Source: Nitrosopumilaceae archaeon (lineage in GTDB: Archaea; Thermoproteota; Nitrososphaeria; Nitrososphaerales; Nitrosopumilaceae). From it: a DNA stretch of 64,000 nt. Made by a program: the position numbers and the translations under genes. The number at the start of each line of letters is the position of its first letter. Position 1 is the stretch's first letter. Location: contig OZ242365.1 in the NCBI GenBank assembly GCA_965208905.1, positions 1,376,001-1,440,000 of the forward strand. Direction: 5' to 3'. The notes beneath the pieces were generated by a model. That model was not told the DNA's origin. It searched no databases and saw only the letters and a program-made list of their open reading frames with translations. Below, in pieces: positions 1-64,000 of this stretch.

Positions 1-116
1 TAGAGGACATGTGGTACATGCTGACCAGGAACGAACCATATAACCATCCCAACTAAACCATGACCAACCGCAAGATGACCAACGCCAGGCGCGTGGCCAA
101 CCGGGATATTGCCTAG
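1..116 (+). pseudogene. C-terminal end of an IS110-family transposase (truncated by window edge; TAA at 54-56 may be premature)
   Basis: Frame 3 reads EDMWYMLTRNEPYNHPN*TMTNRKMTNARRVANRDIA*; the W-x-ML-T-x-x-EPY motif is typical of IS110 transposase C-termini. Confidence 0.6.
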
Positions 117-365
117 GGTATACCGGTTCGGGGGCGTTTCGCCGCCCCCTGCCCAGCGAGGGGCGGCTCAACGCCCTTTGTACCTCCCCGCCGTCTGGTT
201 GCTCAAAAATAATGCAGTAGAAAGCCAACCATCTGCAACTTCACGGGGTTAACACCTGCCCTTTTCCCCGGGGACGCGTGGGGGATTCTGCGCACCATAA
301 TTTCCTATACGCCCGCAATCCACTTGGAACATACACTCAAACCACTTTGGATGGGGTTTACATAC
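117..365 (+). ncRNA. Structured 3' non-coding end of the IS110-family element (candidate bridge/seek RNA region)
   Basis: GC-rich non-coding tract with stems, e.g. GGGGGCG(130-136)/CGCCCCC(143-149) or alternatively GCCGCCCC(141-148)/GGGGCGGC(160-167); right boundary approximate. Confidence 0.35.
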
Positions 366-1439
366 TGTATAATGCCGTATTGGTGCCCCCATCTTGCAAA
401 AAGATACTCTAATACTTAAAAATCAGACAGACCCATACCATTTGGACCGGATCAAATGTATTACCAACACATAACATCAATGGGTTTTAGCAACCCAAAC
501 ACATGGAAGTTCCCTGTGCATATAGCGTGTGATGCAAAAATTTGCTTCGGAAGGCTCAAGCCAAGGCTCACAGGGGTTCATAACCGACGATACAGCAAGA
601 TATGCTATATAATCCAAGCAGCCCCACAGACTTTATGGAGGGTTAGAACAAAAACCAGATGTAAAGTAGGCCCGCTGAAGTATATTCGCCGGCGCGTTGG
701 AATCGGCGCAGTCGCCCACATGATATGCATGAACACAATTCGTTATTTTGACTCTTCCTGCCTATACACGTAGCATGTCTGGCTGGCCGTTCAACGACTC
801 AGTTATACACAAAGCGCTGTACATGCCATATATCGCCGATACGGCGTGCTTGCGAATCATACGGAATCCGATGTAGTACATGGCATTGTATCACTCTTAA
901 AAATGTGGAGTTTTGGTTTTCGATATGTCCGGTTAAGTATGTTATTTCCGCAATCTTGCACGCGCAGATTATATACGGTATGCGTGTTGGAGTATGTACA
1001 TAACATGGTGACCTCCACAACTCAACAGGGGGAAAGACATCTGGAGTATACTAAAAACCAAACCATCATGGTGTCCGGTTGTACAGGATTTATTGGATCC
1101 CATCTTACAACAAGACTCTCTTCAATGGGATACTCTGTGCGCGGCTTGACAAGAAAGGACATGAATGATCATGACAATATCACATATGTGAAAGCAGATG
1201 TCTTTGATCTTCCAAGTCTGACTAGTGTCATGAAAGGGGTGGATGTGGCATATTACCTACTTCATTCCATGGAGGGTGGCAAAGGTGACTGGCAAGACTT
1301 TGCCAAGAGGGAGAAGGAACAAGCTATGAACTTTCTTCAGGCCGCAAATACATCAAATGTCAAGAGAATCATATATCTTGGATGGAGTGGACCCCATAGA
1401 ATGTTACTGTTTTCGGCATGATTTTACATACATCTTCCA

Positions 1440-2300
1440 TCATTTATTTGTCATCTCCAACTGTTCGGCAAATTCTACTGGTGTCATGTATCCGATAGAG
1501 GAATGAATCCTCTCGGTGTTGTAATCTACAAAGGCCTTTGCAATGATCGTCTCTGCCTCCTGATAGTTCGCAAACTCGTGCGGCCAGATGTATTCCTTTT
1601 TCAGCGTCTTGTGAAATGATTCGACATGTCCGTTCTGCTCCGGCGTATTCTTGTAGATGAATTCATGTTTGCCGATGCCAAGGGCCTGAACCGCATGTCT
1701 AAAGTCGCGGCTCGTATACTGGTTGCCGTTGTCCGTACGCAATCGTAATTGTGAGCAGTCAGGTTTCTCTGCGGCAACCGCGTTGGTGATTGAGGTGATT
1801 GCAATGTCTCGTGTGGCATTGACATCAAACGCGTAGGCGATCCACTTGCGCGTAAAGCAGTCAATTACGTTGAAGCAGTAGCACCAGCCGTCTATACCGC
1901 ACCAGATGTATGTGATGTCCGTCTCCCACAACTGGTGTGGGGCTTTGGGTTTGAAGAGCTTTTGACCCGCTCGAATGATGTCGTTTTTGGTATTTTGTGG
2001 CTGGATGTAGCCCATTTTGCGATATATCCGCTGTATCTGCTTGCGGTTCACCACAATTCCCGTATCGCGCGTTATCTGGGCCGCCATGCGCCGTGTGCCG
2101 TACGTGGGCCTCTTTCTGCTCGTATCTAGCACAGTGCTCAATATATCCGGATTCAATCCCATGTCTCTGGGCTTGGGTTTGTAGTACCATTGGCGCCTGG
2201 ATACGCCCGCATACCCTAGCGACTTGCGCAGGCTCAAATGTTGTTCCTGCATGATTTTTACCGCGTTCAATCGTTGCTTGCCTCCAAGGTTTTTTTTAAA
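1440..2300 (-). CDS. IS3-family OrfB DDE transposase, fused to OrfA by -1 frameshift
   Basis: WETDITY / RTDNGNQY / NGHVESFH DDE triad; slippery TTTAAAAAAAAC (A8 at 2290-2297 on the minus strand) in the OrfA/OrfB overlap. Confidence 0.9.
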   Translation of the reverse strand, partial: FKKNLGGKQRLNAVKIMQEQHLSLRKSLGYAGVSRRQWYYKPKPRDMGLNPDILSTVLDTSRKRPTYGTRRMAAQITRDTGIVVNRKQIQRIYRKMGYIQPQNTKNDIIRAGQKLFKPKAPHQLWETDITYIWCGIDGWCYCFNVIDCFTRKWIAYAFDVNATRDIAITSITNAVAAEKPDCSQLRLRTDNGNQYTSRDFRHAVQALGIGKHEFIYKNTPEQNGHVESFHKTLKKEYIWPHEFANYQEAETIIAKAFVDYNTERIHSSIGYMTPVEFAEQLEMTNK

Positions 2301-2557
2301 GCGTCGTTTGCGATTGTCAGATCCCCTATGATTCGCTTTAGGTCGCCGTTCTCCTTTTTGATGGCCTTTATCGGATCCTTCTTTCCGTGATGGGTCAGTC
2401 CGGACTTGCCTGCGTCCATGAACTTTTGCCGCCAGGCTTGAAACGTTTGGGGATGAACGTTGTGCTTGCGGCACAGCTCGGCCGTGCCAATATTGGTCTT
2501 GATTGATTCCAAAACGATCTGGATCTTTTGGTCTGGAGTAAACTTTGTTCTTACCAT
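2267..2557 (-). CDS. IS3-family OrfA (HTH, leucine zipper)
   Basis: KFTPDQKIQIVLE...AELCRKHNVHP...LKKENGDLKRIIGDL. Confidence 0.9.
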   Translation of the reverse strand: MVRTKFTPDQKIQIVLESIKTNIGTAELCRKHNVHPQTFQAWRQKFMDAGKSGLTHHGKKDPIKAIKKENGDLKRIIGDLTIANDALKKTLEASND

Positions 2558-3632
2558 GGCATCATCCCTCCCATTACGACTTTAAGCTGTATGAACGTGA
2601 GTGTTCTCATTCTAGCGGGGTCCCCACCATGGAGGGCTGGTCAGTAGTGATGGCTCTGAACTCTCACCTCACATGGAGAGTAGAATAAAGGTAGGTCAAA
2701 TTCTTGCATCGGGAAGTATTCCTGTTACAGAACTGCGTGCGTCCATAATAATCGGTGCTCGCGGAGGATCCTTTATGATGTTGAGGTACTTGGTTGAGAG
2801 GCTTAGGTTTATGGTCTGTCCATCGTGGGTGGGCTCATATACCCAACCAATTGCGGTTGATGATGTGGTGGCGTACCTTGTGGGATGCCTTGAGAAGAAG
2901 GAGTCAACTGGTCGAATTTTTGAGATTGGTGGTCCGGACAAGATGACATATGAGCAGCTTATGCGCACGTATTCTACATATTTAGATCGTACATTATTTA
3001 TACTAAATGTACCATTTCTGACTACTCGCCTGTCATCCTTGTGGGTTGATCTGATAACTCCCGTCAAGGCGGCGCTTGCAAGGCCTTTGATAGACAGTCT
3101 AGTACACGACTCGGTTGTCACAGATTCATCGATTGACAAGATAATGCCGATGAAACTAAAGACGGTCACCGAGTCCATTGACATTGCCATTAAAGAAGCA
3201 GACTCCAACTCTGATAGTGCTGTTATTAGACGCAATGCGAAGACCGGGTTTGGACTAAACCAAAAGATTGTACTATTTTCGCTGATTGCCTTGGGGATAT
3301 GCGGTACGTCATATTACTGGTTGGATGATCGGCCTGTTGTGTATGAACCACTTTGGCTGTCTGTCTCTTCTGTATGGTATGTCATTATTGCCTTTGCAGT
3401 AATTATGGTTCGCAACGAGACGAGATTAGGTTATATGGTTGCAGGGGTCCTGGCCTGGGTGACACTGTCGTTTTGGCTGTTTGACAACTTTTATGTTGTG
3501 TTTGACGCATCGATCATCTCTACTGAACCAAACTTTATGATGACTATCCGTAATTTTGTGGGAGTTGTTGTTGCCGCCACGGCAATTATTGCTTCCCATA
3601 ACCTATTCCACAAGAGCGTTTATACGTGATCA

Positions 3633-5002
3633 GGAGCTGTCAAATCTTAGAGGGATATGACAGCCTGCCGTACGGCAGATGTTGGCGAGTTGCCATCCAG
3701 AGGAGATTCCATGAGATGTTCCTTGTTGGTCAGGCTTTGATGCCCGTCCTTTGGACAGCCTGTACCGGCCATCACGTCACCAACGACACTGGGTATAGTG
3801 AGTGTCGCAAGATGTATCTTCCCTCTCAAGACCATTCCGGCCTTGGCTTGCAGTGAATAAACGGCCTGCGCGCGTTTACTCCACTACACTGTATAAAAAG
3901 TGAATAATATGTTGAACGCGGCATTGACATCCGCGTGCTGTACAACGCCGCACTCACGGCACCTGAACCGGCTGCCGTCGCGCCACGTGTTTGTGCTGCC
4001 GTATACACAGCACTGCTGTGATGTGTATTTCGGGTCAATCTCGGCATACTCGGTGTTGTGTTGCAAAGCCTGTTGTGCCAACAAAGCCCGCGCCTCACCG
4101 CACTTGAACTGCCGCATTAGACGGTTCTTGTTCTTCTGGCCTGGGCCCTTGGTCGTCATTGTACGGAGGTTCATGCCCTCCATGATTATTTTGTCGCATT
4201 GCGCAAATAGTTTTTTGGCAAACTTGCGCAGCTTGTCTGTTTGCCGGTTTCCCATCTTGCGGTATATGCTTTGCAGCTGCGCGTGCAGTGTCCACCACTT
4301 GTGGGAGTGAAGTTTGCAATGAGACATCTTCTTTTGAATACGCGCGATGTTCCGTATAGTGTCCTTCTCGCGCAGTGTAGTCATCTCTATTCTGCCGTCC
4401 GATTTTGCCACCACAAGCGTTTGTTTGCCGCCCATGTCAATTCCCGCATGTACGCCGGTACATACACGGTCCGGAACGTGTTCACGTATAGTAACATGCA
4501 GCTCAAACTGTCTTTCCCTGTCCGCATTATTCGTCACATCCACAATTTTGTACGACTGCAATGTGTCGGGCAGGCGTCCTTTCTGGAGTTTGAAAGGTTT
4601 GTCGCACTTTGGGCAATACACTGTATTACCCTTGGACTTTTTGCCAAGCGGCATATTACTATACAGTGGGTAAACCTTCTTGCCATACTTTACGTGAGTG
4701 CACCCCCCCATCTTGTGGCCTTCCTTGATGGCTCCGTGAACCCAAGACTGTGGTATGCCCTGGCATATGGTGGCTATTTTGTTGGTGTCAAACACCGACA
4801 GCCCGGCCCGGCGCGCCTTTATCCCCGCATTGAGCCACACATGACTCTCCGAGTACATGGAGTCAAAATATCTGGTCAGCCTGGCAGATGTCTTTAAACG
4901 GTATTGGACAGTCTTTATGACGTACTTTCCACCATTATACTTCATGTGTGGTTTATAACTTGGTGCTATTTAAGCGGTATCCCCCTAAGATTTGACAGTA
5001 CC
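3633..5002 (-). mobile_element. TIR-bounded non-autonomous element carrying only tnpB, copy 1 (1370 bp, 8-bp TSD CGTGATCA)
   Basis: Ends GGAGCTGTCAAATCTTAGAGGGATA / GGTACTGTCAAATCTTAGGGGGATA (rc); CGTGATCA at 3625-3632 and 5003-5010. Confidence 0.92.
3647..4945 (-). CDS. tnpB: TnpB RNA-guided endonuclease, copy 1 (internal TAG at 3884-3886 where copy 2 has CAG)
   Basis: RuvC motifs GIDMG / IIMEGMNL / ADVNAAFNI, YTSQQC..FRCRECG zinc finger; the frame continues past the stop in register with copy 2. Confidence 0.9.
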
Positions 5003-5215
5003 CGTGATCAATATAATTTAGTAGGGCATTATATGTTTGGGTAGGTATACGTGGTATGCGCATATGTTACCCGTATGTGACTCTACCATAACAAATCTCC
5101 CAAATACTTTACGTTGTAATTGTAGAGGTGATGCTGTTTGACATTAGCTCTATTGTATACCTACTGCGTCTGTATGCATTCAAGGATGTTACCAACTACA
5201 ATATCAATAGTACGA

Positions 5216-5527
5216 TTATGCTTTCTGAACTAGGTATATGGTCTGCTTACCTCTACTGAATATCGATATGTGTACTTTGTCGGCGCCCTGATCCAACCAC
5301 GGAGTGTATGCTTTTTTGTCTTGTGTAAGCAGATCACAATCGTTATCTAGACAGTATGATGCTATTACGTGGTCCGAACTGTCGGATGGCAGATTAGGTG
5401 ATTCTCCGACATATTTGACATCCGTGTATGCTTGTCTGATCTGCTCCTCGTTGTCCGTTCCCCACCCTTTTGTCTGAGCGTCTACAAGTACACTGGTGCC
5501 CATAATGCTTGGTTTGATTCCAAACAT
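5216..5527 (-). CDS. Small PIN-like protein (DUF5615/Mut7-C-like); start probably MGTSVLVD
   Basis: VLVD...SDHVIASYC...LLTQD pattern. Confidence 0.5.
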   Translation of the reverse strand: MFGIKPSIMGTSVLVDAQTKGWGTDNEEQIRQAYTDVKYVGESPNLPSDSSDHVIASYCLDNDCDLLTQDKKAYTPWLDQGADKVHISIFSRGKQTIYLVQKA

Positions 5528-5775
5528 AATAATCTATGGGAATCATACATGATAGTTCACAGAACGCACTGTATACTCCGAGCTATATGGTGGGTATGTG
5601 TGGTCGCCGCACTTTATACGAAATTATTTGCTTTTAATTCTGGTTTTGGTGTGAGATTGTACGCATTGTGGCGTGCTTACTCAGCGATACTATTCCCGAT
5701 CTGATGCAGGTGACACATATATAATTGACTTAAAAAGGTTTTTAATTTATAAGTGAGTACTATACTTGACATATT

Positions 5776-6684
5776 ATGACGAGTAATAGCTTGGGAAACG
5801 TCTGCGAACGATGTAGTAAAGGCTCACTGATAACAGACAATGAGTCAGGTGAGATATACTGTGGCAGTTGTGGATACGTGGTACCTGAAAAACTACAAGA
5901 GTCTGGACCAGAATGGAGATCATTTACACAAGACGAACGCGGCGATAGGGCTCGCGCTGGTGCGCCCACATCACTAAGTATGCATGACATGGGACTGGCG
6001 ACTGTGATAAACTCACAAAACAAAGATGCCTCTGGCAGACCTTTGGCTTCATCCATGAAGAGTACAATCGAGCGTCTTAGAACATGGGATAATAGAAGTC
6101 AGGTACACGAACCCATGGACCGAAACTTCCGGCAAGCATTTGGCGAACTAAACAGACTAAAAGACAAACTAGCACTATCCGATACTGTAGTCGAAAAAGC
6201 TGCATACATATACCGCAAAGCCTTGGACAAGGGTCTTGTAAGGGGTCGTTCTATATCCGCCCTGATGGCATCCGCCCTGTTTGCTGCGTGCAGAGACACT
6301 GAAACGGCGCGCAATATCAAAGATGTTGAGGCTGCATCCAATATAAAAAAGAAGGATATTGCCCGTTGTTATAGACTGTTGCTCAAGGAGCTTGATCTTC
6401 GAATGCCTGTACCAGACCCCATACACTGCGTATCGAGAATTGCCAGCCAGATAGGTATAGCTGAGAAGACAAAGCGGTATGCGATACAAGCGTTAAAGGA
6501 GGCACAAGAGAAAGAAGTGTCTGCAGGAAAAGATCCAATGGGTCTAGCCGCCGCAGCTTTGTACTTGGCATGTGTCAAGAATGGTGAAAGCAAGACTCAG
6601 CGAGATATTGCAGTGGCTGCCAACGTAACTGAAGTTACCATCAGGAATCGTTACAAAGGACTCAAAGACTCCCTAAATATCTAA
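5776..6684 (+). CDS. tfb: Transcription initiation factor IIB
   Basis: N-terminal Zn ribbon CERC...CGSC, GPEWRSF, two cyclin repeats, VTEVTIRNRYK. Confidence 0.98.
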   Translation: MTSNSLGNVCERCSKGSLITDNESGEIYCGSCGYVVPEKLQESGPEWRSFTQDERGDRARAGAPTSLSMHDMGLATVINSQNKDASGRPLASSMKSTIERLRTWDNRSQVHEPMDRNFRQAFGELNRLKDKLALSDTVVEKAAYIYRKALDKGLVRGRSISALMASALFAACRDTETARNIKDVEAASNIKKKDIARCYRLLLKELDLRMPVPDPIHCVSRIASQIGIAEKTKRYAIQALKEAQEKEVSAGKDPMGLAAAALYLACVKNGESKTQRDIAVAANVTEVTIRNRYKGLKDSLNI

Positions 6685-7092
6685 ACATATTTTTGCATTT
6701 TTATTATATGTTATATCGTGTTTATAATTCGCCGCACAACTAGAATCCACGCATGTTGGCCCAAAAATTCGATGGTTGATACGTGCCATTTTGAACAAAT
6801 TTTGCGCAAGTTGTACTGTTTATGATCTGAATTTATGTCAGCTTTATAGTACAGATTTGTGAGAATCTTGATTATTCTGTATAAGTCCGAGATGTTTAAT
6901 ACCAAAACAAGAGATCTTGTATTTTTTTAATTAAACTAATAGTAATGACACTGAAAATATCAAATCTTTCTATACTTGACTATACGCTGAACTACAAATA
7001 CACTAATTCGAATAAATCTTGAAGTATATCGTGTCTTTGTAGGAGTCACTAAGTAGTAAATTTTAAAGGGAGCTGTAATCCTATGTTCAGTA

Positions 7093-7257
7093 ATGACTAC
7101 AAAAGTATATTGTGAACGATGCAACGAAGTTTTTTCATCACAAGAAAAATACCGCAAGCATCTTGATACGGTTCATTCTGGCATGTCGTGTGATACATGC
7201 ATTATCGATTTGGCCATAAGCAAGATATGTGGACTGTTTAAGAGAGCCTCCCAATAA
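7093..7257 (+). CDS. Small C2H2 zinc-finger protein, 54 aa (below ORF-track cutoff)
   Basis: MTTKVYCERCNEVFSSQEKYRKHLDTVHSGMSCDTCIIDLAISKICGLFKRASQ*: C-x2-C-x3-F-x8-H-x4-H plus a second CxxC. Confidence 0.75.
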   Translation: MTTKVYCERCNEVFSSQEKYRKHLDTVHSGMSCDTCIIDLAISKICGLFKRASQ

Positions 7258-8089
7258 AAATAATCCAAAATTATAACTTGTATATCTAACATATATGTAA
7301 TAGGAATCAAAAACTGCATAACCTCATTCCCGTAGCACACTGCCATAGTAAAACATGACGTTTTTATCAATTATTACATATGTGGTAACAGGTACAATCT
7401 TTATACTTTAATAACTCGCGGAATAACCCCATCAATTTATCAAAAAAAAAACACTTTACTAAAACCATGTTTTGATGTAATGTTGAAGATAACTTTACAC
7501 GTGTAGTCGAGATGCACGCGCAGAACGAGTTTAGTTATAGCAGCGTGCAGGAGCGACTACACGGAAATATTAAACTGTTGCTTTGTAAGCATGGTGGTTT
7601 TATGGTAAGGAATTTTGCTTTAATTGTAATAACCATACTGGAGTACAATTTTTTTATACCACAAACGGCACTGGATGGTGAGACTCCGGCTGAGACAGCT
7701 AGTATGTTAATTGAAGAAGACGGTAAAGTTTTGATACTACTTGCAACCTCGACAGTCTAGACCTTTATATCTTGACGGCACATACACAAGACATTATTTG
7801 TGGTCGTGTAAAAAACCCTATTTTTGTGTTTTATATGGGGGTTCAGTTGACTGTGTATAAATAATATCTATGGTATGCCTGAAATACCGGCTACTCTTAT
7901 TTGGCACAGTATAGTTTACAATATATGATTGTTTAAAGTTGAATATAATGTAATTTTCATACGTGCTGGTTACGTGCCAAATGGCTTATTTTGGACCACT
8001 TTACCAATCAGTCGTAAATTCAACAGTATTTTGTCAGCACAAAGATTAATGTAAAACATTATATTTTTTGACTTATTTTTTATATAATA

Positions 8090-8437
8090 TTATGCTGGTA
8101 GTATGACCCTACCGGTATATTCTTTTATGTTGTCTGCACGAAGCCTAGATTCTATCTGCTCTCGTTGTTCAGTAAGTATACCTGTGGCTACCGCCTTTGA
8201 GTATCCCCGCGAATCTACAAGCGCTAGTATGTATCCACTCTGGTCTGTAAGGACAAATCCTGATGATTCATCAACAAAGGCATATAGGATCTCTTCTCCG
8301 ACAGGATTCCATGAACTGTTTACAGAGTCTGCAAGTGCCATGGCTGGCATACCGCGACCATCTGTTATCTCGTTTAGATACATGTGGGCAGCATCGACAC
8401 GTTTGCGTCCCACATTTAATGCCTTAAAGTATTGCAT
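8090..8437 (-). CDS. Hypothetical protein
   Basis: 115-aa ORF with normal composition, co-oriented with neighbours. Confidence 0.7.
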   Translation of the reverse strand: MQYFKALNVGRKRVDAAHMYLNEITDGRGMPAMALADSVNSSWNPVGEEILYAFVDESSGFVLTDQSGYILALVDSRGYSKAVATGILTEQREQIESRLRADNIKEYTGRVILPA

Positions 8438-8466
8438 ATGTTATCAACTTTTATACTGTATAAAAG

Positions 8467-9189
8467 TTATTGGATCGTACTACCAGACTTTGGATCCTTT
8501 AACAAAATAAGGATCTCTTTTAAGGTCTCCAAAATGTAGGTATTCTGCTCTTTGATCTCTTGTATGCTGTATAGACTGTCTTGCGCATTGCGGAAGAGTA
8601 ACCACCTGTACCATCCTCTCTCCAGTAGCATTATAGAGTGTAGCATTGTGTTGGCCTTTGATTTGGACAGTCCGTTCTCCAATAGTATTTGACGAATCTG
8701 CGACTCTGTACTATCTCCACGCATTATATCCTGCATGTAATGGCTGGTCAAGTCTATTATGCAGTTCAACTGTTCCTTGTCGATACCAAACCTCTCAACA
8801 ACTGAATCGTTATTTATCTTGTCCATCCATAGCGAGTCTATTATTTTGGAGAATGATTCATCGAATCTTTTATCATCAATCTTATTTATCTGGCTTATCT
8901 GGTATCGTATGGTAGGTGCATGCTTCTTCATGTTAGACACTATCAGACGGGCCCATGTCTCCTCTAGGCCTAACTCCATCAGACGATTACCAATCTTTAT
9001 TCCGTCATGTTTGGTGATGTCCATCTGTACACGAGATAGTAGTGGAACCAAGTCATCATAATATTGTGGTATCTTAAAGGTGTCCGGATTTAGGTCTGAG
9101 ACTATAAGGGCGCGCTCCTCATCGTTCAGTAAATTGAAAAAGTTGATTGAAACTCGTATGTCGTGACTTTCAGCATCAAAGAGACTCAT
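8467..9189 (-). CDS. Hypothetical protein
   Basis: 240-aa ORF, predicted helical, no motif recognised. Confidence 0.75.
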   Translation of the reverse strand: MSLFDAESHDIRVSINFFNLLNDEERALIVSDLNPDTFKIPQYYDDLVPLLSRVQMDITKHDGIKIGNRLMELGLEETWARLIVSNMKKHAPTIRYQISQINKIDDKRFDESFSKIIDSLWMDKINNDSVVERFGIDKEQLNCIIDLTSHYMQDIMRGDSTESQIRQILLENGLSKSKANTMLHSIMLLERGWYRWLLFRNAQDSLYSIQEIKEQNTYILETLKEILILLKDPKSGSTIQ

Positions 9190-9371
9190 TGCGTTAACAC
9201 CCAGTCTATACGGGCTATAAGCAAGTCTATTCTCTCCTTAAATATGTCATTATACCTTAACCCATAACGTCCTGGAGTAACATTTCTGGGGACTCTCTTT
9301 TTACCCCACAATGAATAGTAATGTCTCTTATTTTGCAATACACTTTCAAGATGTTTGTCTGTATTTATTAT

Positions 9372-11204
9372 TTACATTTTGTGTGGCGCATCAATACCCA
9401 GTACACTTAGAGCATTATACATTACAATATTAAATGCCTCTGTTAGGTATAGTCGTCCACTCTCATATTTGCCAGATCCTATTATTGTACATGACTCATA
9501 AAATGCATTAAATGCAACGGCCAAGTCATGACAGTATCGAGCAACCACCTTTGGAGAGAGATTCGACGTTGCATCACGTATTACTAAAGGATACATACTC
9601 AATAAACGCAGAAGCTCACGCTCTTTCTGCTCGTTTAGATTTGGCGTACAATTATGATCAAAATTCGGTACTCTCTCTAATATACGGCAGGCCCGCGCAT
9701 ACGAGTATAGTATGTAGGGTGCAGTATCTCCATCCAGACGAGTGGATGTATCCATATCAAATGTTATGGCGCGCCCTAAATCCTGACGGATCATCTCATA
9801 GCGCAGTGTGGCTACAGATAGTGCATGTGATATCAAATGTAGTGCGTGTGAGTCTAACTTTGGATTCCTCTTGGAGGTCTCATGATGTGCATTATCGTAT
9901 AGTGCTTTGTAGACTGCATCGACTCCTACGTATATGCCCCGGCGGCCCGACATCTGCGCCTGCCCATCGGTGTCTATACCCATACCAGTAGCCGTCTTTC
10001 TACTTAGTGTTACTGCCTCGTATCCTAGATGTATGTACTTTTTACTGCCCATATCTGCGAGTATATTTGTTATTATATTCTGTAGATTTGATTGACGACT
10101 GTCGATGACAGTTATCACCATATCGACATTAAATGACATGTCTGCACCATCTTGTAGAGTGGTCTGATACAGAGTACTGCCAGGCTGACCTTCATACTCT
10201 ACATACTTGAAGGGGTCTGGTATGATGCCTACCTTCCAGGCTGCATAAGGTATGTCCTTTGCCATATATGTGGCGGTACCATTGCTACGTACCAAGACTT
10301 TGTCGTTTATGACCCAGCATCCTGTATTTTCACCTTTGGTTTCGAATTTTGTTATCTTCATACTTTTTAGTCTATCAAATATTTCATGCCACATTCCAGA
10401 CAGCACTATGTGGGACTCAAAGTTTAGTATGTCATACGATACACCAAGATTCCAGCATGTCTCAAGCTGAGCGGCCAGCACCTGCCGGGTTATCTGTTCT
10501 GCCATGCGGGCATCATCTGTGTCACCCTGCTCTATATTGTATAGTATCCTGTTTCGTATATCTAACAGTTCCGGGTGTGTTTCATATTGTATGTTGGTGT
10601 TTACGTATACTGTATCACCACAATATGCATCAAACTTTACCCCCAATGGAGACTCCATATCATACTTGAGATGTTTGAAACCCAGTACTATGTCGGCCAC
10701 CTGTAGCCCTAAATCGTCTATATAATTTAGTACTTTGACTGTGTATCCTGCCTTCTTTAGTATGCGAGAGATAACATCTCCAACTATTACGTTTCGCGCA
10801 TGGCCTATATGTAGTGCCTTGTTGGGATTTACACTGGTATGCTCTACTATACAAGACTGATCTGATGTCATACTACCGTATCCGTCCTGCGTGGATGCGG
10901 TTAATATGATCTGGGTCAGCTTATCCCAGTCTGCATATGCATTGATATATCCCGAAGGGTGGGCCTGTATGGACTTTATCAAACCTTCGGATGATGTGTG
11001 GCAACCATCAACTATACGGGATGCTATCTGCGCAGGGCTTTGGCGTAATCTTTTGGATAACAGAAATGCCACGTTACTACTTACATCACCATAACCTCTC
11101 TGGGCAGGCTCTACTACAAACTCTACTTGTTCTTGCATTATGTTATTGTGTATGGAGTGCTGTATTACATCCTGAACCTGTTGTAGTAGTGTGTTGTACA
11201 CCAT
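9372..11204 (-). CDS. argS: Arginine--tRNA ligase
   Basis: VEHTSVNPNKALHIGHARN (HIGH motif), MSGRRG, C-terminal DALR-type anticodon domain ending LGIDAPHKM. Confidence 0.97.
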   Translation of the reverse strand: MVYNTLLQQVQDVIQHSIHNNIMQEQVEFVVEPAQRGYGDVSSNVAFLLSKRLRQSPAQIASRIVDGCHTSSEGLIKSIQAHPSGYINAYADWDKLTQIILTASTQDGYGSMTSDQSCIVEHTSVNPNKALHIGHARNVIVGDVISRILKKAGYTVKVLNYIDDLGLQVADIVLGFKHLKYDMESPLGVKFDAYCGDTVYVNTNIQYETHPELLDIRNRILYNIEQGDTDDARMAEQITRQVLAAQLETCWNLGVSYDILNFESHIVLSGMWHEIFDRLKSMKITKFETKGENTGCWVINDKVLVRSNGTATYMAKDIPYAAWKVGIIPDPFKYVEYEGQPGSTLYQTTLQDGADMSFNVDMVITVIDSRQSNLQNIITNILADMGSKKYIHLGYEAVTLSRKTATGMGIDTDGQAQMSGRRGIYVGVDAVYKALYDNAHHETSKRNPKLDSHALHLISHALSVATLRYEMIRQDLGRAITFDMDTSTRLDGDTAPYILYSYARACRILERVPNFDHNCTPNLNEQKERELLRLLSMYPLVIRDATSNLSPKVVARYCHDLAVAFNAFYESCTIIGSGKYESGRLYLTEAFNIVMYNALSVLGIDAPHKM

Positions 11205-11207
11205 TGT

Positions 11208-11894
11208 CTATACCATCCTGGGAGCCAATATCTGAAGAGCCTCCACAACGCCATCCCCTTTGGGGGATGATGTCACTATGTCTGCACACTCTTTTACGTC
11301 TGGTACTGCATTTGATACAGTTACGCTGATTCCTGCCTCCTTGAACATGGGTATATCTGTAATGCTATCTCCTATGGCTATGATGTTCTCAGAAGATATA
11401 TCGTATAATGACATAATCTCACGCACGCCACGACCCTTATCTATACCTGTTGAATTGATGTGATATGCATATCCACTATCTGACAGTTCGACATCTAAAT
11501 TGACATCACGTATTACATCTTGACCTTCTTTGATGTCGAATGTGCGGTTCAATACAACCTCGGTCATTCGTGGAAATACAGGCTTTTGCTGTACATTTGG
11601 TATATGGGATTGTAGTACTTTTAGCGCCTGCTGGCATTTGGTGATGTCGCCCAGCATAGTATGTGATGATGCCTCATGAGTGATACATCCTCCGTTTTCA
11701 CCCACCGCCACATCGCCAGTTCCACCAAATATGGATAGTATGTATGCCTCTATCGAAGATCTTCCGGTCACATATATGACGCGATGGCCTGATGCAGCAG
11801 CACTTCGTAGTGAGCTGAGCGCCCCTAGATGTATGATCCCATTACCATTCTCGGTTATGGTGCCATCGATATCTACCGTTAATACCCATGTCAA
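11208..11894 (-). CDS. Phosphoglycolate phosphatase (HAD, SPP-like)
   Basis: DIDGTIT, TGR, ENGG, DKG, IGDSITD. Confidence 0.9.
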   Translation of the reverse strand: MTWVLTVDIDGTITENGNGIIHLGALSSLRSAAASGHRVIYVTGRSSIEAYILSIFGGTGDVAVGENGGCITHEASSHTMLGDITKCQQALKVLQSHIPNVQQKPVFPRMTEVVLNRTFDIKEGQDVIRDVNLDVELSDSGYAYHINSTGIDKGRGVREIMSLYDISSENIIAIGDSITDIPMFKEAGISVTVSNAVPDVKECADIVTSSPKGDGVVEALQILAPRMV

Positions 11895-11901
11895 TTGTAC
11901 A

Positions 11902-14094
11902 CTATTCCTTGTCGATAAACTCTGAAGCTGCAGGTGGTTCTGGTGATATACCTTTTCGTTTTCGTATGGTGCTTATTGATTCGGCGAGGAGGGACTTTGG
12001 AACTTCAGACCATGCTTTAAAGTGAGTGTTCCACATGGCTTTGCCGGCCGTCTGTCCCCGCATCTCCTCAGATAATGTAAATGTCTCTGATGCAGGAATC
12101 TCGCCTATCACTATACTGGCAGGCCCTTTCTGTTGCATGTCAAGTACGCGACCACGCTTGCCGGACAGCACGGTGGCGACATTTCCCACCAAATCTGTGG
12201 GAACCCTCACCTCTATTGCCAGCATGGGCTCTAACAGTTTGGTTCCGGCAGTTATCAAGGCTCCCATACAGGCACGTCTTGACGCAGGCCCAAGTTGAGA
12301 TAGTCCGCGGTGAGCCGTATCTTCATGAGGCACAAAGTGTGTAAATATGAATTTGCAGTCACGCATCTGCTCCCTGCATAGGGGGCCCTCCCTCATGACC
12401 TCCTCAAAGCCCGAGTTTATCGAGTCGGTGGACTCTTGTACAAATTGGACACCCTTTGTACCATTTATCAGGACATTTCCTCTGGAATCAAACTTCATAA
12501 CTCTCTTTATGGTGTCGGTATCCCAGCCCTGAGCTTTTAATAGTGCTGCAACCTCCGCCTTGTCCTTCAGGTCACTGATCTCGCCGGTCCTAAGCATATC
12601 TGCAATAGCTGGCTCAAGAGGTTCTACACGCATAAATATTTTATTGTGTCGGTTGGGCGACTTTGACATTACTGCTTCACATTCCCCTTTTACCGCCTCA
12701 CGGTAGTTGATGAGTGGTTCAGATGTTACAATATCGACCTTGGCATCCTGTATGCGATGCGTAGCCACATCTAGGTGTAGTACGCCCATACCTGCAACTA
12801 TGGTCTCACCACTCTCCTCATCTATCTTTACGACTAGATTGGGATCTTCGATGGTCAGCTGTTTGAGTACATCCACTAGTTTGGGTAGGTCCTTGGGATG
12901 TTTGGGCTCCACGGCAACCTGCACGACAGGTTCGGAGACGTACTTTATTCCCTCAAAGACATGTATGTCCTTAATTGTCGATAATGTGTTTCCGGCACGT
13001 GCTTCTGTCATGCCCAAGAGGGCAGGTATATTTCCTGCTCCCAACTCGCCCACCTGCTCGCGCTGATTCCCCATGAAAAAGTTGACTGATTGTATACGAC
13101 CCGGTTTGCGAGCATCAATGATGTTCACCGTCTGACCGTCTTGTATTGTACCCGAGAATAGCCGCCCTATGGCTACTGGCCCAGCGGCCCTGTCTAGTAC
13201 CATGTTCACCACCATCATTATGGTGGGACCATCATCTCTGCACTCCAACAATGACTTCCCTATATCTGAGTCTAAATCTCCATGCCAAATCTTTGGTATA
13301 CGATACTTTTGAGCAATGTCTGGGGGCGGATGATGCTTTACCACCATTCCCAAGACTGCTTCAGCCAAAGGCGCCCTTGTAACTAATTCGTCCACACTCC
13401 CTGTTGTGTATGCTTCCATGACATCCTTGAATGTTATACCCTTCTCTTTCATGGCATCTACGTTGATGGCCCAACGATCTTTGGCCGAACCAAAGGTTAC
13501 GCTGGCATCCTGTATGGATACCTTCCAGGCTTGCCTGTACTCATCCTCGGCATATGTGTCGATTAACTGATTAAAGTTTGATACCACATTGGCTAGTGAC
13601 TCTTGCATCTTTTCAGGAGTGAGACGTAGTTCCTTGATGAGCCTGTCCACCTTGTTTATGAATAGAACCGGCTTTACGCGCTCTTCAAGTGCCATACGTG
13701 TAACCGTCTCTGTCTGAGTCATTATTCCCTCTACCGCATCACAGACCACCACGGCACCATCAATGGCCCGCAGACTACGTATGACCCTCCCACTAAAGTC
13801 GACGTGGCCTGGCGTGTCTATCATGTTTATTACGTACTCTTTGTCTTTTTGCGTAAAGTGTAATGTCACATTCGCCTGGTATATTGTAATACCCCGTTCC
13901 TGCTCCTCTTTGTCGTAGTCCATGGCTAAAGCCTTACCTGCTGTGGACGGGGCAATAATTCCCGAGTATGCCAGTAGACTGTCACTCATGGTGGTCTTAC
14001 CGTGGTCCACATGCGCAATTACGCCAAAGTTCCGGATCTGATCTTTCTGCTTGATTATTTTTAGCACCTGTTCGGTGGACTTGTACTTTGGCAT
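11902..14094 (-). CDS. fusA: Translation elongation factor EF-2
   Basis: AHVDHGKTT, RGITI, DTPGH, NKVD, HEDTAHRG diphthamide loop; start at MPKYKS. Confidence 0.98.
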   Translation of the reverse strand: MPKYKSTEQVLKIIKQKDQIRNFGVIAHVDHGKTTMSDSLLAYSGIIAPSTAGKALAMDYDKEEQERGITIYQANVTLHFTQKDKEYVINMIDTPGHVDFSGRVIRSLRAIDGAVVVCDAVEGIMTQTETVTRMALEERVKPVLFINKVDRLIKELRLTPEKMQESLANVVSNFNQLIDTYAEDEYRQAWKVSIQDASVTFGSAKDRWAINVDAMKEKGITFKDVMEAYTTGSVDELVTRAPLAEAVLGMVVKHHPPPDIAQKYRIPKIWHGDLDSDIGKSLLECRDDGPTIMMVVNMVLDRAAGPVAIGRLFSGTIQDGQTVNIIDARKPGRIQSVNFFMGNQREQVGELGAGNIPALLGMTEARAGNTLSTIKDIHVFEGIKYVSEPVVQVAVEPKHPKDLPKLVDVLKQLTIEDPNLVVKIDEESGETIVAGMGVLHLDVATHRIQDAKVDIVTSEPLINYREAVKGECEAVMSKSPNRHNKIFMRVEPLEPAIADMLRTGEISDLKDKAEVAALLKAQGWDTDTIKRVMKFDSRGNVLINGTKGVQFVQESTDSINSGFEEVMREGPLCREQMRDCKFIFTHFVPHEDTAHRGLSQLGPASRRACMGALITAGTKLLEPMLAIEVRVPTDLVGNVATVLSGKRGRVLDMQQKGPASIVIGEIPASETFTLSEEMRGQTAGKAMWNTHFKAWSEVPKSLLAESISTIRKRKGISPEPPAASEFIDKE

Positions 14095-15186
14095 GATTCT
14101 TCCATAAAAAATTGACATATTAAACCTTAGGTAATGCATTGTTGCAGACTCTACTGACTACTTTACGCCAACGATAGTACATACGACTGAAACTTGAATA
14201 TCTGGTTTGAAGGAATCTGATTGACCTTATAACATCGTATATGTGCGCAGACTTCTTGGTTACTGAATATCATACAGTTATGGTGACCTTTCTGTCACGC
14301 AATATCGCCCTTAGCGTGCCCTTGGCAAGCATACCCTTTTCTAAACCATTCATAGCCTCATGTAGCCATAACTATGTTATCCTCATTCCATCATTGAAAT
14401 CTACTATTTATTTTGAAAATTTATTCACAGTTAAATCTAGAGCATACTGAAAAAATAATTATTTTGTCTTATCGGACTCATCTATTTTATTTGGACGTAC
14501 GTCCATTTTTCCTATAATAACCCAACATTATTAAATTTCAATTTATTTTGACTAACCATATATGGCAGTTTTTTAACGATGTGGTCACTGTGAGTTGTAA
14601 ATACTAACTCGTTATTTTTTCAACAACCTGTACATTCCAAAGCTCACGGTTACATTATTTAACCTATATTTAATACAGGTAATAGTGCCGTAACGCCCTC
14701 AATTGATACCCCGGAACCCAAACGCAAGCTGTATCCAGACAATACTCAACATATGTGGTGTGAAAAAATATAGATGATCACCCAAACACATTGGGATGTC
14801 ACGCATGATTTTTTGGAATTATTGTAAAATTATACGCCTATAATAATCAGATTAACATCCACAATGTTACAACAAAAGTCATTGCATCCAAGCGTTAAGA
14901 GTAATTTATTTGGAAGGAGCCAGACATTATATGTGATTGTGTAAAAAAATACTACTTTTACACTCAACATGTAAAACAGCCAAATAAATATAGGTAATGC
15001 TCATTTTTATCGATTTTTTCAAATATATTTGATATTAATCTTTATCATAACATCTGTGTTTTATAACATGTCACATTTACGTGGACTAACCTCACCATTC
15101 ATACAGAATACCTAAAGAAATGTGATACCTTTGCAGCAAAATCAAAATAATCTAAAAGCATTTTTAGAGATTATACATACTGCTAT

Positions 15187-15750
15187 GTGATGGAGCGGTA
15201 CATGGTACATCTGCACAATGAAAGATATGACCGACATGATGCTACATCGATACTGCAACAGGCCCGAAGTCTGACTAATAATGATATCACAGTCCGGGAT
15301 GTACGAGTATCTAAAATGCACATCGAGATGGATATTACAATACCTGATGGTGCACTAAACGACACAATAATAGCAGTACGCCCCATTGGTGATATGCTTG
15401 ATGCGCATCGCATAATAAATGAGCAGGTCATCAAAGAAGAGGCCATACAGGATGGCATTGCATACTTTAATGCAGAACGCTTTTGGGAGTCTCACGAAGC
15501 CTTTGAGGCTGCATGGAAAGAATGCTTTGATGGAGAGAAAGATCTAGTACAGGGTATCATATTAGCAGCAGCAGGCTTTGTACATTACCAAAAGAGTCAG
15601 GATGTGATATGCCTCTCTATATTTAACAGGGCACTACAAAAACTATCCCCGTGTACAGGAGTATATCACAGTATGGATGTAGAACGATTAAAGGCCAAAC
15701 TATACGATATGGTCCAAAGCAAGAGCATTTCTACCTTTGAGCTTGTATAA
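15187..15750 (+). CDS. DUF309 domain protein
   Basis: FNAERFWESHEAFEAAW...QGIILAAAGFVH. Confidence 0.85.
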   Translation: MMERYMVHLHNERYDRHDATSILQQARSLTNNDITVRDVRVSKMHIEMDITIPDGALNDTIIAVRPIGDMLDAHRIINEQVIKEEAIQDGIAYFNAERFWESHEAFEAAWKECFDGEKDLVQGIILAAAGFVHYQKSQDVICLSIFNRALQKLSPCTGVYHSMDVERLKAKLYDMVQSKSISTFELV

Positions 15751-17008
15751 TGTCTATGGCGGTACTTAGTACTTGTGAACCCTCCAGTAATCCTATGCGA
15801 CCCTGCCGTGCAAAGGCCTCTGTCATACGGGAGGTTGAATCGATACGGGTCTTTCTGCCTGAAACTAGCAGTGGAACTGGATCATCACTGTGCGCCTTGT
15901 TTATACATGGTGTGGAGTGATCTGCTGACACTACGACGGCGACCTTCTCTATGTCTATTCTATCTAGGAGTGGCCCAAAAAAGTTCTTGTCTATATCTTG
16001 TATGTTTTTGGTCTTGCCATTAGCATCACCGTCATGACCATACACATCAGGTCCTTTTATGTGCACGTAATTGGCATTCTGTGTCTGCATGGCCTCTGCG
16101 GCAACCCGAGCCTTTTGTGTATAGTCGGTACTATCGCCGCCCTCAAAACCCTTCATGTTTAGCACCTTGGCTATTCCTTGCTCTACAGGCATGTCCACTA
16201 TACAAGAAAACTTCATCGAGTACTTTCTATCTATGGGTATTAGTACAGGATACTTACTACCTGCATCTCGAAGCAGTATACAACTAAGACTCTTTTGGTT
16301 GTTTTTCTGTCTATATGCATTGACCTTACTATTTTTCATTATTCGTATGGACTGTTCTGTGAACTCGTTGATCAACTGGGCACTATGGTTGGCCTCTTGT
16401 ACCATGGGAAGACATCTATCTATTCGTAGTACGTCCCCCACTGCCTTTGCAATTCCCATACCTCCGACGTTTGAGTATGCCGGATCTGTGTTGGTTATTC
16501 TACCTGATAGTGGTTGATCACTGCGCAGCACAACTGTGACTCTGTGACCTACTGTGGGTACCACCTTTACCGATGACTTTCCATCAGAGAATTGTATGTT
16601 GTCTTCTAGCTCCTTGGCGATGGCTACAGATTCCTCACTCTTTATTACACGACCTGCACGCCGGTCAGTTATTACTCCTGAATCATCCATTGTAGCAAAG
16701 TTTCCCCGTAGTGCCAAATCTCCATCCTGAAAGTCCAGTCCCACACCAATGGACTCTATAACTCCTCTTCCTACATAGTCTGCGTGTGAAAACTTGTAGC
16801 CTAACATGTTGAATACTGCAATATCTGACTCTGGCGCTATTCCACGTCCAACTGATATGACCTCGCCTAATGCACCATCTTTACATAGTTGGTCAAGGTT
16901 GGGTGTTGAAGCAGCCTCTAATGGGGTGATGCCGTCCAAATCCGGATGTGGAAGATCCCCCACACCATCTAACAGTACGTATATCATACGAATGTCCGAG
17001 TTTCCCAC
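15731..17008 (-). CDS. apgM: 2,3-bisphosphoglycerate-independent phosphoglycerate mutase
   Basis: LLDGVGD...TPLEAASTPNLD, PESD, GRG, HIKGPDVYGHDG, SADHSTP. Confidence 0.95.
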   Translation of the reverse strand: MGNSDIRMIYVLLDGVGDLPHPDLDGITPLEAASTPNLDQLCKDGALGEVISVGRGIAPESDIAVFNMLGYKFSHADYVGRGVIESIGVGLDFQDGDLALRGNFATMDDSGVITDRRAGRVIKSEESVAIAKELEDNIQFSDGKSSVKVVPTVGHRVTVVLRSDQPLSGRITNTDPAYSNVGGMGIAKAVGDVLRIDRCLPMVQEANHSAQLINEFTEQSIRIMKNSKVNAYRQKNNQKSLSCILLRDAGSKYPVLIPIDRKYSMKFSCIVDMPVEQGIAKVLNMKGFEGGDSTDYTQKARVAAEAMQTQNANYVHIKGPDVYGHDGDANGKTKNIQDIDKNFFGPLLDRIDIEKVAVVVSADHSTPCINKAHSDDPVPLLVSGRKTRIDSTSRMTEAFARQGRIGLLEGSQVLSTAIDIIQAQR

Positions 17009-17105
17009 ATGTGTGATAATTTTTAGTCACTATTTTAATCATATATGATGCGTCCTGCAAAGTCACAAAACTTGGCATTCCGTATATTCTAACTACTTTG
17101 TTTTT

Positions 17106-17243
17106 TTGGAACTGGAAAGAAACACTAACCTGCACAGCGTGGGAAATTGCTGATCTGGAGTGGAAATGAGGTCTATATAGTGGAGCGGAAACATAGGTCA
17201 GAGTAGAAATGGGAGTCAGGCTGGCGTTTCTTACCGGTTCCAA
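17106..17243. repeat. 27-bp imperfect inverted repeat enclosing four GAGYGGAAA-like repeats (candidate ncRNA or MITE)
   Basis: TTGGAACTGGAAAGAAACACTAACCTG (17106-17132) vs rc of 17217-17243 TTGGAACCGGTAAGAAACGCCAGCCTG, 22/27 identical. Confidence 0.7.
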
Positions 17244-17286
17244 CTGCACTCCTAAACTATTAATGGGCTAATCTTGTGGTATAATT

Positions 17287-18093
17287 ATGCTAAAGTCCGA
17301 ACCAACAAAGATATTCACCGATGTCAGTGAGGCCGAGATCACTCGGGCAATCGCCACTGAGTTTCATGAAGTACTGATGGATAGAAGCGTATCTGATGTT
17401 ATAATCATTGGGGCTGGGCCAGCAGGACTGACTGCTAGTCGTGAGCTTGCAAACATGGGCCTCCGGGTTTTGGTTATAGAACAGAATAACTATCTTGGAG
17501 GCGGGTTTTGGCTTGGTGGCTATATGATGAACCCCGTTACTGTTAGAGAACCTGCTCAAAAAGTCTGGGATGAATTAGGTGTACCATACAAAAAGGTGCG
17601 CGAAGGCCTATACCTTACTCCGGGACCACATGCTGTATCAAAATTGATAGCTGGCGCCTGTGATGCCGGTGTCAAATTCCTTAACTTGACAAAGTTTGAT
17701 GATCTTGTACTAAAGAATGGTCGTGTTGCTGGCATAGTGGTGAACTGGATGCCGGTCTCAGCCTTACCGCGAAACATCACATGCGTGGATCCTGTTGCTT
17801 TGGAGGCCAAGGTAATAATTGATGCTTCCGGTCACGATTCAGTGGCGGTAAAACGTCTGGTGGACCGTGGTCTGGTGGAGTGGAAGGGAATGAATCCCAT
17901 GTATGTAGATGAGGGTGAGGAGCATGTGGTGCACAAGACCGGCGAGATATTTCCAGGTCTTGTAATAGCTGGCATGTCTGTTACAGAGACGCATGGTCTG
18001 GCTCGCATGGGCCCCACATTTGGCTCCATGCTATTCTCGGGCAAGAAGGCTGCCGAGGTAGCTGCTGCCAAACTAAAGGAAGCCATACAGTGA
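17287..18093 (+). CDS. thi4: Sulfide-dependent ADP-thiazole synthase
   Basis: GAGPAG, LGGGFWLGG, CVDP, ASGHD, RMGPTFGSM. Confidence 0.95.
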   Translation: MLKSEPTKIFTDVSEAEITRAIATEFHEVLMDRSVSDVIIIGAGPAGLTASRELANMGLRVLVIEQNNYLGGGFWLGGYMMNPVTVREPAQKVWDELGVPYKKVREGLYLTPGPHAVSKLIAGACDAGVKFLNLTKFDDLVLKNGRVAGIVVNWMPVSALPRNITCVDPVALEAKVIIDASGHDSVAVKRLVDRGLVEWKGMNPMYVDEGEEHVVHKTGEIFPGLVIAGMSVTETHGLARMGPTFGSMLFSGKKAAEVAAAKLKEAIQ

Positions 18094-18782
18094 AGATATC
18101 CTGCATACGCCTGTATGGTTGTAGTGGCGTAAATACAGGTAAAATAGCATCATTTTTGACTGAAACATTTGGTGTACAATGTATAACATCACATTTGGCC
18201 TACGATACTAGTATGGCAGATTCGTGCGCCATAGGTGATATTTACAAGCCCCATCGGCTACATGATGTGGCAGCTCCAATCATATACAACGGATACAAGC
18301 TGTATGATGGTTATCATCTATTAGATGTGATGGGCGATGCTATACTGTATGATCCTGGCACATTTCATATAGTGTTTACCAACCTACTTGCCTGCACGTA
18401 TGATGACTCTGATAAGAGATATCATGCTAGGTCTATGATATCTGCCAACCCGTCTGTAATCTCCATACCTGGAATCATAGAGGCTCCAGCTAAAAGTCGT
18501 GAGTATTATGTCGATTTAATGACCAACAGTACTGATATGGCAAAGTATGACGGACAATTTCTTACGTGCGATGATCATCATGCACTAGAGCAGGTAATGT
18601 GCGGTTACTGCATGCAGTCTATATTCTACTATGAGTGCGGCGAGGCTTTTTGTAGCGACAAGAGCTGTCGATTGTATAATGCGCACTGGCAGGCAGACCT
18701 ATTACATTCACAGATAGAGTCTGGTGTGCTGTGCGCCCATCATGATGTACTATTACAAAGAATGAAAAGTGCCATCAACTAG
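18090..18782 (+). CDS. Putative metallopeptidase-like protein (DUF6775-like)
   Basis: RYHAR, GIIEAPAK, FC...CRLYNAHWQ; GTGA overlap with thi4. Confidence 0.65.
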   Translation: MKISCIRLYGCSGVNTGKIASFLTETFGVQCITSHLAYDTSMADSCAIGDIYKPHRLHDVAAPIIYNGYKLYDGYHLLDVMGDAILYDPGTFHIVFTNLLACTYDDSDKRYHARSMISANPSVISIPGIIEAPAKSREYYVDLMTNSTDMAKYDGQFLTCDDHHALEQVMCGYCMQSIFYYECGEAFCSDKSCRLYNAHWQADLLHSQIESGVLCAHHDVLLQRMKSAIN

Positions 18783-18928
18783 CTGTACAGTCAGCAGATT
18801 GACTTCATACAACATGTAAAAACTCCATCGACCTCTTCATATCGAACCTAAAAGGTGTACTGCTTTTGACATATGCCTCTATGATGACACTAGGCAAATA
18901 TATAATCCCCACTGAAATCATCAAACTT

Positions 18929-19582
18929 GTGAGGGTTGGGATAGTTGTCTTTCCGGGAAGCAACTGTGATCGAGACGTACATCATACTTTACAATATACC
19001 GGCCATGATCCCACATACATATGGCATGAGGATCACATACCCGAATATGTGGACTCTATAATACTGCCTGGCGGATTCTCGTTTGCAGACCGGTTGCGGG
19101 CGGGAGTGATAGCCTCCCACAGTCCGATAATATCAGATATACAAGAGATGGCCAAAGAGCACAAACCCATACTGGGAATATGTAACGGCTTTCAGATATT
19201 GGCCGAAGCTGGCCTACTACCAGGAGTCTTACTCCCTAACGGAAAGCAAGGGTTCATGTGTAAATGGACCAATATTATAACACATCAAAACAAGACACCG
19301 TTTACCCGGACCCTTGATAGGGGTACGCGCATACCAATACCGGTGGCCAATGGTGAGGGCAGGTACTATGTAGACGACCCAAAAAAACTAGAGAGGAACG
19401 GACAGATTGTCTTCAAATACGAGTACAACATAAACGGCTCAACAGATAATATAGCTGGTGTCTGTAATGAGGATGGCAATGTGGTGGGGCTGATGCCGCA
19501 TCCTGAGAGGGGTGCCGAACCAGACATAAATCCATATGATCACAGACCTGCAATGGCAATATTTGAGGGTATGGTGGCATAG
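18929..19582 (+). CDS. purQ: FGAM synthase glutaminase subunit
   Basis: VFPGSNCD, PGGFS, GICNGFQ, MPHPER; GTG start. Confidence 0.96.
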   Translation: MRVGIVVFPGSNCDRDVHHTLQYTGHDPTYIWHEDHIPEYVDSIILPGGFSFADRLRAGVIASHSPIISDIQEMAKEHKPILGICNGFQILAEAGLLPGVLLPNGKQGFMCKWTNIITHQNKTPFTRTLDRGTRIPIPVANGEGRYYVDDPKKLERNGQIVFKYEYNINGSTDNIAGVCNEDGNVVGLMPHPERGAEPDINPYDHRPAMAIFEGMVA

Positions 19583-21703
19583 TTGCTGCACAGTGAGATG
19601 CAACACGTACGGGAGTCATTGGGCCGTGATCCCACCGATACCGAAGAGGCCATAATATCTGCAGAATGGTCAGAACACTGTTCCTACAAATCTTCCAAGA
19701 TGTATATTCGGACCATACCAAACAAGGCGCCTCATGTGATATCCGAAGATATGGACTCTGGTGTAATAGATGTGGGCGATGGCTATGTCGTAACGGCGCA
19801 TATTGAGAGTCACAACCATCCTTCGGCACTTGATCCATTTGGCGGGGCTGCGACTGGCGTTGGCGGAATACTTCGGGATATAATGTCTGCAGGTACAAGA
19901 CCAATAGCCATACTGGATGGACTACACTTTGGTGACATATCCACAGACACGCATGCCGCCTGGTTATTGGGCGGTGCTGTACGTGGCATATCGCACTATG
20001 GTAACTGCATGGGGATACCCAACATAGGAGGTGAGATAGGCTTTGATGAGTGTTATACAAAGTATGCACTAGTTGATGTTGCTGCCATCGGCTTTGGAAA
20101 GAGAGACCGACTGATACACAACAGGGCCGACCCCGGAGATCATGTGGTGTTGCTGGGAGGACCCACCGGATATGATGGTGTAGGCGGCTCACAGTTTGCA
20201 TCTGCGCAAATGGATACACAAGACAGGTCTGCTGTTCAGATACCCGACCCATTCATGGAGAAGATGGTGATGGAGGTGATACTGCAGGTACGCCCCCACC
20301 TAAAGGCACTCAAGGATTTGGGAGGTGGCGGGCTGGCATGTGCGCTCTCCGAAACTGCAGACTCTCTCCAAGTGGGCATAACGGCATATCTGAACAATGT
20401 ACATACGAGGAATAGTGATATGACGCCCGCAGAGATAGTAATATCTGAGTCCCAGGAGAGGATGCTGGCAGTTGTGGATGATTCAGGACTCTCTTTTTTG
20501 ACACAGGCATGTTCAAAGTTTCATGTTCCAATATCTGTAATTGGCAGCATAGATGATACTGACACTCTAAGAGTATATCACAATAATGATGTGGTGGCTC
20601 AGCTACCGGTCAGACTGGCCGCCCATGCCCCACCCATAATGTGGCCTGACAGGCCCGCCATCACCCCCGAGAGTCCATTTACGCCCCCCTGCACAGACAT
20701 CGTACAGGTGCTATACAAGATGCTACAGATGCCCGACTGTGCAGATAAGCGATACATATACTCACAGTATGACCAGGAGGTGGGAATTCGAACCGTCCGA
20801 AGACCTGGCCTTGATGCATCAGTATTACGGTTGGACAACGGACGATACCTGGCCGTATCGTTGAGCAGTAATCCTAGGCATTGCTGGTACAATCCATATC
20901 ATGGTACAATGGGGTGCTTTGAGGAGTCTTGTAGGAATGTGACTTGTGTTGGTGCCACACCTGTGGCCATGCTGGATCACCTTCAATTTGGCAGCCCCGA
21001 AGATCCTGAGACGTTCTGGTCATTCAAAGAAAGTGTACGCGCCTTATCTGACTATGCTACACACACTGGTATACCGTGCATAGGAGGCAAGGTAAGTCTG
21101 TACAATGAGACCGACTCGGGACCCATCAAGCCATCCCCTGCAATCATGATACTGGGACTATCTGATGTAAATCATCGTCCTTCACAACCTGCACCGGGCC
21201 ATAAAATAATACTGATAGGCCAAACGCAGAACGAATGTGGCGGTTCCATATATCATGATATTATACAGTATACAGGCGGCCACTGTCCGCGTTTGAATCT
21301 GGATGCGTCGTTGCGCAACATGGAGGCGGCGCGTCGTTTGGCCACCAATGATATGTATATACATGATGCTTCTCGAGGAGGGTTAGGGATGGCCATCATG
21401 CGTATGTGTTTAGAGTCAGAGACGGGATGCAATATAGATCTGAGATCAATATCTGATGTGATACCTGCACGTGTAGCACTCTTCTCTGAGAGTCACAGTA
21501 GGTATCTGGTGTCTACTCCGCCTGACAGATTAGATGATACACTTGCGATGTTACAAAATACAGATGCACCATATAGTGTGGTGGGCAGTTTTGGTGGAGA
21601 CACAATTACATTTTCAGATGGTAAACACCAGTATGATGTTGACATTGAAAAAGCAGGCAAGATATGGTCAGAGTCCTTGGAGAGGATGATACTGCATGGT
21701 TAG
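19583..21703 (+). CDS. purL: FGAM synthase subunit
   Basis: WSEHCSYKSS, ESHNHPS, DLGGGG, SESQERM. Confidence 0.97.
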   Translation: MLHSEMQHVRESLGRDPTDTEEAIISAEWSEHCSYKSSKMYIRTIPNKAPHVISEDMDSGVIDVGDGYVVTAHIESHNHPSALDPFGGAATGVGGILRDIMSAGTRPIAILDGLHFGDISTDTHAAWLLGGAVRGISHYGNCMGIPNIGGEIGFDECYTKYALVDVAAIGFGKRDRLIHNRADPGDHVVLLGGPTGYDGVGGSQFASAQMDTQDRSAVQIPDPFMEKMVMEVILQVRPHLKALKDLGGGGLACALSETADSLQVGITAYLNNVHTRNSDMTPAEIVISESQERMLAVVDDSGLSFLTQACSKFHVPISVIGSIDDTDTLRVYHNNDVVAQLPVRLAAHAPPIMWPDRPAITPESPFTPPCTDIVQVLYKMLQMPDCADKRYIYSQYDQEVGIRTVRRPGLDASVLRLDNGRYLAVSLSSNPRHCWYNPYHGTMGCFEESCRNVTCVGATPVAMLDHLQFGSPEDPETFWSFKESVRALSDYATHTGIPCIGGKVSLYNETDSGPIKPSPAIMILGLSDVNHRPSQPAPGHKIILIGQTQNECGGSIYHDIIQYTGGHCPRLNLDASLRNMEAARRLATNDMYIHDASRGGLGMAIMRMCLESETGCNIDLRSISDVIPARVALFSESHSRYLVSTPPDRLDDTLAMLQNTDAPYSVVGSFGGDTITFSDGKHQYDVDIEKAGKIWSESLERMILHG

Positions 21704-23102
21704 AGAGAACTGTGGAGTTGTGGGCATATTCAGCATGGATGGATCCAACGTCGTACCACTTGTAATCGATGCATTAAGGGCTCTTCAGCATAGGGGTCAG
21801 GAGGCATGGGGCATTGCAATCCCAAACAGGGAACCATTGCGGCGCATGGGGCTGGTATCCGCATCATCATCCGAATTCAAACAGATAAGTGAAGAGTATC
21901 ACTCACAATGTGCTATAGGACACGTTAGATATTCGACCATCGGCAAAAGTAATTTGGAGAATGCGCAACCACTGCGGGTTCGGGATTTGTGTGTAGCACA
22001 TAATGGTACAATAACAGACTCCAGCGAGATAAAGAACATGGTGGGAGGCTGTACATTTACTCCTAGCATGGCCAGTGATACGCTTATGGCGGCCCGCCGA
22101 CTGGTATCATTAATCTCTGAGCGCGCAAGTATGGGTGACGCACTAAACATACTAAAGAATGAGATGACCGGCTCTTACTGTTTTACATTCATCTCAGATG
22201 ATAATTCAGTATATGCTGCCAGAGACTCTAAAGGCTTTCGCCCCATGGTTCTAGGTCACAAAAAGGGGGGAGACTCGCATATTGTGGCATCTGAGTCTGC
22301 AGCCTTATCTGCTGTTGGTGCCACACTGGTACGGGATGTGTTGCCTGGCGAACTCATACGTATGAGCTCGGACGGACTAAAGAGCGAGATATTTGCCAAA
22401 GAAGAGACTCATGCACACTGCTCATTTGAATTTACATACTTTGCACACCCATCAAGCCGCATGGAGGGAATCAACATCTATGTGGCCCGCAAGCAGATAG
22501 GCCGTGGACTGGCTAAAAAGTTCCCAATACGGGATGCTGACTTGGTGATACCGGTACCGGACTCGGCGCGTCCCGCAGCTTTGGGCTATGCACAGGAACT
22601 TTCCATACCGTTTGATGAAGGACTACTAAAAGATCGTTACAGCAAGAAGGGGCCCCTGCGGAGTTTCATTGAGCCAGAGCAGAGTGATCGTGTAGAGATA
22701 AACCGTTGGATAATACCAATTCGTGAGATAATACAAGATAGACATGTGGTGGTAATAGACGATAGTCTGGTACGGGGCACCAGCTCCCGTTCCATAATAG
22801 AGTCCCTCCGTAATTCAGGTGCGCGTAAAATCAGCATGTTGATTACGTATCCGCCTGTAATGTTTCCATGTTATGCTGGAATCGACTTTCCATCCCGGAA
22901 CGAACTGGCCACCTTTACGAATGACACAAAGAGTATGGATGAAATAGTAGAGATGGTGCGCCAGGATATTGGCGCCGACTTTTTGGGGTATAATGATGCC
23001 AAGACTCTAGCTAGATCAGTGGGAATGTCCAAAGACTCTATGTGTTTTACCTGTCATACCGGCGACTACTCGACACTGGGAGTGTCTGATGTGTCCCGTT
23101 AG
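21696..23102 (+). CDS. purF: Amidophosphoribosyltransferase
   Basis: CGVVG, QHRGQE, GHVRYST, HNG, DDSLVRGTS. Confidence 0.97.
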   Translation: MVRENCGVVGIFSMDGSNVVPLVIDALRALQHRGQEAWGIAIPNREPLRRMGLVSASSSEFKQISEEYHSQCAIGHVRYSTIGKSNLENAQPLRVRDLCVAHNGTITDSSEIKNMVGGCTFTPSMASDTLMAARRLVSLISERASMGDALNILKNEMTGSYCFTFISDDNSVYAARDSKGFRPMVLGHKKGGDSHIVASESAALSAVGATLVRDVLPGELIRMSSDGLKSEIFAKEETHAHCSFEFTYFAHPSSRMEGINIYVARKQIGRGLAKKFPIRDADLVIPVPDSARPAALGYAQELSIPFDEGLLKDRYSKKGPLRSFIEPEQSDRVEINRWIIPIREIIQDRHVVVIDDSLVRGTSSRSIIESLRNSGARKISMLITYPPVMFPCYAGIDFPSRNELATFTNDTKSMDEIVEMVRQDIGADFLGYNDAKTLARSVGMSKDSMCFTCHTGDYSTLGVSDVSR

Positions 23103-23197
23103 TGTTATGGCCGTTGACCTAGCCCCTTTGATGTATTTGTGGTGGGCTCCCGGGAGTATCTCAGGATTAATAAATGTGCCCTGTATGAGATGATCTG

Positions 23198-24187
23198 ATG
23201 CGCATAATACAGAGTGGTTTTGGTGCCGTGGGACAAAGCCTAGCAGGACTGTTGGAGTCCCGAGATGATATATACACAAAGTATGGCATAAGGACACGTT
23301 TTGTGGCCATATCTGATAGTAGCGGTACCATATCTGATGAGTCAGGTTTAGATACTGTAGATGTAATACAAAGAAAGCGTCAAGACGGTACAGTGTCCGA
23401 ATCCAAAAAGAGTATACCGTCCATTATACAAAGCATGGATGCAGACGTACTGATTGAGGCCACGCCTAGTAACTACGATGATGGCGAGCCTGGCATGACA
23501 AACATAACGACTGCACTCAAAAAAGGAATGCATGTCATATCTGTAAACAAAGGTCCTCTGGCGCTGGCACAGCCGAGTTTGGTGGAGATGGCCACATATA
23601 ATGGCGTTTACTTGCGGTTTAGTGGAACTGTAGGAGGCGGCACACCAATACTGAACTATGCCAAGAACGCTTTGCGTGGTGAGCGTATCACGTCTTTTCG
23701 TGGAATATTGAATGGTACCACCAACTATATACTGACCAATATGGGTAATGGTCTGTCCTTTGATCAAGCCTTGAATGATGCTCGAAGTCGAGGTTATGTA
23801 GAGGCTGACGAGTCTTTAGATTTGGACGGATGGGACGTGGCCGCCAAGCTCACAATACTGAGCAACTGGGTTATGGAGAAGAATATAACCATACATCAGG
23901 TGGAGCGAAGCGGAATACGGGATGTGACCCAACAGGATATCCAAGAGTCTGTAAAAGATAACTGCGCTCTAAAACTGGTGGCAAATTGCAGTGATGGTAT
24001 ATCTGTGGGCGTAGAAAAGGTACCAATTAATGATCCATTGTGCGTATACGGTACACTGAACGCTGCCTCATTCACATCTGAACATTCGGGTACGCAGACG
24101 ATAATCGGTCGTGGAGCTGGTGGTGTGGAGACTGCAAGCTCAATACTGCGCGATCTGTTGGATATACGGCAGGCGATGTCAAAATAA
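23198..24187 (+). CDS. hom: Homoserine dehydrogenase
   Basis: GFGAVG, NKGP, GILNGTTNYIL, GRGAG. Confidence 0.95.
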   Translation: MRIIQSGFGAVGQSLAGLLESRDDIYTKYGIRTRFVAISDSSGTISDESGLDTVDVIQRKRQDGTVSESKKSIPSIIQSMDADVLIEATPSNYDDGEPGMTNITTALKKGMHVISVNKGPLALAQPSLVEMATYNGVYLRFSGTVGGGTPILNYAKNALRGERITSFRGILNGTTNYILTNMGNGLSFDQALNDARSRGYVEADESLDLDGWDVAAKLTILSNWVMEKNITIHQVERSGIRDVTQQDIQESVKDNCALKLVANCSDGISVGVEKVPINDPLCVYGTLNAASFTSEHSGTQTIIGRGAGGVETASSILRDLLDIRQAMSK

Positions 24188-24654
24188 AATCTCATAACAT
24201 ATCCAAGAGTCAAACAAATGATGTACTATCAAAAATATCGACATCCTGGGGTTTTGAGATGCCCAAGATACGAAATCTCACAATATATCATATAGATAAT
24301 GATGCCCAGCTCTTGTCTGGCGGAGACATCAAAGTATTGTGTATATCTGGACAGTATGTGCCATTTTTGTCATGTATGTCAATATTAGAGAGGTTTCCAA
24401 CAGTAACCGTAGATGATGGGGCCATTCGGTTTGTGTGTAACGGGGCAGATGTAATGCGCCCGGGTATTATGTATAATGATGCCTTTGAATGCAACAGTAT
24501 AGTGTGTGTAACCGAGTCCCGCAAAAAGTATCTGGCTGTAGGTATATCAAAGATGGACAGTGAGAGCTTGACGGTTGCAACCCGGGGTGCTGCACTAAAG
24601 AATCTACATTATATATCAGATAAATACTGGGAGTCCTGCAAATTAATTCCCTAG
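24184..24654 (+). CDS. PUA-domain RNA-binding protein (MCT-1/Tma20-like); frame open back to ATA at 24184
   Basis: VDDGAIRFVCNGADVMRPGI, NLHYISD. Confidence 0.85.
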   Translation: MKSHNISKSQTNDVLSKISTSWGFEMPKIRNLTIYHIDNDAQLLSGGDIKVLCISGQYVPFLSCMSILERFPTVTVDDGAIRFVCNGADVMRPGIMYNDAFECNSIVCVTESRKKYLAVGISKMDSESLTVATRGAALKNLHYISDKYWESCKLIP

Positions 24655-25245
24655 TGTTATCTGGCGACTACCATCTGAATTTATGACTAGTATGTCTGTG
24701 CCATCCCCACTGGACGCATCCCTCTGTGATGCTGCGCTTATCGCCTTCTTGACCAGTTCTATACCGTCATCGGTGGACATACCTGCAGCATATTGCGGAT
24801 CCAAGACACCTAAAGCCATCTCGGCACCAGTTCCCACAGCTGCATAGTCATCTGGCAGTACGGAACCTAGGGGGTCTAGAGTGTACAACTTTGGCTCCTT
24901 TACGAATCCACCAACTATGACCTGTGTCAAAAGGGGGAAGAATCTTCTATCATACATCATATTTGACATCATCTTTGCAATGGTGTTTGGAGGTACATCT
25001 CGTCGTATCTCCATCTTTCGAATTTTGGCTAGTGCCTTTATTTGAAGTGCTAGAATCTGCATATCTGCCACCAAGCCTGCACACGCAGCCCCGACATTTG
25101 ATGTTATTTGAAACGTCTTCTTTGTAGTCTTGCTGACCAACAGATTACCATATGCTATACGCCTTTCGCTGGCAAATACAACACCTTCATCACATGTTAC
25201 ACCTACGGCGGTGGCTCCTGGCATGTACATATATGACATAATCAA
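24643..25245 (-). CDS. psmB: Proteasome beta subunit (GATAVG; lacks the catalytic Thr1, likely the inactive beta paralogue)
   Basis: GATAVG, AGLVADMQ, DPLGS, RDASSGDG. Confidence 0.93.
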   Translation of the reverse strand: MIMSYMYMPGATAVGVTCDEGVVFASERRIAYGNLLVSKTTKKTFQITSNVGAACAGLVADMQILALQIKALAKIRKMEIRRDVPPNTIAKMMSNMMYDRRFFPLLTQVIVGGFVKEPKLYTLDPLGSVLPDDYAAVGTGAEMALGVLDPQYAAGMSTDDGIELVKKAISAASQRDASSGDGTDILVINSDGSRQITLGN

Positions 25246-25318
25246 AGGTGTTCTAACACGTATTAAATGGGTTTCGTTTTATCAAAGTTAAAATTCCCAT
25301 TGTATATGGATACTATGT

Positions 25319-25392
25319 GGGCCGATAGTATAGACTGGTAGTATACCCGCCTTGCACGCGGGGGATCGTGGGTTCAAATCCCGCTCGGTCCA
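25319..25392 (+). tRNA. tRNA-Ala (TGC)
   Basis: Acceptor GGGCCGA/TCGGTCC with G3:U70, anticodon arm CCCGC-CTTGCAC-GCGGG, T arm GGTTCAAATCC. Confidence 0.96.
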
Positions 25393-25434
25393 TCCGTTTA
25401 ATAGTTCTTTTATAGGCTTTACCCGCATGCTTAT

Positions 25435-25660
25435 ATGTAAAACTCACCAGAGAAGATATCGTGCGGGTTGAAGACGACTCACTACTGGGTTGTTCAAGCA
25501 GGGTATAAAGTCCAAAGAAACTGCCGACAAGTACACACGCACACTTAGACAAATCACATGCAAAGTACTTGAAGATGTACTGGAAGGTGATTTCGAGGAG
25601 CGCGTACAGCAGCTGGTCAATGTTGGCAGGGAGTTGGTGATATGGTGGCGCTATAACTGA
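25435..25660 (+). pseudogene. Frameshifted N-terminal relic of a tyrosine integrase
   Basis: LFKQGIKSKETADKYTRTLRQITCKVLEDVLEGDFEERVQQLV parallels LFEESIKSKYTKQNY at the N-terminus of the integrase at 54758; lies directly after a tRNA. Confidence 0.55.
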
Positions 25661-25676
25661 ACAGTTCATTTTTTTC

Positions 25677-26720
25677 TCTATTGTGCGGAAATTAGTTCGC
25701 CCTAACTTTAGACTGCCAACCAAAGAATATTTTAGTCTATATAGATCACGCAAACCCATGAGAGTCAATCTGACACAGAAGCAGATAGATTATATCATTC
25801 GACAATGCAGGAAAGGTAGTAGTACATCACACATTGCTACAGAGATGAAGATTAGCCAGAGACGCGTACAACAACTCTGGGCAATGTATCGTGCAACGGG
25901 CAAGATTCCCACACTACAAATGCCAGGCAGACCCAAGATTCCTCCCACCGAGGAGCAAACCAACGTCGTACTAGCAGCACATCGTATAATGCCAGCAGGC
26001 GTCACAAGGATCACCAAGTACTTAAATCACAAGGGCATACAAATAAGTGAAAAAACGGTATACACAATCATGAAAGAAAACAATATGGTCACTCTATCTG
26101 CAGCAAAATCGCGCAGGCGTAAATGGATACGCTATGAGCGCAGATACTCCAATGCGATGTGGCATACGGACTGGCATGCGATGAAAGATCCACGTTTTCA
26201 AGGCTACCAATTAATCACATATCTTGATGATGCGTCAAGATGTGTGGTTGGAGCCATGATATTCAAGGGGGCCACATCCGAGAACGCGGTAACAGTCCTG
26301 CAAAATAGCATTGTTGAGTTTGGAACCCCGGCCACCATACTCTCCGACAACGGATCGTGCTTTGTGGGTGTGAGAAGAAAGATTCCTGCAAAATCATGGA
26401 CCCCCACTATATTTGAGGCAGAGCTGCTTGACCGGGGTATTGAGTTGATCAACACCCGCCCCTACCACCCACAAACAAACGGCAAGCTTGAACGGTTCCA
26501 CCGCACCTTGGAAGAAGAACTATGTCATTTTGGCAGCCTAGCGGAGTTTGTCGCGTACTACAACGAGGTGCGACTGCACTGGTCTTTAGACATAAACAAT
26601 GGCGAGACCCCGCTACAGGCATTTCACAACAAAAAAGTACCAGATGATGTCAGGAAGAGTGACTTAGAATGGATGGAGAGGGACACCGATGACTAGGCGA
26701 AATAATTTCGACATAATACA
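25677..26720 (+). mobile_element. IS481-family insertion sequence, 1044 bp, 15-bp TSD
   Basis: TIRs TCTATTGTGCGGAAATTAGTTCGCC / TGTATTATGTCGAAATTATTTCGCC (20/25); CAGTTCATTTTTTTC at 25662-25676 and 26721-26735. Confidence 0.92.
25758..26696 (+). CDS. IS481-family DDE transposase (probable start MRVNLT)
   Basis: WHTDW, LDDASR, SDNGSCF, PYHPQTNGKLERFHRTL. Confidence 0.92.
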   Translation: MRVNLTQKQIDYIIRQCRKGSSTSHIATEMKISQRRVQQLWAMYRATGKIPTLQMPGRPKIPPTEEQTNVVLAAHRIMPAGVTRITKYLNHKGIQISEKTVYTIMKENNMVTLSAAKSRRRKWIRYERRYSNAMWHTDWHAMKDPRFQGYQLITYLDDASRCVVGAMIFKGATSENAVTVLQNSIVEFGTPATILSDNGSCFVGVRRKIPAKSWTPTIFEAELLDRGIELINTRPYHPQTNGKLERFHRTLEEELCHFGSLAEFVAYYNEVRLHWSLDINNGETPLQAFHNKKVPDDVRKSDLEWMERDTDD

Positions 26721-26867
26721 CAGTTCATTTTTTTCAGATATGGTTATAAATGATGGCAACAGTTATGCGCGGTATGATGGCCTACAAAACGACAGTTCTG
26801 GCGGTTGGTGCGATCTGCGCGATCGCAGGCATGTTGTGGGCCATGTATGATACGACATGGGACGGCG

Positions 26868-27332
26868 ATGGTGCATACTGAATTCGTGGTGGCGGGAATT
26901 GCCATCCCCGTTGTTGTGGGATCGACATTGGTATTATTTGTCCTGTTGCCATACTGGGAGAATCTGCCTGATAGGTCGTCGTTCATAGGGATGGACATAT
27001 CGGTATTGCCCGAGCGTGGTGCATACGTGTATCTTGAATGCTACTTTGTCTCGGCCAGCGGGACCCTGTGGTATGGGAACGAGTTGCCCGATTCCGCCTG
27101 GGTTCAATGGAATGGCAGTACACCGCATCCACATGTATATTATGTGCCACCAAAGCAGCACGAAATAATGATTCTAAGTCTTGACCAGATGGAGCCTTTG
27201 CCGGGCCGTATCGTGTTTGAGGCGGACGAGGAGATGAGAGGCCTGTCAGGCATAATACTGTGGGACAAGCAGGAGTTTTGCCACGTCCATTCGGCATCAG
27301 ACGGCATCACGACGTATCGCATCCACCCGTGA
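26868..27332 (+). CDS. Hypothetical membrane-anchored protein
   Basis: Hydrophobic N-terminus VVAGIAIPVVVGSTLVLFVLL; lies in the accessory island; start uncertain. Confidence 0.5.
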   Translation: MVHTEFVVAGIAIPVVVGSTLVLFVLLPYWENLPDRSSFIGMDISVLPERGAYVYLECYFVSASGTLWYGNELPDSAWVQWNGSTPHPHVYYVPPKQHEIMILSLDQMEPLPGRIVFEADEEMRGLSGIILWDKQEFCHVHSASDGITTYRIHP

Positions 27333-27644
27333 CGAAGTTGGTCACTACATACCACGTAGATCTAAGCGGGGTAATCGTTAGGTTTTGTGAACCCGGGGGT
27401 GACGAGTGAGGGCGTGAGATTTTGGTAATGACCAATACAAGACTGACATACACTCTTACCGGAATCCCACCATGCTTGGGGTGATTAATGTTGATCGCTC
27501 ATCTATCTAATGTTGGGGGTGGCAATTACGCCCATAGGGCGGCGGAGTTGGCGTTCAGTGTAGAAAAAGCATGAACCGGCCAGATGACACGCGCCTGCAG
27601 GACGGATTCTGCGGAAAATAATTACGGCGCGAAAAGCATCTTGG

Positions 27645-28649
27645 TCAGGCCCGCCTCTCGGGATATTGGTCAAGGATGGCGGCCAGCGCAACCACGAACC
27701 TGCCATTGATGCCATAGTGCCTGTGGTTGTGGACAAACTGGAAAGACTTGACGTACCGTTCCAGATGCCATTTGCTTACGCCGCGGTGTTTTTTCAGCCA
27801 CCATATACAGCAGGCCTATCCGGCACTCGCAGTTATTGGTATGAATATCGTTGTGCTCGCCTGATGCGTATTCTCCTTCGTTGTGGTTGATGACCAGGTG
27901 GCCATATCCCATCTCTCCAAGGCTCTTGTAGGCGGGATGCTCGTCGGTGATCACCGTTGAGCCCGGTTCGAACCTCCCGGCCACCATTTCGGCCAGCGTT
28001 TTGCCGTCGCCACGGGGAACCTCGAAGATGGCCACATCCGGTTCGCCTTCTGCGGCCCGCTGATGGTGGATGGTGACCATCGGCGTGTTCTTCTCGAAGG
28101 TGCCCCTGCCCGGACCGCGGGGCAGCTGGCGGCGGCTGGGGACAGTCCGGTTCTCGCCGTTGCTGCCCAATGACACCCCCTTGGAGCCGGCCCTGGTGTA
28201 TCCCTCATCGGCCTCACCCGTCCCGGACAGCTTGCCCTCCGGCAGCTCGCCCACCTTCCGCATGATGTCGCGGTACATCTGGTAGACGGTCCCGTAGGCG
28301 TTGCCTATCGAAGTTGCAATATAGTTTATCGATATCCCGTTGGGCGGCCCGCACAGGAACATCCAGACCGCCAGCATCCAGTCTCCCATCCGGACGTGCC
28401 GGTAGTGAAGAATAGTCCCGGTCTTGTCGTTGAAGGTCCGGCAACAGCCCTTGCACGTGTACCTCCGGATGTGTCCCTGGTATCGGCAGTACCGGACGAT
28501 ATCAACCCCGCCGCAACGTGGGTAGAACAGGCCGTTGGCCCACCGGACCGTCCTGAACAACTCGCTGTAGCCACCATATCGGCAAACAATGCCAGCAGGA
28601 GCAACAGGGGACCGGATTCTTTTTGTTTTTGCGTTTTGCCACACGCCAT
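27645..28649 (-). pseudogene. IS1595-family transposase, frameshifted
   Basis: Zn ribbon (xPRCG...CKGC), EADEGY, TDEHPAY, NHNEGEY, HTNNCE; a frameshift at about 27804-27807 restores WWLKKHRGVSKWHLERYV; probable second shift near the N-terminus. Confidence 0.85.
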
Positions 28650-28728
28650 GGAGGTATGGAGGGATCTACCTCTATAGATCTTTTTCGATTACACCTACTT
28701 GGTGCGGGGCTTCACTTACCCCCAACAC

Positions 28729-29576
28729 TCAACAGATGAGCGAATATACATGATAGGGCTTGTCGTCAGGTATGAGGGCGTAGGATATGGCAGAACCCTT
28801 CAAAAATGCTCCCGTGCAATGATGATCGTAAGTTTGTATAGTAGAAAATCCTTCGTTCTGAGCGCTTGCCATGCCAGTAAAGCCAAGCATTACCAGCATG
28901 CTCACGGCGAATAATGCATACAGAATTTTTGATTGGATTATAAAATTCAAGAATGTATCACCCGCATACATTATAGTTTACACGTATTTGATTATTGTTG
29001 CTAGGAAATTTGCGAATCTGTTATCGGTTACAGAGTCGCAACACTCACAGTTAAATCCAAAGCAGACGATGGTCAGTTACCGTGACTCAATGACAAATTT
29101 TGGCATGGTTACCGTGGTATTTCCTACGGTGTTGGGCGTGATAAACAGGGGGATACGGCGTTGTTCCATCCCGTAGCGTGCATCGCATGGTGGTGAATGA
29201 CGGTATACGAGTTGTTCCGTCCAGAATCTAAGGTCTGGAAATTCTATGTTTGCTACCGTGCGGTTATAACCAGTGACGGTGGGAAATATCACTTTATCAT
29301 ATCAGTATCCGTAGCAACTACTTGGATGGCTACCGTCTCGGCTCCAACCTAGACGGCAATACGTGACGGCAAGGGCGAGAACTGAGTGGGAGAGTTTGAT
29401 TCTCCCACGCAGACTCTAAAAGATCCTTGGTCGTATCCGCCTTTGCTGTCCGTAACCGTTATTTCCATTTCATCTTGTCCATCCGCGATAGGCGTCAATG
29501 TAATGGTGTCTTCAGACATGCTGACAGATACGAATTCAAAGCTGTTACGCACAATCAACTTCAAAAAATGAAACAA
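28729..29576 (-). pseudogene. Fragments of secreted/surface protein genes (signal-peptide fragment; Ig/cadherin-like fragment)
   Basis: MLVMLGFTGMASAQ signal-like piece; DTITLTPIADGQDEMEITVTDSKGG beta-rich motif; short broken ORFs. Confidence 0.4.
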
Positions 29577-29834
29577 TTACAAAAATAGGGCTTTATGGTT
29601 TAGTGATCTGCACAGTCAGCCTCTTCAGGCATGGCGTGTCCTTTGTTGTCAAACTTGTTCCATTCTTGCTCAAACCTCTCTCTGTCAAAGGCCACAAAGT
29701 CACTTACCGATGCAAACTCCACTTCCCCATCTTGAATCATGGACTCACAGTGTTCTATGAACTTTTGTACTACTTGTTCTCGACTCATATTTTGATATAA
29801 GCCTTGTTCTTTAAATATGTTACACTGTCTTGCA

Positions 29835-31204
29835 GGAGTTGTCAAATCTTAGAGGGATATGACAGCCTGCCGTACGGCAGATGTTGGCGAGTTGCCATCC
29901 AGAGGAGATTCCATGAGATGTTCCTTGTTGGTCAGGCTTTGATGCCCGTCCTTTGGACAGCCTGTACCGGCCATCACGTCACCAACGACACTGGGTATTG
30001 TGAGTGTCGCGAGATGTATCTTCCCTCTCAAGACCATTCCGGCCTTGTTGTACAGTGCGTAAACGGCCTGCGCCCGCTTGCTCCACTGTATGGTACGAAA
30101 AGTGAAAAGGATGTTGAATGCCGCGTTTACATCAGCGTGCATCAGAACGCCGCACTCATGGCACCTGAACCGGCTGCCGTCGCGCCACGTGTTTGTTCTG
30201 CCGCATACACAGCACTGCTGCGATGTGTATTTCGGGTCAATCTCGGCATATTCGGTGTTGTGCTTGAGTGACTGCTGCGCCATGTGGGACCGCGCCTCAC
30301 CGCACTTGGACTGCCGCATCAGACGGTTCTTGTTCTTCTGGCCTGGGCCCTTGGTCGTCATGGTACGGAGGTTCATCCCCTCCATGATGATTTTGTCGCA
30401 TTGCGCGAACAGTTTTTTGGCGAACTTGCGCAGCTTGTCTGTTTGCCGGTTTCCCATCTTGCGGTATATGCTTTGCAGCTGCGCGTGCAGTGTACACCAC
30501 TTGTGGGAGTGAAGTTTGCAATGAGACATCTTCTTTTGAATACGCGCGATGTTTCGTATAGTGTCCTTCTCGCGCAACATCAGCATCTCAATTCTGCCGT
30601 CCGATTTTGCCACCACAAGCGTGTGCTTGCCGCCCATGTCAATTCCCGCATGTACGCCGGTACATACACGGTCCGGGACATGTTCACGTATAGTAACATG
30701 CAGCTCAAACTGTCTTTCCCTGTCCGCATTATTCGTCACATCCACAATTTTGTACGACTGTGATGTGTCGGGCAGGCGTCCTTTCTGGAGTTTGAAGGGC
30801 GCGCCACACTTTGGGAAATACACTGTATTACCCTTGGACTTTTTGCCAAGCGGCATATTACTATACAGTGGGTAAACCTTCTTGCCATACTTTACGTGAG
30901 TGCACCCCTCCATCTTGTGGCCTTCCTTGATGGCTCCGTGAACCCAAGACTGTGGTATGCCCTGGCATATGGTGGCTATTTTGTTGGTGTCAAACACCGA
31001 CAGACCGGCACGGCGCGCCTTTATCCCCGCATTGAGCCACACATGACTCTCCGAATACATAGAGTCAAAGTATCTGGTCAGCTTGGCGGATGTCTTTAAA
31101 CGGTATTGGACAGTCTTTATAATGTACTTTCAATTATCATACTTCATATGTAGTTTACAACTCGGTGCTATTTAAGCGGTATCCCCCTAAGATTTGACAG
31201 TGTC
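29835..31204 (-). mobile_element. TIR-bounded tnpB-only element, copy 2 (1370 bp)
   Basis: Same length and TIRs as copy 1; flanks CTTG--CA (29829-29834) and CTTGTACA (31205-31212) fit an eroded 8-bp TSD. Confidence 0.9.
29849..31147 (-). CDS. tnpB: TnpB, copy 2 (TGA at codon 6, 31130-31132; remainder open)
   Basis: RuvC D/E/D intact, CCVC...CHEC zinc finger intact; MKYDN*KYIIKTVQYRL vs MKYNGGKYVIKTVQYRL in copy 1. Confidence 0.9.
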
Positions 31205-31276
31205 CTTGTACAATACAAAGAGGAACCGTACATCACAATTTTCATATACTGCAGATATGATGTATAATATATTATC

Positions 31277-31408
31277 ATGAAAGCGCGCTATAACACAAAA
31301 TGTCCTGCATGTGATGATTTAATCCGTGTTGGTCGTGAAATAGTCAAGGATTCACAGGATAGGTGGGTGCACAAACACTGCGCAGATGACACCGAAGATC
31401 TACCCTGA
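31277..31408 (+). CDS. Small Zn-binding protein, 43 aa (below ORF-track cutoff)
   Basis: MKARYNTKCPACDDLIRVGREIVKDSQDRWVHKHCADDTEDLP*: CxxC...HxxC. Confidence 0.7.
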   Translation: MKARYNTKCPACDDLIRVGREIVKDSQDRWVHKHCADDTEDLP

Positions 31409-31449
31409 TGTAAAATGAGATTTAATTATATGAATTAATCATACATGAT

Positions 31450-31824
31450 ATGAAAGATTCAGAGACCTTTGGAGTGGAGCGTGGTTGGGGAAAGAAGGCA
31501 GTATCTTGGCTTAATGAGCAGTCTGGTGACCGCCTTGAGGCTAGACTATATGGAGAAGTTATATCCACTACAAACTTTGGTGACTTTGAGATGTTCTCGT
31601 GGGTGGGTGATGTACAGGTCGCCCGTAAACTCATACAGAAGGCCAGTAAACGGTTTCGCATAAAGGTGATTGAAGGTGGCTACAAAACAAAAGAGCGCAC
31701 ATATGGTCTTGAAAAGTCAGACTATGCCATGGTACGCCGGGGTGATCGCCTAATAGGCAGCCTGCATTTTACGGCTCCCCACATAGGGGGATTTTGGAAG
31801 TTAAAGGCTGAGGCGCGGCGATGA
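31450..31824 (+). CDS. Hypothetical protein
   Basis: 124-aa ORF, ATGA overlap with the next gene. Confidence 0.75.
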   Translation: MKDSETFGVERGWGKKAVSWLNEQSGDRLEARLYGEVISTTNFGDFEMFSWVGDVQVARKLIQKASKRFRIKVIEGGYKTKERTYGLEKSDYAMVRRGDRLIGSLHFTAPHIGGFWKLKAEARR

Positions 31825-32708
31825 TCAAATCTGTAGGTGTAGTGGGCACTGGTATGTTGGGGGCTGCCATTGCACGACGTTTGGCACAGGCCGGCCACAA
31901 AGTCTTTGTATATAATAGAACATCCCAAAAGGCGTTAGACCTTACTTCTTGCGGCTGTGTATATGCATCTAGCCCAAAAGAGGTTGTCCAGCTATCGGAT
32001 CTTGTAATTACAGTAGTACGAGATGGCTCTGCAGTACTGGATGTATCCTTTGGCAAGGATGGTATAATACATGGGTGTGAGACTGCCCCCGTAATAGCCG
32101 ACATGAGCACCATATCTCCCATGGACTCTGTAAAGATAAACAAAAGGTTTGAGGAGCACAACATTGTATGGTTGGGTACGCCGGTCATGGGGGGTCCGGA
32201 TGCGGCTGCTGATGGCCGCCTCGTACTAATAGCGGATGGCGATAAAGCATCATTTGATGGCATCCGAGACGTATTTGATGTGTTATGTAACAAGATACAC
32301 TATGTGGGCAAGTCGGGTACGGCCCATGCAGTAAAACTCTGTATGAATATGCAGATAGCCTCACTGGCAGTATCACTCTCTGAAGGGATAACTCTGGCGC
32401 GTATAATGAATGTCCCACCAGAGACATTCTTGGATGTATTGAATTCTACATATTTTGGTACAGGTATGAGTAGAAACAAAGCGTTTAAAATGATAAACTC
32501 GCAGTACAATGCCACGTTTACATTAGAAAACCTCACCAAAGACTTGAACATAATATGTGATACTGCCAAACCATCTGATGTGTACTTGGAGATGTCACAA
32601 ACAATTCTAAGCATGTATACTCGGGCACTGTCTGAGGGCATGGGTGATTTGGACTATACGGGAATACTGGAGTTTGTGCGACAAAATACGAAATCTGATA
32701 ATAGCTAA
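31821..32708 (+). CDS. NAD(P)-dependent oxidoreductase, 3-hydroxyisobutyrate dehydrogenase family
   Basis: GTGMLG, YNRT, DMSTISP, PVMGG, VKLCMN. Confidence 0.9.
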   Translation: MIKSVGVVGTGMLGAAIARRLAQAGHKVFVYNRTSQKALDLTSCGCVYASSPKEVVQLSDLVITVVRDGSAVLDVSFGKDGIIHGCETAPVIADMSTISPMDSVKINKRFEEHNIVWLGTPVMGGPDAAADGRLVLIADGDKASFDGIRDVFDVLCNKIHYVGKSGTAHAVKLCMNMQIASLAVSLSEGITLARIMNVPPETFLDVLNSTYFGTGMSRNKAFKMINSQYNATFTLENLTKDLNIICDTAKPSDVYLEMSQTILSMYTRALSEGMGDLDYTGILEFVRQNTKSDNS

Positions 32709-33011
32709 ATGTATGATCAACTATCATACAAGTCATATCGACATGACTATCTACTAGTATATTGTATAACCTATCAGAGTAGACTATACTATACATCCAA
32801 GGTTGTATATCGTGGCATATCATTTTTTGGCAATATGTCATATGTCAAAAGACACACGCCCATCATCTTGGAGTATAATTACAATACAGTTGAAGCCTGT
32901 TAATTGTGCAGACTGACTTTTTGTACGACTAATCGGCCTTTAGTTGCTGCACAGAAACATTAGGCAACACGGTGAGATCTTTTAAAAAGCCCCATATTGT
33001 ATAATGCCATA

Positions 33012-33767
33012 ATGAGAGACAAAATTTGCCTAGTGACTGGAGCTTCAAGTGATATAGGTGAAGGTATAGTCCAACGCTTCGTTGAGGAGGGTGCCATTGT
33101 TATACTCTTGTCTAGAAGTCTGTCCGCCATGGAAGATGTGAGAAAACGTGTAGGATCCATGGATCGTACAGTGTCAATGGTGTGTGATATAACCAACACC
33201 TCTCAAGTACTACATGCAGTGGATCGTATAGTTGCCGAATATGGCCGAATCGATGTTCTTGTAAACAATGCAGGAATAATAACATCCTCCACACACTTTC
33301 ATCGGATGCCCCAGTCTGATATAGATAATCTGATAAACATCAACCTGCAAGGCATGTTCAGCGTGACCCGGGCAGTGTTGCGAAGCATGACGGATATAAA
33401 TCAAGGCAGCATTGTAAATATAGGCTCCATATCCTCTGAGCGAGCCATACCAAAGGTACACCTGGCAGTATACTCATCAACAAAGGCAGCACTATCGATG
33501 TTCACAAAATCCATAGCAGTAGAGTATGCTCGACGTAACATACGGTGTAACTGCGTCAACCCTGGCATAATAAACTCGGGAATGATAAAGCCCTATCTAG
33601 ATGATCCTGAAGCAAGAAAAGTTTTAGAAGCACGTCTTCCCATGGGACGCATAGGCGAGCCACGAGATGTGGCCAACGCAGTACTCTTCTTTGCATCTGA
33701 TGAGTCTTCGTGGGTGACTGGTACCACACTGAATGTTGATGGTGGCAGATCTGCATCCGAGGGTTAG
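33012..33767 (+). CDS. Short-chain dehydrogenase/reductase (FabG-like)
   Basis: TGASSDIG, NNAG, YSSTK, VDGG. Confidence 0.92.
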   Translation: MRDKICLVTGASSDIGEGIVQRFVEEGAIVILLSRSLSAMEDVRKRVGSMDRTVSMVCDITNTSQVLHAVDRIVAEYGRIDVLVNNAGIITSSTHFHRMPQSDIDNLININLQGMFSVTRAVLRSMTDINQGSIVNIGSISSERAIPKVHLAVYSSTKAALSMFTKSIAVEYARRNIRCNCVNPGIINSGMIKPYLDDPEARKVLEARLPMGRIGEPRDVANAVLFFASDESSWVTGTTLNVDGGRSASEG

Positions 33768-33900
33768 TCTGTCTGCCTTTTGTTCCATCGAATATATGAA
33801 AATGCCGCAACCAGGGTAATCCCCGCAGTTATGCCGCCCCATATGATCAACCGTATCGCATCAACATCTGCCATCAGATGATAGAATACAAGACATCAAT

Positions 33901-34212
33901 TTAGCCATAATCCAAGTATCTTTTGTATCGTTTCTCAATCTCTCTGTTATATCCAGATGTAATATCTTCTACCTCTTGCTTCATCCTGTGCCGTATGTAT
34001 TTTTTGATTGGTGTAAACTCATCAGAGTCCGGAAATGTCTCCAATGCGTTGCAAGCAGCCTGAAAGTGTTCTACAACCTTGGCCCGGAACTCTTCTTTGG
34101 AAGGCTCTCTATTTCCGCCTAATCGGAACCACACAGTAGCAAAACTTGCTCCTGCTATGTGCGGTAGCTGGTCCATAGCCCGTACTATCTCGAATCTTTC
34201 ATCATCCCTCAA
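33901..34212 (-). CDS. Hypothetical protein
   Basis: 103-aa ORF overlapping the hemB stop. Confidence 0.75.
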   Translation of the reverse strand: MRDDERFEIVRAMDQLPHIAGASFATVWFRLGGNREPSKEEFRAKVVEHFQAACNALETFPDSDEFTPIKKYIRHRMKQEVEDITSGYNREIEKRYKRYLDYG

Positions 34213-35177
34213 CGCAACAACCTGGACACTTCACGAGCAAAGTATGTTACAATGATATCTGCACCCGCCCTCTTTATGGACCCGAGCATCTCTAGCATGA
34301 CTGCATCCTTATTTATCAGTCCTTGCGCATCGGCCGCATGTACTAGAGCATACTCGCCAGACACATTATACGCAGCTACGGGTACATCAAAGCGCCTACG
34401 GGTCTCTGCCACCAAGTCTAGGTATGGAATTGCGGGTTTTATCATGATTATATCGGCACCCTCGGTGATATCTGCTGCCACCTCCATCATGGCCTGACGA
34501 GAGTTTGCGTACGACATCTGATATCCACTACGATCCCCACATTTAGGGGCGCAACTGGCCGCATCTCTGAACGGAGTGTATAGTGATGAGTGATGTTTGG
34601 CAGCATGAGCCAATATCGCCACGTCCGTATACCCTTCATAATCTAGGCGCGTTCTTATGGCAGCAACTTGACCATCCATCATTGCCGATGGCGCCACTAT
34701 ATCCACACCTACCTTGGCATAACTAGCAGCAATCTCTGCCAGATATCGTATTGTCGCATCATTGTCTACTGCACCTTTACGATATATCCCACAGTGACCT
34801 GTATCTGTATACTGACACATGCAGACATCTGCCATTATCACCATGTCAGGAGTTGATCTTCGTGTCTCTCGTATGGCGTTTTGTACCACACCATCTTTGT
34901 CATAAGCCGAACTACCAAGACTATCTTTTGTCTTTGGTACTCCAAACAACATTACTGCAGATATTCCATCGGCCTGTATCTTTTTCATCTCCTCCTGTAC
35001 CATACTAGGCGGTATTCTCTGTATGCCAGGCATGGACTGTATTGTTTGAGGCTCAGTTAATCCCTCCCCGACAAATATGGGATACACTAAATCATCCAGA
35101 CTTAGATGACTCTCTTGTACTAGTCTGCGCATACCATCGGACTTTCGCAGTCGGCGCAGACGTTGCTTTGGAAACAT
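34209..35177 (-). CDS. hemB: Porphobilinogen synthase
   Basis: RLRRLR, DVCMCQYTDTGHCG, APSAMMDG, MIKPA, AYNVSGEY. Confidence 0.97.
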   Translation of the reverse strand: MFPKQRLRRLRKSDGMRRLVQESHLSLDDLVYPIFVGEGLTEPQTIQSMPGIQRIPPSMVQEEMKKIQADGISAVMLFGVPKTKDSLGSSAYDKDGVVQNAIRETRRSTPDMVIMADVCMCQYTDTGHCGIYRKGAVDNDATIRYLAEIAASYAKVGVDIVAPSAMMDGQVAAIRTRLDYEGYTDVAILAHAAKHHSSLYTPFRDAASCAPKCGDRSGYQMSYANSRQAMMEVAADITEGADIIMIKPAIPYLDLVAETRRRFDVPVAAYNVSGEYALVHAADAQGLINKDAVMLEMLGSIKRAGADIIVTYFAREVSRLLR

Positions 35178-35544
35178 AGTGTATACTGTTGTATAACCAA
35201 AATATATTTTGTGTATATTATTATACGAAAAAGGATTCAGTTATACACTCCATGTAATGCTGTAGCACATGTCGCATGTAAGATGGTTGATACTCAGCGT
35301 ATGATGTGATGGAACCTGCAGATGTACATTTGTGGTGTATCTTTATCGATATAACTCTTCAAAGACCGAACATTATATCAATAAATAGACAAACCCTTAC
35401 AGTGCGGCATCTAGGATATTATACATATATCTACTTGATACAGTTCCTCAAAAACAACGACAATTATTTATATTCAACATAAGTTCATAACCACCATGTG
35501 CCGAGTATTGTATACTAACTGCTTGACATTTACAACGAGGTAAC

Positions 35545-37014
35545 ATGATGAGTGACACTCAAAAGCCAATATTGACCCGTCCGACATTAGCATCCATGAT
35601 CTTCTCCATAAATACAAATAATAATATCATAAAATGTAACCACAAATTCGCCCACGCGCTCGGTTATGACCGAAGTGAGGCCATTGGCATGTCTGTATTC
35701 ACCTGCATACCTAAGGCTGAACATAGTGTGCTTGATGACATACTGGTACGTTGCGCATCAAACAAAACTGTACAAGGTCGCAAACTTACACTATTAGCTC
35801 GGGACGGACAGACATTTGAGGCGATGATGACCACGATGGAGGCCACTTACTCGGACGGCTCTCCAAAGCGGTATAATATTACACTACTAAACTATAAAGA
35901 ACTCCAGAATATGCAGGAGAAAGTCAAGATCAGCAAGTATAAGAGCTTATACGAGGACTCGCCTGACATGTACAGAACAGTAAACATAGATGGAACTATT
36001 ATAGACTGCAACAGGGCATATGCCGAGAAGCTGGGTTACACCAAAGATGAGGTAATTGGACACAAACTAGAAGAGCACACGGCCGAATATAATGTCACTA
36101 CAATGCTCAACAACATGTCCGACTGGCGCAAGGATGGCCTATGTAACCCCACTAAAATACACATGAAAAAGAAAGATAACAGTGAATTTCTAGCCCTGGT
36201 CTCTCCTACCAACCTGTATGATTATGACGGTGCGCTTCTGGGGCGAAACGTAGTCATTCAAGACATGAGTGAGCTAGAGAAGCAGAAGAATATACTCCAT
36301 GAGACGAAACTGGTGGAGCAGATGAAGGATGAATTTTTAGTCAACATGAACCACCAACTCAAAACTCATCTAACTCCCATCATTGGTTTTTCACAGGCCC
36401 TGACAAATCAAAACCTACTGGGAACACTGAACGAGAAACAGTTGGATATCGTACAAAATATACTGAACAATGCAGTAAATCTACGTCAACTACTGACAGA
36501 TATGATACAAAGAAAAGATGTGGAGCTCGAAGAGATGGCTATTACACGTGAGAAGTTTGCTGTATCTGATATGATTCAAGAGATAAAATCAAAAGTGGAG
36601 AGTGCCGCCGAAAAAAAGTCATTAAAAGTCATATTTGATGTACAGTTCAAAGATGAAGTGGTGGGAGACAAAACTCATACCTATAAAATACTAATCAATT
36701 TGATATATTGTGTAATCGACTTTACACGTCAAAATGCCGGCCAGATATACATTACAATCTCCCGTAAAGATGGATTGTTAGAGTTTAAAATAACAAGTAA
36801 TAATGTACACATGTACAAGACAGAAGATTCCGACGATCTGCTGAATAAATTCAACCAATTATACATAAGCATGCCTCACTCCTCCAACGAGAGTGACCTG
36901 AGTTTGCTTACCTGCAAAAGTATGGCTGAACATCTAGGTGGAACTTTGGGCATACACAATGTTGATGCCAATCATACAATGTTCTACTTTACTGTACACG
37001 TACAGAGTACTTAA
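35545..37014 (+). CDS. PAS-PAS sensor histidine kinase-like protein with degenerate ATPase domain
   Basis: Two PAS domains (CNxxFA..LGY..xE.IG), H-box NMNHQLKTHLTPIIGF, eroded N/G1/G2 boxes. Confidence 0.85.
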   Translation: MMSDTQKPILTRPTLASMIFSINTNNNIIKCNHKFAHALGYDRSEAIGMSVFTCIPKAEHSVLDDILVRCASNKTVQGRKLTLLARDGQTFEAMMTTMEATYSDGSPKRYNITLLNYKELQNMQEKVKISKYKSLYEDSPDMYRTVNIDGTIIDCNRAYAEKLGYTKDEVIGHKLEEHTAEYNVTTMLNNMSDWRKDGLCNPTKIHMKKKDNSEFLALVSPTNLYDYDGALLGRNVVIQDMSELEKQKNILHETKLVEQMKDEFLVNMNHQLKTHLTPIIGFSQALTNQNLLGTLNEKQLDIVQNILNNAVNLRQLLTDMIQRKDVELEEMAITREKFAVSDMIQEIKSKVESAAEKKSLKVIFDVQFKDEVVGDKTHTYKILINLIYCVIDFTRQNAGQIYITISRKDGLLEFKITSNNVHMYKTEDSDDLLNKFNQLYISMPHSSNESDLSLLTCKSMAEHLGGTLGIHNVDANHTMFYFTVHVQST

Positions 37015-37121
37015 TGAAATAATATAAAATGGTCGTGCATGCACATGCGCAGTCTATACACTATGGTACAATCATAAAAAAATGATCAGTCGCGCATGGT
37101 CTCTATGTGTGTGGCTGAACC

Positions 37122-40085
<2,964 letters not shown>

Positions 40086-40236
40086 GCATTATTCAGCCAC
40101 ATATTACACGACCATGCACGACGATCATCGCAACTACCCCGGCTAGGGGGCCGCTACGTCCTTCATACGTCACTTTCATGACGTACTGCATCCTATTTGA
40201 TATGAAGATTGTGTGCATCCGTCATTTCCGAGTCTA

Positions 40237-41707
<1,471 letters not shown>

Positions 41708-41904
41708 CATTATTTTTATAGTAGCATACTACTGTATGGTTTGGAATTGACGGATGCACATTCAATCTTTCACATCTCAGACCAAACCGTTAGATTAGGT
41801 CCTCACTTTGTCAGCGAAACTGGAGGTCCACAAATCATCAAATGGCATTTTGCCACACTTCATAGTGGACGCCGCTCTTGCGTTTCGTAAAAGAGAGTCG
41901 GAGT

Positions 41905-41930
41905 TAAAATGAATATAAACCATGCGAAAT
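41905..41930 (-). promoter_or_regulatory. Probable rRNA operon promoter (TATA box)
   Basis: TTTATATT on the minus strand upstream of the 16S leader. Confidence 0.45.
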
Positions 41931-42125
41931 TAGGTTTCTGTGTAAGAATGCGCTCAAAGACATCTTTGGGAGTGTGCGGTATCTTTTGTATTACATATGT
42001 TGAATGAACTCTTGCAAGTATGTGTATACTCTGGAAGATATGTGTCAGTCAGATTAAATCTCACTATTACAAAAGAAGCTATCGACCAGATGTATCACTA
42101 TGAATCTATAAAGTCAGGCGTTAGT

Positions 42126-42959
42126 CTACATGATGCCGTCCCAGAATAATTTGAGTGATGCGCCCACCAGAGTTATCACTGCCAGTACTCGGAGGTATTG
42201 CTCGCCCACCACCAATGAAAGTTTGGCGCCCACCATCCCACCAAATAAACCTCCGGCCGAGAGAATCAACGCCAGTACTGCATCTGAGTTGCCCAATGTT
42301 CCATGAGTGGCCATTCCGACAATCGAGGCCAATAAGATGGCAAACATAGAAGTGGATGCTGCGCGCATTATGCTCATACCGGCCAGTATAATTAAGACAG
42401 GCACAAAGATGACGCCTCCACCGATACCAAAGAATGAGGATACCACACCAGCAAAAAAACTGGCAGTCGCTGGGAGTATCAACACTGTAATGGTGTTGCG
42501 GGGTGGGTGGCTGCTCAAGCGGGGTTTTATAAAAATATAGATACTTGCCAACAGAAGCGTGATCCCTAAAAGTATGCTGAATAGCGTAACATCTGCATTT
42601 GTGGATACTACCGCGCCCAGAACACTACCGGGTGTAGATATGATGCCCAACCTCAGAGCCTGTTTATACTCTATACGTCCTTGTTTTGCATACATAATAG
42701 ACGAAGTAGCGGCATTTGACAATGTAGCAGCAAGGCTGCTGGATGCGGCTACTGGCGGTGGCAGTCCCATGAGAATCAGTACTGGAGTTATGATAAGACC
42801 ACCACCCAAACCCACCATTGATCCTAACAGCGTAGCACCAATCGACAACAACAAAAAGAGTATGCCGACCCACACATCAGGTACTGTCGGCGATGCACCA
42901 ACAAAAATGGCCAGCATAATCAATGCCATGGAGGCAGAGACAATAATCCAAAATATCAT
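42126..42959 (-). CDS. Sulfite exporter TauE/SafE family membrane protein
   Basis: Duplicated GLGGG / GIGGG..VP motifs, multiple TM helices. Confidence 0.9.
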   Translation of the reverse strand: MIFWIIVSASMALIMLAIFVGASPTVPDVWVGILFLLLSIGATLLGSMVGLGGGLIITPVLILMGLPPPVAASSSLAATLSNAATSSIMYAKQGRIEYKQALRLGIISTPGSVLGAVVSTNADVTLFSILLGITLLLASIYIFIKPRLSSHPPRNTITVLILPATASFFAGVVSSFFGIGGGVIFVPVLIILAGMSIMRAASTSMFAILLASIVGMATHGTLGNSDAVLALILSAGGLFGGMVGAKLSLVVGEQYLRVLAVITLVGASLKLFWDGIM

Positions 42960-43134
42960 AATATGTTACTCACCACAACACTCTGTCTAATTGTAAGCTG
43001 ACACTCTACACGAACCATCATACTACACACATACGAAATTCAATTAAAACTTCCCAATCTTTTTATCACCCTTATGCAGCACCTGCCATTCAATTAGGAA
43101 ACAAGCCAGCTGGGTGGCCGGCGACATGCAGTTG

Positions 43135-45504
43135 CTAGTCGGACGTGTAATAGCCCGACCCGAAGACCAACCCGTCGTGCATTATCAACCAGGTGCGCTT
43201 GTCTTCCGTCTCGCCGGTGACCGGGTTTGTGAGCTGGTAGTTCACCCACATGCCGGTTCCCCTCCTTATCTCGCTGAGTATGTCGTCCACCGGCAAGTCC
43301 GAGCTGATGGCATCCCAGTCGGAGGTAGACCCCATAAGGTCGGGGTTTACGTTCCGCGCCTGGGTTATCCCGGTCGCCGGGTCCGCCACAAAGACGTAGG
43401 TGGGGATGACCTGCTCGGGAATGGTGTTGAGGTCTGCAAAGGCAGCATCTCTACCCTTGTTGTTGTACTCGAGGATTTGGCCGTAGGCGGCTGCCTGGAC
43501 CTGTGAATCCAGCAGGTAGTAGCCCGACCCGAAGACTAGTCCGTCCCGCAGCTGCAGGTAGGTGCGCTTGAGCTGCTCTATACCAGTAGAGGGGTTGTGG
43601 AAGGTGTAGGTCACCCAGACACTCCCATTGGCCTCCAAGTCGGCCAGAACGTCCTTGACGGACCTGCCCGAGGTATCCAGGATGGTCTCGGCTTTGCCGA
43701 CCCGGTCCGGCACCACGCCGTCGGCCAGCCTGGTCCAGGATGTTGCGTTAATGACGAACGGGTAGAGGTCGTCGGTTATGATGGGTTCATCGGGGGTGAT
43801 TATGTCTATCCAAGCGTTGTTCTCCTTGTTGGACTCGTAGGTGAATATGGCATAGTCTACTGCTGATCTGGTATCTGCATCGGAGAGGGTGTAGGTGGAT
43901 GCAAAGAGGTAGTCGTCGTATAAGGTATTGGTGCCTCGCTTGATCTGATCCGCACCGGTAAAGGGGTTTACGAAGGAGTATAGTGACCATACTGTACCCC
44001 CGCTTTCCGCGGCCACGCTCCATATATCCGCGTTGGATCTTGCTATCTGAAAGCTCGGAAGCGGTCCGATCAGGTGCGGAAGCGTGCCATGTGCGACTAT
44101 ATGCGTAAAGTTTCTGACACCGGGATATATGTCCAGTCTGTTGAGCTTCCCGGAGGTTATCACCTCAAAGCCGCTCTCCGGGTCGTTCCTGTAGGTGTAG
44201 ATGGCCTCATCTACCACCGACTGTATCCTAGAGTCGGGCAGTGAGTAGCCGGCGCCGAATATGTAGCCGTCATACAGGGACACGTAGGTGTAGGTGAGCT
44301 GGTCGGTCAGGGTGGCGGGGTTCTGCGCCATGTACCACACCCAAGCGCCCTCCGCCGAACGTAACTCCTCCATGATGCGCTCCAGTGACCTGTCGGCCGC
44401 GGCAAGGTGCTGGTCGGTGCTTCCCACCAGGTCCGGCAGCAGGCCGTGCGCCACTACTTCCAGTGTAGTCTCATCCAGCACGAATGAGGACTGCAGGGCC
44501 AGGGGGTCGGCTACCTCCGGCGTTATGATATCAAACGCTTCCTCGCCGTTGGCCTTGTACAGGATTATGGCCTCAGCTACCAGTGACTGCATTCTGGAGT
44601 CCTGGATGTAGTAGCCGGAGCTGAAGATGTACCCGTCGTACAGGTACAGCCAGGAGCGCTTGAGCTGCTTTGTTTCGGTGGCGGGGTTTGTAAAGACATA
44701 CTCGACCCAGGTGCCCCCGTCCCTCTCCAAGTCGGCCATGATATCCTCTACCGGCCTGTCGCCGGTATTCAGTATCGAGTATGGCACATGTCCTAGACGG
44801 TCCGGGATGGCTCCGTGCGCCACCGTCTTCAGGGTGGTGGAATTGAATATGAACGGATATAACTCCGTGACGAGCAGCGTCTCCTCAGGCGTGATTATCT
44901 CAAAGGCCTCCTGCCCCTTTGACTCGTACAGCCGCACCGCATCCTCCACCACGTACTTTGCCTCGGACTCGGACAGGTAGTGGCCGGAGCCGAATATGTA
45001 ACCGTCATGCAGGTACAGCCAGGAGCGCTTTGGCTGTATAATCCCGTTGGCCGGGTTTGTGGCCATGTACTCGACCCAGGTGCCCCCGTCCCTCTCCAGG
45101 TTGGCAAGTATGATATCGACAGGGCTGTCTGCCCGGGTTAGGGTGTCGGGTATCACGCCCGCAAGGTCTGGGAACGCTCCGTGTGCCACCGTCTCAAGGG
45201 TCTCCACGTCCAAGACGAACGAGTATATGGTGTCAGTGATGAGCGCCTCCTCGGGTGTAATCATCTCGAACGCGGTGGGGCCCATCTCCCAGTACTGCAT
45301 CAGAGCCCTTACAACGGCAGCCTGAACCCTGGAATCTATGCTGTTCGCGTCATACCTCGCATATTCAGGAAGCGTTGCCGCCATTTTATCATAGGACATC
45401 GCATCGGACTGTCCCGCCATCATTGCATCGTCCGCCGCAAGTCCGGAAGGAAACAGGTACCCGGCCAGTGCGATTGCCGCCATCACGGCAATCAATGCGG
45501 GCAT
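43135..45504 (-). CDS. Secreted protein with six tandem Cache-like domains
   Basis: Signal peptide MPALIAVMAAIALAG; six repeats of AV..Y...G..AF...Y.F..D....VAHG...G.WV.Y...NP.T....K......DG.IFGSGYY. Confidence 0.85.
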   Translation of the reverse strand: MPALIAVMAAIALAGYLFPSGLAADDAMMAGQSDAMSYDKMAATLPEYARYDANSIDSRVQAAVVRALMQYWEMGPTAFEMITPEEALITDTIYSFVLDVETLETVAHGAFPDLAGVIPDTLTRADSPVDIILANLERDGGTWVEYMATNPANGIIQPKRSWLYLHDGYIFGSGHYLSESEAKYVVEDAVRLYESKGQEAFEIITPEETLLVTELYPFIFNSTTLKTVAHGAIPDRLGHVPYSILNTGDRPVEDIMADLERDGGTWVEYVFTNPATETKQLKRSWLYLYDGYIFSSGYYIQDSRMQSLVAEAIILYKANGEEAFDIITPEVADPLALQSSFVLDETTLEVVAHGLLPDLVGSTDQHLAAADRSLERIMEELRSAEGAWVWYMAQNPATLTDQLTYTYVSLYDGYIFGAGYSLPDSRIQSVVDEAIYTYRNDPESGFEVITSGKLNRLDIYPGVRNFTHIVAHGTLPHLIGPLPSFQIARSNADIWSVAAESGGTVWSLYSFVNPFTGADQIKRGTNTLYDDYLFASTYTLSDADTRSAVDYAIFTYESNKENNAWIDIITPDEPIITDDLYPFVINATSWTRLADGVVPDRVGKAETILDTSGRSVKDVLADLEANGSVWVTYTFHNPSTGIEQLKRTYLQLRDGLVFGSGYYLLDSQVQAAAYGQILEYNNKGRDAAFADLNTIPEQVIPTYVFVADPATGITQARNVNPDLMGSTSDWDAISSDLPVDDILSEIRRGTGMWVNYQLTNPVTGETEDKRTWLIMHDGLVFGSGYYTSD

Positions 45505-45668
45505 GGACGTTGCTAATCTATTTTTCAATATCTGTCGTATGTTGATGAGTATTATTAAGATTTTATAGTACATTTGTTGAAGATGTCAAAAACTGGTGCG
45601 CATACACGGCTAACTCATCTGCCTGCGACCAAATATAATGCTAAATACACTTTTGAAAATAGTATGTC

Positions 45669-48326
45669 GTGAATGTAATTTGGATGGCATTGTTGTTATC
45701 TTGGGCCGCCTTTGTATCGGCATCATATGCAGATGTGTCGTATCATACAAGCGGATTTCATGCGTTGGATGGCCCAACCGGCATAGATACAATCACCATA
45801 CAAAACCACACATATGCCATAGTGAGTAGTTCTGTTGATGGGGCAGTCCAGATACTAAATATAACCAACCCCTATACACCACAGCCTGTATACAGTATAT
45901 CTGGCCAATACCTAATTGATGCGCAGGATGTTGTCGCAGTAAACGTGGGAGATGAAGCATACATCATGATAGCTGGTGCCAAGACCGGTTCAATACAGAT
46001 TATAGATATTACCAATCCACAAGCACCCCTAATCATAGGAGACATTGCAGGATTTGAGACGTCAGATGACATGGGAGAGTTAGATCACATAGATGGCAGT
46101 CGTGCCGTTGATGACACATCTGGATTTGAGGCGCTGGGGGGTGTTAACAGTCTCGAACTTTTGTCACTGCCAGGCAACTATACATATGTGGTAGCTTCGG
46201 GCCCCGCAGATGATGCAATTCAGATAATGGATGTAACATTTTATGATTATCCGGGCCACATCTTTGACTACAATTGCATGTATGCACCCCGACCAGTAGC
46301 CAGCATATTTGATGGAGAGTATGATACAATATTAGATGGTGCATGGAGTACGCTTCCCATCAAAAAGTGGGACCGGGAGTACATACTTGCAGTGGGATCA
46401 AGCAGCTACATATCGGTTTTAGACGTAAGCCACATAACCACACCACATACGGACTTGCGCCCTTGTGATGACCCGCGCAGGAGCGGAACGTATCAGGATG
46501 GCAGTACTGCAGATTCATCTTCAGTACCACCATACACAGGGAGTTCATCCTTGTTTGGACCCCAGCCAATAGTTAGCATAACCAATAGTACAGCAGGGTT
46601 TGAGTCTTTATACAGCATAAACAAGATGGTTGCCATTACACATACAGATGATAACACAATACCAACGCGAGTCTACGAGGATATAGTACAAAGGACAGAG
46701 GGTACAAATGATACAACCTCCCTTAAACGAGGACCAACCCACATAATAGCGATTAGTGATAACTCTGTTCAAGTTATCAGAGTTAACAGCACATATGCAC
46801 ATTACCTAAACTCCACACATGATACGATACGACTGCCTCCCAAGACAGACATACCGGACATCACACTGACATCCGTGCATACAATATACGATGATACCGA
46901 CGGGTTTGAGGCGCTGGGCGGTGCTCGCGACATCAAACTTGCGTATATGAACAATCATACTATTGGCGTTATAGCAGGATTTGATGATGATGCACTACAG
47001 ATAATAGACTTTACCATACCCGAAGACCCTAAGCCCATATCCAGCATATTTGATGGCATAAATGGGTTTGAGGCCTTGGGTGGCGTATATGGTATCGAAA
47101 TTACAGATATTGGTGATAATACATACGTCATAGCCGCAAGTCATCTTGATGATGGTGTGCAGATAATAGACATTACCAATCCGTACAAGCCATTACCGGT
47201 ATCCGGCGTGTTTGATCACAGTTACTTTGACTCTTTGGGAGGGGCCAACCATGTCACCATATCGGAGATATCAGATAGATTATACGCCATGGTAACTGCC
47301 TCTTCAGACAACTCCCTTCAAATAATTGACTTTACCTCCCCTGAGTATCCTGTATCGGCTGCCAGCATACGCGATGATGCTGATGGGTTTGAGGCCTTGG
47401 GTGGCGCGCAGGACTTTGTATCAGCTACTATTAAAAATCGCACATATGGAGCCGTTGTGGGCCATTCAGACAATGCAGTCCAGATCATAGACATCACAGT
47501 ACCAAACAATCCAAAGCCCATATCTGCAATATTCGATGATACTGATGGGTTTGAGGCCCTGGGTGGCGCCAACGGCATAGATGCAGTTACAATACATAGG
47601 CACACATATCTTGTAGTGGCCAGCAAGTCAGACAATGCAGTACAGGTAGTCAACATGACCGACCCCGCACATCCCAGGCCTGTATATGCAATATTTGATG
47701 ATACCGATGGGTTTGAGGCCCTGGGTGGCGCCAGCAAGGTACAATGCCACAACACATACTGTCTAGTAACTGCAAACACAGATGATGCCGTCCAGATACT
47801 AAACATTACACAGGATGGTTCCCCGCAGCCGCTTGCAGCCATATTTGATGGCCAAGATGGCTTTAAATCTCTAAAAGATGCCGGCGAGATACAAATTACA
47901 ACCATAAACAGTCAGACATTGGCAGTTGTTACGGCCAGGGGGGATGATGGTTTACAGATTATAGACATAACAAACCCCATATCTCCAAAAGTAGTCTCCA
48001 ACCTGTTCCGTTACACAGAGGGATTTGACTCGCTGAGCGGTATTCGAAATGTAAGCATATACAATGACACATATGCCATTACAGCCAACGGACTAGGCGG
48101 TACTGTATCCATAATAGACATGACATCTCCAGATTCGCCCAAAGTCATATCATCGATAAATTATCATATGTATGGTCTAGGTGACCTGTACGGCGTAACC
48201 GGCATAGACATATACAACAACACCTATGCCGTATTTTCCAGCAAAGACAAGAGCAGTGTCTTAATATTTGATATTGCAGAGCCGTCTTCACCCCGACTGG
48301 TATCTGTGATTAATGATCAAAAATAA
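45669..48326 (+). CDS. Secreted LVIVD-type beta-propeller repeat protein
   Basis: Signal peptide; repeated DxxDGFEALGGA...YA.V....D.AVQIIDITNP..P.PV. Confidence 0.88.
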   Translation: MNVIWMALLLSWAAFVSASYADVSYHTSGFHALDGPTGIDTITIQNHTYAIVSSSVDGAVQILNITNPYTPQPVYSISGQYLIDAQDVVAVNVGDEAYIMIAGAKTGSIQIIDITNPQAPLIIGDIAGFETSDDMGELDHIDGSRAVDDTSGFEALGGVNSLELLSLPGNYTYVVASGPADDAIQIMDVTFYDYPGHIFDYNCMYAPRPVASIFDGEYDTILDGAWSTLPIKKWDREYILAVGSSSYISVLDVSHITTPHTDLRPCDDPRRSGTYQDGSTADSSSVPPYTGSSSLFGPQPIVSITNSTAGFESLYSINKMVAITHTDDNTIPTRVYEDIVQRTEGTNDTTSLKRGPTHIIAISDNSVQVIRVNSTYAHYLNSTHDTIRLPPKTDIPDITLTSVHTIYDDTDGFEALGGARDIKLAYMNNHTIGVIAGFDDDALQIIDFTIPEDPKPISSIFDGINGFEALGGVYGIEITDIGDNTYVIAASHLDDGVQIIDITNPYKPLPVSGVFDHSYFDSLGGANHVTISEISDRLYAMVTASSDNSLQIIDFTSPEYPVSAASIRDDADGFEALGGAQDFVSATIKNRTYGAVVGHSDNAVQIIDITVPNNPKPISAIFDDTDGFEALGGANGIDAVTIHRHTYLVVASKSDNAVQVVNMTDPAHPRPVYAIFDDTDGFEALGGASKVQCHNTYCLVTANTDDAVQILNITQDGSPQPLAAIFDGQDGFKSLKDAGEIQITTINSQTLAVVTARGDDGLQIIDITNPISPKVVSNLFRYTEGFDSLSGIRNVSIYNDTYAITANGLGGTVSIIDMTSPDSPKVISSINYHMYGLGDLYGVTGIDIYNNTYAVFSSKDKSSVLIFDIAEPSSPRLVSVINDQK

Positions 48327-48834
48327 CCACATAATCCACCCATGATGTATAAAGTTCATAACACCATGATGAATCTACATGGCTGGAAGTGGAGTGGCAG
48401 CCTGGCCAGTGTGAAATGATGATCCAAAGTGGACAACTGATCGTAAGATAATGTAGTGAGTCTCGGACATATCCGCCAAGACCACCAAGATACCTAATAT
48501 GTGGTCTTGCAAATATCAAGAGCACGAGTCTGTCGCCAACCTAGGGAAAAATTACATACTCGAATCCACTATCAGTACTGTCTAGGTGCATATTCAACCA
48601 TACATGACTCTGCCAGGATAACGCGCACTTTCATGTTATTGGTTATACCTAACACCTGACTCTAGAACCCAACTCTTGACATGTTTGGCCGTTCCAAACA
48701 CCGCACACTCACAATCTGGATTGATCGAGTTGCTACGGTAGAATCATAAAGCCATTCAGACATCCAATTCTCAAATTTGCAGCAATACCGGCCCACCTAC
48801 AGTATTTATTAATATAATCAGGTAAACAATCCTA

Positions 48835-50562
48835 ATGCGCTATTGTGAGCATTCCTATATGCGTGGTAGCGGGTATCACTTTTGCGTAAAGTGTGGTCAA
48901 AGACGATGTCACAATACACGCAGGGTGGCGTATGTCTGTCTACCCTTGGCAGTGGGCTTAGTTGTGGTACTGCTTTTCTTTCCAAATGTATCAATACCAC
49001 ATGAGCTCTACGAAGTAACTGCGATTGATACACATGCTGATACTGCAGCAGCACATTCAAGGCCAGACACACATACTGTTTTAGACAAGATTGATCAGCA
49101 GATGACCACTAATGCGACAGATAAAGCCGATGACAGTGTAGATGTGTCCGTACTTGCTACAGGTAGTCAAGATCATACGGTTGTTAAAACAACAAACTCT
49201 GCACACGATGTTCAGCATATTCCCAATGAGTTGAAATCATACATGTTGAGCCTAATCAATACACATAGGGCAGGTGTTGGACTTGATCCAGTCATACTAG
49301 GATCCAATCCTGCTGCACAGAATCACGCCGACTCCATGCTACAAAATTGCTTCTCTAGTCATTGGGGAATAGACGGCCTTAAACCATATATGCGATATTC
49401 TTTGGCTGGCGGTTATCAATCTAATGCAGAGAATGTATCCGGGCTGGACTATTGTATTAAACCATGGGACGGATATATTCCCAATGGGCCATTACAAAAC
49501 GAGATTGATGAAATAATGTCGGGGTTAATGTCAAGTCCCGGACACAAGAACAACATACTGAATCCGCACCACTACGCTGTGAATATCGGCCTAGCATGGG
49601 ACTCTTATAATATGCAGATAGTACAACATTTTGAGCACAACTATGTACAATTCATGCAACCTCCTGATATAACAGACGGTACACTTACAATGTCCGGTAA
49701 TGCAATAGGTACTTCTGGGTTTCCATCAGATAATGATTTAGGAGTTCAGATATATTATGATCCAACACCCCACAATCTAACACTAGGACAAGTAAGCAGA
49801 ACCTACTGCTATGACAGTGGAATGCTTGTTACGTCACTGCGTCCACAACTGGACGGTGGCTGGTATTATCCATCTGACACATTCATCCGCACGAGTCATG
49901 AGCGATGTCCAGACCCGTACGACATACCACCTGATGCGCCAGCCCCCACATCACCTGATGAAGCATATGGGATTTACATAGAAGTAGCCAACGCCATTGC
50001 ATTCTCAACATCAAAAGTACTCCCCTGGACTGACTCACACACCATGACTACGTCTGGTGATGCATTTGAGGTCAAAGCCGACATATCTAAAACCATACAA
50101 AAGTATGGGTCTGGTGTGTACACCATAGTTGTCTGGGGTGTAGCACATAATGAAGATGTTGTAATAGCGGATGTTGCTCTGTTCTATGATGCGGAACTTG
50201 GGAATACTTATCATTGGATAGATGATCTTCCACAGGATGCCTTTCGAGGCAAACTCACCCGTATAGTTGATGCCGGTACGCTGGAGATAGACAACCACAT
50301 ATACAAATTGACTCTCATCAATTTTCCTGAAAAGGGTGAACCTGGCTATGATGATGCCAATGACATTGTACAAGATACCTGTCTGCAAGATAGCATAGTG
50401 CACATATACATAGACGGCGAGCAGGAACACAGCCCTCTATTAGCTCAGGTCTGGTGCGGACATACCCATCTACAGACGGTCCTACTGGACAGCGGCCACG
50501 TTGAATTTGACTTCGCCCAATGTAATATGACGGACTTGGAAGGGGATTGGATACGGTGTTGA
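48835..50562 (+). CDS. Membrane-anchored CAP (SCP) domain protein with C-terminal thermonuclease-like domain
   Basis: LINTHRAGVGL, AAQNHADSM, AENV, LMSSPGHKNNIL; C-terminal RIVDAGTLEI...INFPE. Confidence 0.85.
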   Translation: MRYCEHSYMRGSGYHFCVKCGQRRCHNTRRVAYVCLPLAVGLVVVLLFFPNVSIPHELYEVTAIDTHADTAAAHSRPDTHTVLDKIDQQMTTNATDKADDSVDVSVLATGSQDHTVVKTTNSAHDVQHIPNELKSYMLSLINTHRAGVGLDPVILGSNPAAQNHADSMLQNCFSSHWGIDGLKPYMRYSLAGGYQSNAENVSGLDYCIKPWDGYIPNGPLQNEIDEIMSGLMSSPGHKNNILNPHHYAVNIGLAWDSYNMQIVQHFEHNYVQFMQPPDITDGTLTMSGNAIGTSGFPSDNDLGVQIYYDPTPHNLTLGQVSRTYCYDSGMLVTSLRPQLDGGWYYPSDTFIRTSHERCPDPYDIPPDAPAPTSPDEAYGIYIEVANAIAFSTSKVLPWTDSHTMTTSGDAFEVKADISKTIQKYGSGVYTIVVWGVAHNEDVVIADVALFYDAELGNTYHWIDDLPQDAFRGKLTRIVDAGTLEIDNHIYKLTLINFPEKGEPGYDDANDIVQDTCLQDSIVHIYIDGEQEHSPLLAQVWCGHTHLQTVLLDSGHVEFDFAQCNMTDLEGDWIRC

Positions 50563-50566
50563 CAGT

Positions 50567-51778
50567 ATGTTTGGTTTTACATTTAAATCTAAAAATAAAA
50601 ATAAACCCAAGTCAAAATATCTCATTGAATTTAGATTCTCAGGTTATGCCAAACGCACCATCAAAGATCTACAATCAGCAATCTCAAGGAACTTTCCGAT
50701 TTCGTCTCGTAGAAGGTATGTGCCGCATATTACACTAGTCGGGCCGCTATACACCAGAGATGCCAAAAGGATGATCACCGAGGTTCAAAACGTGATCAAG
50801 CAGCAACGTACTACCCCCACATTCCAAATAGATGGTTTTGGTGTGTTCGAAGATAGGGCAATATTTGTTAAAATCACACCATCGCCGGAGTTGATCCAAC
50901 TACGCAAAGAGATCATAGAACGATTAGATGGATTTTGTGAACTAGGGGAGTATGATCGTGGTACGTACAATCCGCATGCTACACTACTACTGAATACAGA
51001 TTTACAAAAAGGTAGACAAGACTATCAATTCAACAAGATACTAAAGTATCTTGACAGTTGGAAGGTGCCAAGCATGAAACAAGGTGTGTTGCGTATAACA
51101 ATACTGAACAGTCATGGCAAGATCGCATGTGAATACGACCTGATACTCAAAAAACTTCTTGACCGTCAGGATGCACTTGATAGCGATATGCGCAAAAAAA
51201 CATTGGACCAATGGCGTAAGCAAAATTCCCCCATAACACAACAGTACTCGGATCCTGTTGTTGAGAATAACCGTACATTTGTGGTAAGTGATCTTCATTT
51301 TGACCATGACAACATAATACGATTCTGTAACCGGCCTTTCCAATCGGTACGCGATATGAACCAAACAATGGTAGACAACTGGAACAAGACTGTAGACTAC
51401 AATGACAGGGTTTACTATCTAGGTGACATGACCTATGGCCGGCAGAGGAGGCCCATTGATTTCTGGCTCTCAAAACTGAACGGAAATATCCTGTTTATAC
51501 GAGGTAACCACGACACCGATATCATCACAAGAGCGACTGTTTTAAAAGACAAGTTCCATATAATGTACAAAGAATATGAATTTCTATTGATGCATGATCC
51601 ATACAGACCAAAACACTATGACGGTTGGATCATTCATGGTGATAAGCACAACAATAGTCCTGATAAGTATCCACATGTTTGTTATGAAAACAAGACCATC
51701 AACGTATGTGCAGAGTTTACTGAATACACGCCCCTGAATCTAAATAACATAGTCACATCCATCACCGCTCGCAGATAG
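50567..51778 (+). CDS. 2H phosphoesterase (2'-5' RNA ligase-like) fused to calcineurin-like metallophosphoesterase
   Basis: PHITL and PHATL; SDLHFDH, LGD, GNHD, MH, HGDKH. Confidence 0.88.
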   Translation: MFGFTFKSKNKNKPKSKYLIEFRFSGYAKRTIKDLQSAISRNFPISSRRRYVPHITLVGPLYTRDAKRMITEVQNVIKQQRTTPTFQIDGFGVFEDRAIFVKITPSPELIQLRKEIIERLDGFCELGEYDRGTYNPHATLLLNTDLQKGRQDYQFNKILKYLDSWKVPSMKQGVLRITILNSHGKIACEYDLILKKLLDRQDALDSDMRKKTLDQWRKQNSPITQQYSDPVVENNRTFVVSDLHFDHDNIIRFCNRPFQSVRDMNQTMVDNWNKTVDYNDRVYYLGDMTYGRQRRPIDFWLSKLNGNILFIRGNHDTDIITRATVLKDKFHIMYKEYEFLLMHDPYRPKHYDGWIIHGDKHNNSPDKYPHVCYENKTINVCAEFTEYTPLNLNNIVTSITARR

Positions 51779-51991
51779 ACTACCTACAAAAGTGCTTAAC
51801 GATAAACCGTCCAGCCACGAACTGGCAATGGAAGAGATCTGTTAACTAGTCGCATGTACACATTGTGCATATCCCAAAGTTACTAACTACTCTAGTAAGG
51901 GTAGTTCTGATTCACATGCTTCCTTTCCAACACCTATATCAAAATCCATGCGGTTGTTAAAGCCGACAAGCTTGTAAATCTTCCACGATGT

Positions 51992-52939
51992 ATGGTAGTA
52001 AATTTTATACGTGTATACAAAATTTATCACGATATAATGTTGTTTTCAATACAAGGCAAAAGACTCAACAGAATAAGAGAAATAGGTTTTGAGTTAGAAT
52101 CAGAGCTGCAACGCCTAATAGAAAACAACCTAGAATCCATACTAGAGATCAGTTTTGTAAAAAACGAGATGAAAGTGAGAAACTTTCGCATCGATACGGT
52201 TGGATTTGATCCGGACTCTAGGTCCTTTGTGATTGTAGAGTATAAACGGGACAAAAACCAATCTATAATAGATCAGGGCATGGCATACGTGTCACTACTG
52301 CTGGAAAACAAGGCAGAATTCATACTTGCGTATAATGAAAAATTTCAAAAGCCTATACGAAAGGAAGACATAGATTGGACATCATCAAGAATTGTTTTTA
52401 TCGCCAAATCGTTTACCGAGCATCAAAAACAGGCATCGGGGTTCAAGGATCTGCCCATAGAGCTTTATGAGATAAAACATTACGAAAACAAAACCATACT
52501 GTGTAATTCGGTAACCACAAAAAACACAGAATCAATTAAAACTATACGTAAGAAACCAAACGACAGAATCAATAAGGAGATAAGAACATACACTGAAGAA
52601 GATCATCTAGCAAGGGCGGCCCCGGAAATAAAACAGATTTACGTAGAAATCAAACAGATCATGGAATCTTTGTATGATGACATGCAGGTTATTCCAAAAA
52701 AATTGGCGATAACGTTCAAAGCAGAACATAAGTTTGCTTGGGTTGTTTTACGCAAGAATGCTATTGATGTCTATCTCAAAGCCAAAGTAGACCGTCTAGA
52801 TGATTCCAAAAGAATTCTACAGGATGTCACCAATATCGGCCACTGGGGCGGAGGCGACTCACGGATAAGAATTGCAACGACCTCAGAGTTACCATATGTG
52901 CGTGGCCTGATTGAACAAGCCTACACTGAATTCAAGTGA
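51992..52939 (+). CDS. PD-(D/E)xK (NucS-like) nuclease fused to a DUF5655-like domain
   Basis: ESELQ, RIDTVG...VIVEYK; C-terminal DVTNIGHWGGGD. Confidence 0.75.
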   Translation: MVVNFIRVYKIYHDIMLFSIQGKRLNRIREIGFELESELQRLIENNLESILEISFVKNEMKVRNFRIDTVGFDPDSRSFVIVEYKRDKNQSIIDQGMAYVSLLLENKAEFILAYNEKFQKPIRKEDIDWTSSRIVFIAKSFTEHQKQASGFKDLPIELYEIKHYENKTILCNSVTTKNTESIKTIRKKPNDRINKEIRTYTEEDHLARAAPEIKQIYVEIKQIMESLYDDMQVIPKKLAITFKAEHKFAWVVLRKNAIDVYLKAKVDRLDDSKRILQDVTNIGHWGGGDSRIRIATTSELPYVRGLIEQAYTEFK

Positions 52940-52956
52940 CAAATAGGCAGGTTCAC

Positions 52957-54255
52957 ATGAATCCAAAACATAAAACAAAATTCAAGAAGGTGAAATGGCT
53001 CTTTGGCAGGGAGATTGAGATTCCAGAAGGATGGAAATGGGAAAAACTAGAAAATAATTCTACATTAAAGGGTAGAATTGGTTGGCAAGGATTAACAACT
53101 GCCGAATACCTAAAACATGGTAAGTATTATCTCGTAACAGGAACTGATTTTAAAAACGGTTCCATTTATTGGGAAAATTGTGTTTATGTAAATAAAGACC
53201 GTTACTCTCAAGATTCTAACATTCAACTAAAGAAAAATGATGTCTTAGTTACAAAAGATGGAACGATAGGAAAAGTTGCCTTTGTTTATATTCTTTCAAA
53301 ACCTGCAACACTAAACAGCGGAGTTTTTGTCATTCGTCCAATTAACAAAACGTATTTTCCTTTATTCCTATACTATGTTTTACGCTCAGATTATTTTGAG
53401 AAGTTTCTAGATAGACTCAAAGCAGGATCAACCATTAATCATCTATATCAAAAAGATTTTGTTAATTTTAAATTTCCGATCCCATCGAGATCAGAACAAA
53501 CCCGTATTGCATCAATCCTTGGCGGAGTTGATGCATGTATAGAGGCCACACAGAAAATAATTGAAAAATATGAGAGATTAAAGAAAGGCCTAATGCAGCA
53601 TCTTTTAAGTCACGGGATTAATCATACCAAATTCAAAAAAGTGAAATGGTATTATAACAAAGAAATAAAAATTCCATATAAGTGGGAGTGGAGTGAATTG
53701 GGTAACGAAGGGAGCCTTTCTTCAGGTGCCACACCTAAACGCGATCACCCTAAATATTACAATGGTAATATTTTATGGGTTTCAAGTGGAGAATTAAATT
53801 ACAATTTAATTACAACGACTAACGAATTAATAACTGTCCTCGGTCTACAAAAAACTAATTTAAAAATTCACTCAGAAGGTACTTTTCTTTTTGCAATTAC
53901 TGGATTAGAAGCAAGAGGAACGAGAGGGCGGTGCGCAATCTTGGGAAGACCTGCCACTATTAACCAATCCTGTATGGCTTTTTATAATTCTTCATTAGAT
54001 GTTAAATTTTTATTTTACTATTTTTTAGCATTTGGAGAAAAAATTATTTTTGCAACAGCACAAGGAACAAAACAACAAAGTTTAAATTTAGAAATATCTA
54101 AGAAAATCAAAATTCCTATTCCGTCTTTCTCAGAACAACAAAAGATTGCATCAATCCTGTCAGGAGTTGATGCAATTCAAAATCTGTTTTGGCCTATAAA
54201 AATATGTGTAGGATTAGTAATGTTTTTAATACTTTTAAGAGTAGTAAAACTATGA
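52957..54255 (+). CDS. hsdS: Type I R-M specificity subunit hsdS-A (two TRDs; conserved C-terminal helix missing after the site at 54147-54174)
   Basis: IPEGW, P..SEQ.RIASIL..VD, LKKGLMQHLL; homology ends abruptly after SGVDA. Confidence 0.92.
   Translation: MNPKHKTKFKKVKWLFGREIEIPEGWKWEKLENNSTLKGRIGWQGLTTAEYLKHGKYYLVTGTDFKNGSIYWENCVYVNKDRYSQDSNIQLKKNDVLVTKDGTIGKVAFVYILSKPATLNSGVFVIRPINKTYFPLFLYYVLRSDYFEKFLDRLKAGSTINHLYQKDFVNFKFPIPSRSEQTRIASILGGVDACIEATQKIIEKYERLKKGLMQHLLSHGINHTKFKKVKWYYNKEIKIPYKWEWSELGNEGSLSSGATPKRDHPKYYNGNILWVSSGELNYNLITTTNELITVLGLQKTNLKIHSEGTFLFAITGLEARGTRGRCAILGRPATINQSCMAFYNSSLDVKFLFYYFLAFGEKIIFATAQGTKQQSLNLEISKKIKIPIPSFSEQQKIASILSGVDAIQNLFWPIKICVGLVMFLILLRVVKL
52993..53029 (+). 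repeat. Inverted repeat A (partner 56942-56978), 35/37 identical
   Basis: AAATGGCTCTTTGG(CAG/AAA)GGAGATTGAGATTCCAGAAG. Confidence 0.85.
53508..53535 (+). repeat. Putative recombination site B (partner 56460-56487, inverted)
   Basis: TGCATCAATCC-TTGGC-GGAGTTGATGCA; 34/35 identity over 53506-53540 vs 56455-56489. Confidence 0.9.
54147..54174 (+). repeat. Putative recombination site C (partner 55800-55827, inverted)
   Basis: TGCATCAATCC-TGTCA-GGAGTTGATGCA; 32/33 identity over 54142-54174 vs 55800-55832. Confidence 0.9.
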
Positions 54256-54464
54256 GTACAATCGTACAGAAAAAGACGTATGCAGTGATAATTGCAAAAG
54301 ATCTTGAAGAAGGAGGATTTGTCGGTACGTGTGATGAACTGCATGCAGTTTCAGAAGGAGATACATTTGGGGAGATCGTAGAAAATATGAAAGAAGCAAT
54401 GGAGTTAGCGGCCGAAGAATCTGGAAATCCAACTAACTTCAATATGTTAGTAGTAGAATGCTAA
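54252..54464 (+). CDS. hicB: HicB-family antitoxin (short form)
   Basis: YAVIIAKDLEEGGFVGTCDELHAVSEGDTFGEIVENMKEAMEL. Confidence 0.85.
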   Translation: MSTIVQKKTYAVIIAKDLEEGGFVGTCDELHAVSEGDTFGEIVENMKEAMELAAEESGNPTNFNMLVVEC

Positions 54465-54700
54465 TGTCAAAGTTTCCAAGTGTGTCAGGTAATCAAATGA
54501 CAAAATATCTTCAAAGTAAGGGGTTCGCCATAACAAAGAGAAGAGGAAGTCATGTAACATTAAGATACAAAAATATTTTTACAGTTATACCTTTGGGTAG
54601 TAAAAGGCTGAAGATCAGAACTCAGTTTTCCATACTACTGTATGCTGGTATTAGTAAAGAAGAATTTGTTAATGACTATGACAGTGGGCTGGTAGCATAA
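54458..54700 (+). CDS. hicA: HicA-family mRNA interferase toxin
   Basis: LQSKGFAITKRRGSHV...VIP...ILLYAGISKEEF. Confidence 0.88.
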   Translation: MLMSKFPSVSGNQMTKYLQSKGFAITKRRGSHVTLRYKNIFTVIPLGSKRLKIRTQFSILLYAGISKEEFVNDYDSGLVA

Positions 54701-54757
54701 AGTAGCTGATAACTCTCACTTGCAAGTAGAAATAGAAACTTTTCGATTAATCTATAC

Positions 54758-55678
54758 ATGTCCAAACACACAAATCAAAGAAGTATGATGCTGTTTGAAG
54801 AATCAATAAAATCAAAATACACCAAGCAGAATTACATATCACATCTAAACCAATTCAAAAAGTTTAGCGGTATATCTAATGTAGATCATTGGCTGAATAT
54901 TCCATCAAATGAACTACAAACTGTACTAGAAGATTATGTCATATACTTAAAGCATACTACGAGCCCAAACTCTATCCCATCAAAGCTTAGGGGCATAAGA
55001 CATTTTTTTGTGATGAACCGAATTAAGCTTGACTGGGACATAATTTGTAAGATGTTCCCTCCTAAACAAAAAACTTCTACTTTGAGAGCATACACCACAG
55101 GAGAGGTACAAAAGATGCTTTTGCATACCAAGAACTCAAGAGATAAAGCTCTAATTCACTTCCTGGCATCAACCGGAGCAAGAATCGGAGTGTTTGATCA
55201 CCCGTTGTTAATAAAACATAGACAAAAAATGCCATCAAATTGCACTGCGTTTCTGTTTTATGCAGGAACTGTTGAAGAATATTGGTCATTTCTCACACCG
55301 CAGGCAACTAAGATACTTGATGTCTATCACAACATACGTAAACGCGACGGTGAAACTTTTAAGCCAGACACTCCCATATTTGTAACATCAAAACATAATT
55401 CAACTCAGCTTAGTTGGAGTGGTGCACGCTCTGTAATATATAGAAATATTTCTAAAACCACAATAAGACTCAAGCATGGTAATCGTTTTAACGTTCAAGC
55501 AGACCATGGATTTAGAAAAAGATTTAACACCATACTTAAGATGGATAATTCTGTAAACCATAATATAGCAGAAAAATTAATGGGGCATAAAAATGGTCTA
55601 GATGGGGTATATTTTACTCCGTCGCTGGAAGAATTATTTACAGAATTTAAAAAGGTTATAAATCGATTGCAGATCTAA
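54758..55678 (+). CDS. Tyrosine recombinase (probable hsdS invertase)
   Basis: Catalytic residues present: STGAR, HGFRKR, LMGH, VYF. Confidence 0.92.
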   Translation: MSKHTNQRSMMLFEESIKSKYTKQNYISHLNQFKKFSGISNVDHWLNIPSNELQTVLEDYVIYLKHTTSPNSIPSKLRGIRHFFVMNRIKLDWDIICKMFPPKQKTSTLRAYTTGEVQKMLLHTKNSRDKALIHFLASTGARIGVFDHPLLIKHRQKMPSNCTAFLFYAGTVEEYWSFLTPQATKILDVYHNIRKRDGETFKPDTPIFVTSKHNSTQLSWSGARSVIYRNISKTTIRLKHGNRFNVQADHGFRKRFNTILKMDNSVNHNIAEKLMGHKNGLDGVYFTPSLEELFTEFKKVINRLQI

Positions 55679-55700
55679 CTGTGTCGATGAAAATGTGTAA

Positions 55701-57014
55701 TTATATTTTTACTCTAATTTTTCCAGTGAGGAGCTTCTGCATCAATCCTTTCTTTAGACGTTCTAATTTTTTCTTATATTCCTGATTCTTCTGAATGTAT
55801 GCATCAACTCCTGACAGAATTGATGCAATCTTGGTTTGTTCATCTATTTCAGGTATAGGAATTATAAAATTTCTTAGATCTTTTTGTGTGAATAAAGGAA
55901 CTGTAGTACCAGATGTAAATGCTTTACAATATGTTTGAAATGGTTTTGATTTGAAGAACCAATAGAGGAATTCTGGTTTTAACGATTTATCATGCACTCG
56001 AACTGTAACAACATGTGAATTGACTGTAGTTGGTTCTGGAAGTTTTTTTACAAATCCAATTCTTCCAATGTCTCCATCTTTTGCAACTAATACATCTCCA
56101 TTTTGCAATTGAATTTCTGGAGATTCAGAATATCTAAATTGACTCAATCGTTTAATACCTTGTGTAAAATTAATTCCATATAGGATATCTACTAAACTCC
56201 AAACAGATAGCATCAAGAAACCTGATTCAACGTATTCGTCAGAGCGAAGATTTTTCCATCCAATTCTCCCGTGTACTGTGGCAAATATATTCAATCTAGA
56301 TAACTGCCAATCTACAGGAATTTTATAATCTATAAAATGCCTTCCGAAAGTTATCTTTTTGAACTTTATGTGACCAATACCTCTAGTCAGAAGCTGTTGC
56401 ATCAAACCCCTCTTCAGACGTTCTGTTTTCTCTATTACCTTCTGCGTGGATTCAATACATGCGTCAACTCCGCCAAGGATTGATGCAATCTGAACTTGTT
56501 CTGGAAGTGGAGGTATAGGCATAAGTGAATTAGAAACAACGGTACTTGTAATCGCAGGATACGCCATTCCTTCCATTTGTCTAAAATAATTTTCATGAAA
56601 ATAATGACTCTGACAATAATTAAAAAGAAAATGTGGATGACAAGCAGATTTGGATCTTAGAACTGCAAATCCCGTAGAACAAACTATATTTGATTTATCT
56701 ATACTTATTAAAGAAAATGCTTTCAGATATGGGCGCACCAATGATATGATGACATCATCTACTCTTACAATCCTCTGAGCTCTACTAGGACGTTCATATA
56801 ACTGAAATTTTTCTAATTTTGTTGTTTGAAAATTCTTGATGGCTGAGATATCAATATAATCAATTTCATCAAATCTGTAGTCGTTTTGAATCTGTTCAGG
56901 ATTGATTTTTGCAATATCCTGTATGCACAACAGTCTCCACTCTTCTGGAATCTCAATCTCCTTTCCAAAGAGCCATTTTACTTTTTTAAAACTATTGTTC
57001 AGTTTTGTATTCAT
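55701..57014 (-). CDS. hsdS: Type I R-M specificity subunit hsdS-B (complete)
   Basis: Two TRDs, both conserved helices, ends LKKGLMQKLLTGKIRVKI; start MNTKL. Confidence 0.95.
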   Translation of the reverse strand: MNTKLNNSFKKVKWLFGKEIEIPEEWRLLCIQDIAKINPEQIQNDYRFDEIDYIDISAIKNFQTTKLEKFQLYERPSRAQRIVRVDDVIISLVRPYLKAFSLISIDKSNIVCSTGFAVLRSKSACHPHFLFNYCQSHYFHENYFRQMEGMAYPAITSTVVSNSLMPIPPLPEQVQIASILGGVDACIESTQKVIEKTERLKRGLMQQLLTRGIGHIKFKKITFGRHFIDYKIPVDWQLSRLNIFATVHGRIGWKNLRSDEYVESGFLMLSVWSLVDILYGINFTQGIKRLSQFRYSESPEIQLQNGDVLVAKDGDIGRIGFVKKLPEPTTVNSHVVTVRVHDKSLKPEFLYWFFKSKPFQTYCKAFTSGTTVPLFTQKDLRNFIIPIPEIDEQTKIASILSGVDAYIQKNQEYKKKLERLKKGLMQKLLTGKIRVKI

Positions 57015-57034
57015 ATGGCCCCCACTACTACAAT

Positions 57035-58558
57035 CTAAACTTTGAACCCCAGTTCCTTCATGTCTTGTATGACCTTGCATTCTAATTCTTTGCGTTCATC
57101 ATTTAACTGATTGAGATCATTTAGAGTCTCCTGAATGTCAATCTCCTCCTCTGGTTCTGATATGTCCACGTATCTTGGGACGTTGAGATTGTACTCGTTC
57201 TCCTTTAATTCTTCAATACCTGCAACATGACAATATCTGTCAACATCTCGAAAGTTACAAAAATGTTTTGCAATCTTGTTAATGTCTTCTTCTCTGAGAT
57301 TGTTCCTATTCTTACCCTCTAGGTATTCTTTTGCCCCATAAATGAAGATTATTTTGTTTTTTCTCTTTGTTGGTTTTTTCTTGTTTAGAACCAAAATGCA
57401 TGCAGGTATGCCGGTACCAAAAAATAGTTTTTCAGGTAGTGCAATGACTCCCTCTATGACATCTTCGTTTATCATGCCTTCCCGTATGTTTTTTTCTGCT
57501 CCTCCACGAAACAAAACCCCCTGCGAGCAGATTATGGCAGCCTGTCCAGTATTATTTAGTTGTGCAAACATATGTTGTATGAATGCAAAGTCTGCTTTGC
57601 CCTTTGCAGGGGGAACTCCAAAACGAAATCTATTGTATGGATCATTTTCTGCGCCCTTGTCATTCCAGTCCATCGAGAACGGAAAATTGGCAAGCACCCT
57701 ATCATATGTCTTGAGAGTGCCCCCCTCTACATGTTGTGGTTTTGCCAACACATCGCCATACTCTATTGTAAAGTTAGGTATTCCATGTAGTACCATGTTC
57801 ATCTTACACATTGCCAAGTTTCCATAGTTGGATTCCTGTCCATCCAGTACCAGATTTCTCGGATCACTGTTTTGTCCCTCTACATGTTTGCGGGACATTA
57901 TCAACATGCCGCCGGATCCGCATGTAGGGTCACATATGCGCATTCCTTCTTTTGGATCTATTATGTTCACTAGTAGATTGACTACCTCCCGCGGCGTAAA
58001 GAATTCGCCACCCTTCTTTTTTGTAGCATCTGCAAACTGCTCGAGTAGATACTCGTATGCGTCACCAAATATGTCCTCTTTTTCAAGATCTGAGTTTCTA
58101 AGTCTGGGTTCGTTAAAATGAGATATGAGATTTGCAAGCTGATCATCAGGATACTTTCTGGGATCCGAATACTTTGTATTTGTCAGAACTCCCTCAAGTC
58201 TTGGATTTGCCAACTCAATCTTTTTGCATAACTCGTCTATCTTCTGACCAACTTTGCGACTCACGCCCTGTAGATTATGCCATCTTGCATCGCCAGGTAC
58301 AAAAAAGTCATGGTAAAATTCCAGATTTGCATCCTCTTCTGACTTGCCTTGACTCAACAATTCTTCTACATTCTCCTCAAACCTGTCATTGAGACGCTTG
58401 AGAAACAACAAAGTCATGACAGGTTGTCTGTACTCTGATGCATCAAGGCTACCACGCAGTATGTCTGATGCCTTCCACAGATGTATCTTGAGTAAGTCTA
58501 GTGTTACATTGCTCAATATATCTGACAAATAATAGCAGGACTTAATAGAGATTCCCAT
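57035..58558 (-). CDS. hsdM: Type I R-M methyltransferase subunit (true start may be about 58511)
   Basis: LWKASDILRG, GEFFTP, DPTCGSGG, ANFPF, YNLNVPRYV. Confidence 0.95.
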   Translation of the reverse strand: MGISIKSCYYLSDILSNVTLDLLKIHLWKASDILRGSLDASEYRQPVMTLLFLKRLNDRFEENVEELLSQGKSEEDANLEFYHDFFVPGDARWHNLQGVSRKVGQKIDELCKKIELANPRLEGVLTNTKYSDPRKYPDDQLANLISHFNEPRLRNSDLEKEDIFGDAYEYLLEQFADATKKKGGEFFTPREVVNLLVNIIDPKEGMRICDPTCGSGGMLIMSRKHVEGQNSDPRNLVLDGQESNYGNLAMCKMNMVLHGIPNFTIEYGDVLAKPQHVEGGTLKTYDRVLANFPFSMDWNDKGAENDPYNRFRFGVPPAKGKADFAFIQHMFAQLNNTGQAAIICSQGVLFRGGAEKNIREGMINEDVIEGVIALPEKLFFGTGIPACILVLNKKKPTKRKNKIIFIYGAKEYLEGKNRNNLREEDINKIAKHFCNFRDVDRYCHVAGIEELKENEYNLNVPRYVDISEPEEEIDIQETLNDLNQLNDERKELECKVIQDMKELGFKV

Positions 58559-58611
58559 TTTTCACATGCTTACAATAAAAGACTTTTACAAGTCATTTCA
58601 TATATGACATC

Positions 58612-61599
58612 ATGCATTTTGATGTCGGCAGGGGGGATGAGGCAACAGAATCGGAGCTTCCGGCACTCAAACAGCTTGTTGCCATGGGATACGAATACAA
58701 GACCCAAGCAGAACTAAACAAGACACGACGGGATTTTCGTGAAGTGTTGTTATACGACAGACTGGAAAGGGCAATCAGAAGACTCAATCCAGATATTGAC
58801 GATGATGGAATTAATGATGCCATAATGCAGATAGCAGAGGACTCGTATCCACATCACCTGGACATTATAGACACAAACGAGAGGATCTGGGCCAAGTTGG
58901 TAGAACTCTCAAAATCCAGTGGACTAATTCCCATAGTGGTGACACAGATTTCTGATGGTGAGCCAGTACAGAGAATAGTCAAGGTGTTTGACTTTAAAGA
59001 TCCACAAAACAATGACTTTCTTGTGACCAATCAGTTTCATCTTGATGGATTCAAGCGCCACATACTGCCTGACATAGTTATATTTGTAAACGGAGTCCCA
59101 CTGGTAATAATAGAGTGCAAATCGCCTGCACTGCTTGATCCAATAGTAGAGGCAGTAGAAAAGAAAAACTTTAACAGATATCAGCAAAGAGGCGAGGGAT
59201 ATGAACGGCTCTTCTTTTACAACCATTGCCTTGTGGCCACATGTGGAACCTTGGCAAGAGTGGGAACTGTAGGATCTACTGCAAACCATTTTGCAAGATG
59301 GGCCAAACCACATCCCATGACAGAAGATGATGTGGAGAGCCTCTGCGGCGCAAAGCCACGCGAACAGGAGATCCTTATTGCAGGATTGTTATCCAAGAAA
59401 AATCTGCTTGATCATCTGCAAAACTTTGTACTGTTTGACATCAAGGGAAACCAGCGCGTCAAGATGATTGCAAAACACCAACAATTCCACGCAGTAACGC
59501 AATGCGTAAAAAGACTGAGTGAGGATACAAAAGACAAAGGTGGAGTAATATGGCACACACAAGGATCTGGCAAATCATTTTCCATGTTGTGGTTTGCAAC
59601 ACATCTAAAGTACAAGCTTGACAATCCACCGATTCTCATAATTACTGACAGAAAGCAACTTGACAAGCAGATCCACGAGACATTCAAAAAGTGTGGTTTT
59701 CCAAGCCCGGTCAGGGCAAAGTCCGGACTACATCTTGCCGAACTACTCAAAAACCCGCGCGGAAAGACGATAATGGCTATAATAGACAAATTTGCAACTA
59801 CGGCAGAGCCTTTTACAAAAGATAAAGTGATATGCTTGGTAGATGAAGCACATCGTTCCCAATTCAAGATAAATGCCGAACAGATGAGGGCCGCTATGCC
59901 AAATGCAGTATTTTACGCTTTTACTGGAACCCCAATCACAAAGCCCGAGAAGAACATCTACAAGGTATTTGGACCACTCATTGACAAGTACGGCTTTCAA
60001 GAGTCACAGGCAGATGGTGCAACAATCCCTATAAAATACCAGGGAAGGATGCCACAACTGCATGTAGAAGGAGGGACTACAATAGATGAGATATTTGAAA
60101 GGGTATTCTTTGATATGGATCAGGAACTAAAGGACAAACTCAAGAGGCAGTATGTTACCAAGGGTAAGATTGCCGAGGCCCCATCACGAATAAAACAGAT
60201 AGCACTAGATCTTACAAAGCACTATACAAAGCATATAGAACCCAATGGTTACAAGGCAATGCTTGTCGCACCATCAAGAGAAGCTGCAGTGACATACAAA
60301 AGAGAGCTTGACATGATAAATGCGCCGCCTTCCAAGATAATAATGACATCGTCCTTGGGAGAGAGGGGGAAGGACGATCACAGTTGGGATGACTATTATC
60401 TTTCGACAAAACAACAAGAGCACGAATCAGAGAAATTCAAGAGTCCTGATGATACTACAAAGATTCTCATCGTGGTAGACATGCTACTTGTGGGCTATGA
60501 TGTTCCCATATGCCAAGTATTATATCTGGATCACGGGATAAGGGAGCACAACCTGCTTCAGGCAATAGCCAGAGTGAACAGACCATATGACGATGCAAAG
60601 AAATACGGCCTCATAGTGGATTATTCGGGAATCACAAAAGAGCTGCAGAAAGCCTTGGAAATGTTTGAGAATCAGGATGTGGATGGTGCCTTGACTCCTA
60701 TGGATGAACTTCTTCCCATATTGAAGCAGAGGTACGTTAATGCAATAGCATTCTTTGATGGGGTTGACATGGAAAATACAGGTAAGATAATCGAGCATTT
60801 TGAGTCTGCACATACAAGAGATTCATTTGAATACACTTTCAAGACATTTGCAGCAGCACTTGATTCTGTCTTGCCTAGTAAGGAGGCAGAACCATATATT
60901 GCAGATTTTAAGGCATTAAGCAGGGCACGACAAATAATTAGAACATATTATGAAGGAATAGAATTCAGCATGCACAGCTATGCAAAAAAGATTCAACAAC
61001 TAATAGATGATCACATACACTCCCTTGGCATAAAAGAGCTCATAGAGCCAAGGACCATCACCCATGAGAACTTTCTGGCAACTATACAAGAAAAAATGCC
61101 AGAAAACAAGCGTGCCCAAGCTGCCCTCATACGTAACAAGGCAATTCAGGTAATCGAAGAACTTATGCCAAACAACCCTGCATATTATGAAAGACTGTAC
61201 GAGATGTTGCAGAGAATAATCCAGGATGAAGAGGATAGACGAAAGAAAAATGCAGATTACTTTACAAATCCAGAAGAATATGAAAAAATATACAATAAAG
61301 TACTTGCTGAAGAGGCAGAAAGAAAGAAAATTTTTGGAGATTACGAGGCTACCCAGTTCGAGTTCTCACTGTACAGCAGACTCAATCAAACGCAGAACAG
61401 ACAGGATTCCATTAATATTGTACAAAAGATATACAAAAAGATCAAACCACTTACAGGTCTAGTAGATTACAAGACAAATCCTATGGTCGAGAAAGATATA
61501 AAAAAAATAGTCTACGAGACCCTCAAGCCACACATGAATTATGAACAAATCATGAGTGTTGCAGAAGAGACGATCATGCTGGTGAGGCACAGATTATGA
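58612..61599 (+). CDS. hsdR: Type I R-M restriction subunit
   Basis: PDIVIFVNGVPLVIIECK, HTQGSGKS, DEAHRSQ, FTGTP, QAIARVNR. Confidence 0.96.
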   Translation: MHFDVGRGDEATESELPALKQLVAMGYEYKTQAELNKTRRDFREVLLYDRLERAIRRLNPDIDDDGINDAIMQIAEDSYPHHLDIIDTNERIWAKLVELSKSSGLIPIVVTQISDGEPVQRIVKVFDFKDPQNNDFLVTNQFHLDGFKRHILPDIVIFVNGVPLVIIECKSPALLDPIVEAVEKKNFNRYQQRGEGYERLFFYNHCLVATCGTLARVGTVGSTANHFARWAKPHPMTEDDVESLCGAKPREQEILIAGLLSKKNLLDHLQNFVLFDIKGNQRVKMIAKHQQFHAVTQCVKRLSEDTKDKGGVIWHTQGSGKSFSMLWFATHLKYKLDNPPILIITDRKQLDKQIHETFKKCGFPSPVRAKSGLHLAELLKNPRGKTIMAIIDKFATTAEPFTKDKVICLVDEAHRSQFKINAEQMRAAMPNAVFYAFTGTPITKPEKNIYKVFGPLIDKYGFQESQADGATIPIKYQGRMPQLHVEGGTTIDEIFERVFFDMDQELKDKLKRQYVTKGKIAEAPSRIKQIALDLTKHYTKHIEPNGYKAMLVAPSREAAVTYKRELDMINAPPSKIIMTSSLGERGKDDHSWDDYYLSTKQQEHESEKFKSPDDTTKILIVVDMLLVGYDVPICQVLYLDHGIREHNLLQAIARVNRPYDDAKKYGLIVDYSGITKELQKALEMFENQDVDGALTPMDELLPILKQRYVNAIAFFDGVDMENTGKIIEHFESAHTRDSFEYTFKTFAAALDSVLPSKEAEPYIADFKALSRARQIIRTYYEGIEFSMHSYAKKIQQLIDDHIHSLGIKELIEPRTITHENFLATIQEKMPENKRAQAALIRNKAIQVIEELMPNNPAYYERLYEMLQRIIQDEEDRRKKNADYFTNPEEYEKIYNKVLAEEAERKKIFGDYEATQFEFSLYSRLNQTQNRQDSINIVQKIYKKIKPLTGLVDYKTNPMVEKDIKKIVYETLKPHMNYEQIMSVAEETIMLVRHRL

Positions 61600-62126
61600 A
61601 AAAAAACATCCAAGTAATTACTGCCACTATTCCATACAAGATCATACGGAGTGACAGGAGAAGAACATCTGAGATACAGGTAGGGGAGAATGGCATCGAA
61701 GTCAGGGTACCCATGCACAAGAAAGACAACGAGGTCATGGATATGATACATTCCAGACAGCAATGGATCTACAAAAAATATCTAGAATTTCAAACGGAGA
61801 AAAAGGGGTTCAAGAGTAGAGTTGGCAGACCATACATTGAGCGGCGTGTAGATGAGCTTGCAGTAAAGGTAGGTGCCAAACCATCCAAACTATTCATAAG
61901 ACCACTCAAAACAAGATGGGGCAGTGCAACATCAAATGGGACAATCACCATAAACTCTAGACTTTTTAAGGCACCAAAAAGTGTAATCGATTATGTCATA
62001 ATTCACGAGTTGTGCCACCTCAAGATACCGGGGCATTCTAGAACATATTGGAGTCTTGTGGAAATGCACATACCAAACTATATGGAAAAGATAAAATGGC
62101 TGAAAAAATATGGTAGGTTTATATGA
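61596..62126 (+). CDS. M48/YgjP-like (DUF45) metal-dependent hydrolase
   Basis: KTRWGS, DYVIIHELCHL; ATGA overlap with hsdR. Confidence 0.9.
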   Translation: MKKNIQVITATIPYKIIRSDRRRTSEIQVGENGIEVRVPMHKKDNEVMDMIHSRQQWIYKKYLEFQTEKKGFKSRVGRPYIERRVDELAVKVGAKPSKLFIRPLKTRWGSATSNGTITINSRLFKAPKSVIDYVIIHELCHLKIPGHSRTYWSLVEMHIPNYMEKIKWLKKYGRFI

Positions 62127-62679
62127 TCGTGAATATCATATACACTTTGATCTAACACAAAGGTCTACAAAAACAGATCAAATGATCTAAAAAACAAAAC
62201 ATAGTATTTAGATCATTTAATATGTAAAATTGATTTATAGGTAAATCCACAAAAGAAGGATCTCAAATAAACACTTGCCCAAATTGATATTAAAGTTTAT
62301 GCGTCATAGACGTGCCTGTTGTATAAATAATTATGATCTATCTATACTATTTGTCAAATATTCTAAATGTATAGTAGAATTAGGTGAATTGTAACAGATT
62401 GTATCTGTGAAGACAGGTACGAAAAACCCGAATATTCTAAAAGAGAATTAAATATTTTTCAAAACATGGACTCCAGATATAGTCAGGTGCATAAATAACC
62501 CGACACCTGTTTTACGTCGGTAGGATTTTGTCCAAATTTCTGAATAGAATTTTGCGCACCTTAAATCTTATTTCAAGTGATTCGTATATTCGCATGATTT
62601 TTCTTCAGAAATACCTTTTGGCCGGTTGCTTGAAAATTTGTCGTATCTTCGCTTTACCATTACCATTTGGCCGGGTTCA

Positions 62680-63652
62680 AGAACGGCTACAGACCGTTGG
62701 AGCCGGACTACGACGTCTCAAGATTGACGTTATAGGTGAGGAATACATACACTCTCGAGCAGAAAGTCTGACTAAAATCAAGTGGTATGAAGTTGAACAG
62801 CCAGTAGCGGTTCCGCATATAGACGGAAAGAATGTCGGTAAGGGACGCAAGGTGGACGTTGTCTGGGATTTGGATTCTGACACGCTGTACGTCAAACGTC
62901 TACCGCGACCCATGCTGGCAAACTGTGTGCCGCAAGTAATTGGCGGAATGTTCAACCGTAAAGACATACAAAATGTACTCTATTACAGTTTTGAGCGACG
63001 GCCACAGGACATCCGCGAGTACCTTGAGAATAACTTTAGACTATCCGAGGATGGTGATGAGGGCAGCGTACCCTCACCCAAGCACGAACCCGAATCTACA
63101 CGCACTAGCACCCATACAGAACAAGCCAGTAACACTCCAACAGATAACGATGGTGAGGCATCTACACCCGAGCCTAGATTCAAATCCAGACACACTAGCA
63201 CCCATGCAAAACAGAATAACATTATTACGACTAACAGTAATGATTCGGAATCTGCAGCTGACCGCAAGAAAGTGGAATGTAAGGGGATAGAGTTAGTCAT
63301 AGAGTGTGAGAAGCAACGGAATCCCAACAGCGATATTAAAGATGTGTCCGCTGATAAATGCGGATACGATATTAAATCATCCGACAGATACATAGAAGTA
63401 AAGTCATTCAAGACTACAGGTTCCCCGTCTCTTACAGAGAACGAGTGGAATTTTGCCAAGAATAACAGCTCCAAATGTTGGCTGTATGTAGTGGAGAATA
63501 TATTTGATGATGATATGTCACTTGAAGAGAAAATTATTAGAATAGAAAATCTTGGCGATAAGCAGGTAGAGGTAGCCACTGTCACGTACAAATTTCAAAA
63601 TTGGAATAAAGTACGTAAGGAGGCGAAGCTCGGATTACATTGTAACACCTAA
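62680..63652 (+). pseudogene. DUF3883 (NO VEIN C-terminal) PD-(D/E)xK nuclease domain protein, probably a 5'-truncated remnant
   Basis: DVS...GYDIKS...IEVKS...LTENEW...WLYVV; degenerate ~30-aa tandem repeat at about 63070-63255; no convincing start. Confidence 0.65.
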
Positions 63653-63905
63653 GCAAAGATCATGACGAATTATCAAAAGGTATGCCAAATCCATCAACTG
63701 ATAAAATTGAGAAAATATAGCATGACATTTTACACAGGTTTACCATCATATAATTGTACGTGTTACACAAAATGTATTTGCATTACACGTCTTTACACTC
63801 TATCTTATACCAGTACGTGTAGTGCTACGTAGTTTACACATAATTTTTCATTAAATGTATATGCGCATCACAACTAATTTTAAATGAGTCAACAGAGTAA
63901 CGCGC

Positions 63906-64000
63906 TCACTCAAAGAACGAGTCGTCCACCTCTTTTATGGTGTATGACTCTTTCACTTTGACTCCCAAGTCGTACTCATACATGTATTCGACAAGCTTGG
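63906..64000 (-). CDS. C-terminus of a probable Mrr-family restriction endonuclease (partial)
   Basis: KLVEYMYEYDLGVKVKESYTIKEVDDSFFE* resembles the Mrr C-terminal pattern L..LM..Y..GV.....Y.IK..D..FFE. Confidence 0.55.
   Translation of the reverse strand, partial: KLVEYMYEYDLGVKVKESYTIKEVDDSFFE

Follow-up and report, generated by a model that had tools for sequence, protein, structure and literature searches.

The 64,000-nucleotide stretch of DNA analysed here (the window) belongs to a marine ammonia-oxidising archaeon and carries, at positions 3633-5002, a discrete element of 1,370 bp (copy 1, c1). The terminal inverted repeat (TIR) at the tnpB 3′ end, GGAGCTGTCAAATCTTAGAGGGATA, is of the IS6 type (GGnnCTGT...) and lies at 3633-3657. 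The TIR at the tnpB 5′ end occupies 4978-5002 and reads GGTACTGTCAAATCTTAGGGGGATA in reverse complement; the two repeats are imperfect and match at 22 of 25 positions. Outside the TIRs, a perfect 8-bp target site duplication (TSD), CGTGATCA, is present at 3625-3632, overlapping the TGA stop of a host gene (2673-3629), and at 5003-5010. The features inside the element are all on the reverse strand: tnpB (3884-4945), a TATA box, TTAAATA (4967-4973), a conserved omegaRNA scaffold (3664-3918) that overlaps the tnpB 3′ end, and a hairpin formed with the TIR (3636-3664). The initial annotation had described a content of only a TATA-like box, tnpB with an intact RuvC triad and 25-bp TIRs. The TIRs and the RuvC motifs were found as described, and a predicted omegaRNA of ~250 nt is present in addition.

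The TnpB frame of c1 encodes 353 aa with RuvC I, II and III motifs, and scores above the cut-offs of the Pfam models OrfB_IS605 and Cas12f1-like_TNB. In an alignment with a solved 408-aa TnpB-type nuclease, GIDMGG, IMEGMN and HADVNAA fall on the corresponding motifs; the residues within them that we take to be catalytic would form the D-E-D triad. The c1 frame stops at 353 aa, while its relatives reach 430-440 aa, and one Cys of the CxxC zinc finger is changed to Tyr (CCVY in c1, CCVC in a third copy, c2). In c2 an open frame of 440 aa is retained, and its product scores 113.6 bits with the NCBIfam guided_TnpB model (cut-off 100). The TATA box is located ~22-28 nt upstream of the ATG (4945-4943), a spacing that points to a near-leaderless tnpB transcript; TTAAATA is presumed to be the promoter from the archaeal TATA consensus. 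Of the 10 copies retaining the tnpB 5′ end, 9 have the TATTTAAGC motif and c5 lacks it; c11 is truncated in this region.

The c1 site is empty in a sister species (genome G005). The flanks of c1 are contiguous there (96% and 95% identity), with one CGTGATCA between them. Thus, c1 was inserted TIR to TIR with an 8-bp duplication. The single CGTGATCA at contiguous flanks rules out a TSD by chance, for which the expectation is ~1.5e-5 per given 8-mer pair. The insertion postdates the split from G005. The perfect TSD of c1 noted at the outset is therefore confirmed, on both sides of the element and as a single copy in G005, and the search for an empty site proposed with it was successful. In DNA contigs from public reads no empty-site joint was found, and these contigs break inside the repeat. 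A joint of 3853 to 4089, read in one contig, was set aside as probably coming from a paralogous copy.

A second copy (c3, 29835-31204, reverse strand) is 93% identical to c1. It is a pseudogene with an in-frame TGA in tnpB and has no TSD, the best alignment being 5/8. Homology with G005 stops at window positions 29834 and 31205, and between these break points G005 has 2.7 kb of other DNA. The two 1,370-bp copies thus have the limits originally assigned to them, 3633-5002 and 29835-31204; tnpB itself is damaged in both, as c3 has its TGA and the c1 frame is cut at 353 aa. The third copy, c2, lies outside the window at genome positions 768095-769464, is 94% identical and has a perfect TSD, GTTGTCAA. 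These three closest copies differ by 6-7%. In view of the decay of c1 and c3 and of this divergence, current activity of the family is at most putative.

The genome-wide search that the initial annotation had recommended recovered, with c2, about 12 diverged copies (c1-c12), each with a tnpB, a conserved covarying omegaRNA scaffold and its own variant of the GGnnCTG(T/G)-type ends. Both ends are present in 9 of the 12. It had been considered that other copies might lack TSDs and have limits unrelated to the TIRs; among these nine, four have perfect 8-bp TSDs, three have TSDs at 7/8 and two (c3 and c4) have none. The 8-bp TSDs include those of c1, c2, c6 and c12, and also that of E157, a transposase-bearing element described below.

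The last structure of the omegaRNA scaffold (~250 nt), close to the inner edge of the TIR, is a covarying hairpin (CUGCCGUACGGCAG). In an alignment of 18 sequences 58 pairs are predicted, 16 of them with compensatory double changes. No Rfam family matched positions 3400-5200 at E up to 1, and the sole public RNA run (X1, contigs) covers 5107-5277 only, which is outside c1. The TIR and an adjacent internal complement form a predicted hairpin, GCUGUCA...UGACAGC (3636-3664; -21.2 kcal/mol, z -3.5), with its closure 3 nt short of the element end. Analogous TIR hairpins are seen in three other TIR types, and closure falls 3-5 nt from the boundary across the four types. We propose that the TIR hairpin acts as an adaptor which would bring a flank-derived guide beside the scaffold. 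In 11 of 12 copies of the sibling family B1630, (T/A)TA lies immediately 5′ to the TSD at the tnpB 5′ end, and the opposite end has no comparable motif despite the symmetric TIRs. Such an orientation-specific motif suggests a TAM and would fit a guide read from the flank. For the c1 family no clear TAM-like motif emerged from 8 sites; RT precedes the TSD at 5 of the 8.

The genome is a single contig, 99.6% complete, and positive controls matched in the transposase profile searches. Neither Y1 TnpA (PF01797) nor serine TnpA/recombinase (PF00239) gave any match in this complete genome, and Y1 was also absent from G005 and G008, the two sister genomes. The present genome has 72 loci with a TNB domain, all of them without Y1 or serine TnpA. 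In each of the six repeat families examined, TIRs and short direct target repeats mark the boundaries; for four of these families, the same type of end is found on resident DDE transposons (IS6-like, a decayed IS6-like element, or IS1595). Thirteen IS6-like DDE paralogs were identified by tblastn, and 13 loci score above the Pfam DDE_Tnp_IS240 cut-off. The open frames of these genes span 356-501 aa, with enzymes of 378 aa (E157), 414 aa and 461 aa among them, and their products combine the DDE_Tnp_IS240 domain with SWIM zinc fingers and score 102.8 bits with the NCBIfam IS6 equivalog model (cut-off 125).

When the surroundings of the 13 IS6-like genes were searched simply for inverted repeats, clean TIRs emerged for few of them, and the partner ends were found by motif-guided searches. 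The right end of c8 is identical to the TIR of the transposon Tn3602 (25/25 bases). The TIR of c4, c5 and c9 matches the left end of an element with a 461-aa transposase over ~40 nt (19/25 in the end comparison). The c1 TIR agrees with that of E157 (3,688 bp, genome 157876-161563, perfect TSD GTCAATAC) at 11 of the first 12 bases, where the similarity stops, and with another end type (genome 2129151) at 21/25. The exact c1-c3 TIR is on no transposase-bearing element in this genome, E157 at 11/12 being the best. A transposase-bearing element with the same TIRs, anticipated earlier, is thus present for the right end of c8 at 25/25 and for c1 only to the extent of 11 of the first 12 bases.

The IS6-like cargo transposons also generate 8-bp TSDs and have ends of the GG(A/G)(A/G)CTG(T/G) type. 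The transposase-bearing relatives measure 3.6-3.7 kb or more and carry cargo, and c1 itself is without a transposase gene. The larger IS6-like transposons contain genes that, by sequence motifs only, are of methyltransferase type, and a 714-bp element with the same kind of ends has a 99-aa ORF as cargo and a TSD of 7/8. Two direct copies of Tn3602 (3,602 bp, restriction-modification cargo) share one split TSD, GTCCGTTG, and in G005 a homologous gene, 65-70% identical, has the two outer flanks joined without interruption. The split TSD fits the replicative cointegrate pathway and would place a relative of the cassette on that route.

These results suggest that c1 is a non-autonomous DDE-type shell with IS6-like TIRs and an 8-bp TSD, in which tnpB and its omegaRNA are the sole cargo; we assign this reading a probability of roughly 0.78. 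On the sequence evidence, mobilisation in trans by a resident IS6-like transposase is most likely. The initial annotation had already suspected that the cassette is non-autonomous and is mobilised in trans by a DDE enzyme of the IS1595, IS6 or IS1 kind, and the shared ends, the 8-bp TSDs and the absence of Y1 and serine TnpA support it.

A second type of DDE end was also encountered with this TnpB. This genome has four intact genes for IS1595 transposases. In G005, homologous TnpB/omegaRNA units of the same TnpB clade are located behind IS1595-type ends, GGGAATTAT..., and the IS1595 transposase elements of G005 and G008 start with GGGAATTATATAC; two of the G005 copies have a right end without TIR. 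Two tnpB families of the present genome, A1490 and L1420, have IS1595-type ends and 8-bp TSDs. The occurrence of the same TnpB clade behind different DDE ends indicates that the tnpB-omegaRNA unit is a swappable passenger of DDE transposons. The H family element of the window, which is IS1595-like but degenerate, was considered as a partner and rejected, as its ends (TCGCTCATCTGTTGAGTGTTGGGGG) are unrelated.

Other explanations of the cassette were weighed. If resident IS1595-family transposases rather than the IS6-like ones moved it in this genome, the four intact IS1595 genes and the IS1595-type ends around the homologous TnpB clade in G005 and around A1490 and L1420 would be accounted for. 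The ends of c1-c12, however, are GGnnCTG(T/G), with GGAGCTGTCAAATC as the c1 type; they differ from GGGAATTAT and match the ends of IS6-like transposons, and this makes an IS1595 mobiliser very unlikely. Elements with tnpB alone are usually filed in the IS1341 group of IS200/IS605, for example by Bao and Jurka (2013, PMC3627910, in the part of that paper considered here), and the protein scores above the cut-off of the NCBIfam TnpB subfamily model. An ordinary element of that group would be moved by a Y1 TnpA, and its inverted repeats would be incidental subterminal hairpins. Such an origin has a negligible probability, since Y1 is missing from the complete genome and from the two sister genomes, the exact 8-bp duplication is verified by the empty site, and the ends are true non-palindromic inverted repeats common to DDE transposons.

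The copies could also be immobile relics for which the transposase of c1-type ends has been lost. The lack of an exact TIR twin on any transposase-bearing element, the damage in c1 and c3 and the 6-7% distance between copies are all in keeping with this; the open 440-aa frame of c2, the insertion of c1 after the split from G005 (flanks 95-96% identical) and the 13 related transposase genes with open frames of 356-501 aa argue against it, and we consider it improbable. Slightly less probable still is a role of TnpB in cutting the ends of its own element, and so aiding excision or mobility, with a guide derived from the TIR (the first 16-20 nt past the last conserved scaffold hairpin). The conserved scaffold does stop 25 to ~85 nt before the boundary, with a subfamily-specific remainder, and in c4, c9 and c6 the inverted repeat reaches inward to or past the last scaffold hairpin. 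But in four end types this variable segment folds separately into a hairpin that closes 3-5 nt short of the boundary, which suits a flank-derived guide; the orientation-specific motifs beside the TSD in sibling families are those expected for a TAM with such a guide; and tnpB is missing from other mobile elements that have the same ends.

For the preferred reading, a non-autonomous cassette with IS6-like ends, the following course of events is envisaged. One or more resident IS6-like transposases would bind the cassette TIRs and move the cassette in trans, probably by the replicative cointegrate pathway typical of IS6. Transcription of tnpB would start from the TATA box just inside one TIR. 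At the other end, the omegaRNA scaffold overlaps the tnpB 3′ end and the last TIR would fold as a hairpin, so that the transcript is proposed to run on into the duplicated target and the flank. The resulting guide would match the unoccupied site, and TnpB may then cut empty alleles, leading to copying of the element by homologous repair. A broader proposal, to which we give somewhat less than even odds, is that TnpB in this lineage has moved wholly out of IS200/IS605 and IS607 shells. Its omegaRNA hairpin would have evolved from whichever TIR adjoins, the guide would still come from the duplicated target and flank, and RNA-guided homing, of which the orientation-specific TAM-like motifs beside the TSDs would be the sign, would operate alongside TSD-making, probably replicative, DDE transposition.

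Association of TnpB with DDE transposons has precedents. The main text of Altae-Tran et al. (2023, PNAS, PMC10691335) describes six DDE-associated TnpB branches (DDE-1 to DDE-6) with inverted terminal repeats, and solo TnpBs that share ends with transposase-bearing elements, which implies mobilisation in trans. As in the loci described there, tnpB of c1 lies inside inverted terminal repeats with its 3′ end within ~250 bp of the transposon end, and as in those solo TnpBs the ends of family members agree closely with the ends of elements that encode a transposase (c8, 25/25; c4 and c9, ~40 nt), although for c1-c3 the agreement covers only the first 12 bases, at 11/12. As to the parallel to Fanzor capture drawn initially, its principle had already been published (PMC10691335) and is not new. 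The DDE partners are IS630 in the main text of that paper and ISL2, IS630 and IS1031 in the text of a 2026 review (PMC13565253). In contrast, the partners here are IS6-like SWIM-zinc-finger DDE transposases and IS1595, both with 8-bp TSDs. Going by those main texts, IS6-like and IS1595 partners for tnpB appear to be new, and the supplements of PMC10691335 may list such loci. The TIR hairpin within the omegaRNA and the TAM-like motifs beside the TSDs also appear to be new.

The IS26 end, GGCACTGTTGCAAA, resembles GGCACTGTCAAATC of c2. In the survey of the IS6/IS26 family by Varani et al. (2021, PMC7986276), as far as its text was covered here, classical members are 700-890 bp long, encode a single transposase (213-254 aa) and, with one recorded exception, have no passenger gene. 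The elements described here share with that family the DDE_Tnp_IS240 domain, 8-bp direct repeats, short GG-starting ends and direct copies with a split TSD. They differ from classical members in transposases of 378-461 aa, about twice the size, with SWIM zinc fingers and scores below the NCBIfam IS6 cut-off, in TIRs of up to ~50 nt, and in lengths of 0.7-3.7 kb or more, with cargo. With IS1341-group elements, c1 has in common a content of tnpB and omegaRNA only and matches to the same Pfam and NCBIfam models; unlike these Y1-dependent elements, which have asymmetric hairpin ends and neither TIRs nor TSDs, it has TIRs and 8-bp TSDs in a genome without Y1. Fanzor1, in the account of Bao and Jurka (2013, PMC3627910) as covered here, is likewise a TnpB-type RNA-guided nuclease that travels as a passenger of DDE transposons having TIRs and TSDs. 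The present host is prokaryotic and the TnpB of ordinary size (~435 aa), and the likeness is one of arrangement. The Fanzor1 guide RNA is reportedly encoded at the 3′ end beside a TIR (work attributed to Saito et al., 2023).

In its accepted role, TnpB brings back a transposon that Y1 or serine TnpA has excised without a scar. The 2026 review (PMC13565253, in the text considered) argues that this role is the reason why TnpB rarely joins DDE transposons in prokaryotes. The present genome differs: dozens of its tnpB-omegaRNA modules have no other vehicle than DDE transposons, from two families. Closely related genomes offer the partner transposases, the empty sites, relatives with swapped ends and TAM-like imprints, so that guide acquisition across TIR and TSD, the payoff of homing for a copy-in transposon and the onset of Fanzor-like capture become testable. 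The elements also provide compact archaeal TnpB/omegaRNA pairs whose boundaries are set precisely by the TIRs. If the broader proposal is correct, this lineage would offer a direct test of the benefit of TnpB to a transposon that does not excise, and a living prokaryotic model of the step behind Fanzor1-type associations.

The window covers bases 1376001-1440000 of a host genome assembled as one contig of 2,214,775 bp (99.6% complete), and encodes the archaeal markers TFB, aEF-2 and ArgRS. Judging by the names on its close protein homologues and on related records, the host belongs with sponge-associated Nitrosopumilaceae similar to Cenarchaeum. The tnpB element at window 3633-5002 (c1) ends in GGAGCTGTCAAATCTTAGAGGGATA and, read inward from the other side, in GGTACTGTCAAATCTTAGGGGGATA; its terminal inverted repeats (TIRs) match at 22 of 25 positions. 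CGTGATCA is present on each flank as an 8-bp target-site duplication (TSD). In the sister genome G005 the two flanks are contiguous (left 96%, right 95% identity) and overlap by exactly one CGTGATCA. Since the G005 flanks abut at a single CGTGATCA, c1 truly inserted from TIR to TIR, duplicating 8 bp of target, and the description of this tnpB element in the initial annotation is confirmed by the TSD and by the unoccupied site. The element is placed exactly at the stop codon of an NAD-dependent epimerase/NmrA-like gene. That gene is itself divided, into 846-1421 and 2673-3629, by an IS3-family element (window 1370-2632; HTH_Tnp_1 ORF and rve ORF) of which the genome has ~13 near-identical copies.

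The element had been described as present in two copies in the window. The second copy (c3, 29835-31204) is indeed found, at 93% identity, but its tnpB is interrupted by an in-frame TGA and it has no TSD. The c3 break points enclose 2.7 kb of different DNA in G005, a boundary state that fits deletion or recombination beside the element better than simple insertion. Outside the window, copy c2 (genome 768095-769464; 94% identity) is flanked by a perfect TSD, GTTGTCAA. Complete or almost complete relatives number about 12 across the genome (72-94% identity), alongside scattered omegaRNA-end fragments. Both ends are kept in nine copies, with a perfect 8-bp TSD in four (c1, c2, c6, c12), a 7/8 match in three (c7, c9, c10) and no TSD in two (c3, c4); c5, c8 and c11 have one end missing. 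Each subfamily has its own inverted repeats, often longer, all of the GG(A/G)(A/G)CTG(T/G)... or T-GGGCTG... type.

The initial annotation proposed that such a non-autonomous cassette is moved in trans by a DDE transposase. Profile searches of the complete genome, in which positive controls were matched, gave no Y1 TnpA and no serine recombinase, and Y1 TnpA is also absent from the sister genomes G005 and G008. The genome carries 72 TNB-domain loci without any TnpA. It also carries 13 genes for DDE transposases (378-461 aa) that combine a DDE_Tnp_IS240 domain with SWIM zinc fingers; their top NCBIfam model is IS6, at 102.8 bits against an equivalog cut-off of 125. These IS6-like genes reside in cargo transposons with ends matching those of the tnpB elements. 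The 3,602-bp transposon Tn3602 (two copies; cargo methyltransferase-type, named by motifs only) has the TIR GGAACTGGTGCATCTTGGTGACC, identical at 25/25 bases to the right end of c8. The element encoding the 461-aa transposase starts with GAACTGTCCCAAATATAGCGTGTGCCCCAAAATAGCGCGTAG, the kind of TIR that c4, c5 and c9 carry. For c1 itself the correspondence is only partial: the 3,688-bp transposon at genome 157876-161563 starts with GGAACTGTCAAAAAC, which agrees with the c1 TIR at 11 of the 12 outermost bases, and has a perfect 8-bp TSD, GTCAATAC. A 714-bp element with c6/c10-type ends contains a 99-aa ORF in place of tnpB (TSD 7/8). These ends are thus common currency within a DDE transposon family, with tnpB as one of several cargoes. 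The shared ends, the 8-bp TSDs and the lack of Y1 or serine TnpA support movement of the cassette by a DDE transposase, with an IS6-like partner. A degenerate IS1595-like element at window ~27493-28800 (genome 1403493-1404800) was considered as the partner and rejected, its ends, TCGCTCATCTGTTGAGTGTTGGGGG, being unrelated to those of the tnpB elements; this family has five fragments in the genome and its transposase is frameshifted.

The two direct copies of Tn3602 (genome 1337692-1341293 and 1851328-1854929), each encode the transposase, the methyltransferase-like product and a 281-aa ORF. With 514 kb between them, they split one 8-bp TSD, with GTCCGTTG to the left of one and to the right of the other. 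In a homologous G005 gene (65-70% identity) the outer flanks of the pair adjoin each other. This arrangement is as would be left by IS6-type cointegrate formation, and bears indirectly on the tnpB cassette, of which Tn3602 is a relative. The pair might be the trace of a replicon fusion or of some other large rearrangement. Ends of the TGGGCTGGTAACTTATCCGCGC type occur at genome 140415 (+), 157817-157841 (-) and 1116873 (+), where they delimit long repeats (8.3 and 9.4 kb) and adjoin an IS6-like gene (156696-157754); the stretch 140415-157841 may represent a cargo transposon of the IS6-like family that is very large.

Members of this TnpB/omegaRNA clade in G005 (proteins 65-75% identical) are bounded instead by GGGAATTAT... 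ends, and one copy there has both ends with a 7/8 TSD. In this genome, as in G005 and G008, elements with an IS1595-family transposase open with GGGAATTATATAC. IS6-like ends here and IS1595-type ends in G005 show that the tnpB-omegaRNA unit has come to sit behind the ends of two different DDE families; the swap junction is directly 3' of the last scaffold hairpin. Five more tnpB-only repeat families (~4 to 16 copies each) occur in the genome, all with TIRs and short direct target repeats. The repeat is of 8 bp in A1490 (~15 copies; representative genome 33487-34975), L1420 (352058-353478), B1630 (60249-61891) and C1530 (28031-29559), and of 3 bp in J1485 (63117-64601). A1490 and L1420 have IS1595-type GGGAATTATATAC ends and perfect 8-bp TSDs. 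The GGTTCCTCCCGCAA ends of B1630 and C1530 are common to a 1,536-bp element (926302-927837) with a decayed IS6-like DDE gene, and are also found on derivatives of MITE size (189-585 bp). In two G005 tnpB copies with 97% identity to each other (G005:C1 near 10412 and 199799), only the omegaRNA side carries an IS1595-type end. On the other side they share an identical TIR-less boundary, without a TSD, so they moved or were copied by another route.

Within the element tnpB is on the minus strand; its product matches Pfam OrfB_IS605 and Cas12f1-like_TNB, and all three of its RuvC motifs align to those of a TnpB-type nuclease of solved structure. The c1 frame ends at 353 aa, against 430-440 aa in relatives, and one zinc-finger cysteine is lost. 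The c2 frame is open through 440 aa and matches NCBIfam guided_TnpB. In intact copies the additional C-terminal frame runs across a region that is conserved as RNA. When 12 copies from this genome were aligned with five from G005 and one from G008 (18 in all), 16 of 58 predicted pairs showed compensatory double changes. The conserved structure terminates in a covarying hairpin just inside the TIR, and a TATA box lies just inside the TIR opposite this end. The conserved 3' region is read as the omegaRNA scaffold; an Rfam scan of the c1 element region gave no match.

At four end types, pairing between the TIR and a complementary stretch just inside it gives a separate hairpin (folding z -3.5, -2.3, -0.6 and -2.0), which follows the last conserved hairpin immediately and closes 3-5 nt short of the element's end. 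Such a hairpin would position the duplicated target and flank as the guide; less probably, the guide is derived from inside the TIR and not from the flank. Sibling families lend support to a flank-derived guide. In 11 of 12 B1630 copies, (T/A)TA stands just 5' of the TSD on the side of the tnpB 5' end; the opposite side has no counterpart, and the TIRs are symmetric. C1530 has (A)TTG at the same position, and A1490 has G. Such orientation dependence next to a DDE element with symmetric ends looks like an imprint of the TAM, the motif beside the target. No clear motif was seen beside the TSD among eight sites of the c1-c12 family.

Elsewhere in the window, diverged tandem-like direct repeats of ~153 nt (43147-45129) and 51-109 nt (46110-47747), at 63-78% identity, are probably repeat domains of a large protein gene. 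Four nested inverted-repeat pairs (52954-57017; 42-148 nt, 72-90% complementary, AT-rich), with direct repeats at 53470 and 54109, resemble paired invertible specificity-gene segments.

In PMC3627910 and PMC13565253, tnpB-only elements are described as lacking TIRs and TSDs. Altae-Tran et al. 2023 (PMC10691335) describe six branches of DDE-associated TnpB whose elements have inverted terminal repeats, as well as solo TnpBs that share these ends and are probably trans-mobilised. The DDE partners named are IS630 in its main text, and ISL2, IS630 and IS1031 in the 2026 review PMC13565253. The IS6 review (PMC7986276) gives 8-bp repeats, lengths of 700-890 bp, two MITEs and only one member with a passenger gene. 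Titles and abstracts of the part of the matching literature covered held no description of tnpB inside IS6 or IS1595 elements, a point on which the PMC10691335 supplements may bear; literature searches on tnpB as a DDE passenger, on IS1341 and on Nitrosopumilaceae gave no such description either. DDE-associated TnpB is thus already known as a kind, and the elements described here are of that kind in their TIRs and solo copies, but have IS6-like and IS1595 partners. Apparently new here are these partner families, a TnpA-free genome with 72 TNB loci, the omegaRNA TIR hairpin and the TAM-like imprints.

What the first reader, a model, noticed from the sequence alone, without database searches (positions are those of the whole stretch)
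52957..57014. Invertible hsdS shufflon: a predicted four-state phase-variable Type I R-M system in an archaeon
Seen: two hsdS genes face each other around an intact tyrosine recombinase. They share near-identical inverted repeats exactly at the TRD boundaries (B 53506-53540/56455-56489; C 54142-54174/55800-55832), and hsdS-A loses HsdS homology right after site C, so only one C-terminal helix exists. Established: invertase-driven TRD shuffling is known in bacteria (S. pneumoniae SpnIII/ivr, Mycoplasma pulmonis hsd, Bacteroides). Inference: call the TRDs a,b (hsdS-A) and c,d (hsdS-B). BxB' and CxC' inversions then give four states (c-d now, a-b, a-d, c-b), each with exactly one complete HsdS. 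The single mobile tail selects which gene is functional, and both genes sit downstream of co-oriented genes. I know of no characterised archaeal example.
Basis: partly seen in the sequence, partly recalled or inferred. Interest (0 to 1): 0.92.

Follow-up and report, generated by a model that had tools for sequence, protein, structure and literature searches.

The report
Archaeal invertible restriction-specificity gene switch
An ammonia-oxidising archaeon carries a restriction-enzyme locus built so that a resident recombinase can flip DNA segments and change which sequences the enzyme recognises; the design is known from bacteria, is conserved here across an archaeal family, and has not yet been seen switching in this genome.

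Summary
Two hsdS genes (52957-54255 +; 57014-55701 -) flank hicB-like/hicA and a tyrosine recombinase. They share two inverted repeats: B is 34/35 identical and C is 32/33. Each holds a 28-nt dyad found only four times in the 2.2-Mb genome.

The four predicted states are all in frame, each with one complete HsdS. The host is a Nitrosopumilaceae archaeon.

Comparative support is strong.
- In 22 site pairs from 13 loci, partner sites are 98% identical and flanks 47-70%. Spacers differ between loci but match within pairs.
- All 10 C-type pairs have one real C-terminal helix and one junk tail.
- All 23 hsdS-linked recombinases fall in one clade.
- A 93-99% identical locus in an independent metagenome has the cassette flipped relative to hsdM.

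Switching itself is not shown. The probable source runs are held only as contigs, and these give one orientation.

A published survey already lists predicted Euryarchaeota hsdS invertons (PMC7672463). This scan also noted archaeal inversion switches on other DNA (e1-2600094, e1-5246375).

Verdict: a new variant of a known kind, in a new phylum. Interest 0.6.

The parts
51992..52939 (+). DUF5655 gene directly upstream of hsdS-A and co-oriented with it; the likely source of transcription for hsdS-A
   Evidence: Pfam DUF5655, E 1.3e-11. Weak HSDR_N_2 and NucS-like N-terminus. Homologues lie next to Type I genes in L044 and L063.
52957..54255 (+). hsdS-A: N-terminal region, TRD a, site B with central helix, TRD b, site C, then a 26-codon non-HsdS tail (no C-terminal helix)
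   Evidence: Methylase_S, E 1.5e-43, 2 stretches. The alignment to HsdS-B ends at residue 406. Tail sequence seen.
53506..53540 (+). Site B (dyad core 53508-53535, TGCATCAA-N12-TTGATGCA), encoding IASILGGVDAC
   Evidence: 34/35 identical to B'. Dyad found.
54142..54174 (+). Site C (dyad core 54147-54174): same arms as B, with the central 4 nt GTCA where B has TGGC
   Evidence: 32/33 identical to C'. Dyad found.
54175..54251 (+). Junk tail of hsdS-A. It also holds a conserved TATA-like block (TTTTTAATAC, 54223-54232) about 24 nt upstream of the hicB-like start; predicted promoter of hicB-hicA-recombinase
   Evidence: A T-rich TTAAT-type block sits at the same distance from the start in 16 of 17 aligned upstream regions, judged by eye. 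The spacing between site C and hicB is about 78-89 nt in relatives.
54252..54464 (+). hicB-like antitoxin gene (70 aa); its start overlaps the hsdS-A stop (ATGA)
   Evidence: It sits upstream of hicA. Only weak family evidence: a homologue in L044 hits HicB_lk_antitox at E 0.0018, below the cut-off; the window's own protein has no hit. Conserved next to the recombinase in 18 of 43 close loci (hicA or hicB).
54458..54700 (+). hicA toxin gene (80 aa)
   Evidence: Pfam HicA_toxin, E 2.8e-6, 27.8 bits against a cut-off of 27.
54758..55678 (+). Xer-like tyrosine recombinase (306 aa); predicted invertase
   Evidence: Weak hits to Phage_integrase (E 8.9e-4, below cut-off) and to XerA/XerD/XerC models (E 4.7e-12 to 4.5e-8, below cut-offs). 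R142, H250, R253, H277 and Y285 are invariant in 30 homologues. It belongs to the hsdS-linked clade.
55701..55799 (-). The locus's only HsdS C-terminal helix exon (YIQKNQEYKKKLERLKKGLMQKLLTGKIRVKI). It lies on the invertible C-C' segment, convergent with the recombinase gene
   Evidence: Conserved in the helix-bearing copy of all 10 C-type pairs.
55800..55832 (-). Site C' (dyad core 55800-55827)
56455..56489 (-). Site B' (dyad core 56460-56487)
55701..57014 (-). hsdS-B: TRD c, B', TRD d, C', full tail; the currently complete specificity gene, downstream of hsdM
   Evidence: Methylase_S, E 1.5e-32, 2 stretches. 437 aa with the full tail.
57035..58558 (-). hsdM
   Evidence: N6_Mtase, E 1.9e-106; HsdM_N, E 3.1e-24.
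58612..61599 (+). hsdR
   Evidence: SWI2_SNF2, E 6.6e-70; HSDR_N, E 1.4e-29.
61596..62126 (+). YgjP-like metallopeptidase gene, a recurrent companion of hsdR in these loci
   Evidence: Pfam YgjP-like, E 1.4e-40. Next to hsdR in L044, L048, L051, L057, L063, L071 and L075.
52954..53035 (.). 5'-end inverted repeat 'A' (partner 56936-57017), 79% over 82 nt. Not counted as a recombination site
   Evidence: It lacks the dyad. No comparable 5'-end repeat was listed for L075, L044, L059 or L071.

Best explanation

What the sequence shows. Two full-start hsdS genes lie head to head on opposite strands. Each conserved 'IASIL-xx-VDA' stretch, one after each TRD, doubles as a 28-bp recombinase site: two 8-bp inverted arms (TGCATCAA / TTGATGCA) around a 12-bp spacer. 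B/B' and C/C' share the arms but differ in the central 4 bp (TGGC against GTCA).

Inferred mechanism. The resident Xer-like tyrosine recombinase can synapse any of these sites. It completes exchange only between partners with the same spacer, as with heterospecific lox sites. That keeps exchanges in register. B x B' swaps the distal TRD together with the tail. C x C' swaps only the tail cassette.

The cassette. The C-C' segment carries hicB-like, hicA and the recombinase behind what looks like their own TATA-type promoter. At its far end, on the other strand, it carries the only C-terminal helix of the locus. Whichever hsdS gene faces that end is complete. The other runs into the hicB promoter region and is truncated.

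Outcome. Four specificities result. c-d and c-b are read behind hsdM. a-b and a-d are read behind the DUF5655 gene. Shown: the anatomy, the frames, conservation across relatives, partner-site co-variation, and a flipped relative. Inferred: catalysis by this recombinase, spacer-controlled partner choice, the promoter, loss of function in the truncated copy, and the switching rate. HicBA may restrain or stabilise the cassette, by analogy with tvrAT in the pneumococcal tvr locus.
For: - Anatomy and domains.
- Repeats: B 34/35 and C 32/33. The dyad occurs only at these 4 places in the genome; 0 of 100 shuffles gave any match.
- In-silico exchange gives 4 in-frame states, each with one full and one truncated HsdS.
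- Recombinase: R142, H250, R253, H277 and Y285 are invariant in 30 homologues.
- Linkage to hsdS: of 43 genome loci with a recombinase at least 55% identical, 24 have hsdS within about 9 kb, 13 have it on both strands, 12 have paired dyads at least 26/28 identical, and 18 have hicA or hicB. Of 36 loci below 55%, none has hsdS. Of 81 metagenome and viral loci, almost all 54% or less, 3 have any R-M gene and none has an inverted hsdS pair.
- Tree of 66 full-length recombinases: all 23 hsdS-linked rows lie in one clade of 34 (SH-aLRT 99); 0 of the 32 rows outside are hsdS-linked.
- Partner sites: 22 of 24 best-partner comparisons reach at least 26/28. Pooled site identity is 602/616 against 47-70% in 30-nt flank bins. 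Spacers are 12/12 in 19 pairs and 11/12 in 3, yet differ between loci and between B and C.
- Single tail: 10 of 10 C-type pairs.
- Flipped relative: in run X1 (an independent study, 93-99% identical pieces) one contig reads hsdM, then 583 nt, then site C, the junk tail and hicB on one strand. That is the opposite orientation of the cassette to the window.
- TRD gain or loss exactly between C'- and B'-type sites: X1 joins 55815 to 56476, and L041 differs from L058 in the same way at 98-99% identity.
- Cassettes without hsdS tend to be broken: L072, L083 and L103.
- A conserved TATA-like block lies upstream of hicB.
- Bacterial precedent for a toxin-antitoxin pair plus recombinase inside an hsdS shuffling locus: PMC6265443 (passages).
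Against: - No inversion was seen in this genome. In three runs of the probable source sample, a single 17,438-nt contig spans all four sites with no differences and no strand-switch joint. Contigs drop minority forms, so this limits abundance only loosely. It is still the one direct look available, and it shows one state.
- The flipped relative is one contig (depth 6.6) from a mixed metagenome. Its hsdS genes appear to hold one TRD each, so it is not simply the window inverted.
- Among 79 related genome loci I found no pair differing by one clean inversion.
- The recombinase scores below the curated cut-offs of every family model tried. Only its N-terminal part matches a solved XerA (E 0.0059).
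- Part of the dyad follows from the conserved peptide with A/T-rich codons. A solitary hsdS elsewhere in the genome has a partial version.
- Two of the four states need hsdS expressed away from hsdM, behind a DUF5655 gene. No expression data were examined.
- Several relatives have repeats 130-860 nt long. Ordinary homologous recombination could act there.
Confidence: 0.7

Rival explanations
1. A fossil or very slow system. The locus was assembled by past recombination, but it no longer switches within populations, or does so only on evolutionary time. Site identity is kept up by occasional gene conversion between the two genes and by selection on the shared peptide.
For: One orientation in the probable source contigs. 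No pair of related genomes differs by a single clean inversion. Degenerate solo cassettes exist in relatives.
Against: Both hsdS reading frames, the recombinase and its catalytic residues are intact. In the window, L044, L048 and L075 identity is confined to about 28-35 nt, while adjacent codons for the same peptide have diverged. That pattern is not what gene conversion tracts of ordinary length leave. Near-identical loci differ in cassette orientation and TRD content, so rearrangement is recent.
Confidence: 0.18
2. The locus works mainly by excision and reintegration, as in the pneumococcal tvr/SpnIV locus. The recombinase cuts out circles between directly repeated sites (B with C, or B' with C') and reinserts them, so TRD cassettes are gained, lost and moved. 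Inversion is a side reaction.
For: B and C share arms and are direct repeats within each gene (family D1). One TRD is missing exactly between C'- and B'-type sites in X1 and in L041 compared with L058. A TA-plus-recombinase block as in tvrATR (PMC6265443). TRD a is 75% identical to a distal-position TRD in L025/L059. B and C inversions alone cannot produce that change of position.
Against: The partner sites with identical spacers are the inverted ones, whereas B and C differ in the central 4 bp. The two genes are always found inverted to one another in the paired loci.
Confidence: 0.09
3. The recombinase is simply the integrase of a mobile island carrying the R-M genes. The repeats are only conserved HsdS coding sequence.
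For: The locus is A+T-richer than its surroundings: GC 0.34-0.37 at 52-58 kb against 0.42-0.54 in the 2-kb bins between 16 and 52 kb. Type I S and M subunits and Xer-type integrases are among the commonest genes of thaumarchaeal integrated elements (PMC6563490, Table 1 passage).
Against: In the window, L059, L071 and L075 the gene sits between the two hsdS genes beside the helix exon, not at an island edge; in L041, L048 and L057 it sits beside one hsdS gene. Its clade is hsdS-linked, while 0 of 36 more distant relatives are. Partner-specific spacer identity is not explained by coding constraint. Only one distant relative (38%) was found in viral contigs.
Confidence: 0.03

Closest known systems
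Four-way hsdS switches of Streptococcus suis and Enterococcus faecalis, and the six-way SpnIII/ivr (cod) locus of S. pneumoniae (CreX/PsrA)
   Same: A Type I locus with inverted hsdS copies, inverted repeats inside the hsdS coding sequence, a locus-encoded tyrosine recombinase, and in-frame TRD chimeras (passages in PMC7394358, PMC7672463 and PMC4948785).
   Different: In those systems the expressed gene stays behind hsdM and silent copies are swapped into it; PMC7672463 says only the first hsdS encodes the intact subunit. Here both genes have their own starts, the proximal TRDs never move, and the only C-terminal helix travels with the recombinase. The complete gene therefore alternates between two strands and two upstream genes. 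The host is an archaeon.
Pneumococcal tvr / SpnIV locus (tvrATR)
   Same: Toxin-antitoxin homologues and a tyrosine recombinase sit together between hsdS parts. Two kinds of repeat guide the exchange. TA homologues and an attenuator limit recombinase expression (PMC6265443, abstract and passages).
   Different: tvr uses direct repeats and circular intermediates. Here the matched-spacer partners are inverted. The TA pair here is HicA/HicB-like. Whether this recombinase belongs to the TvrR clade of PMC7672463 was not tested.
Predicted Euryarchaeota hsdS invertons in the survey of Huang et al. 2020 (PMC7672463)
   Same: Archaeal Type I loci with several hsdS genes and an invertase homologue. Table 1 lists 4 Euryarchaeota loci and Table 2 lists 11.
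   Different: That is a different phylum, and no Thaumarchaeota or Nitrososphaerota row appears in the two tables as quoted. Those loci are listed, not analysed, in the main text.
Mycoplasma pulmonis hsd1 locus (recalled; named in PMC4948785)
   Same: Two full-length hsdS genes in inverted orientation recombine at sites within the coding sequence. Relatives L048 and L057 even place hsdR and/or hsdM between the two hsdS genes.
   Different: Details of the M. pulmonis sites are recalled, not checked here. The window's gene order differs, with the recombinase and TA pair between the hsdS genes.
Cre/lox with heterospecific spacers (recalled)
   Same: Identical binding arms with different central spacers restrict which sites exchange.
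   Different: This is an engineering precedent recalled from memory. Spacer control is inferred here from co-variation only.

Membership tests
Type I restriction-modification system | HsdM with N6-adenine methylase domain | tested here: met
   N6_Mtase, E 1.9e-106; HsdM_N, E 3.1e-24.
Type I restriction-modification system | HsdR with nuclease N-terminus and SF2 motor | tested here: met
   HSDR_N, E 1.4e-29; SWI2_SNF2, E 6.6e-70; ResIII, E 3.5e-17.
Type I restriction-modification system | HsdS with two TRDs separated by conserved helices | tested here: met
   Methylase_S with two stretches in both genes. The central helix is present in both; the C-terminal helix only in hsdS-B.
Invertible hsdS locus ('epigenetic inverton', PMC7672463) | Two or more hsdS genes in opposite orientation in one Type I locus | tested here: met
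Invertible hsdS locus ('epigenetic inverton', PMC7672463) | Inverted repeats inside the hsdS coding regions | tested here: met
   B 34/35, C 32/33. 0 of 100 shuffles gave a match.
Invertible hsdS locus ('epigenetic inverton', PMC7672463) | Locus-encoded invertase homologue | tested here: met
   Xer-like tyrosine recombinase between the genes. It belongs to the hsdS-linked clade.
Invertible hsdS locus ('epigenetic inverton', PMC7672463) | Recombinant alleles are in frame and full length | tested here: met
   In-silico exchange gives 4 states, each with one full HsdS.
Invertible hsdS locus ('epigenetic inverton', PMC7672463) | Inversion observed within a population | tested here: inconclusive
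   The probable source runs are contigs only and show one orientation. One related metagenome contig shows the flipped cassette. No raw reads were available.
Invertible hsdS locus ('epigenetic inverton', PMC7672463) | Each allele gives a distinct methylation motif | not testable with these tools
   No methylome data were accessible.
Tyrosine recombinase (Xer/integrase) family | Catalytic R...HxxR...H/W...Y | tested here: met
   R142, H250, R253, H277 and Y285 are invariant in 30 sequences. Their assignment to catalytic roles rests on spacing recalled from XerD.
Tyrosine recombinase (Xer/integrase) family | Scores over a curated family cut-off | tested here: not met
   Phage_integrase 19.5 bits against 27.1. 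XerA 46 bits against 220 and XerD 37.6 bits against 329.6. Some homologues carry precomputed PF00589. It is a divergent member, not an orthologue of XerA, XerC or XerD.
HicAB toxin-antitoxin | HicA toxin domain | tested here: met
   PF07927, 27.8 bits against a cut-off of 27.
HicAB toxin-antitoxin | HicB antitoxin domain upstream | tested here: inconclusive
   The window's protein has no hit. 1 of 8 homologues hits HicB_lk_antitox at E 0.0018, below the cut-off. The name rests on position and size.
tvr-type excision-reintegration locus (PMC6265443) | TA homologues and recombinase between hsdS parts | tested here: met
tvr-type excision-reintegration locus (PMC6265443) | Exchange guided by direct repeats through circular intermediates | not testable with these tools
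   Direct repeats B/C exist. TRD-sized differences between near-identical loci fit this. Circles cannot be seen in contigs.

The most novel reading that the evidence does not exclude
A dedicated clade of archaeal invertases, confined so far to Nitrosopumilaceae, runs phase-variable Type I systems with their own site grammar. The recombination sites are written into the conserved HsdS peptide: common arms with pair-specific spacers that police partner choice. A self-promoted hicBA-recombinase cassette carries the only C-terminal helix, so it decides which of two separately transcribed hsdS genes is functional. If it switches at appreciable rates, ammonia-oxidising archaea would have phase-variable methylomes and restriction barriers. 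That would be the first case in this phylum and a tractable model for programmed inversion in archaea.
Probability: 0.5. Interest if true: 0.72.

Novelty: new variant of a known kind. Interest (0 to 1): 0.6.

Why it matters
Programmed DNA inversion is barely explored in archaea.
- One large survey scanned bacteria only and names archaea as future work (PMC9881135).
- A long-read screen had only 42 archaeal data sets, none from this phylum. It called chromosomal invertons 'minimally investigated in Archaea' (PMC10028968).
- A 2024 review of archaeal R-M systems has no text on inversion and no 'phase-variable' outside its reference list (PMC11033074).

Here the switch is not a single odd locus. 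It is a conserved module in abundant ammonia oxidisers, with sites, partners and predicted products defined precisely enough to test by read mapping, PCR, methylome analysis or a plasmid assay.

It also offers a natural example in which spacer identity may direct partner choice. And it shows a layout in which the movable piece is the C-terminal helix, not a whole silent gene.

For ecology, it would mean that clonal archaeal populations present several restriction specificities to their viruses.

Tried and rejected
- Direct test by reads. The only runs holding the whole stretch (X6, X8, X9 laid; X9 = X8 = X6 one sample; probably the source) are kept as contigs. One contig covers the locus in the window's orientation. 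Contigs cannot show minority junctions, so this neither supports nor excludes switching.
- Short 33-42-nt contigs at 55800-55841 with 2-3 differences are not from this genome, because the dyad occurs only 4 times. I take them to be other hsdS genes in the sample.
They are no evidence of anything, habitat included.
The contig of P0003, a recombinase 96% identical over 73% of the query, could not be fetched.
- Metagenome scans. The window's recombinase alone found no relative. The alignment found 80 loci, nearly all 54% identical or less; with the one viral locus, 3 of 81 had any R-M gene nearby and none an inverted hsdS pair.
- The viral contig scan found 1 distant relative at 38%.
- The PDB profile search gave only a weak N-terminal XerA match.
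- The HicB family assignment stayed weak.
- I considered the 5'-end repeat 'A' as a third site that would bring all four alleles behind hsdM. I rejected it: it lacks the dyad and is not seen in the closest-architecture relatives.
- I looked for pairs of related genome loci differing by one inversion. Several pairs match on both strands (L054/L055, L055/L062, L049/L062), but they differ by more than one rearrangement. None is clean.
- The careful tree did not finish in 300 s. The quick IQ-TREE tree is what I cite. Rows dropped before the tree were loci with a broken, partial or duplicated recombinase match, which left 66 of 80.
- One search listed 24 best-partner comparisons. Two (L049 at 19/28; the second site of L058 at 22/28) were dropped before the pooled count.
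- Literature: 8 searches. I read passages only, not whole papers. I found no experimental archaeal hsdS inversion and nothing on Nitrososphaerota.
- Supplements were closed. Those of PMC7394358 and PMC7672463 may name archaeal loci. A note from this scan says a Methanosphaera locus is in a published survey. I could confirm only that PMC7672463 tabulates Euryarchaeota loci. No main text holds Methanosphaera together with an hsdS switch.

Full report
**What is there.**

The window is bases 1,376,001-1,440,000 of a single-contig 2.21-Mb genome. Its SSU rRNA gene lies in the window (40237-41707, -) and scores 1444 bits on the archaeal model.

Between 51.9 and 62.1 kb the open frames and their Pfam matches give this order:
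- a DUF5655 gene (51992-52939, +);
- hsdS-A (52957-54255, +; Methylase_S, E 1.5e-43, two stretches);
- a 70-codon hicB-like gene (54252-54464), whose ATG overlaps the hsdS-A stop as ATGA;
- hicA (54458-54700; 27.8 bits against a cut-off of 27);
- a 306-residue tyrosine recombinase (54758-55678, +);
- on the other strand, hsdS-B (57014-55701; E 1.5e-32, two stretches) and hsdM (58558-57035);
- hsdR (58612-61599, +) and a YgjP-like peptidase gene (61596-62126, +).

The hsdS-to-hsdM part has GC 0.34-0.37. The 2-kb bins between 16 and 52 kb have 0.42-0.54, and hsdR has 0.40-0.42.

**The repeats.**

Site B (53506-53540) matches B' (56455-56489) at 34 of 35 positions. Site C (54142-54174) matches C' (55800-55832) at 32 of 33.

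All four hold the dyad TGCRTCAAY-N10-RTTGAYGCA. It matches 4 times in the window with up to one mismatch, against none in 100 shuffles. An exact search finds it nowhere else in the genome.

Outside the core the two genes diverge. The B repeat is 72% over 148 nt. Downstream of B, the codons for an almost identical helix are only 22/30, 17/30 and 18/30 identical in successive 30-nt bins.

B and C have the same arms and differ in the central four bases (TGGC against GTCA). The single mismatch within each pair lies outside that centre.

The four TRDs are distinct. The two proteins are 31% identical overall, and TRD a is 42% identical to TRD d.

The alignment stops at ...SGVDA. hsdS-A then reads 26 hydrophobic codons and ends. 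hsdS-B has the usual C-terminal helix.

**The geometry works.**

A script exchanged the DNA between the centres of B and B', of C and C', and of both. It then read the two genes from their fixed starts.

| State | Gene behind hsdM (- strand) | Gene behind DUF5655 (+ strand) |
|---|---|---|
| Present | c-d, full tail, 437 aa | a-b, truncated |
| B exchange | c-b, truncated | a-d, full, 445 aa |
| C exchange | c-d, truncated | a-b, full, 438 aa |
| Both | c-b, full, 444 aa | a-d, truncated |

In every state the truncated gene is the one that runs into hicB-hicA-recombinase.

**Relatives.**

Among 81 genomes of relatives, G000 included, the recombinase has a match at E 1e-30 or better in 15. All 15 are in the window's own family (14 of 48 other genomes there). 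None is among 9 genomes of the same genus, and none among 32 genomes of other families of the order.

The protein database holds 1447 homologues at E 1e-10 or better.

A scan of one genome per species returned 79 loci. Their titles are Nitrosopumilus, Cenarchaeum, Nitrosopumilaceae, Thaumarchaeota and the like. The exception is one 3-kb 'Hyphomicrobiaceae' MAG contig, which I take to be mis-binned.

I searched these loci with the window's proteins.
- Of 43 loci whose recombinase is at least 55% identical, 24 have hsdS within the roughly 9 kb fetched.
- 13 of them have hsdS on both strands.
- 12 have paired dyads at least 26/28 identical.
- 18 have hicA or hicB beside the recombinase.
- 17 have hsdM.
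- Of 36 loci below 55%, none has hsdS.
- Several of the 19 close loci without hsdS are short contigs.
- Three long ones have a broken recombinase gene: L072, L083 and L103.

Eighty metagenome loci and one viral locus are nearly all 54% identical or less. They add 3 loci with some R-M gene and no inverted hsdS pair.

In a quick maximum-likelihood tree of 66 full-length recombinases, all 23 hsdS-linked rows fall in one clade of 34 (SH-aLRT 99). None of the 32 rows outside it is hsdS-linked.

The window's exact gene order recurs in L075 and L059, and in L071 without the TA pair. L044 has it with a DUF5655 gene placed differently. L048 and L057 place hsdR and/or hsdM between the two hsdS genes.

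**Partner sites co-vary.**

In 14 loci with dyads in hsdS genes on both strands, I paired each plus-strand site with its best minus-strand partner. 22 of 24 comparisons reach 26-28 of 28.

For those 22 pairs (12 relatives plus the window), pooled identity is as follows.

| Region relative to the site | Identity |
|---|---|
| 28-nt site | 602/616 (98%) |
| 31-60 nt upstream | 47% |
| 1-30 nt upstream | 70% |
| 1-30 nt downstream | 64% |
| 31-60 nt downstream | 59% |
| 61-90 nt downstream | 57% |

The 12-nt spacer is identical in 19 pairs and differs at one base in 3.

Yet spacers differ from locus to locus. B-type examples are TCCTTGGCGGAG, TCCTTTCAGGAG, TCCTTTGTAATG and TCCTCTCTAGAG. A second arm family, TGAATCAA, has its own set. 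Spacers also differ between B and C within each locus.

Where partners do differ, the differences are mostly third-codon positions in the arms.

This is what sites that must match to recombine would look like. It goes beyond what the shared peptide demands.

In some loci (L041, L051, L054, L058, L062, L071) the B repeat extends for 130-860 nt. Homologous recombination could contribute there. In the window, L044, L048 and L075 only the core is identical.

**One tail per locus.**

In all 10 C-type pairs, one copy continues as a conserved helix: YIQKNQEYKxKLExLKKGLMQxLLTGxIR in the TGCATCAA-arm loci, and a different conserved helix in the TGAATCAA-arm loci. The other copy reads unrelated, mostly hydrophobic sequence.

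Where hicB follows, it starts about 78-89 nt after the site.

That stretch is not random. Aligned on the hicB start, 16 of 17 upstream regions show (by eye) a T-rich TTAAT-type block ending about 20-24 nt before the ATG. In the window this is TTTTTAATAC at 54223-54232.

I read this as an archaeal TATA box for a leaderless or short-leader hicB-hicA-recombinase transcript. That is an inference from position and conservation. If right, the cassette expresses its recombinase in either orientation, and the 'junk tail' is simply read-through into a promoter.

**Direct evidence for rearrangement.**

Nine runs hold part of the stretch. Four runs of one sample hold all of it and are probably the source, and I laid three of them. 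They exist only as contigs. A 17,438-nt contig covers 51000-59500 with no difference and no strand-switch joint. Minority forms would not survive contig building, so this sets only a loose upper bound.

Run X1 is a marine metagenome from another study. It holds pieces 93-99% identical to the window. One 1084-nt contig reads the 3' part of hsdM (57343 down to 57129). Then come 583 unaligned bases, about one TRD. Then come site C, the junk tail and hicB (54133-54418), all on one strand. In that relative the cassette therefore faces the other way with respect to hsdM.

Another X1 contig joins 55815 to 56476. That gives tail, a C-type site, then TRD c, with TRD d absent. Similarity to hsdS-B ends at about 56987 in three contigs. 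The X1 population thus seems to carry one-TRD hsdS genes around the same cassette, and more than one variant.

Independently, L041 and L058 are 99.3% identical over 4.3 kb. They differ by one TRD lying exactly between a C'-type and a B'-type site.

These comparisons show recent rearrangement at precisely these sites. They do not show its rate.

**The recombinase and the TA pair.**

The recombinase is a divergent Xer-like enzyme.
- It falls below the cut-offs of Phage_integrase and of the XerA, XerD and XerC models.
- It has only a weak N-terminal match to solved XerA.
- R142, H250, R253, H277 and Y285 are invariant in 30 homologues. Their spacing is like XerD's catalytic residues (recalled).

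HicA passes its Pfam cut-off. The upstream 70-residue protein is called HicB-like from position, size and one sub-threshold hit in a homologue.

The pneumococcal tvr locus likewise carries toxin-antitoxin homologues and a recombinase between hsdS parts. There they damp recombinase transcription and may stabilise excised circles (PMC6265443, passages). A first-reader note of this scan (e1-6365946) pointed me to that parallel.

**Comparison with what is known.**

Invertible hsdS loci are well established in bacteria: SpnIII/ivr, S. suis, E. faecalis, B. fragilis and M. pulmonis (passages).

| Paper (passages read) | What it says on archaea |
|---|---|
| PMC7672463 (survey) | 4 Euryarchaeota loci in REBASE and 11 in NCBI with invertase homologues |
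| PMC9881135 | Scanned bacteria only |
| PMC10028968 | Screened 42 archaeal long-read sets (Euryarchaeota and Crenarchaeota) |
| PMC11033074 (archaeal R-M review) | No text on inversion; 'phase-variable' only in a reference title |
| PMC7848895 (sponge Thaumarchaeota) | Notes R-M enrichment, but no recombinase or inversion |

The archaeal setting is therefore not unprecedented. But I found no experimental case and nothing in Nitrososphaerota in eight searches of the held library.

Earlier notes of this scan report an hsdS inversion switch in Methanosphaera stadtmanae (e1-2600094), a Type IIG-like switch in a Nitrosopumilus-type genome (e1-5246375) and a similar hicBA-recombinase block in another genome (e1-6366051). 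I did not test those.

This locus differs from the bacterial four-way switches in where the sites lie. They sit after each TRD, not before. Proximal TRDs therefore stay put, and the distal TRD and the only C-terminal helix move. The functional gene alternates between two transcription units.

**Verdict.**

It is a new variant of a known kind, in a phylum where it had not been described. It is conserved as a module across Nitrosopumilaceae.

The missing piece is direct detection of mixed orientations. This needs raw long reads, PCR or a methylome.

Noticed in passing
window 54223-54232 and the aligned regions of L041-L103: A conserved TATA-like block (TTTTTAATAC and variants) lies about 24 nt upstream of the hicB-like start, inside the 'junk tail' of the truncated hsdS. 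It is seen in 16 of 17 aligned regions, judged by eye, and is probably the cassette's own promoter.
   Followed up: partly
window 50567-51778: A 403-aa protein combines a 2',3'-cyclic phosphodiesterase / 2'-5' ligase-like part (TIGR02258, E 7e-8, residues 73-159) with a PdeM-like metallophosphoesterase part (E 2.4e-5, residues 232-349). It sits just upstream of the R-M locus. A first-reader note exists (e1-6365950).
   Followed up: no
window 51992-52939; L044 10073-11005; L063 3500-4417: A DUF5655 protein with a weak nuclease-like N-terminus (HSDR_N_2 E 0.0026; NucS E 0.0035) recurs beside Type I genes in relatives, in varying positions. It may be an accessory of these systems.
   Followed up: no
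L041 against L058 (two Nitrosopumilus MAGs): The loci are 99.3% identical over 4.3 kb but differ by one TRD-sized block lying exactly between a C'-type and a B'-type site. L058 also has an 860-nt inverted repeat at 98.4%. This looks like cassette gain or loss by recombination between direct sites.
   Followed up: partly
L041, L045, L049, L052, L054, L055, L058, L060, L062, L067, L069, L091: A second site family has arms TGAATCAA...TTGATGCA (peptide IESIF-xx-IDA) and its own pair-specific spacers. In several of these loci the recombinase lies outside the segment bounded by the hsdS sites.
   Followed up: partly
L048 and L057: The two inverted hsdS genes lie on either side of hsdR and/or hsdM, with the recombinase downstream. 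Exchange at their matched sites would flip the enzyme genes themselves.
   Followed up: no
L072, L083, L103 (and L050, L061): These are hicB-hicA-recombinase cassettes without a detectable hsdS. The recombinase frame is broken in three of them. An hsdS remnant with a junk tail lies near L061's cassette. Transposase-like genes are nearby.
   Followed up: partly
L075 5892-6320: A second hicB-hicA pair with a dyad-like site lies upstream of the hsdS' gene in the relative whose gene order is closest to the window's.
   Followed up: no
L067 (contig titled Hyphomicrobiaceae bacterium MAG): A 3-kb contig carries this archaeal recombinase clade and an hsdS with the TGAATCAA-type sites. It nests among Nitrosopumilaceae in the tree and is probably a binning error.
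   Followed up: no
genome G000:C1 558044-558832, 1720997-1721776, 2174291-2175073: Three more tyrosine recombinase paralogues (31-33% identical) are present, one with an internal TAA. Two further single-hsdS Type I loci lie at 592673-593851 and 1996143-1997021.
   Followed up: no
window 40237-41707 (-): The genome's 16S rRNA gene lies in this window, about 11 kb from the R-M locus.
   Followed up: no

Follow-up and report, generated by a model that had tools for sequence, protein, structure and literature searches.

A candidate hsdS shufflon with putative recombination sites embedded in codons in a Nitrosopumilaceae archaeon

Results

Organization of the Type I restriction-modification locus

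The window, a stretch of 64,000 nucleotides (GCA_965208905.1 OZ242365.1:1376001-1440000) from the 2,214,775-base genome of a Nitrosopumilaceae archaeon, contains a Type I restriction-modification locus with two convergent hsdS genes. Between them lie a small ORF, a hicA gene, and the gene of a divergent tyrosine recombinase:

51992-52939, plus strand: DUF5655 gene (Pfam PF18899, E 1.3e-11)
52957-54255, plus strand: hsdS2 (PF01420 in two stretches, E 1.6e-43)
54252-54464, plus strand: 70-aa ORF upstream of hicA, putative antitoxin gene, kept beside hicA in relatives
54458-54700, plus strand: hicA-like toxin gene (PF07927, 27.8 bits against a cut-off of 27)
54758-55678, plus strand: divergent tyrosine recombinase gene, presumed invertase (catalytic residues, Foldseek, XerA profile match)
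55701-57014, minus strand: hsdS1 (PF01420 in two stretches, E 1.8e-32)
57035-58558, minus strand: hsdM (PF02384, E 1.9e-106; PF12161)
58612-61599, plus strand: hsdR (PF18766, PF04313, PF22679)
61596-62126, plus strand: YgjP-like metallopeptidase gene (PF01863, E 1.4e-40)

Each hsdS gene encodes two Methylase_S domains (PF01420), and hsdM and hsdR are adjacent. The order in hsdS1, directly downstream of hsdM, is TRD1 - B2 - CR1 - TRD2 - C2 - CR2, where TRD denotes a target-recognition domain and B2 and C2 are sites described below. That in hsdS2 is TRD1' - B1 - CR1' - TRD2' - C1, followed by an odd 26-residue tail. CR2, the C-terminal conserved helix, is present once in the locus and is missing from the translation of hsdS2, and hsdS1 is the sole full-length hsdS gene in the assembled state. 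Its start at 57014 was picked by resemblance to the N-terminus of HsdS2; a longer open frame extends to 57080. The target-recognition domains are distinct, with 22% identity between TRD1 and TRD1' and 23% between TRD2 and TRD2'. The opposed orientation of the two hsdS genes, the inverted repeats within their coding sequence, and the recombinase gene at the locus together make up the layout of a shufflon.

The DUF5655 gene lies directly upstream of hsdS2, with 17 nt from its stop codon to the hsdS2 ATG, and probably supplies the transcription of hsdS2. Homologs occur in the fetched stretches of two related Type I loci (G304 and G169) and of a recombinase-less locus (G111). The hsdS2 stop codon overlaps the ATG of the 70-aa ORF (ATGA). 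In relatives, this ORF adjoins hicA and is 52-78% identical. When the two genes were considered as a HicAB pair, HicA was barely over its cut-off, and the 70-aa ORF had no Pfam match, even with E values up to 10. In the neighborhood comparison, the YgjP-like metallopeptidase gene was usually located behind hsdR in related loci.

Four 28-bp dyads within hsdS codons

The initial annotation had described four 28-bp dyads in the hsdS codons, forming two pairs. A search with the pattern TGCATCAA-N12-TTGAYGCA recovered all of them, with seven strand-matches observed and none expected (100 shuffles). There were no further dyad matches elsewhere in the genome; the following four sites are all that it contains.

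53508-53535, plus strand: site B1, centre TTGGCG, codons for IASILGGVDA
54147-54174, plus strand: site C1, centre TGTCAG, codons for IASILSGVDA, then the odd tail and the 70-aa ORF downstream
55800-55827, minus strand: site C2, centre TGTCAG, codons for IASILSGVDA, then the CR2 tail YIQKNQEYKKKLERLKKGLMQKLLTGKIRVKI
56460-56487, minus strand: site B2, centre TTGGCG, codons for IASILGGVDA

In gene orientation, B1 reads TGCATCAATCC TTGGCG GAGTTGATGCA, and C1 reads TGCATCAATCC TGTCAG GAGTTGATGCA. B2 equals B1 except for GAT to GAC, and C2 equals C1 except for ATCC to ATTC. Parsed as 11-6-11, the B and C pairs have common arms, and the difference between them is confined to the centre. B1 and B2 are inverted, as are C1 and C2. 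Within each gene, the B and C sites form direct repeats, 639 nt apart in hsdS2 (B1/C1) and 660 nt apart in hsdS1 (B2/C2).

An extra half-site in the CR2 tail had been proposed as well. The sequence TGCATCAATCCTT is indeed present (55738-55750, plus strand) and covers the codons G-L-M-Q of CR2. A role for it found no support, as only two of 11 related CR2 tails carry TTGATGCA at this place, and we judged it a coding coincidence.

The recombinase and its genomic neighborhoods

Residues R142, H250-x-x-R253, H277, and Y285 of the recombinase are invariant in all 29 aligned sequences; the hairpin lysine was not identified in this alignment. The AF2 model (pLDDT 71) predicts a two-domain fold like that of XerA and Cre, with the catalytic segment 249-290 modelled poorly (pLDDT under 50). 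XerA was the top Foldseek match (E 7.6e-8), followed by Cre, XerH, IntI, and Tn1549 Int. There were at least 33 PDB matches, and those listed comprise 31 tyrosine recombinases and two chains of the phage repressor SroF. At the sequence level, a profile match to XerA 5hxy was obtained (E 0.0053), and a phmmer search against the PDB gave zero matches. The protein missed the PF00589 threshold (19.5 bits vs. a cut-off of 27.1, E 8.9e-4); a precomputed PF00589 match is present on many of its homologs.

The locus contains a single recombinase of this clade. The genome encodes three other tyrosine-recombinase relatives, which are 31-33% identical and all far from the locus. This agrees with the earlier proposal that one enzyme may bind all four sites. 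Among the best 20 matching loci in 401 genomes (recombinase identity 55-74%), 16 contained hsd genes according to tblastn, and a 17th contained an hsdS-type site. For more distant recombinase relatives (39-63% identity), hsd genes were found in three of 80 metagenome loci.

These neighborhoods bear on the possibility that the C site, the 70-aa ORF, hicA, and the recombinase gene constitute a mobile element that inserts in a conserved hsdS motif and leaves the sites as attachment scars. A cassette of the same order recurs in many loci, and decayed remnants occur without nearby hsdM or hsdR. Moreover, the distant recombinase relatives reside, integrase-like, at contig ends without hsd genes, and the locus was not found in eight genomes of the same genus. 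Integration would, however, leave direct C sites, whereas those around the cassette are inverted. It would also leave the B pair unaccounted for, although this pair is under the same rules, and in three related loci (G169, G172, and G317) the recombinase gene lies outside the site-bounded segment. We therefore consider a mobile cassette an unlikely explanation.

Site centres match within pairs and differ between classes

A second hsdS family, characterized by the peptide KIESIFxxIDA, adjoins recombinases of the same clade. Its site reads TGAATCAATCT-N6-AGATTGATGCA, with arms symmetric at 10 of 11 positions. The half-site is common to the IASIL and the second family, and 44 half-sites show no variation at positions 2 and 5-9.

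The combination of shared arms with a class-specific centre, noted initially for this locus, recurred in the Nitrosopumilaceae relatives. The 6-nt centres were identical in 21/21 inverted partner pairs (14 from the IASIL family and seven from the second family), and in 27/27 genes (17 and 10, respectively) the central site had a different centre from the C-terminal one; these counts draw on related genomes and are not independent samples. Between different IASIL-family loci, the central-site centres agreed in two of 66 comparisons (hand count). The sites thus display the pattern of heterospecific spacers, with the same arms and a centre that is identical within a pair and different between classes. 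In five loci (six genes), the B and C sites both encode IASILSGVDA and differ by two synonymous centre bases. This supports the earlier suggestion that the Gly/Ser difference in the protein may be a by-product of the DNA site.

Constraint on the arms at the DNA level

Reduced synonymous variation at the site codons, as anticipated in the initial annotation, was evident in the recombinase-linked genes. Among 46 distinct archaeal site contexts, the wobble bases of the arms were nearly fixed: Ser TCA 46/46, Val GTT 44/44, Ile ATT 43/46, Gly GGA 34/35, and last Ala GCA 42/46. The third-base diversity at flanking conserved codons was about 0.4-0.65. The Ser codon of the centre is free to vary (TCA 17, TCG 12, TCT 10, TCC 1). 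Covariation at two symmetric wobble positions (Ala3 and Asp3) was not significant, with 27 of 46 contexts symmetric vs. approximately 22.6 expected.

Six Type I loci from this family served as controls (hsdM 64-78% identical, no recombinase of the clade in the fetched stretch). Here, the Ser codons were TCC, TCT, TCC, TCT, TCA, and TCA, the Ala codons were GCA, GCT, GCT, GCT, GCC, and GCC, and the dyad was not kept. Among ten hsdS genes of bacterial origin that encode the full peptide, every wobble base varied, and none had perfect arms.

The occurrence of the dyad in hsdS genes unlinked to a recombinase had been named as an observation that would speak against a recombination site. Its absence from the six Type I loci and the ten bacterial genes favors a recombination site, and two cases go the other way. 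The hsdS gene of locus G302 contains a perfect B-type dyad with no recombinase within 8 kb, and the second Type I locus of the genome, with CGCATCAATTC TGTCAG AAATTGATGTC, has retained the C-like half of a site. In addition, loci G036 and G160 have retained sites beside cassette remnants. The dyad can persist without the recombinase.

One might ask whether the dyad simply results from the peptide IASILxxVDA and A+T-rich codon use and has no function in the DNA. According to the codon reading, the peptide A-S-I...V-D-A forces five of the eight arm base pairs, and the perfection of the dyad rests on three wobble-wobble pairs; in Halanaerobium, hsdS genes that encode the peptide attain 6-7 of eight arm matches. 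Yet hsdS genes from this family that are unlinked to the recombinase share the codon bias and have not kept the dyad, and the invariant arm Ser codon contrasts with the variable one of the centre. The identity of the centres in all partner pairs is a further argument against such a by-product, which we regard as very improbable.

Evidence on rearrangement

When exchange within the site centres was simulated, both reading frames were kept, and each of the four resulting states contained one full-length HsdS. For three runs of what is probably the source sample, the 5-kb stretch lay entirely within a single contig, in the assembled arrangement only, and no inversion or joint for this organism was seen in the contigs. 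Since contigs drop rare variants, this result does not show that inversion is absent.

A contig from a marine metagenome run (X1) passes from the 3' end of the recombinase gene and CR2 into TRD1. Compared with the locus, it has 22 differences and four gaps in 323 nt on the recombinase/CR2 side and one difference in 155 nt on the TRD1 side. Its junction maps to the interior of C2 and B2, to within two letters; other joints are at 54133 and 54174. Thus, the module boundary falls inside the sites. As the contig joins TRD1 to a C-type centre, the barrier between B and C is not absolute over evolutionary time.

Any rearrangement might also arise by homologous recombination or gene conversion between repeats that are ordinary conserved coding stretches, with the recombinase serving something else. 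The repeats at the B pair reach 97-227 nt (80-96% identity) in the four related four-site loci. In relatives, they continue into CR1 over as much as 227 nt (88-96% identity), and homologous recombination at B is possible there. Passages of PMC4948785 describe Streptococcus pneumoniae inversions at 298-bp and 85-bp repeats as independent of PsrA, and the lack of inversions in the source-sample contigs also fits this explanation. In the locus studied here, however, the repeats are short (about 37 nt for B and 33-42 nt for C, each with one mismatch). Across all five four-site loci, the pair C repeat measures 42-56 nt, and its end coincides with the site end. Homology alone does not explain fixed arm wobble bases beside variable flanks, and it leaves unexplained why a second hsdS family, with a different peptide, has the same half-site, why the dyad is lost in six recombinase-less loci, and why the B and C centres differ so steadily. 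We consider it improbable that the repeats are ordinary coding stretches rearranged by homologous recombination or gene conversion.

Discussion

Proposed mechanism

Judged from its sequence and from comparison with relatives, the locus is likely a phase-variable Type I restriction-modification locus, that is, an hsdS shufflon, in an ammonia-oxidizing Nitrosopumilaceae archaeon. The recombinase most likely recognizes 28-bp sites in which two 11-bp arms enclose a 6-bp centre, with the half-site consensus TG(C/A)(A/G)TCAAT(C/T)(C/T). The sites occupy codons of the motif at the end of each target-recognition domain. Because the arms are common to all four sites, one enzyme can serve them. Tyrosine recombinases exchange strands at the centre, where identity is needed. 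In the proposed mechanism, B would recombine with B only and C with C only, and as each pair is inverted, the outcome would be inversion. Recombination between B and C, which would delete or misjoin a domain, is expected to be disfavored.

Inversion at C would transfer CR2 between the two hsdS genes, and inversion at B would swap the second domain along with everything after it. The four predicted states would each contain one full-length HsdS, namely TRD1+TRD2, TRD1+TRD2', TRD1'+TRD2, or TRD1'+TRD2'. Provided that both hsdS genes are expressed and that switching takes place, the four unrelated domains should confer four different DNA specificities.

Somewhat more tentatively, we favor extending this model to a Nitrosopumilaceae family of hsdS shufflons, with a dedicated tyrosine recombinase and codon-embedded 11-6-11 sites that have all arms in common. 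The two inversion circuits within a locus would be separated solely by the 6-bp centre, often through synonymous changes alone. A single movable C-terminal helix and two expressed genes would then provide four specificities, and at each moment precisely one HsdS would be complete.

If correct, the model extends the mechanism to abundant free-living and sponge-associated nitrifiers, bears on how they cope with viruses, and provides an example from nature of the principle behind engineered heterospecific lox sites. With their unusually small and regular build, the sites offer a clean system for three questions: in what way coding sequence and recombinase site can occupy the same bases, what minimum of centre changes separates two recombination circuits, and whether having only one CR2 protects a cell from two simultaneously active specificities. 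The site and its enzyme could also become a compact orthogonal recombination tool.

Comparison with known systems

The lox and FRT spacer variants (lox511, lox2272, F3, F5) have the same arms and recombine only with an equal spacer, one or two changes being enough to separate them. They resemble the sites described here in their identical recombinase-binding arms and in partner choice by the spacer. Those variants are laboratory constructs, whereas here the logic appears natural, inside a reading frame, and in five loci by synonymous changes alone.

In structure and profile searches, the recombinase matched XerA best, at 17-19% sequence identity, and the archaeal XerA dif site has the same 28-bp 11-6-11 layout. 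Dif, however, is a single site near the replication terminus that serves dimer resolution, whereas paired sites inside hsdS, for which inversion is expected, are present here.

In the R64 shufflon, one tyrosine recombinase, Rci, reshuffles C-terminal segments at several short sfx sites in a coding region. The sfx sites have a common core and differ in one arm, so that any inverted pair can recombine. In our locus, the arms are common and the centres differ, which would result in two separate inversion circuits.

In the hsd loci of Mycoplasma pulmonis, one tyrosine recombinase, HvsR, acts on short vip and sip sites in the central and 3' conserved regions of hsdS. Both systems thus have one tyrosine recombinase and two classes of short sites at central and 3' positions. 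Vip and sip are unlike in length and sequence and are not known to form one dyad with two centres. HvsR-driven hsdS inversions in M. pulmonis are mentioned in a passage of PMC4948785.

hsdS shufflons are thus already known as a kind. Programmed hsdS inversions have been surveyed in bacteria, with 92% of the hosts being host-associated, according to sections of PMC7672463. Archaea were not scanned, as stated in PMC9881135, and archaeal invertons are called minimally investigated in a preprint (PMC10028968). Within the literature searched, an hsdS shufflon is new for archaea.

In S. pneumoniae SpnD39III/Spn556II (cod, ivr), inversions that involve PsrA/CreX reshuffle target-recognition domains and yield several specificities, as outlined in parts of PMC4948785 and PMC7672463. 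As described there, that system, like ours, is a Type I restriction-modification locus that encodes a tyrosine recombinase and has several opposed hsdS genes, with inverted repeats inside the coding sequence. Its three repeat pairs of 15, 298, and 85 bp are mutually unrelated, and in that study PsrA was needed for the 15-bp pair only (PMC4948785). Our locus, in contrast, has one 28-bp site type with common arms and different centres. The spare genes of S. pneumoniae are silent partial copies, whereas each of the two genes here has its own start, and completeness depends on which of them carries the single CR2. Finally, S. pneumoniae is a host-associated bacterium, whereas the present locus belongs to a free-living archaeon.

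Two convergent hsdS genes share four dyad sites

Gene annotation and Pfam searches place a Type I restriction-modification locus in this region; the genome itself, one contig of 2.21 Mb, carries archaeal amoA. The locus comprises the following features, with the recombinase as the point of convergence of hsdS1 and hsdS2.

51992-52939, plus strand: DUF5655 gene, left of hsdS2
52957-54255, plus strand: hsdS2, the second hsdS gene, after the DUF5655 gene
from 54252, plus strand: 70-aa ORF (ORF70) between hsdS2 and hicA, no match in the Pfam search
to 54700, plus strand: hicA-like gene, before the recombinase
54758-55678, plus strand: recombinase, 306 aa
57014-55701, minus strand: hsdS1, directly after hsdM
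57035-58558, minus strand: hsdM, upstream of hsdS1
58612-61599, plus strand: hsdR
after hsdR, plus strand: YgjP-like gene

Genes of the DUF5655 type, with a weak HSDR_N_2-like N-terminus, were also seen at varying positions in the fetched stretches of several archaeal Type I loci (51992-52939 in the window; L070, 11201-12133; L064/L055; L290, 9289-10194). Farther left (45669-48326), an 885-aa ORF probably encodes a secreted repeat protein: its start is signal-like, and repeats such as DGFEALGG...DDAVQIIDIT.P..P occur many times.

The pattern TGCATCAA-N12-TTGAYGCA was confirmed at all four places where the initial annotation had located 28-bp dyads; the rest of the genome lacks it, and shuffled sequences gave an expectation of 0. 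In each hsdS gene, a B site (B1 in hsdS2, B2 in hsdS1) ends the first target-recognition domain (TRD) and a C site (C1, C2) ends the second. Within one gene, the B and C sites have the same orientation, at a distance of 639 or 660 nt; the pairs B1/B2 and C1/C2 are inverted. Written as 11-6-11, the sites have the common arms TGCATCAAT(C/T)C and GAGTTGA(T/C)GCA and a centre that depends on the class, TTGGCG in B and TGTCAG in C. By codon reading, five of the eight outer arm pairs are dictated by the peptide A-S-I...V-D-A, and three wobble-base pairs complete the dyad to perfection.

The extra half-site noted at 55738-55750 was discarded: it corresponds to G-L-M-Q codons in the C-terminal conserved helix (CR2), and TTGATGCA is found there in only 2 of 11 related CR2 tails. 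A possible third pair of sites, close to the start codons, was rejected as well. The 5' ends of hsdS2 and hsdS1 (52954-53035 versus 56936-57017) form an 82-nt inverted repeat (79%) with a 37-nt core containing two mismatches, and the match is weak in two of the four other four-site loci (57-64 nt, about 79%) and absent from two. We read this repeat as probable N-terminal coding conservation. In the relative represented in the marine metagenome run X1, joints and loose ends also lie at 56936-56987, within the hsdS1 5'-end repeat.

Centres match between partners and differ within genes

The full four-site layout was found in five loci of the IASIL family, that is, hsdS genes encoding IASILxxVDA: the window, G304, G169, G172, and G317. 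In the window and in G304, both hsdS genes point towards the recombinase; in G169, G172, and G317 they diverge around hsdM and hsdR, with the recombinase outside. All five loci have a single CR2, the second tail being degenerate in G172. Within the family, the 6-nt centres were identical in 14/14 inverted partner pairs (ten classified by script, four evident from the listing), and the two sites of one gene had different centres in 17/17 genes, by 2-4 nt. C-type centres always read TGTC(A/G/T)G. The central centres change from locus to locus and agreed in only 2 of 66 comparisons between different loci (hand count).

The Gly/Ser difference between the B and C peptides had been proposed to be a by-product of the DNA site, and the relatives support this. 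Five loci (G304, G072, G110, G160, and G207) encode IASILSGVDA at both site types, which differ only at the third bases of the Leu and Ser codons, for example TTTCAG versus TGTCGG. It is therefore in the DNA that the B/C difference is maintained, and the Gly/Ser difference of the window represents one way to encode it.

A second hsdS family, recognised by the motif KIESIFxxIDA, was found in seven additional loci with a recombinase of this clade and in one short contig. Here the sites have the form TGAATCAATCT-N6-AGATTGATGCA, and the arms are symmetric at 10 of 11 positions. Across 44 half-sites, positions 2 and 5-9 never vary. Partner centres are identical here too (7/7 pairs), and central and C-terminal centres differ in 10/10 genes. 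The same half-site under another peptide argues that the conserved thing is the DNA and not the protein, and it fixes the 11-6-11 reading. A hybrid site, TGAATCAATCC TGTCTG GAGTTGACGCA (IESILSGVDA), lies upstream of a hicA/ORF70/recombinase cassette in G100 (L052, 6668-6697); its left arm is that of the second hsdS family, whereas centre and right arm correspond to C sites of the first family.

Site codons are constrained in recombinase-linked genes

When 401 genomes were searched with every possible codon for I-A-S-I-L-x-x-V-D-A, 42 sites in 18 genomes matched, all in the window's family. In a separate scan, the same sites appear, among the matches listed, in records of Nitrosopumilus sp., Cenarchaeum sp., and Nitrosopumilaceae archaeon. 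A recombinase of the clade, or its fragments, was present in the same stretch for 36 sites, and four had only cassette remnants alongside (G036, G160). The two sites lacking both are in G343, at a contig end, and in G302.

Reduced synonymous variation at the site codons, expected if the DNA is the conserved entity, was observed: the wobble bases of the arms hardly change across 46 distinct archaeal contexts (Ser TCA 46/46, Val GTT 44/44, Ile ATT 43/46, Gly GGA 34/35, last Ala GCA 42/46). The only changes at three further arm positions are transitions (GCA/GCG, ATC/ATT, GAT/GAC), and the Ser codon of the centre is free to vary in the same contexts. In the 28-mer, the frozen wobble bases occupy positions 1, 7, 19, 22, and 28, and the tolerant ones positions 4, 10, and 25. 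The third-base diversity of flanking conserved codons is about 0.4-0.65. Covariation of the symmetric wobble bases (Ala3/Asp3) was not significant, with 27/46 symmetric versus about 22.6 expected.

As controls we used six same-family Type I loci (hsdM 64-78% identical) with no clade recombinase in the fetched stretch. They encode EQxxIASIL with the Ser codons TCC, TCT, TCC, TCT, TCA, and TCA and the Ala codons GCA, GCT, GCT, GCT, GCC, and GCC. Bacterial hsdS genes with the full peptide, ten among the 126 stretches listed, use all wobble bases, and none of the ten has perfect arms. A hypergeometric comparison of linked and unlinked sites gave about 5e-5 for Ser and 2e-6 for Ala, values that are overstated because related sites are not independent. 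The dyad is absent from the six control loci and the ten bacterial genes; G302 has no recombinase and keeps a perfect B-type dyad.

The window's genome has a second Type I locus (hsdM-hsdS-hsdR; G000:C1:1993000-1999500, outside the window; L299, 7000-8091) with no recombinase nearby. The second domain of its hsdS ends with CGCATCAATTC TGTCAG AAATTGATGTC, a C-like site in which left arm and centre are intact but the right arm is degenerate, and its second half starts with the peptide FKKVKWLFGKEIEIPEEW, as does the N-terminus of hsdS1. This site may once have been a partner site, or may occasionally act as one; it may also be left over from domain exchange. B repeats in relatives reach 227 nt. 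Another Type I locus, in G109 (L291, 6904-10560), has two opposite hsdS genes around hsdM, with neither a clade recombinase in 14 kb nor a dyad.

The recombinase belongs to a sub-clade associated with hsd genes

The Pfam score of the recombinase was below the cut-off, and a phmmer search against the PDB gave no match. In an alignment of 29 sequences, R142, H250-x-x-R253, H277, and Y285 are invariant, and the profile of this alignment matches XerA (5hxy, E 0.0053). Foldseek with an AF2 model (mean pLDDT 71) retrieved XerA, Cre, XerH, IntI, and Tn1549 Int, with poor confidence at the poorly modelled catalytic segment 249-290; among the 33 matches listed, 31 were tyrosine recombinases and two were phage repressor SroF chains.

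Three further relatives, 31-33% identical, are located elsewhere in the same genome. Across the class, 108 of 401 genomes had a match at E <= 1e-30, a tally that takes in three unpublished genomes on which no other result rests. The 20 best-matching loci (55-74% identity) included 16 with hsd genes (tblastn) and one more with an hsdS-type site; two of the remaining three are short contigs. A metagenome scan with the single recombinase as query found no relative. With the alignment, it yielded 80 loci (39-63% identity), of which three had hsd genes and none the 28-bp dyad. Since hsd genes accompany most close relatives and only 3/80 distant ones, the shufflon enzyme forms a sub-clade of a wider integrase-like family. 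In many of these 80 contigs (L197-L276), recombinases 39-54% identical start about 130-230 nt from the contig end, without hsd genes; they look like integrases bordering variable or repeated elements. Draft-genome contigs that end near the sites were dismissed as a signal, as a control contig without a recombinase does likewise.

The order C site, ORF70, hicA, recombinase recurs in many loci, decayed remnants included. In the window, truncated hsdS2 and ORF70 share the bases ATGA, in which the stop of the former and the ATG of the latter overlap, and ORF70 overlaps hicA (54252-54700); the same stop/ATG overlap occurs in G207, G352, and G036. Therefore, whichever hsdS lacks CR2 would read into ORF70, hicA, and the recombinase.

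Module borders fall in the dyads

Contigs of the metagenome runs X10, X11, and X13, the probable source sample, contained no alternative arrangement (in each run the stretch lies in one contig, in the assembled order; rare forms are invisible in such data) and no joint belonging to the window's organism. In X1, a 482-nt contig matches 55493-55815 (22 differences, 4 gaps) and then continues at 56476-56630 (1 difference), corresponding to a likeness of about 93% on the recombinase and CR2 side and about 99% on the TRD1 side. The join lies inside C2 and B2, at the arm/centre border, with 2 letters ambiguous. In a second X1 contig, 583 letters without a match separate the 3' part of hsdM from a segment that resumes at 54133 on the opposite strand; in that relative, the gene linked to hsdM therefore runs into the cassette on its ORF70 side. 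The third joint departs exactly at 54174, the end of C1. These mixed-community data show that module borders among close relatives fall in the dyads; they do not demonstrate switching in a clone. Several results speak against the switching model: the single arrangement in X10, X11, and X13, the recombinase-free dyad of G302, the C-like site of the second Type I locus, the long B repeats of relatives, and the lack of significant covariation at the symmetric wobble bases.

Simulated exchange in the site centres kept both reading frames. Only C2 is followed by a proper C-terminal helix, CR2; the tail after C1 arises because the frame stays open into the cassette. Most likely, inversion at B and at C would generate four states, each with one full-length HsdS.

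Table. Simulated states of the locus (TRD1 and TRD2 from hsdS1, TRD1' and TRD2' from hsdS2)
State; full-length HsdS; linked to
As assembled; TRD1+TRD2; hsdM
B inverted; TRD1'+TRD2; DUF5655 gene
C inverted; TRD1'+TRD2'; DUF5655 gene
B and C inverted; TRD1+TRD2'; hsdM

As the domains are only 22-23% identical, and in sequence unrelated enough, four specificities would be expected. B x C recombination would lead to loss of the central conserved region (CR1) and TRD2, or to three-domain and one-domain genes. By analogy, the differing centres would prevent it, provided that strand exchange demands identity in the overlap. Cre, Flp, lambda Int, and XerCD require such identity in the overlap region.

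Comparison with known systems

An hsdS inversion system is known in M. pulmonis. Another is described for S. pneumoniae (PMC4948785), and surveys in bacteria are given in PMC7672463, PMC7394358, and PMC9881135, the last of which states that archaea are outside its scan. Archaeal invertons are "minimally investigated" according to PMC10028968. The word "archaea" is absent from the main texts of PMC7383803 and PMC7394358; supplementary tables may list archaeal loci. A full-text search found no paper combining Nitrosopumilus, "type I restriction", and "inversion". Literature on restriction-modification and phase variation in Thaumarchaeota revealed no such locus in titles and abstract starts, nor in passages of PMC8919816, and that on archaeal tyrosine recombinases, specificity subunits, and inversion only unrelated work. 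Thus, hsdS inversion as a kind of system is already known. New here are the host group, the use of a single type of site whose arms are common to all while the centre marks the class, often through synonymous changes, the two hsdS families with the same half-site, and the layout with a single CR2.
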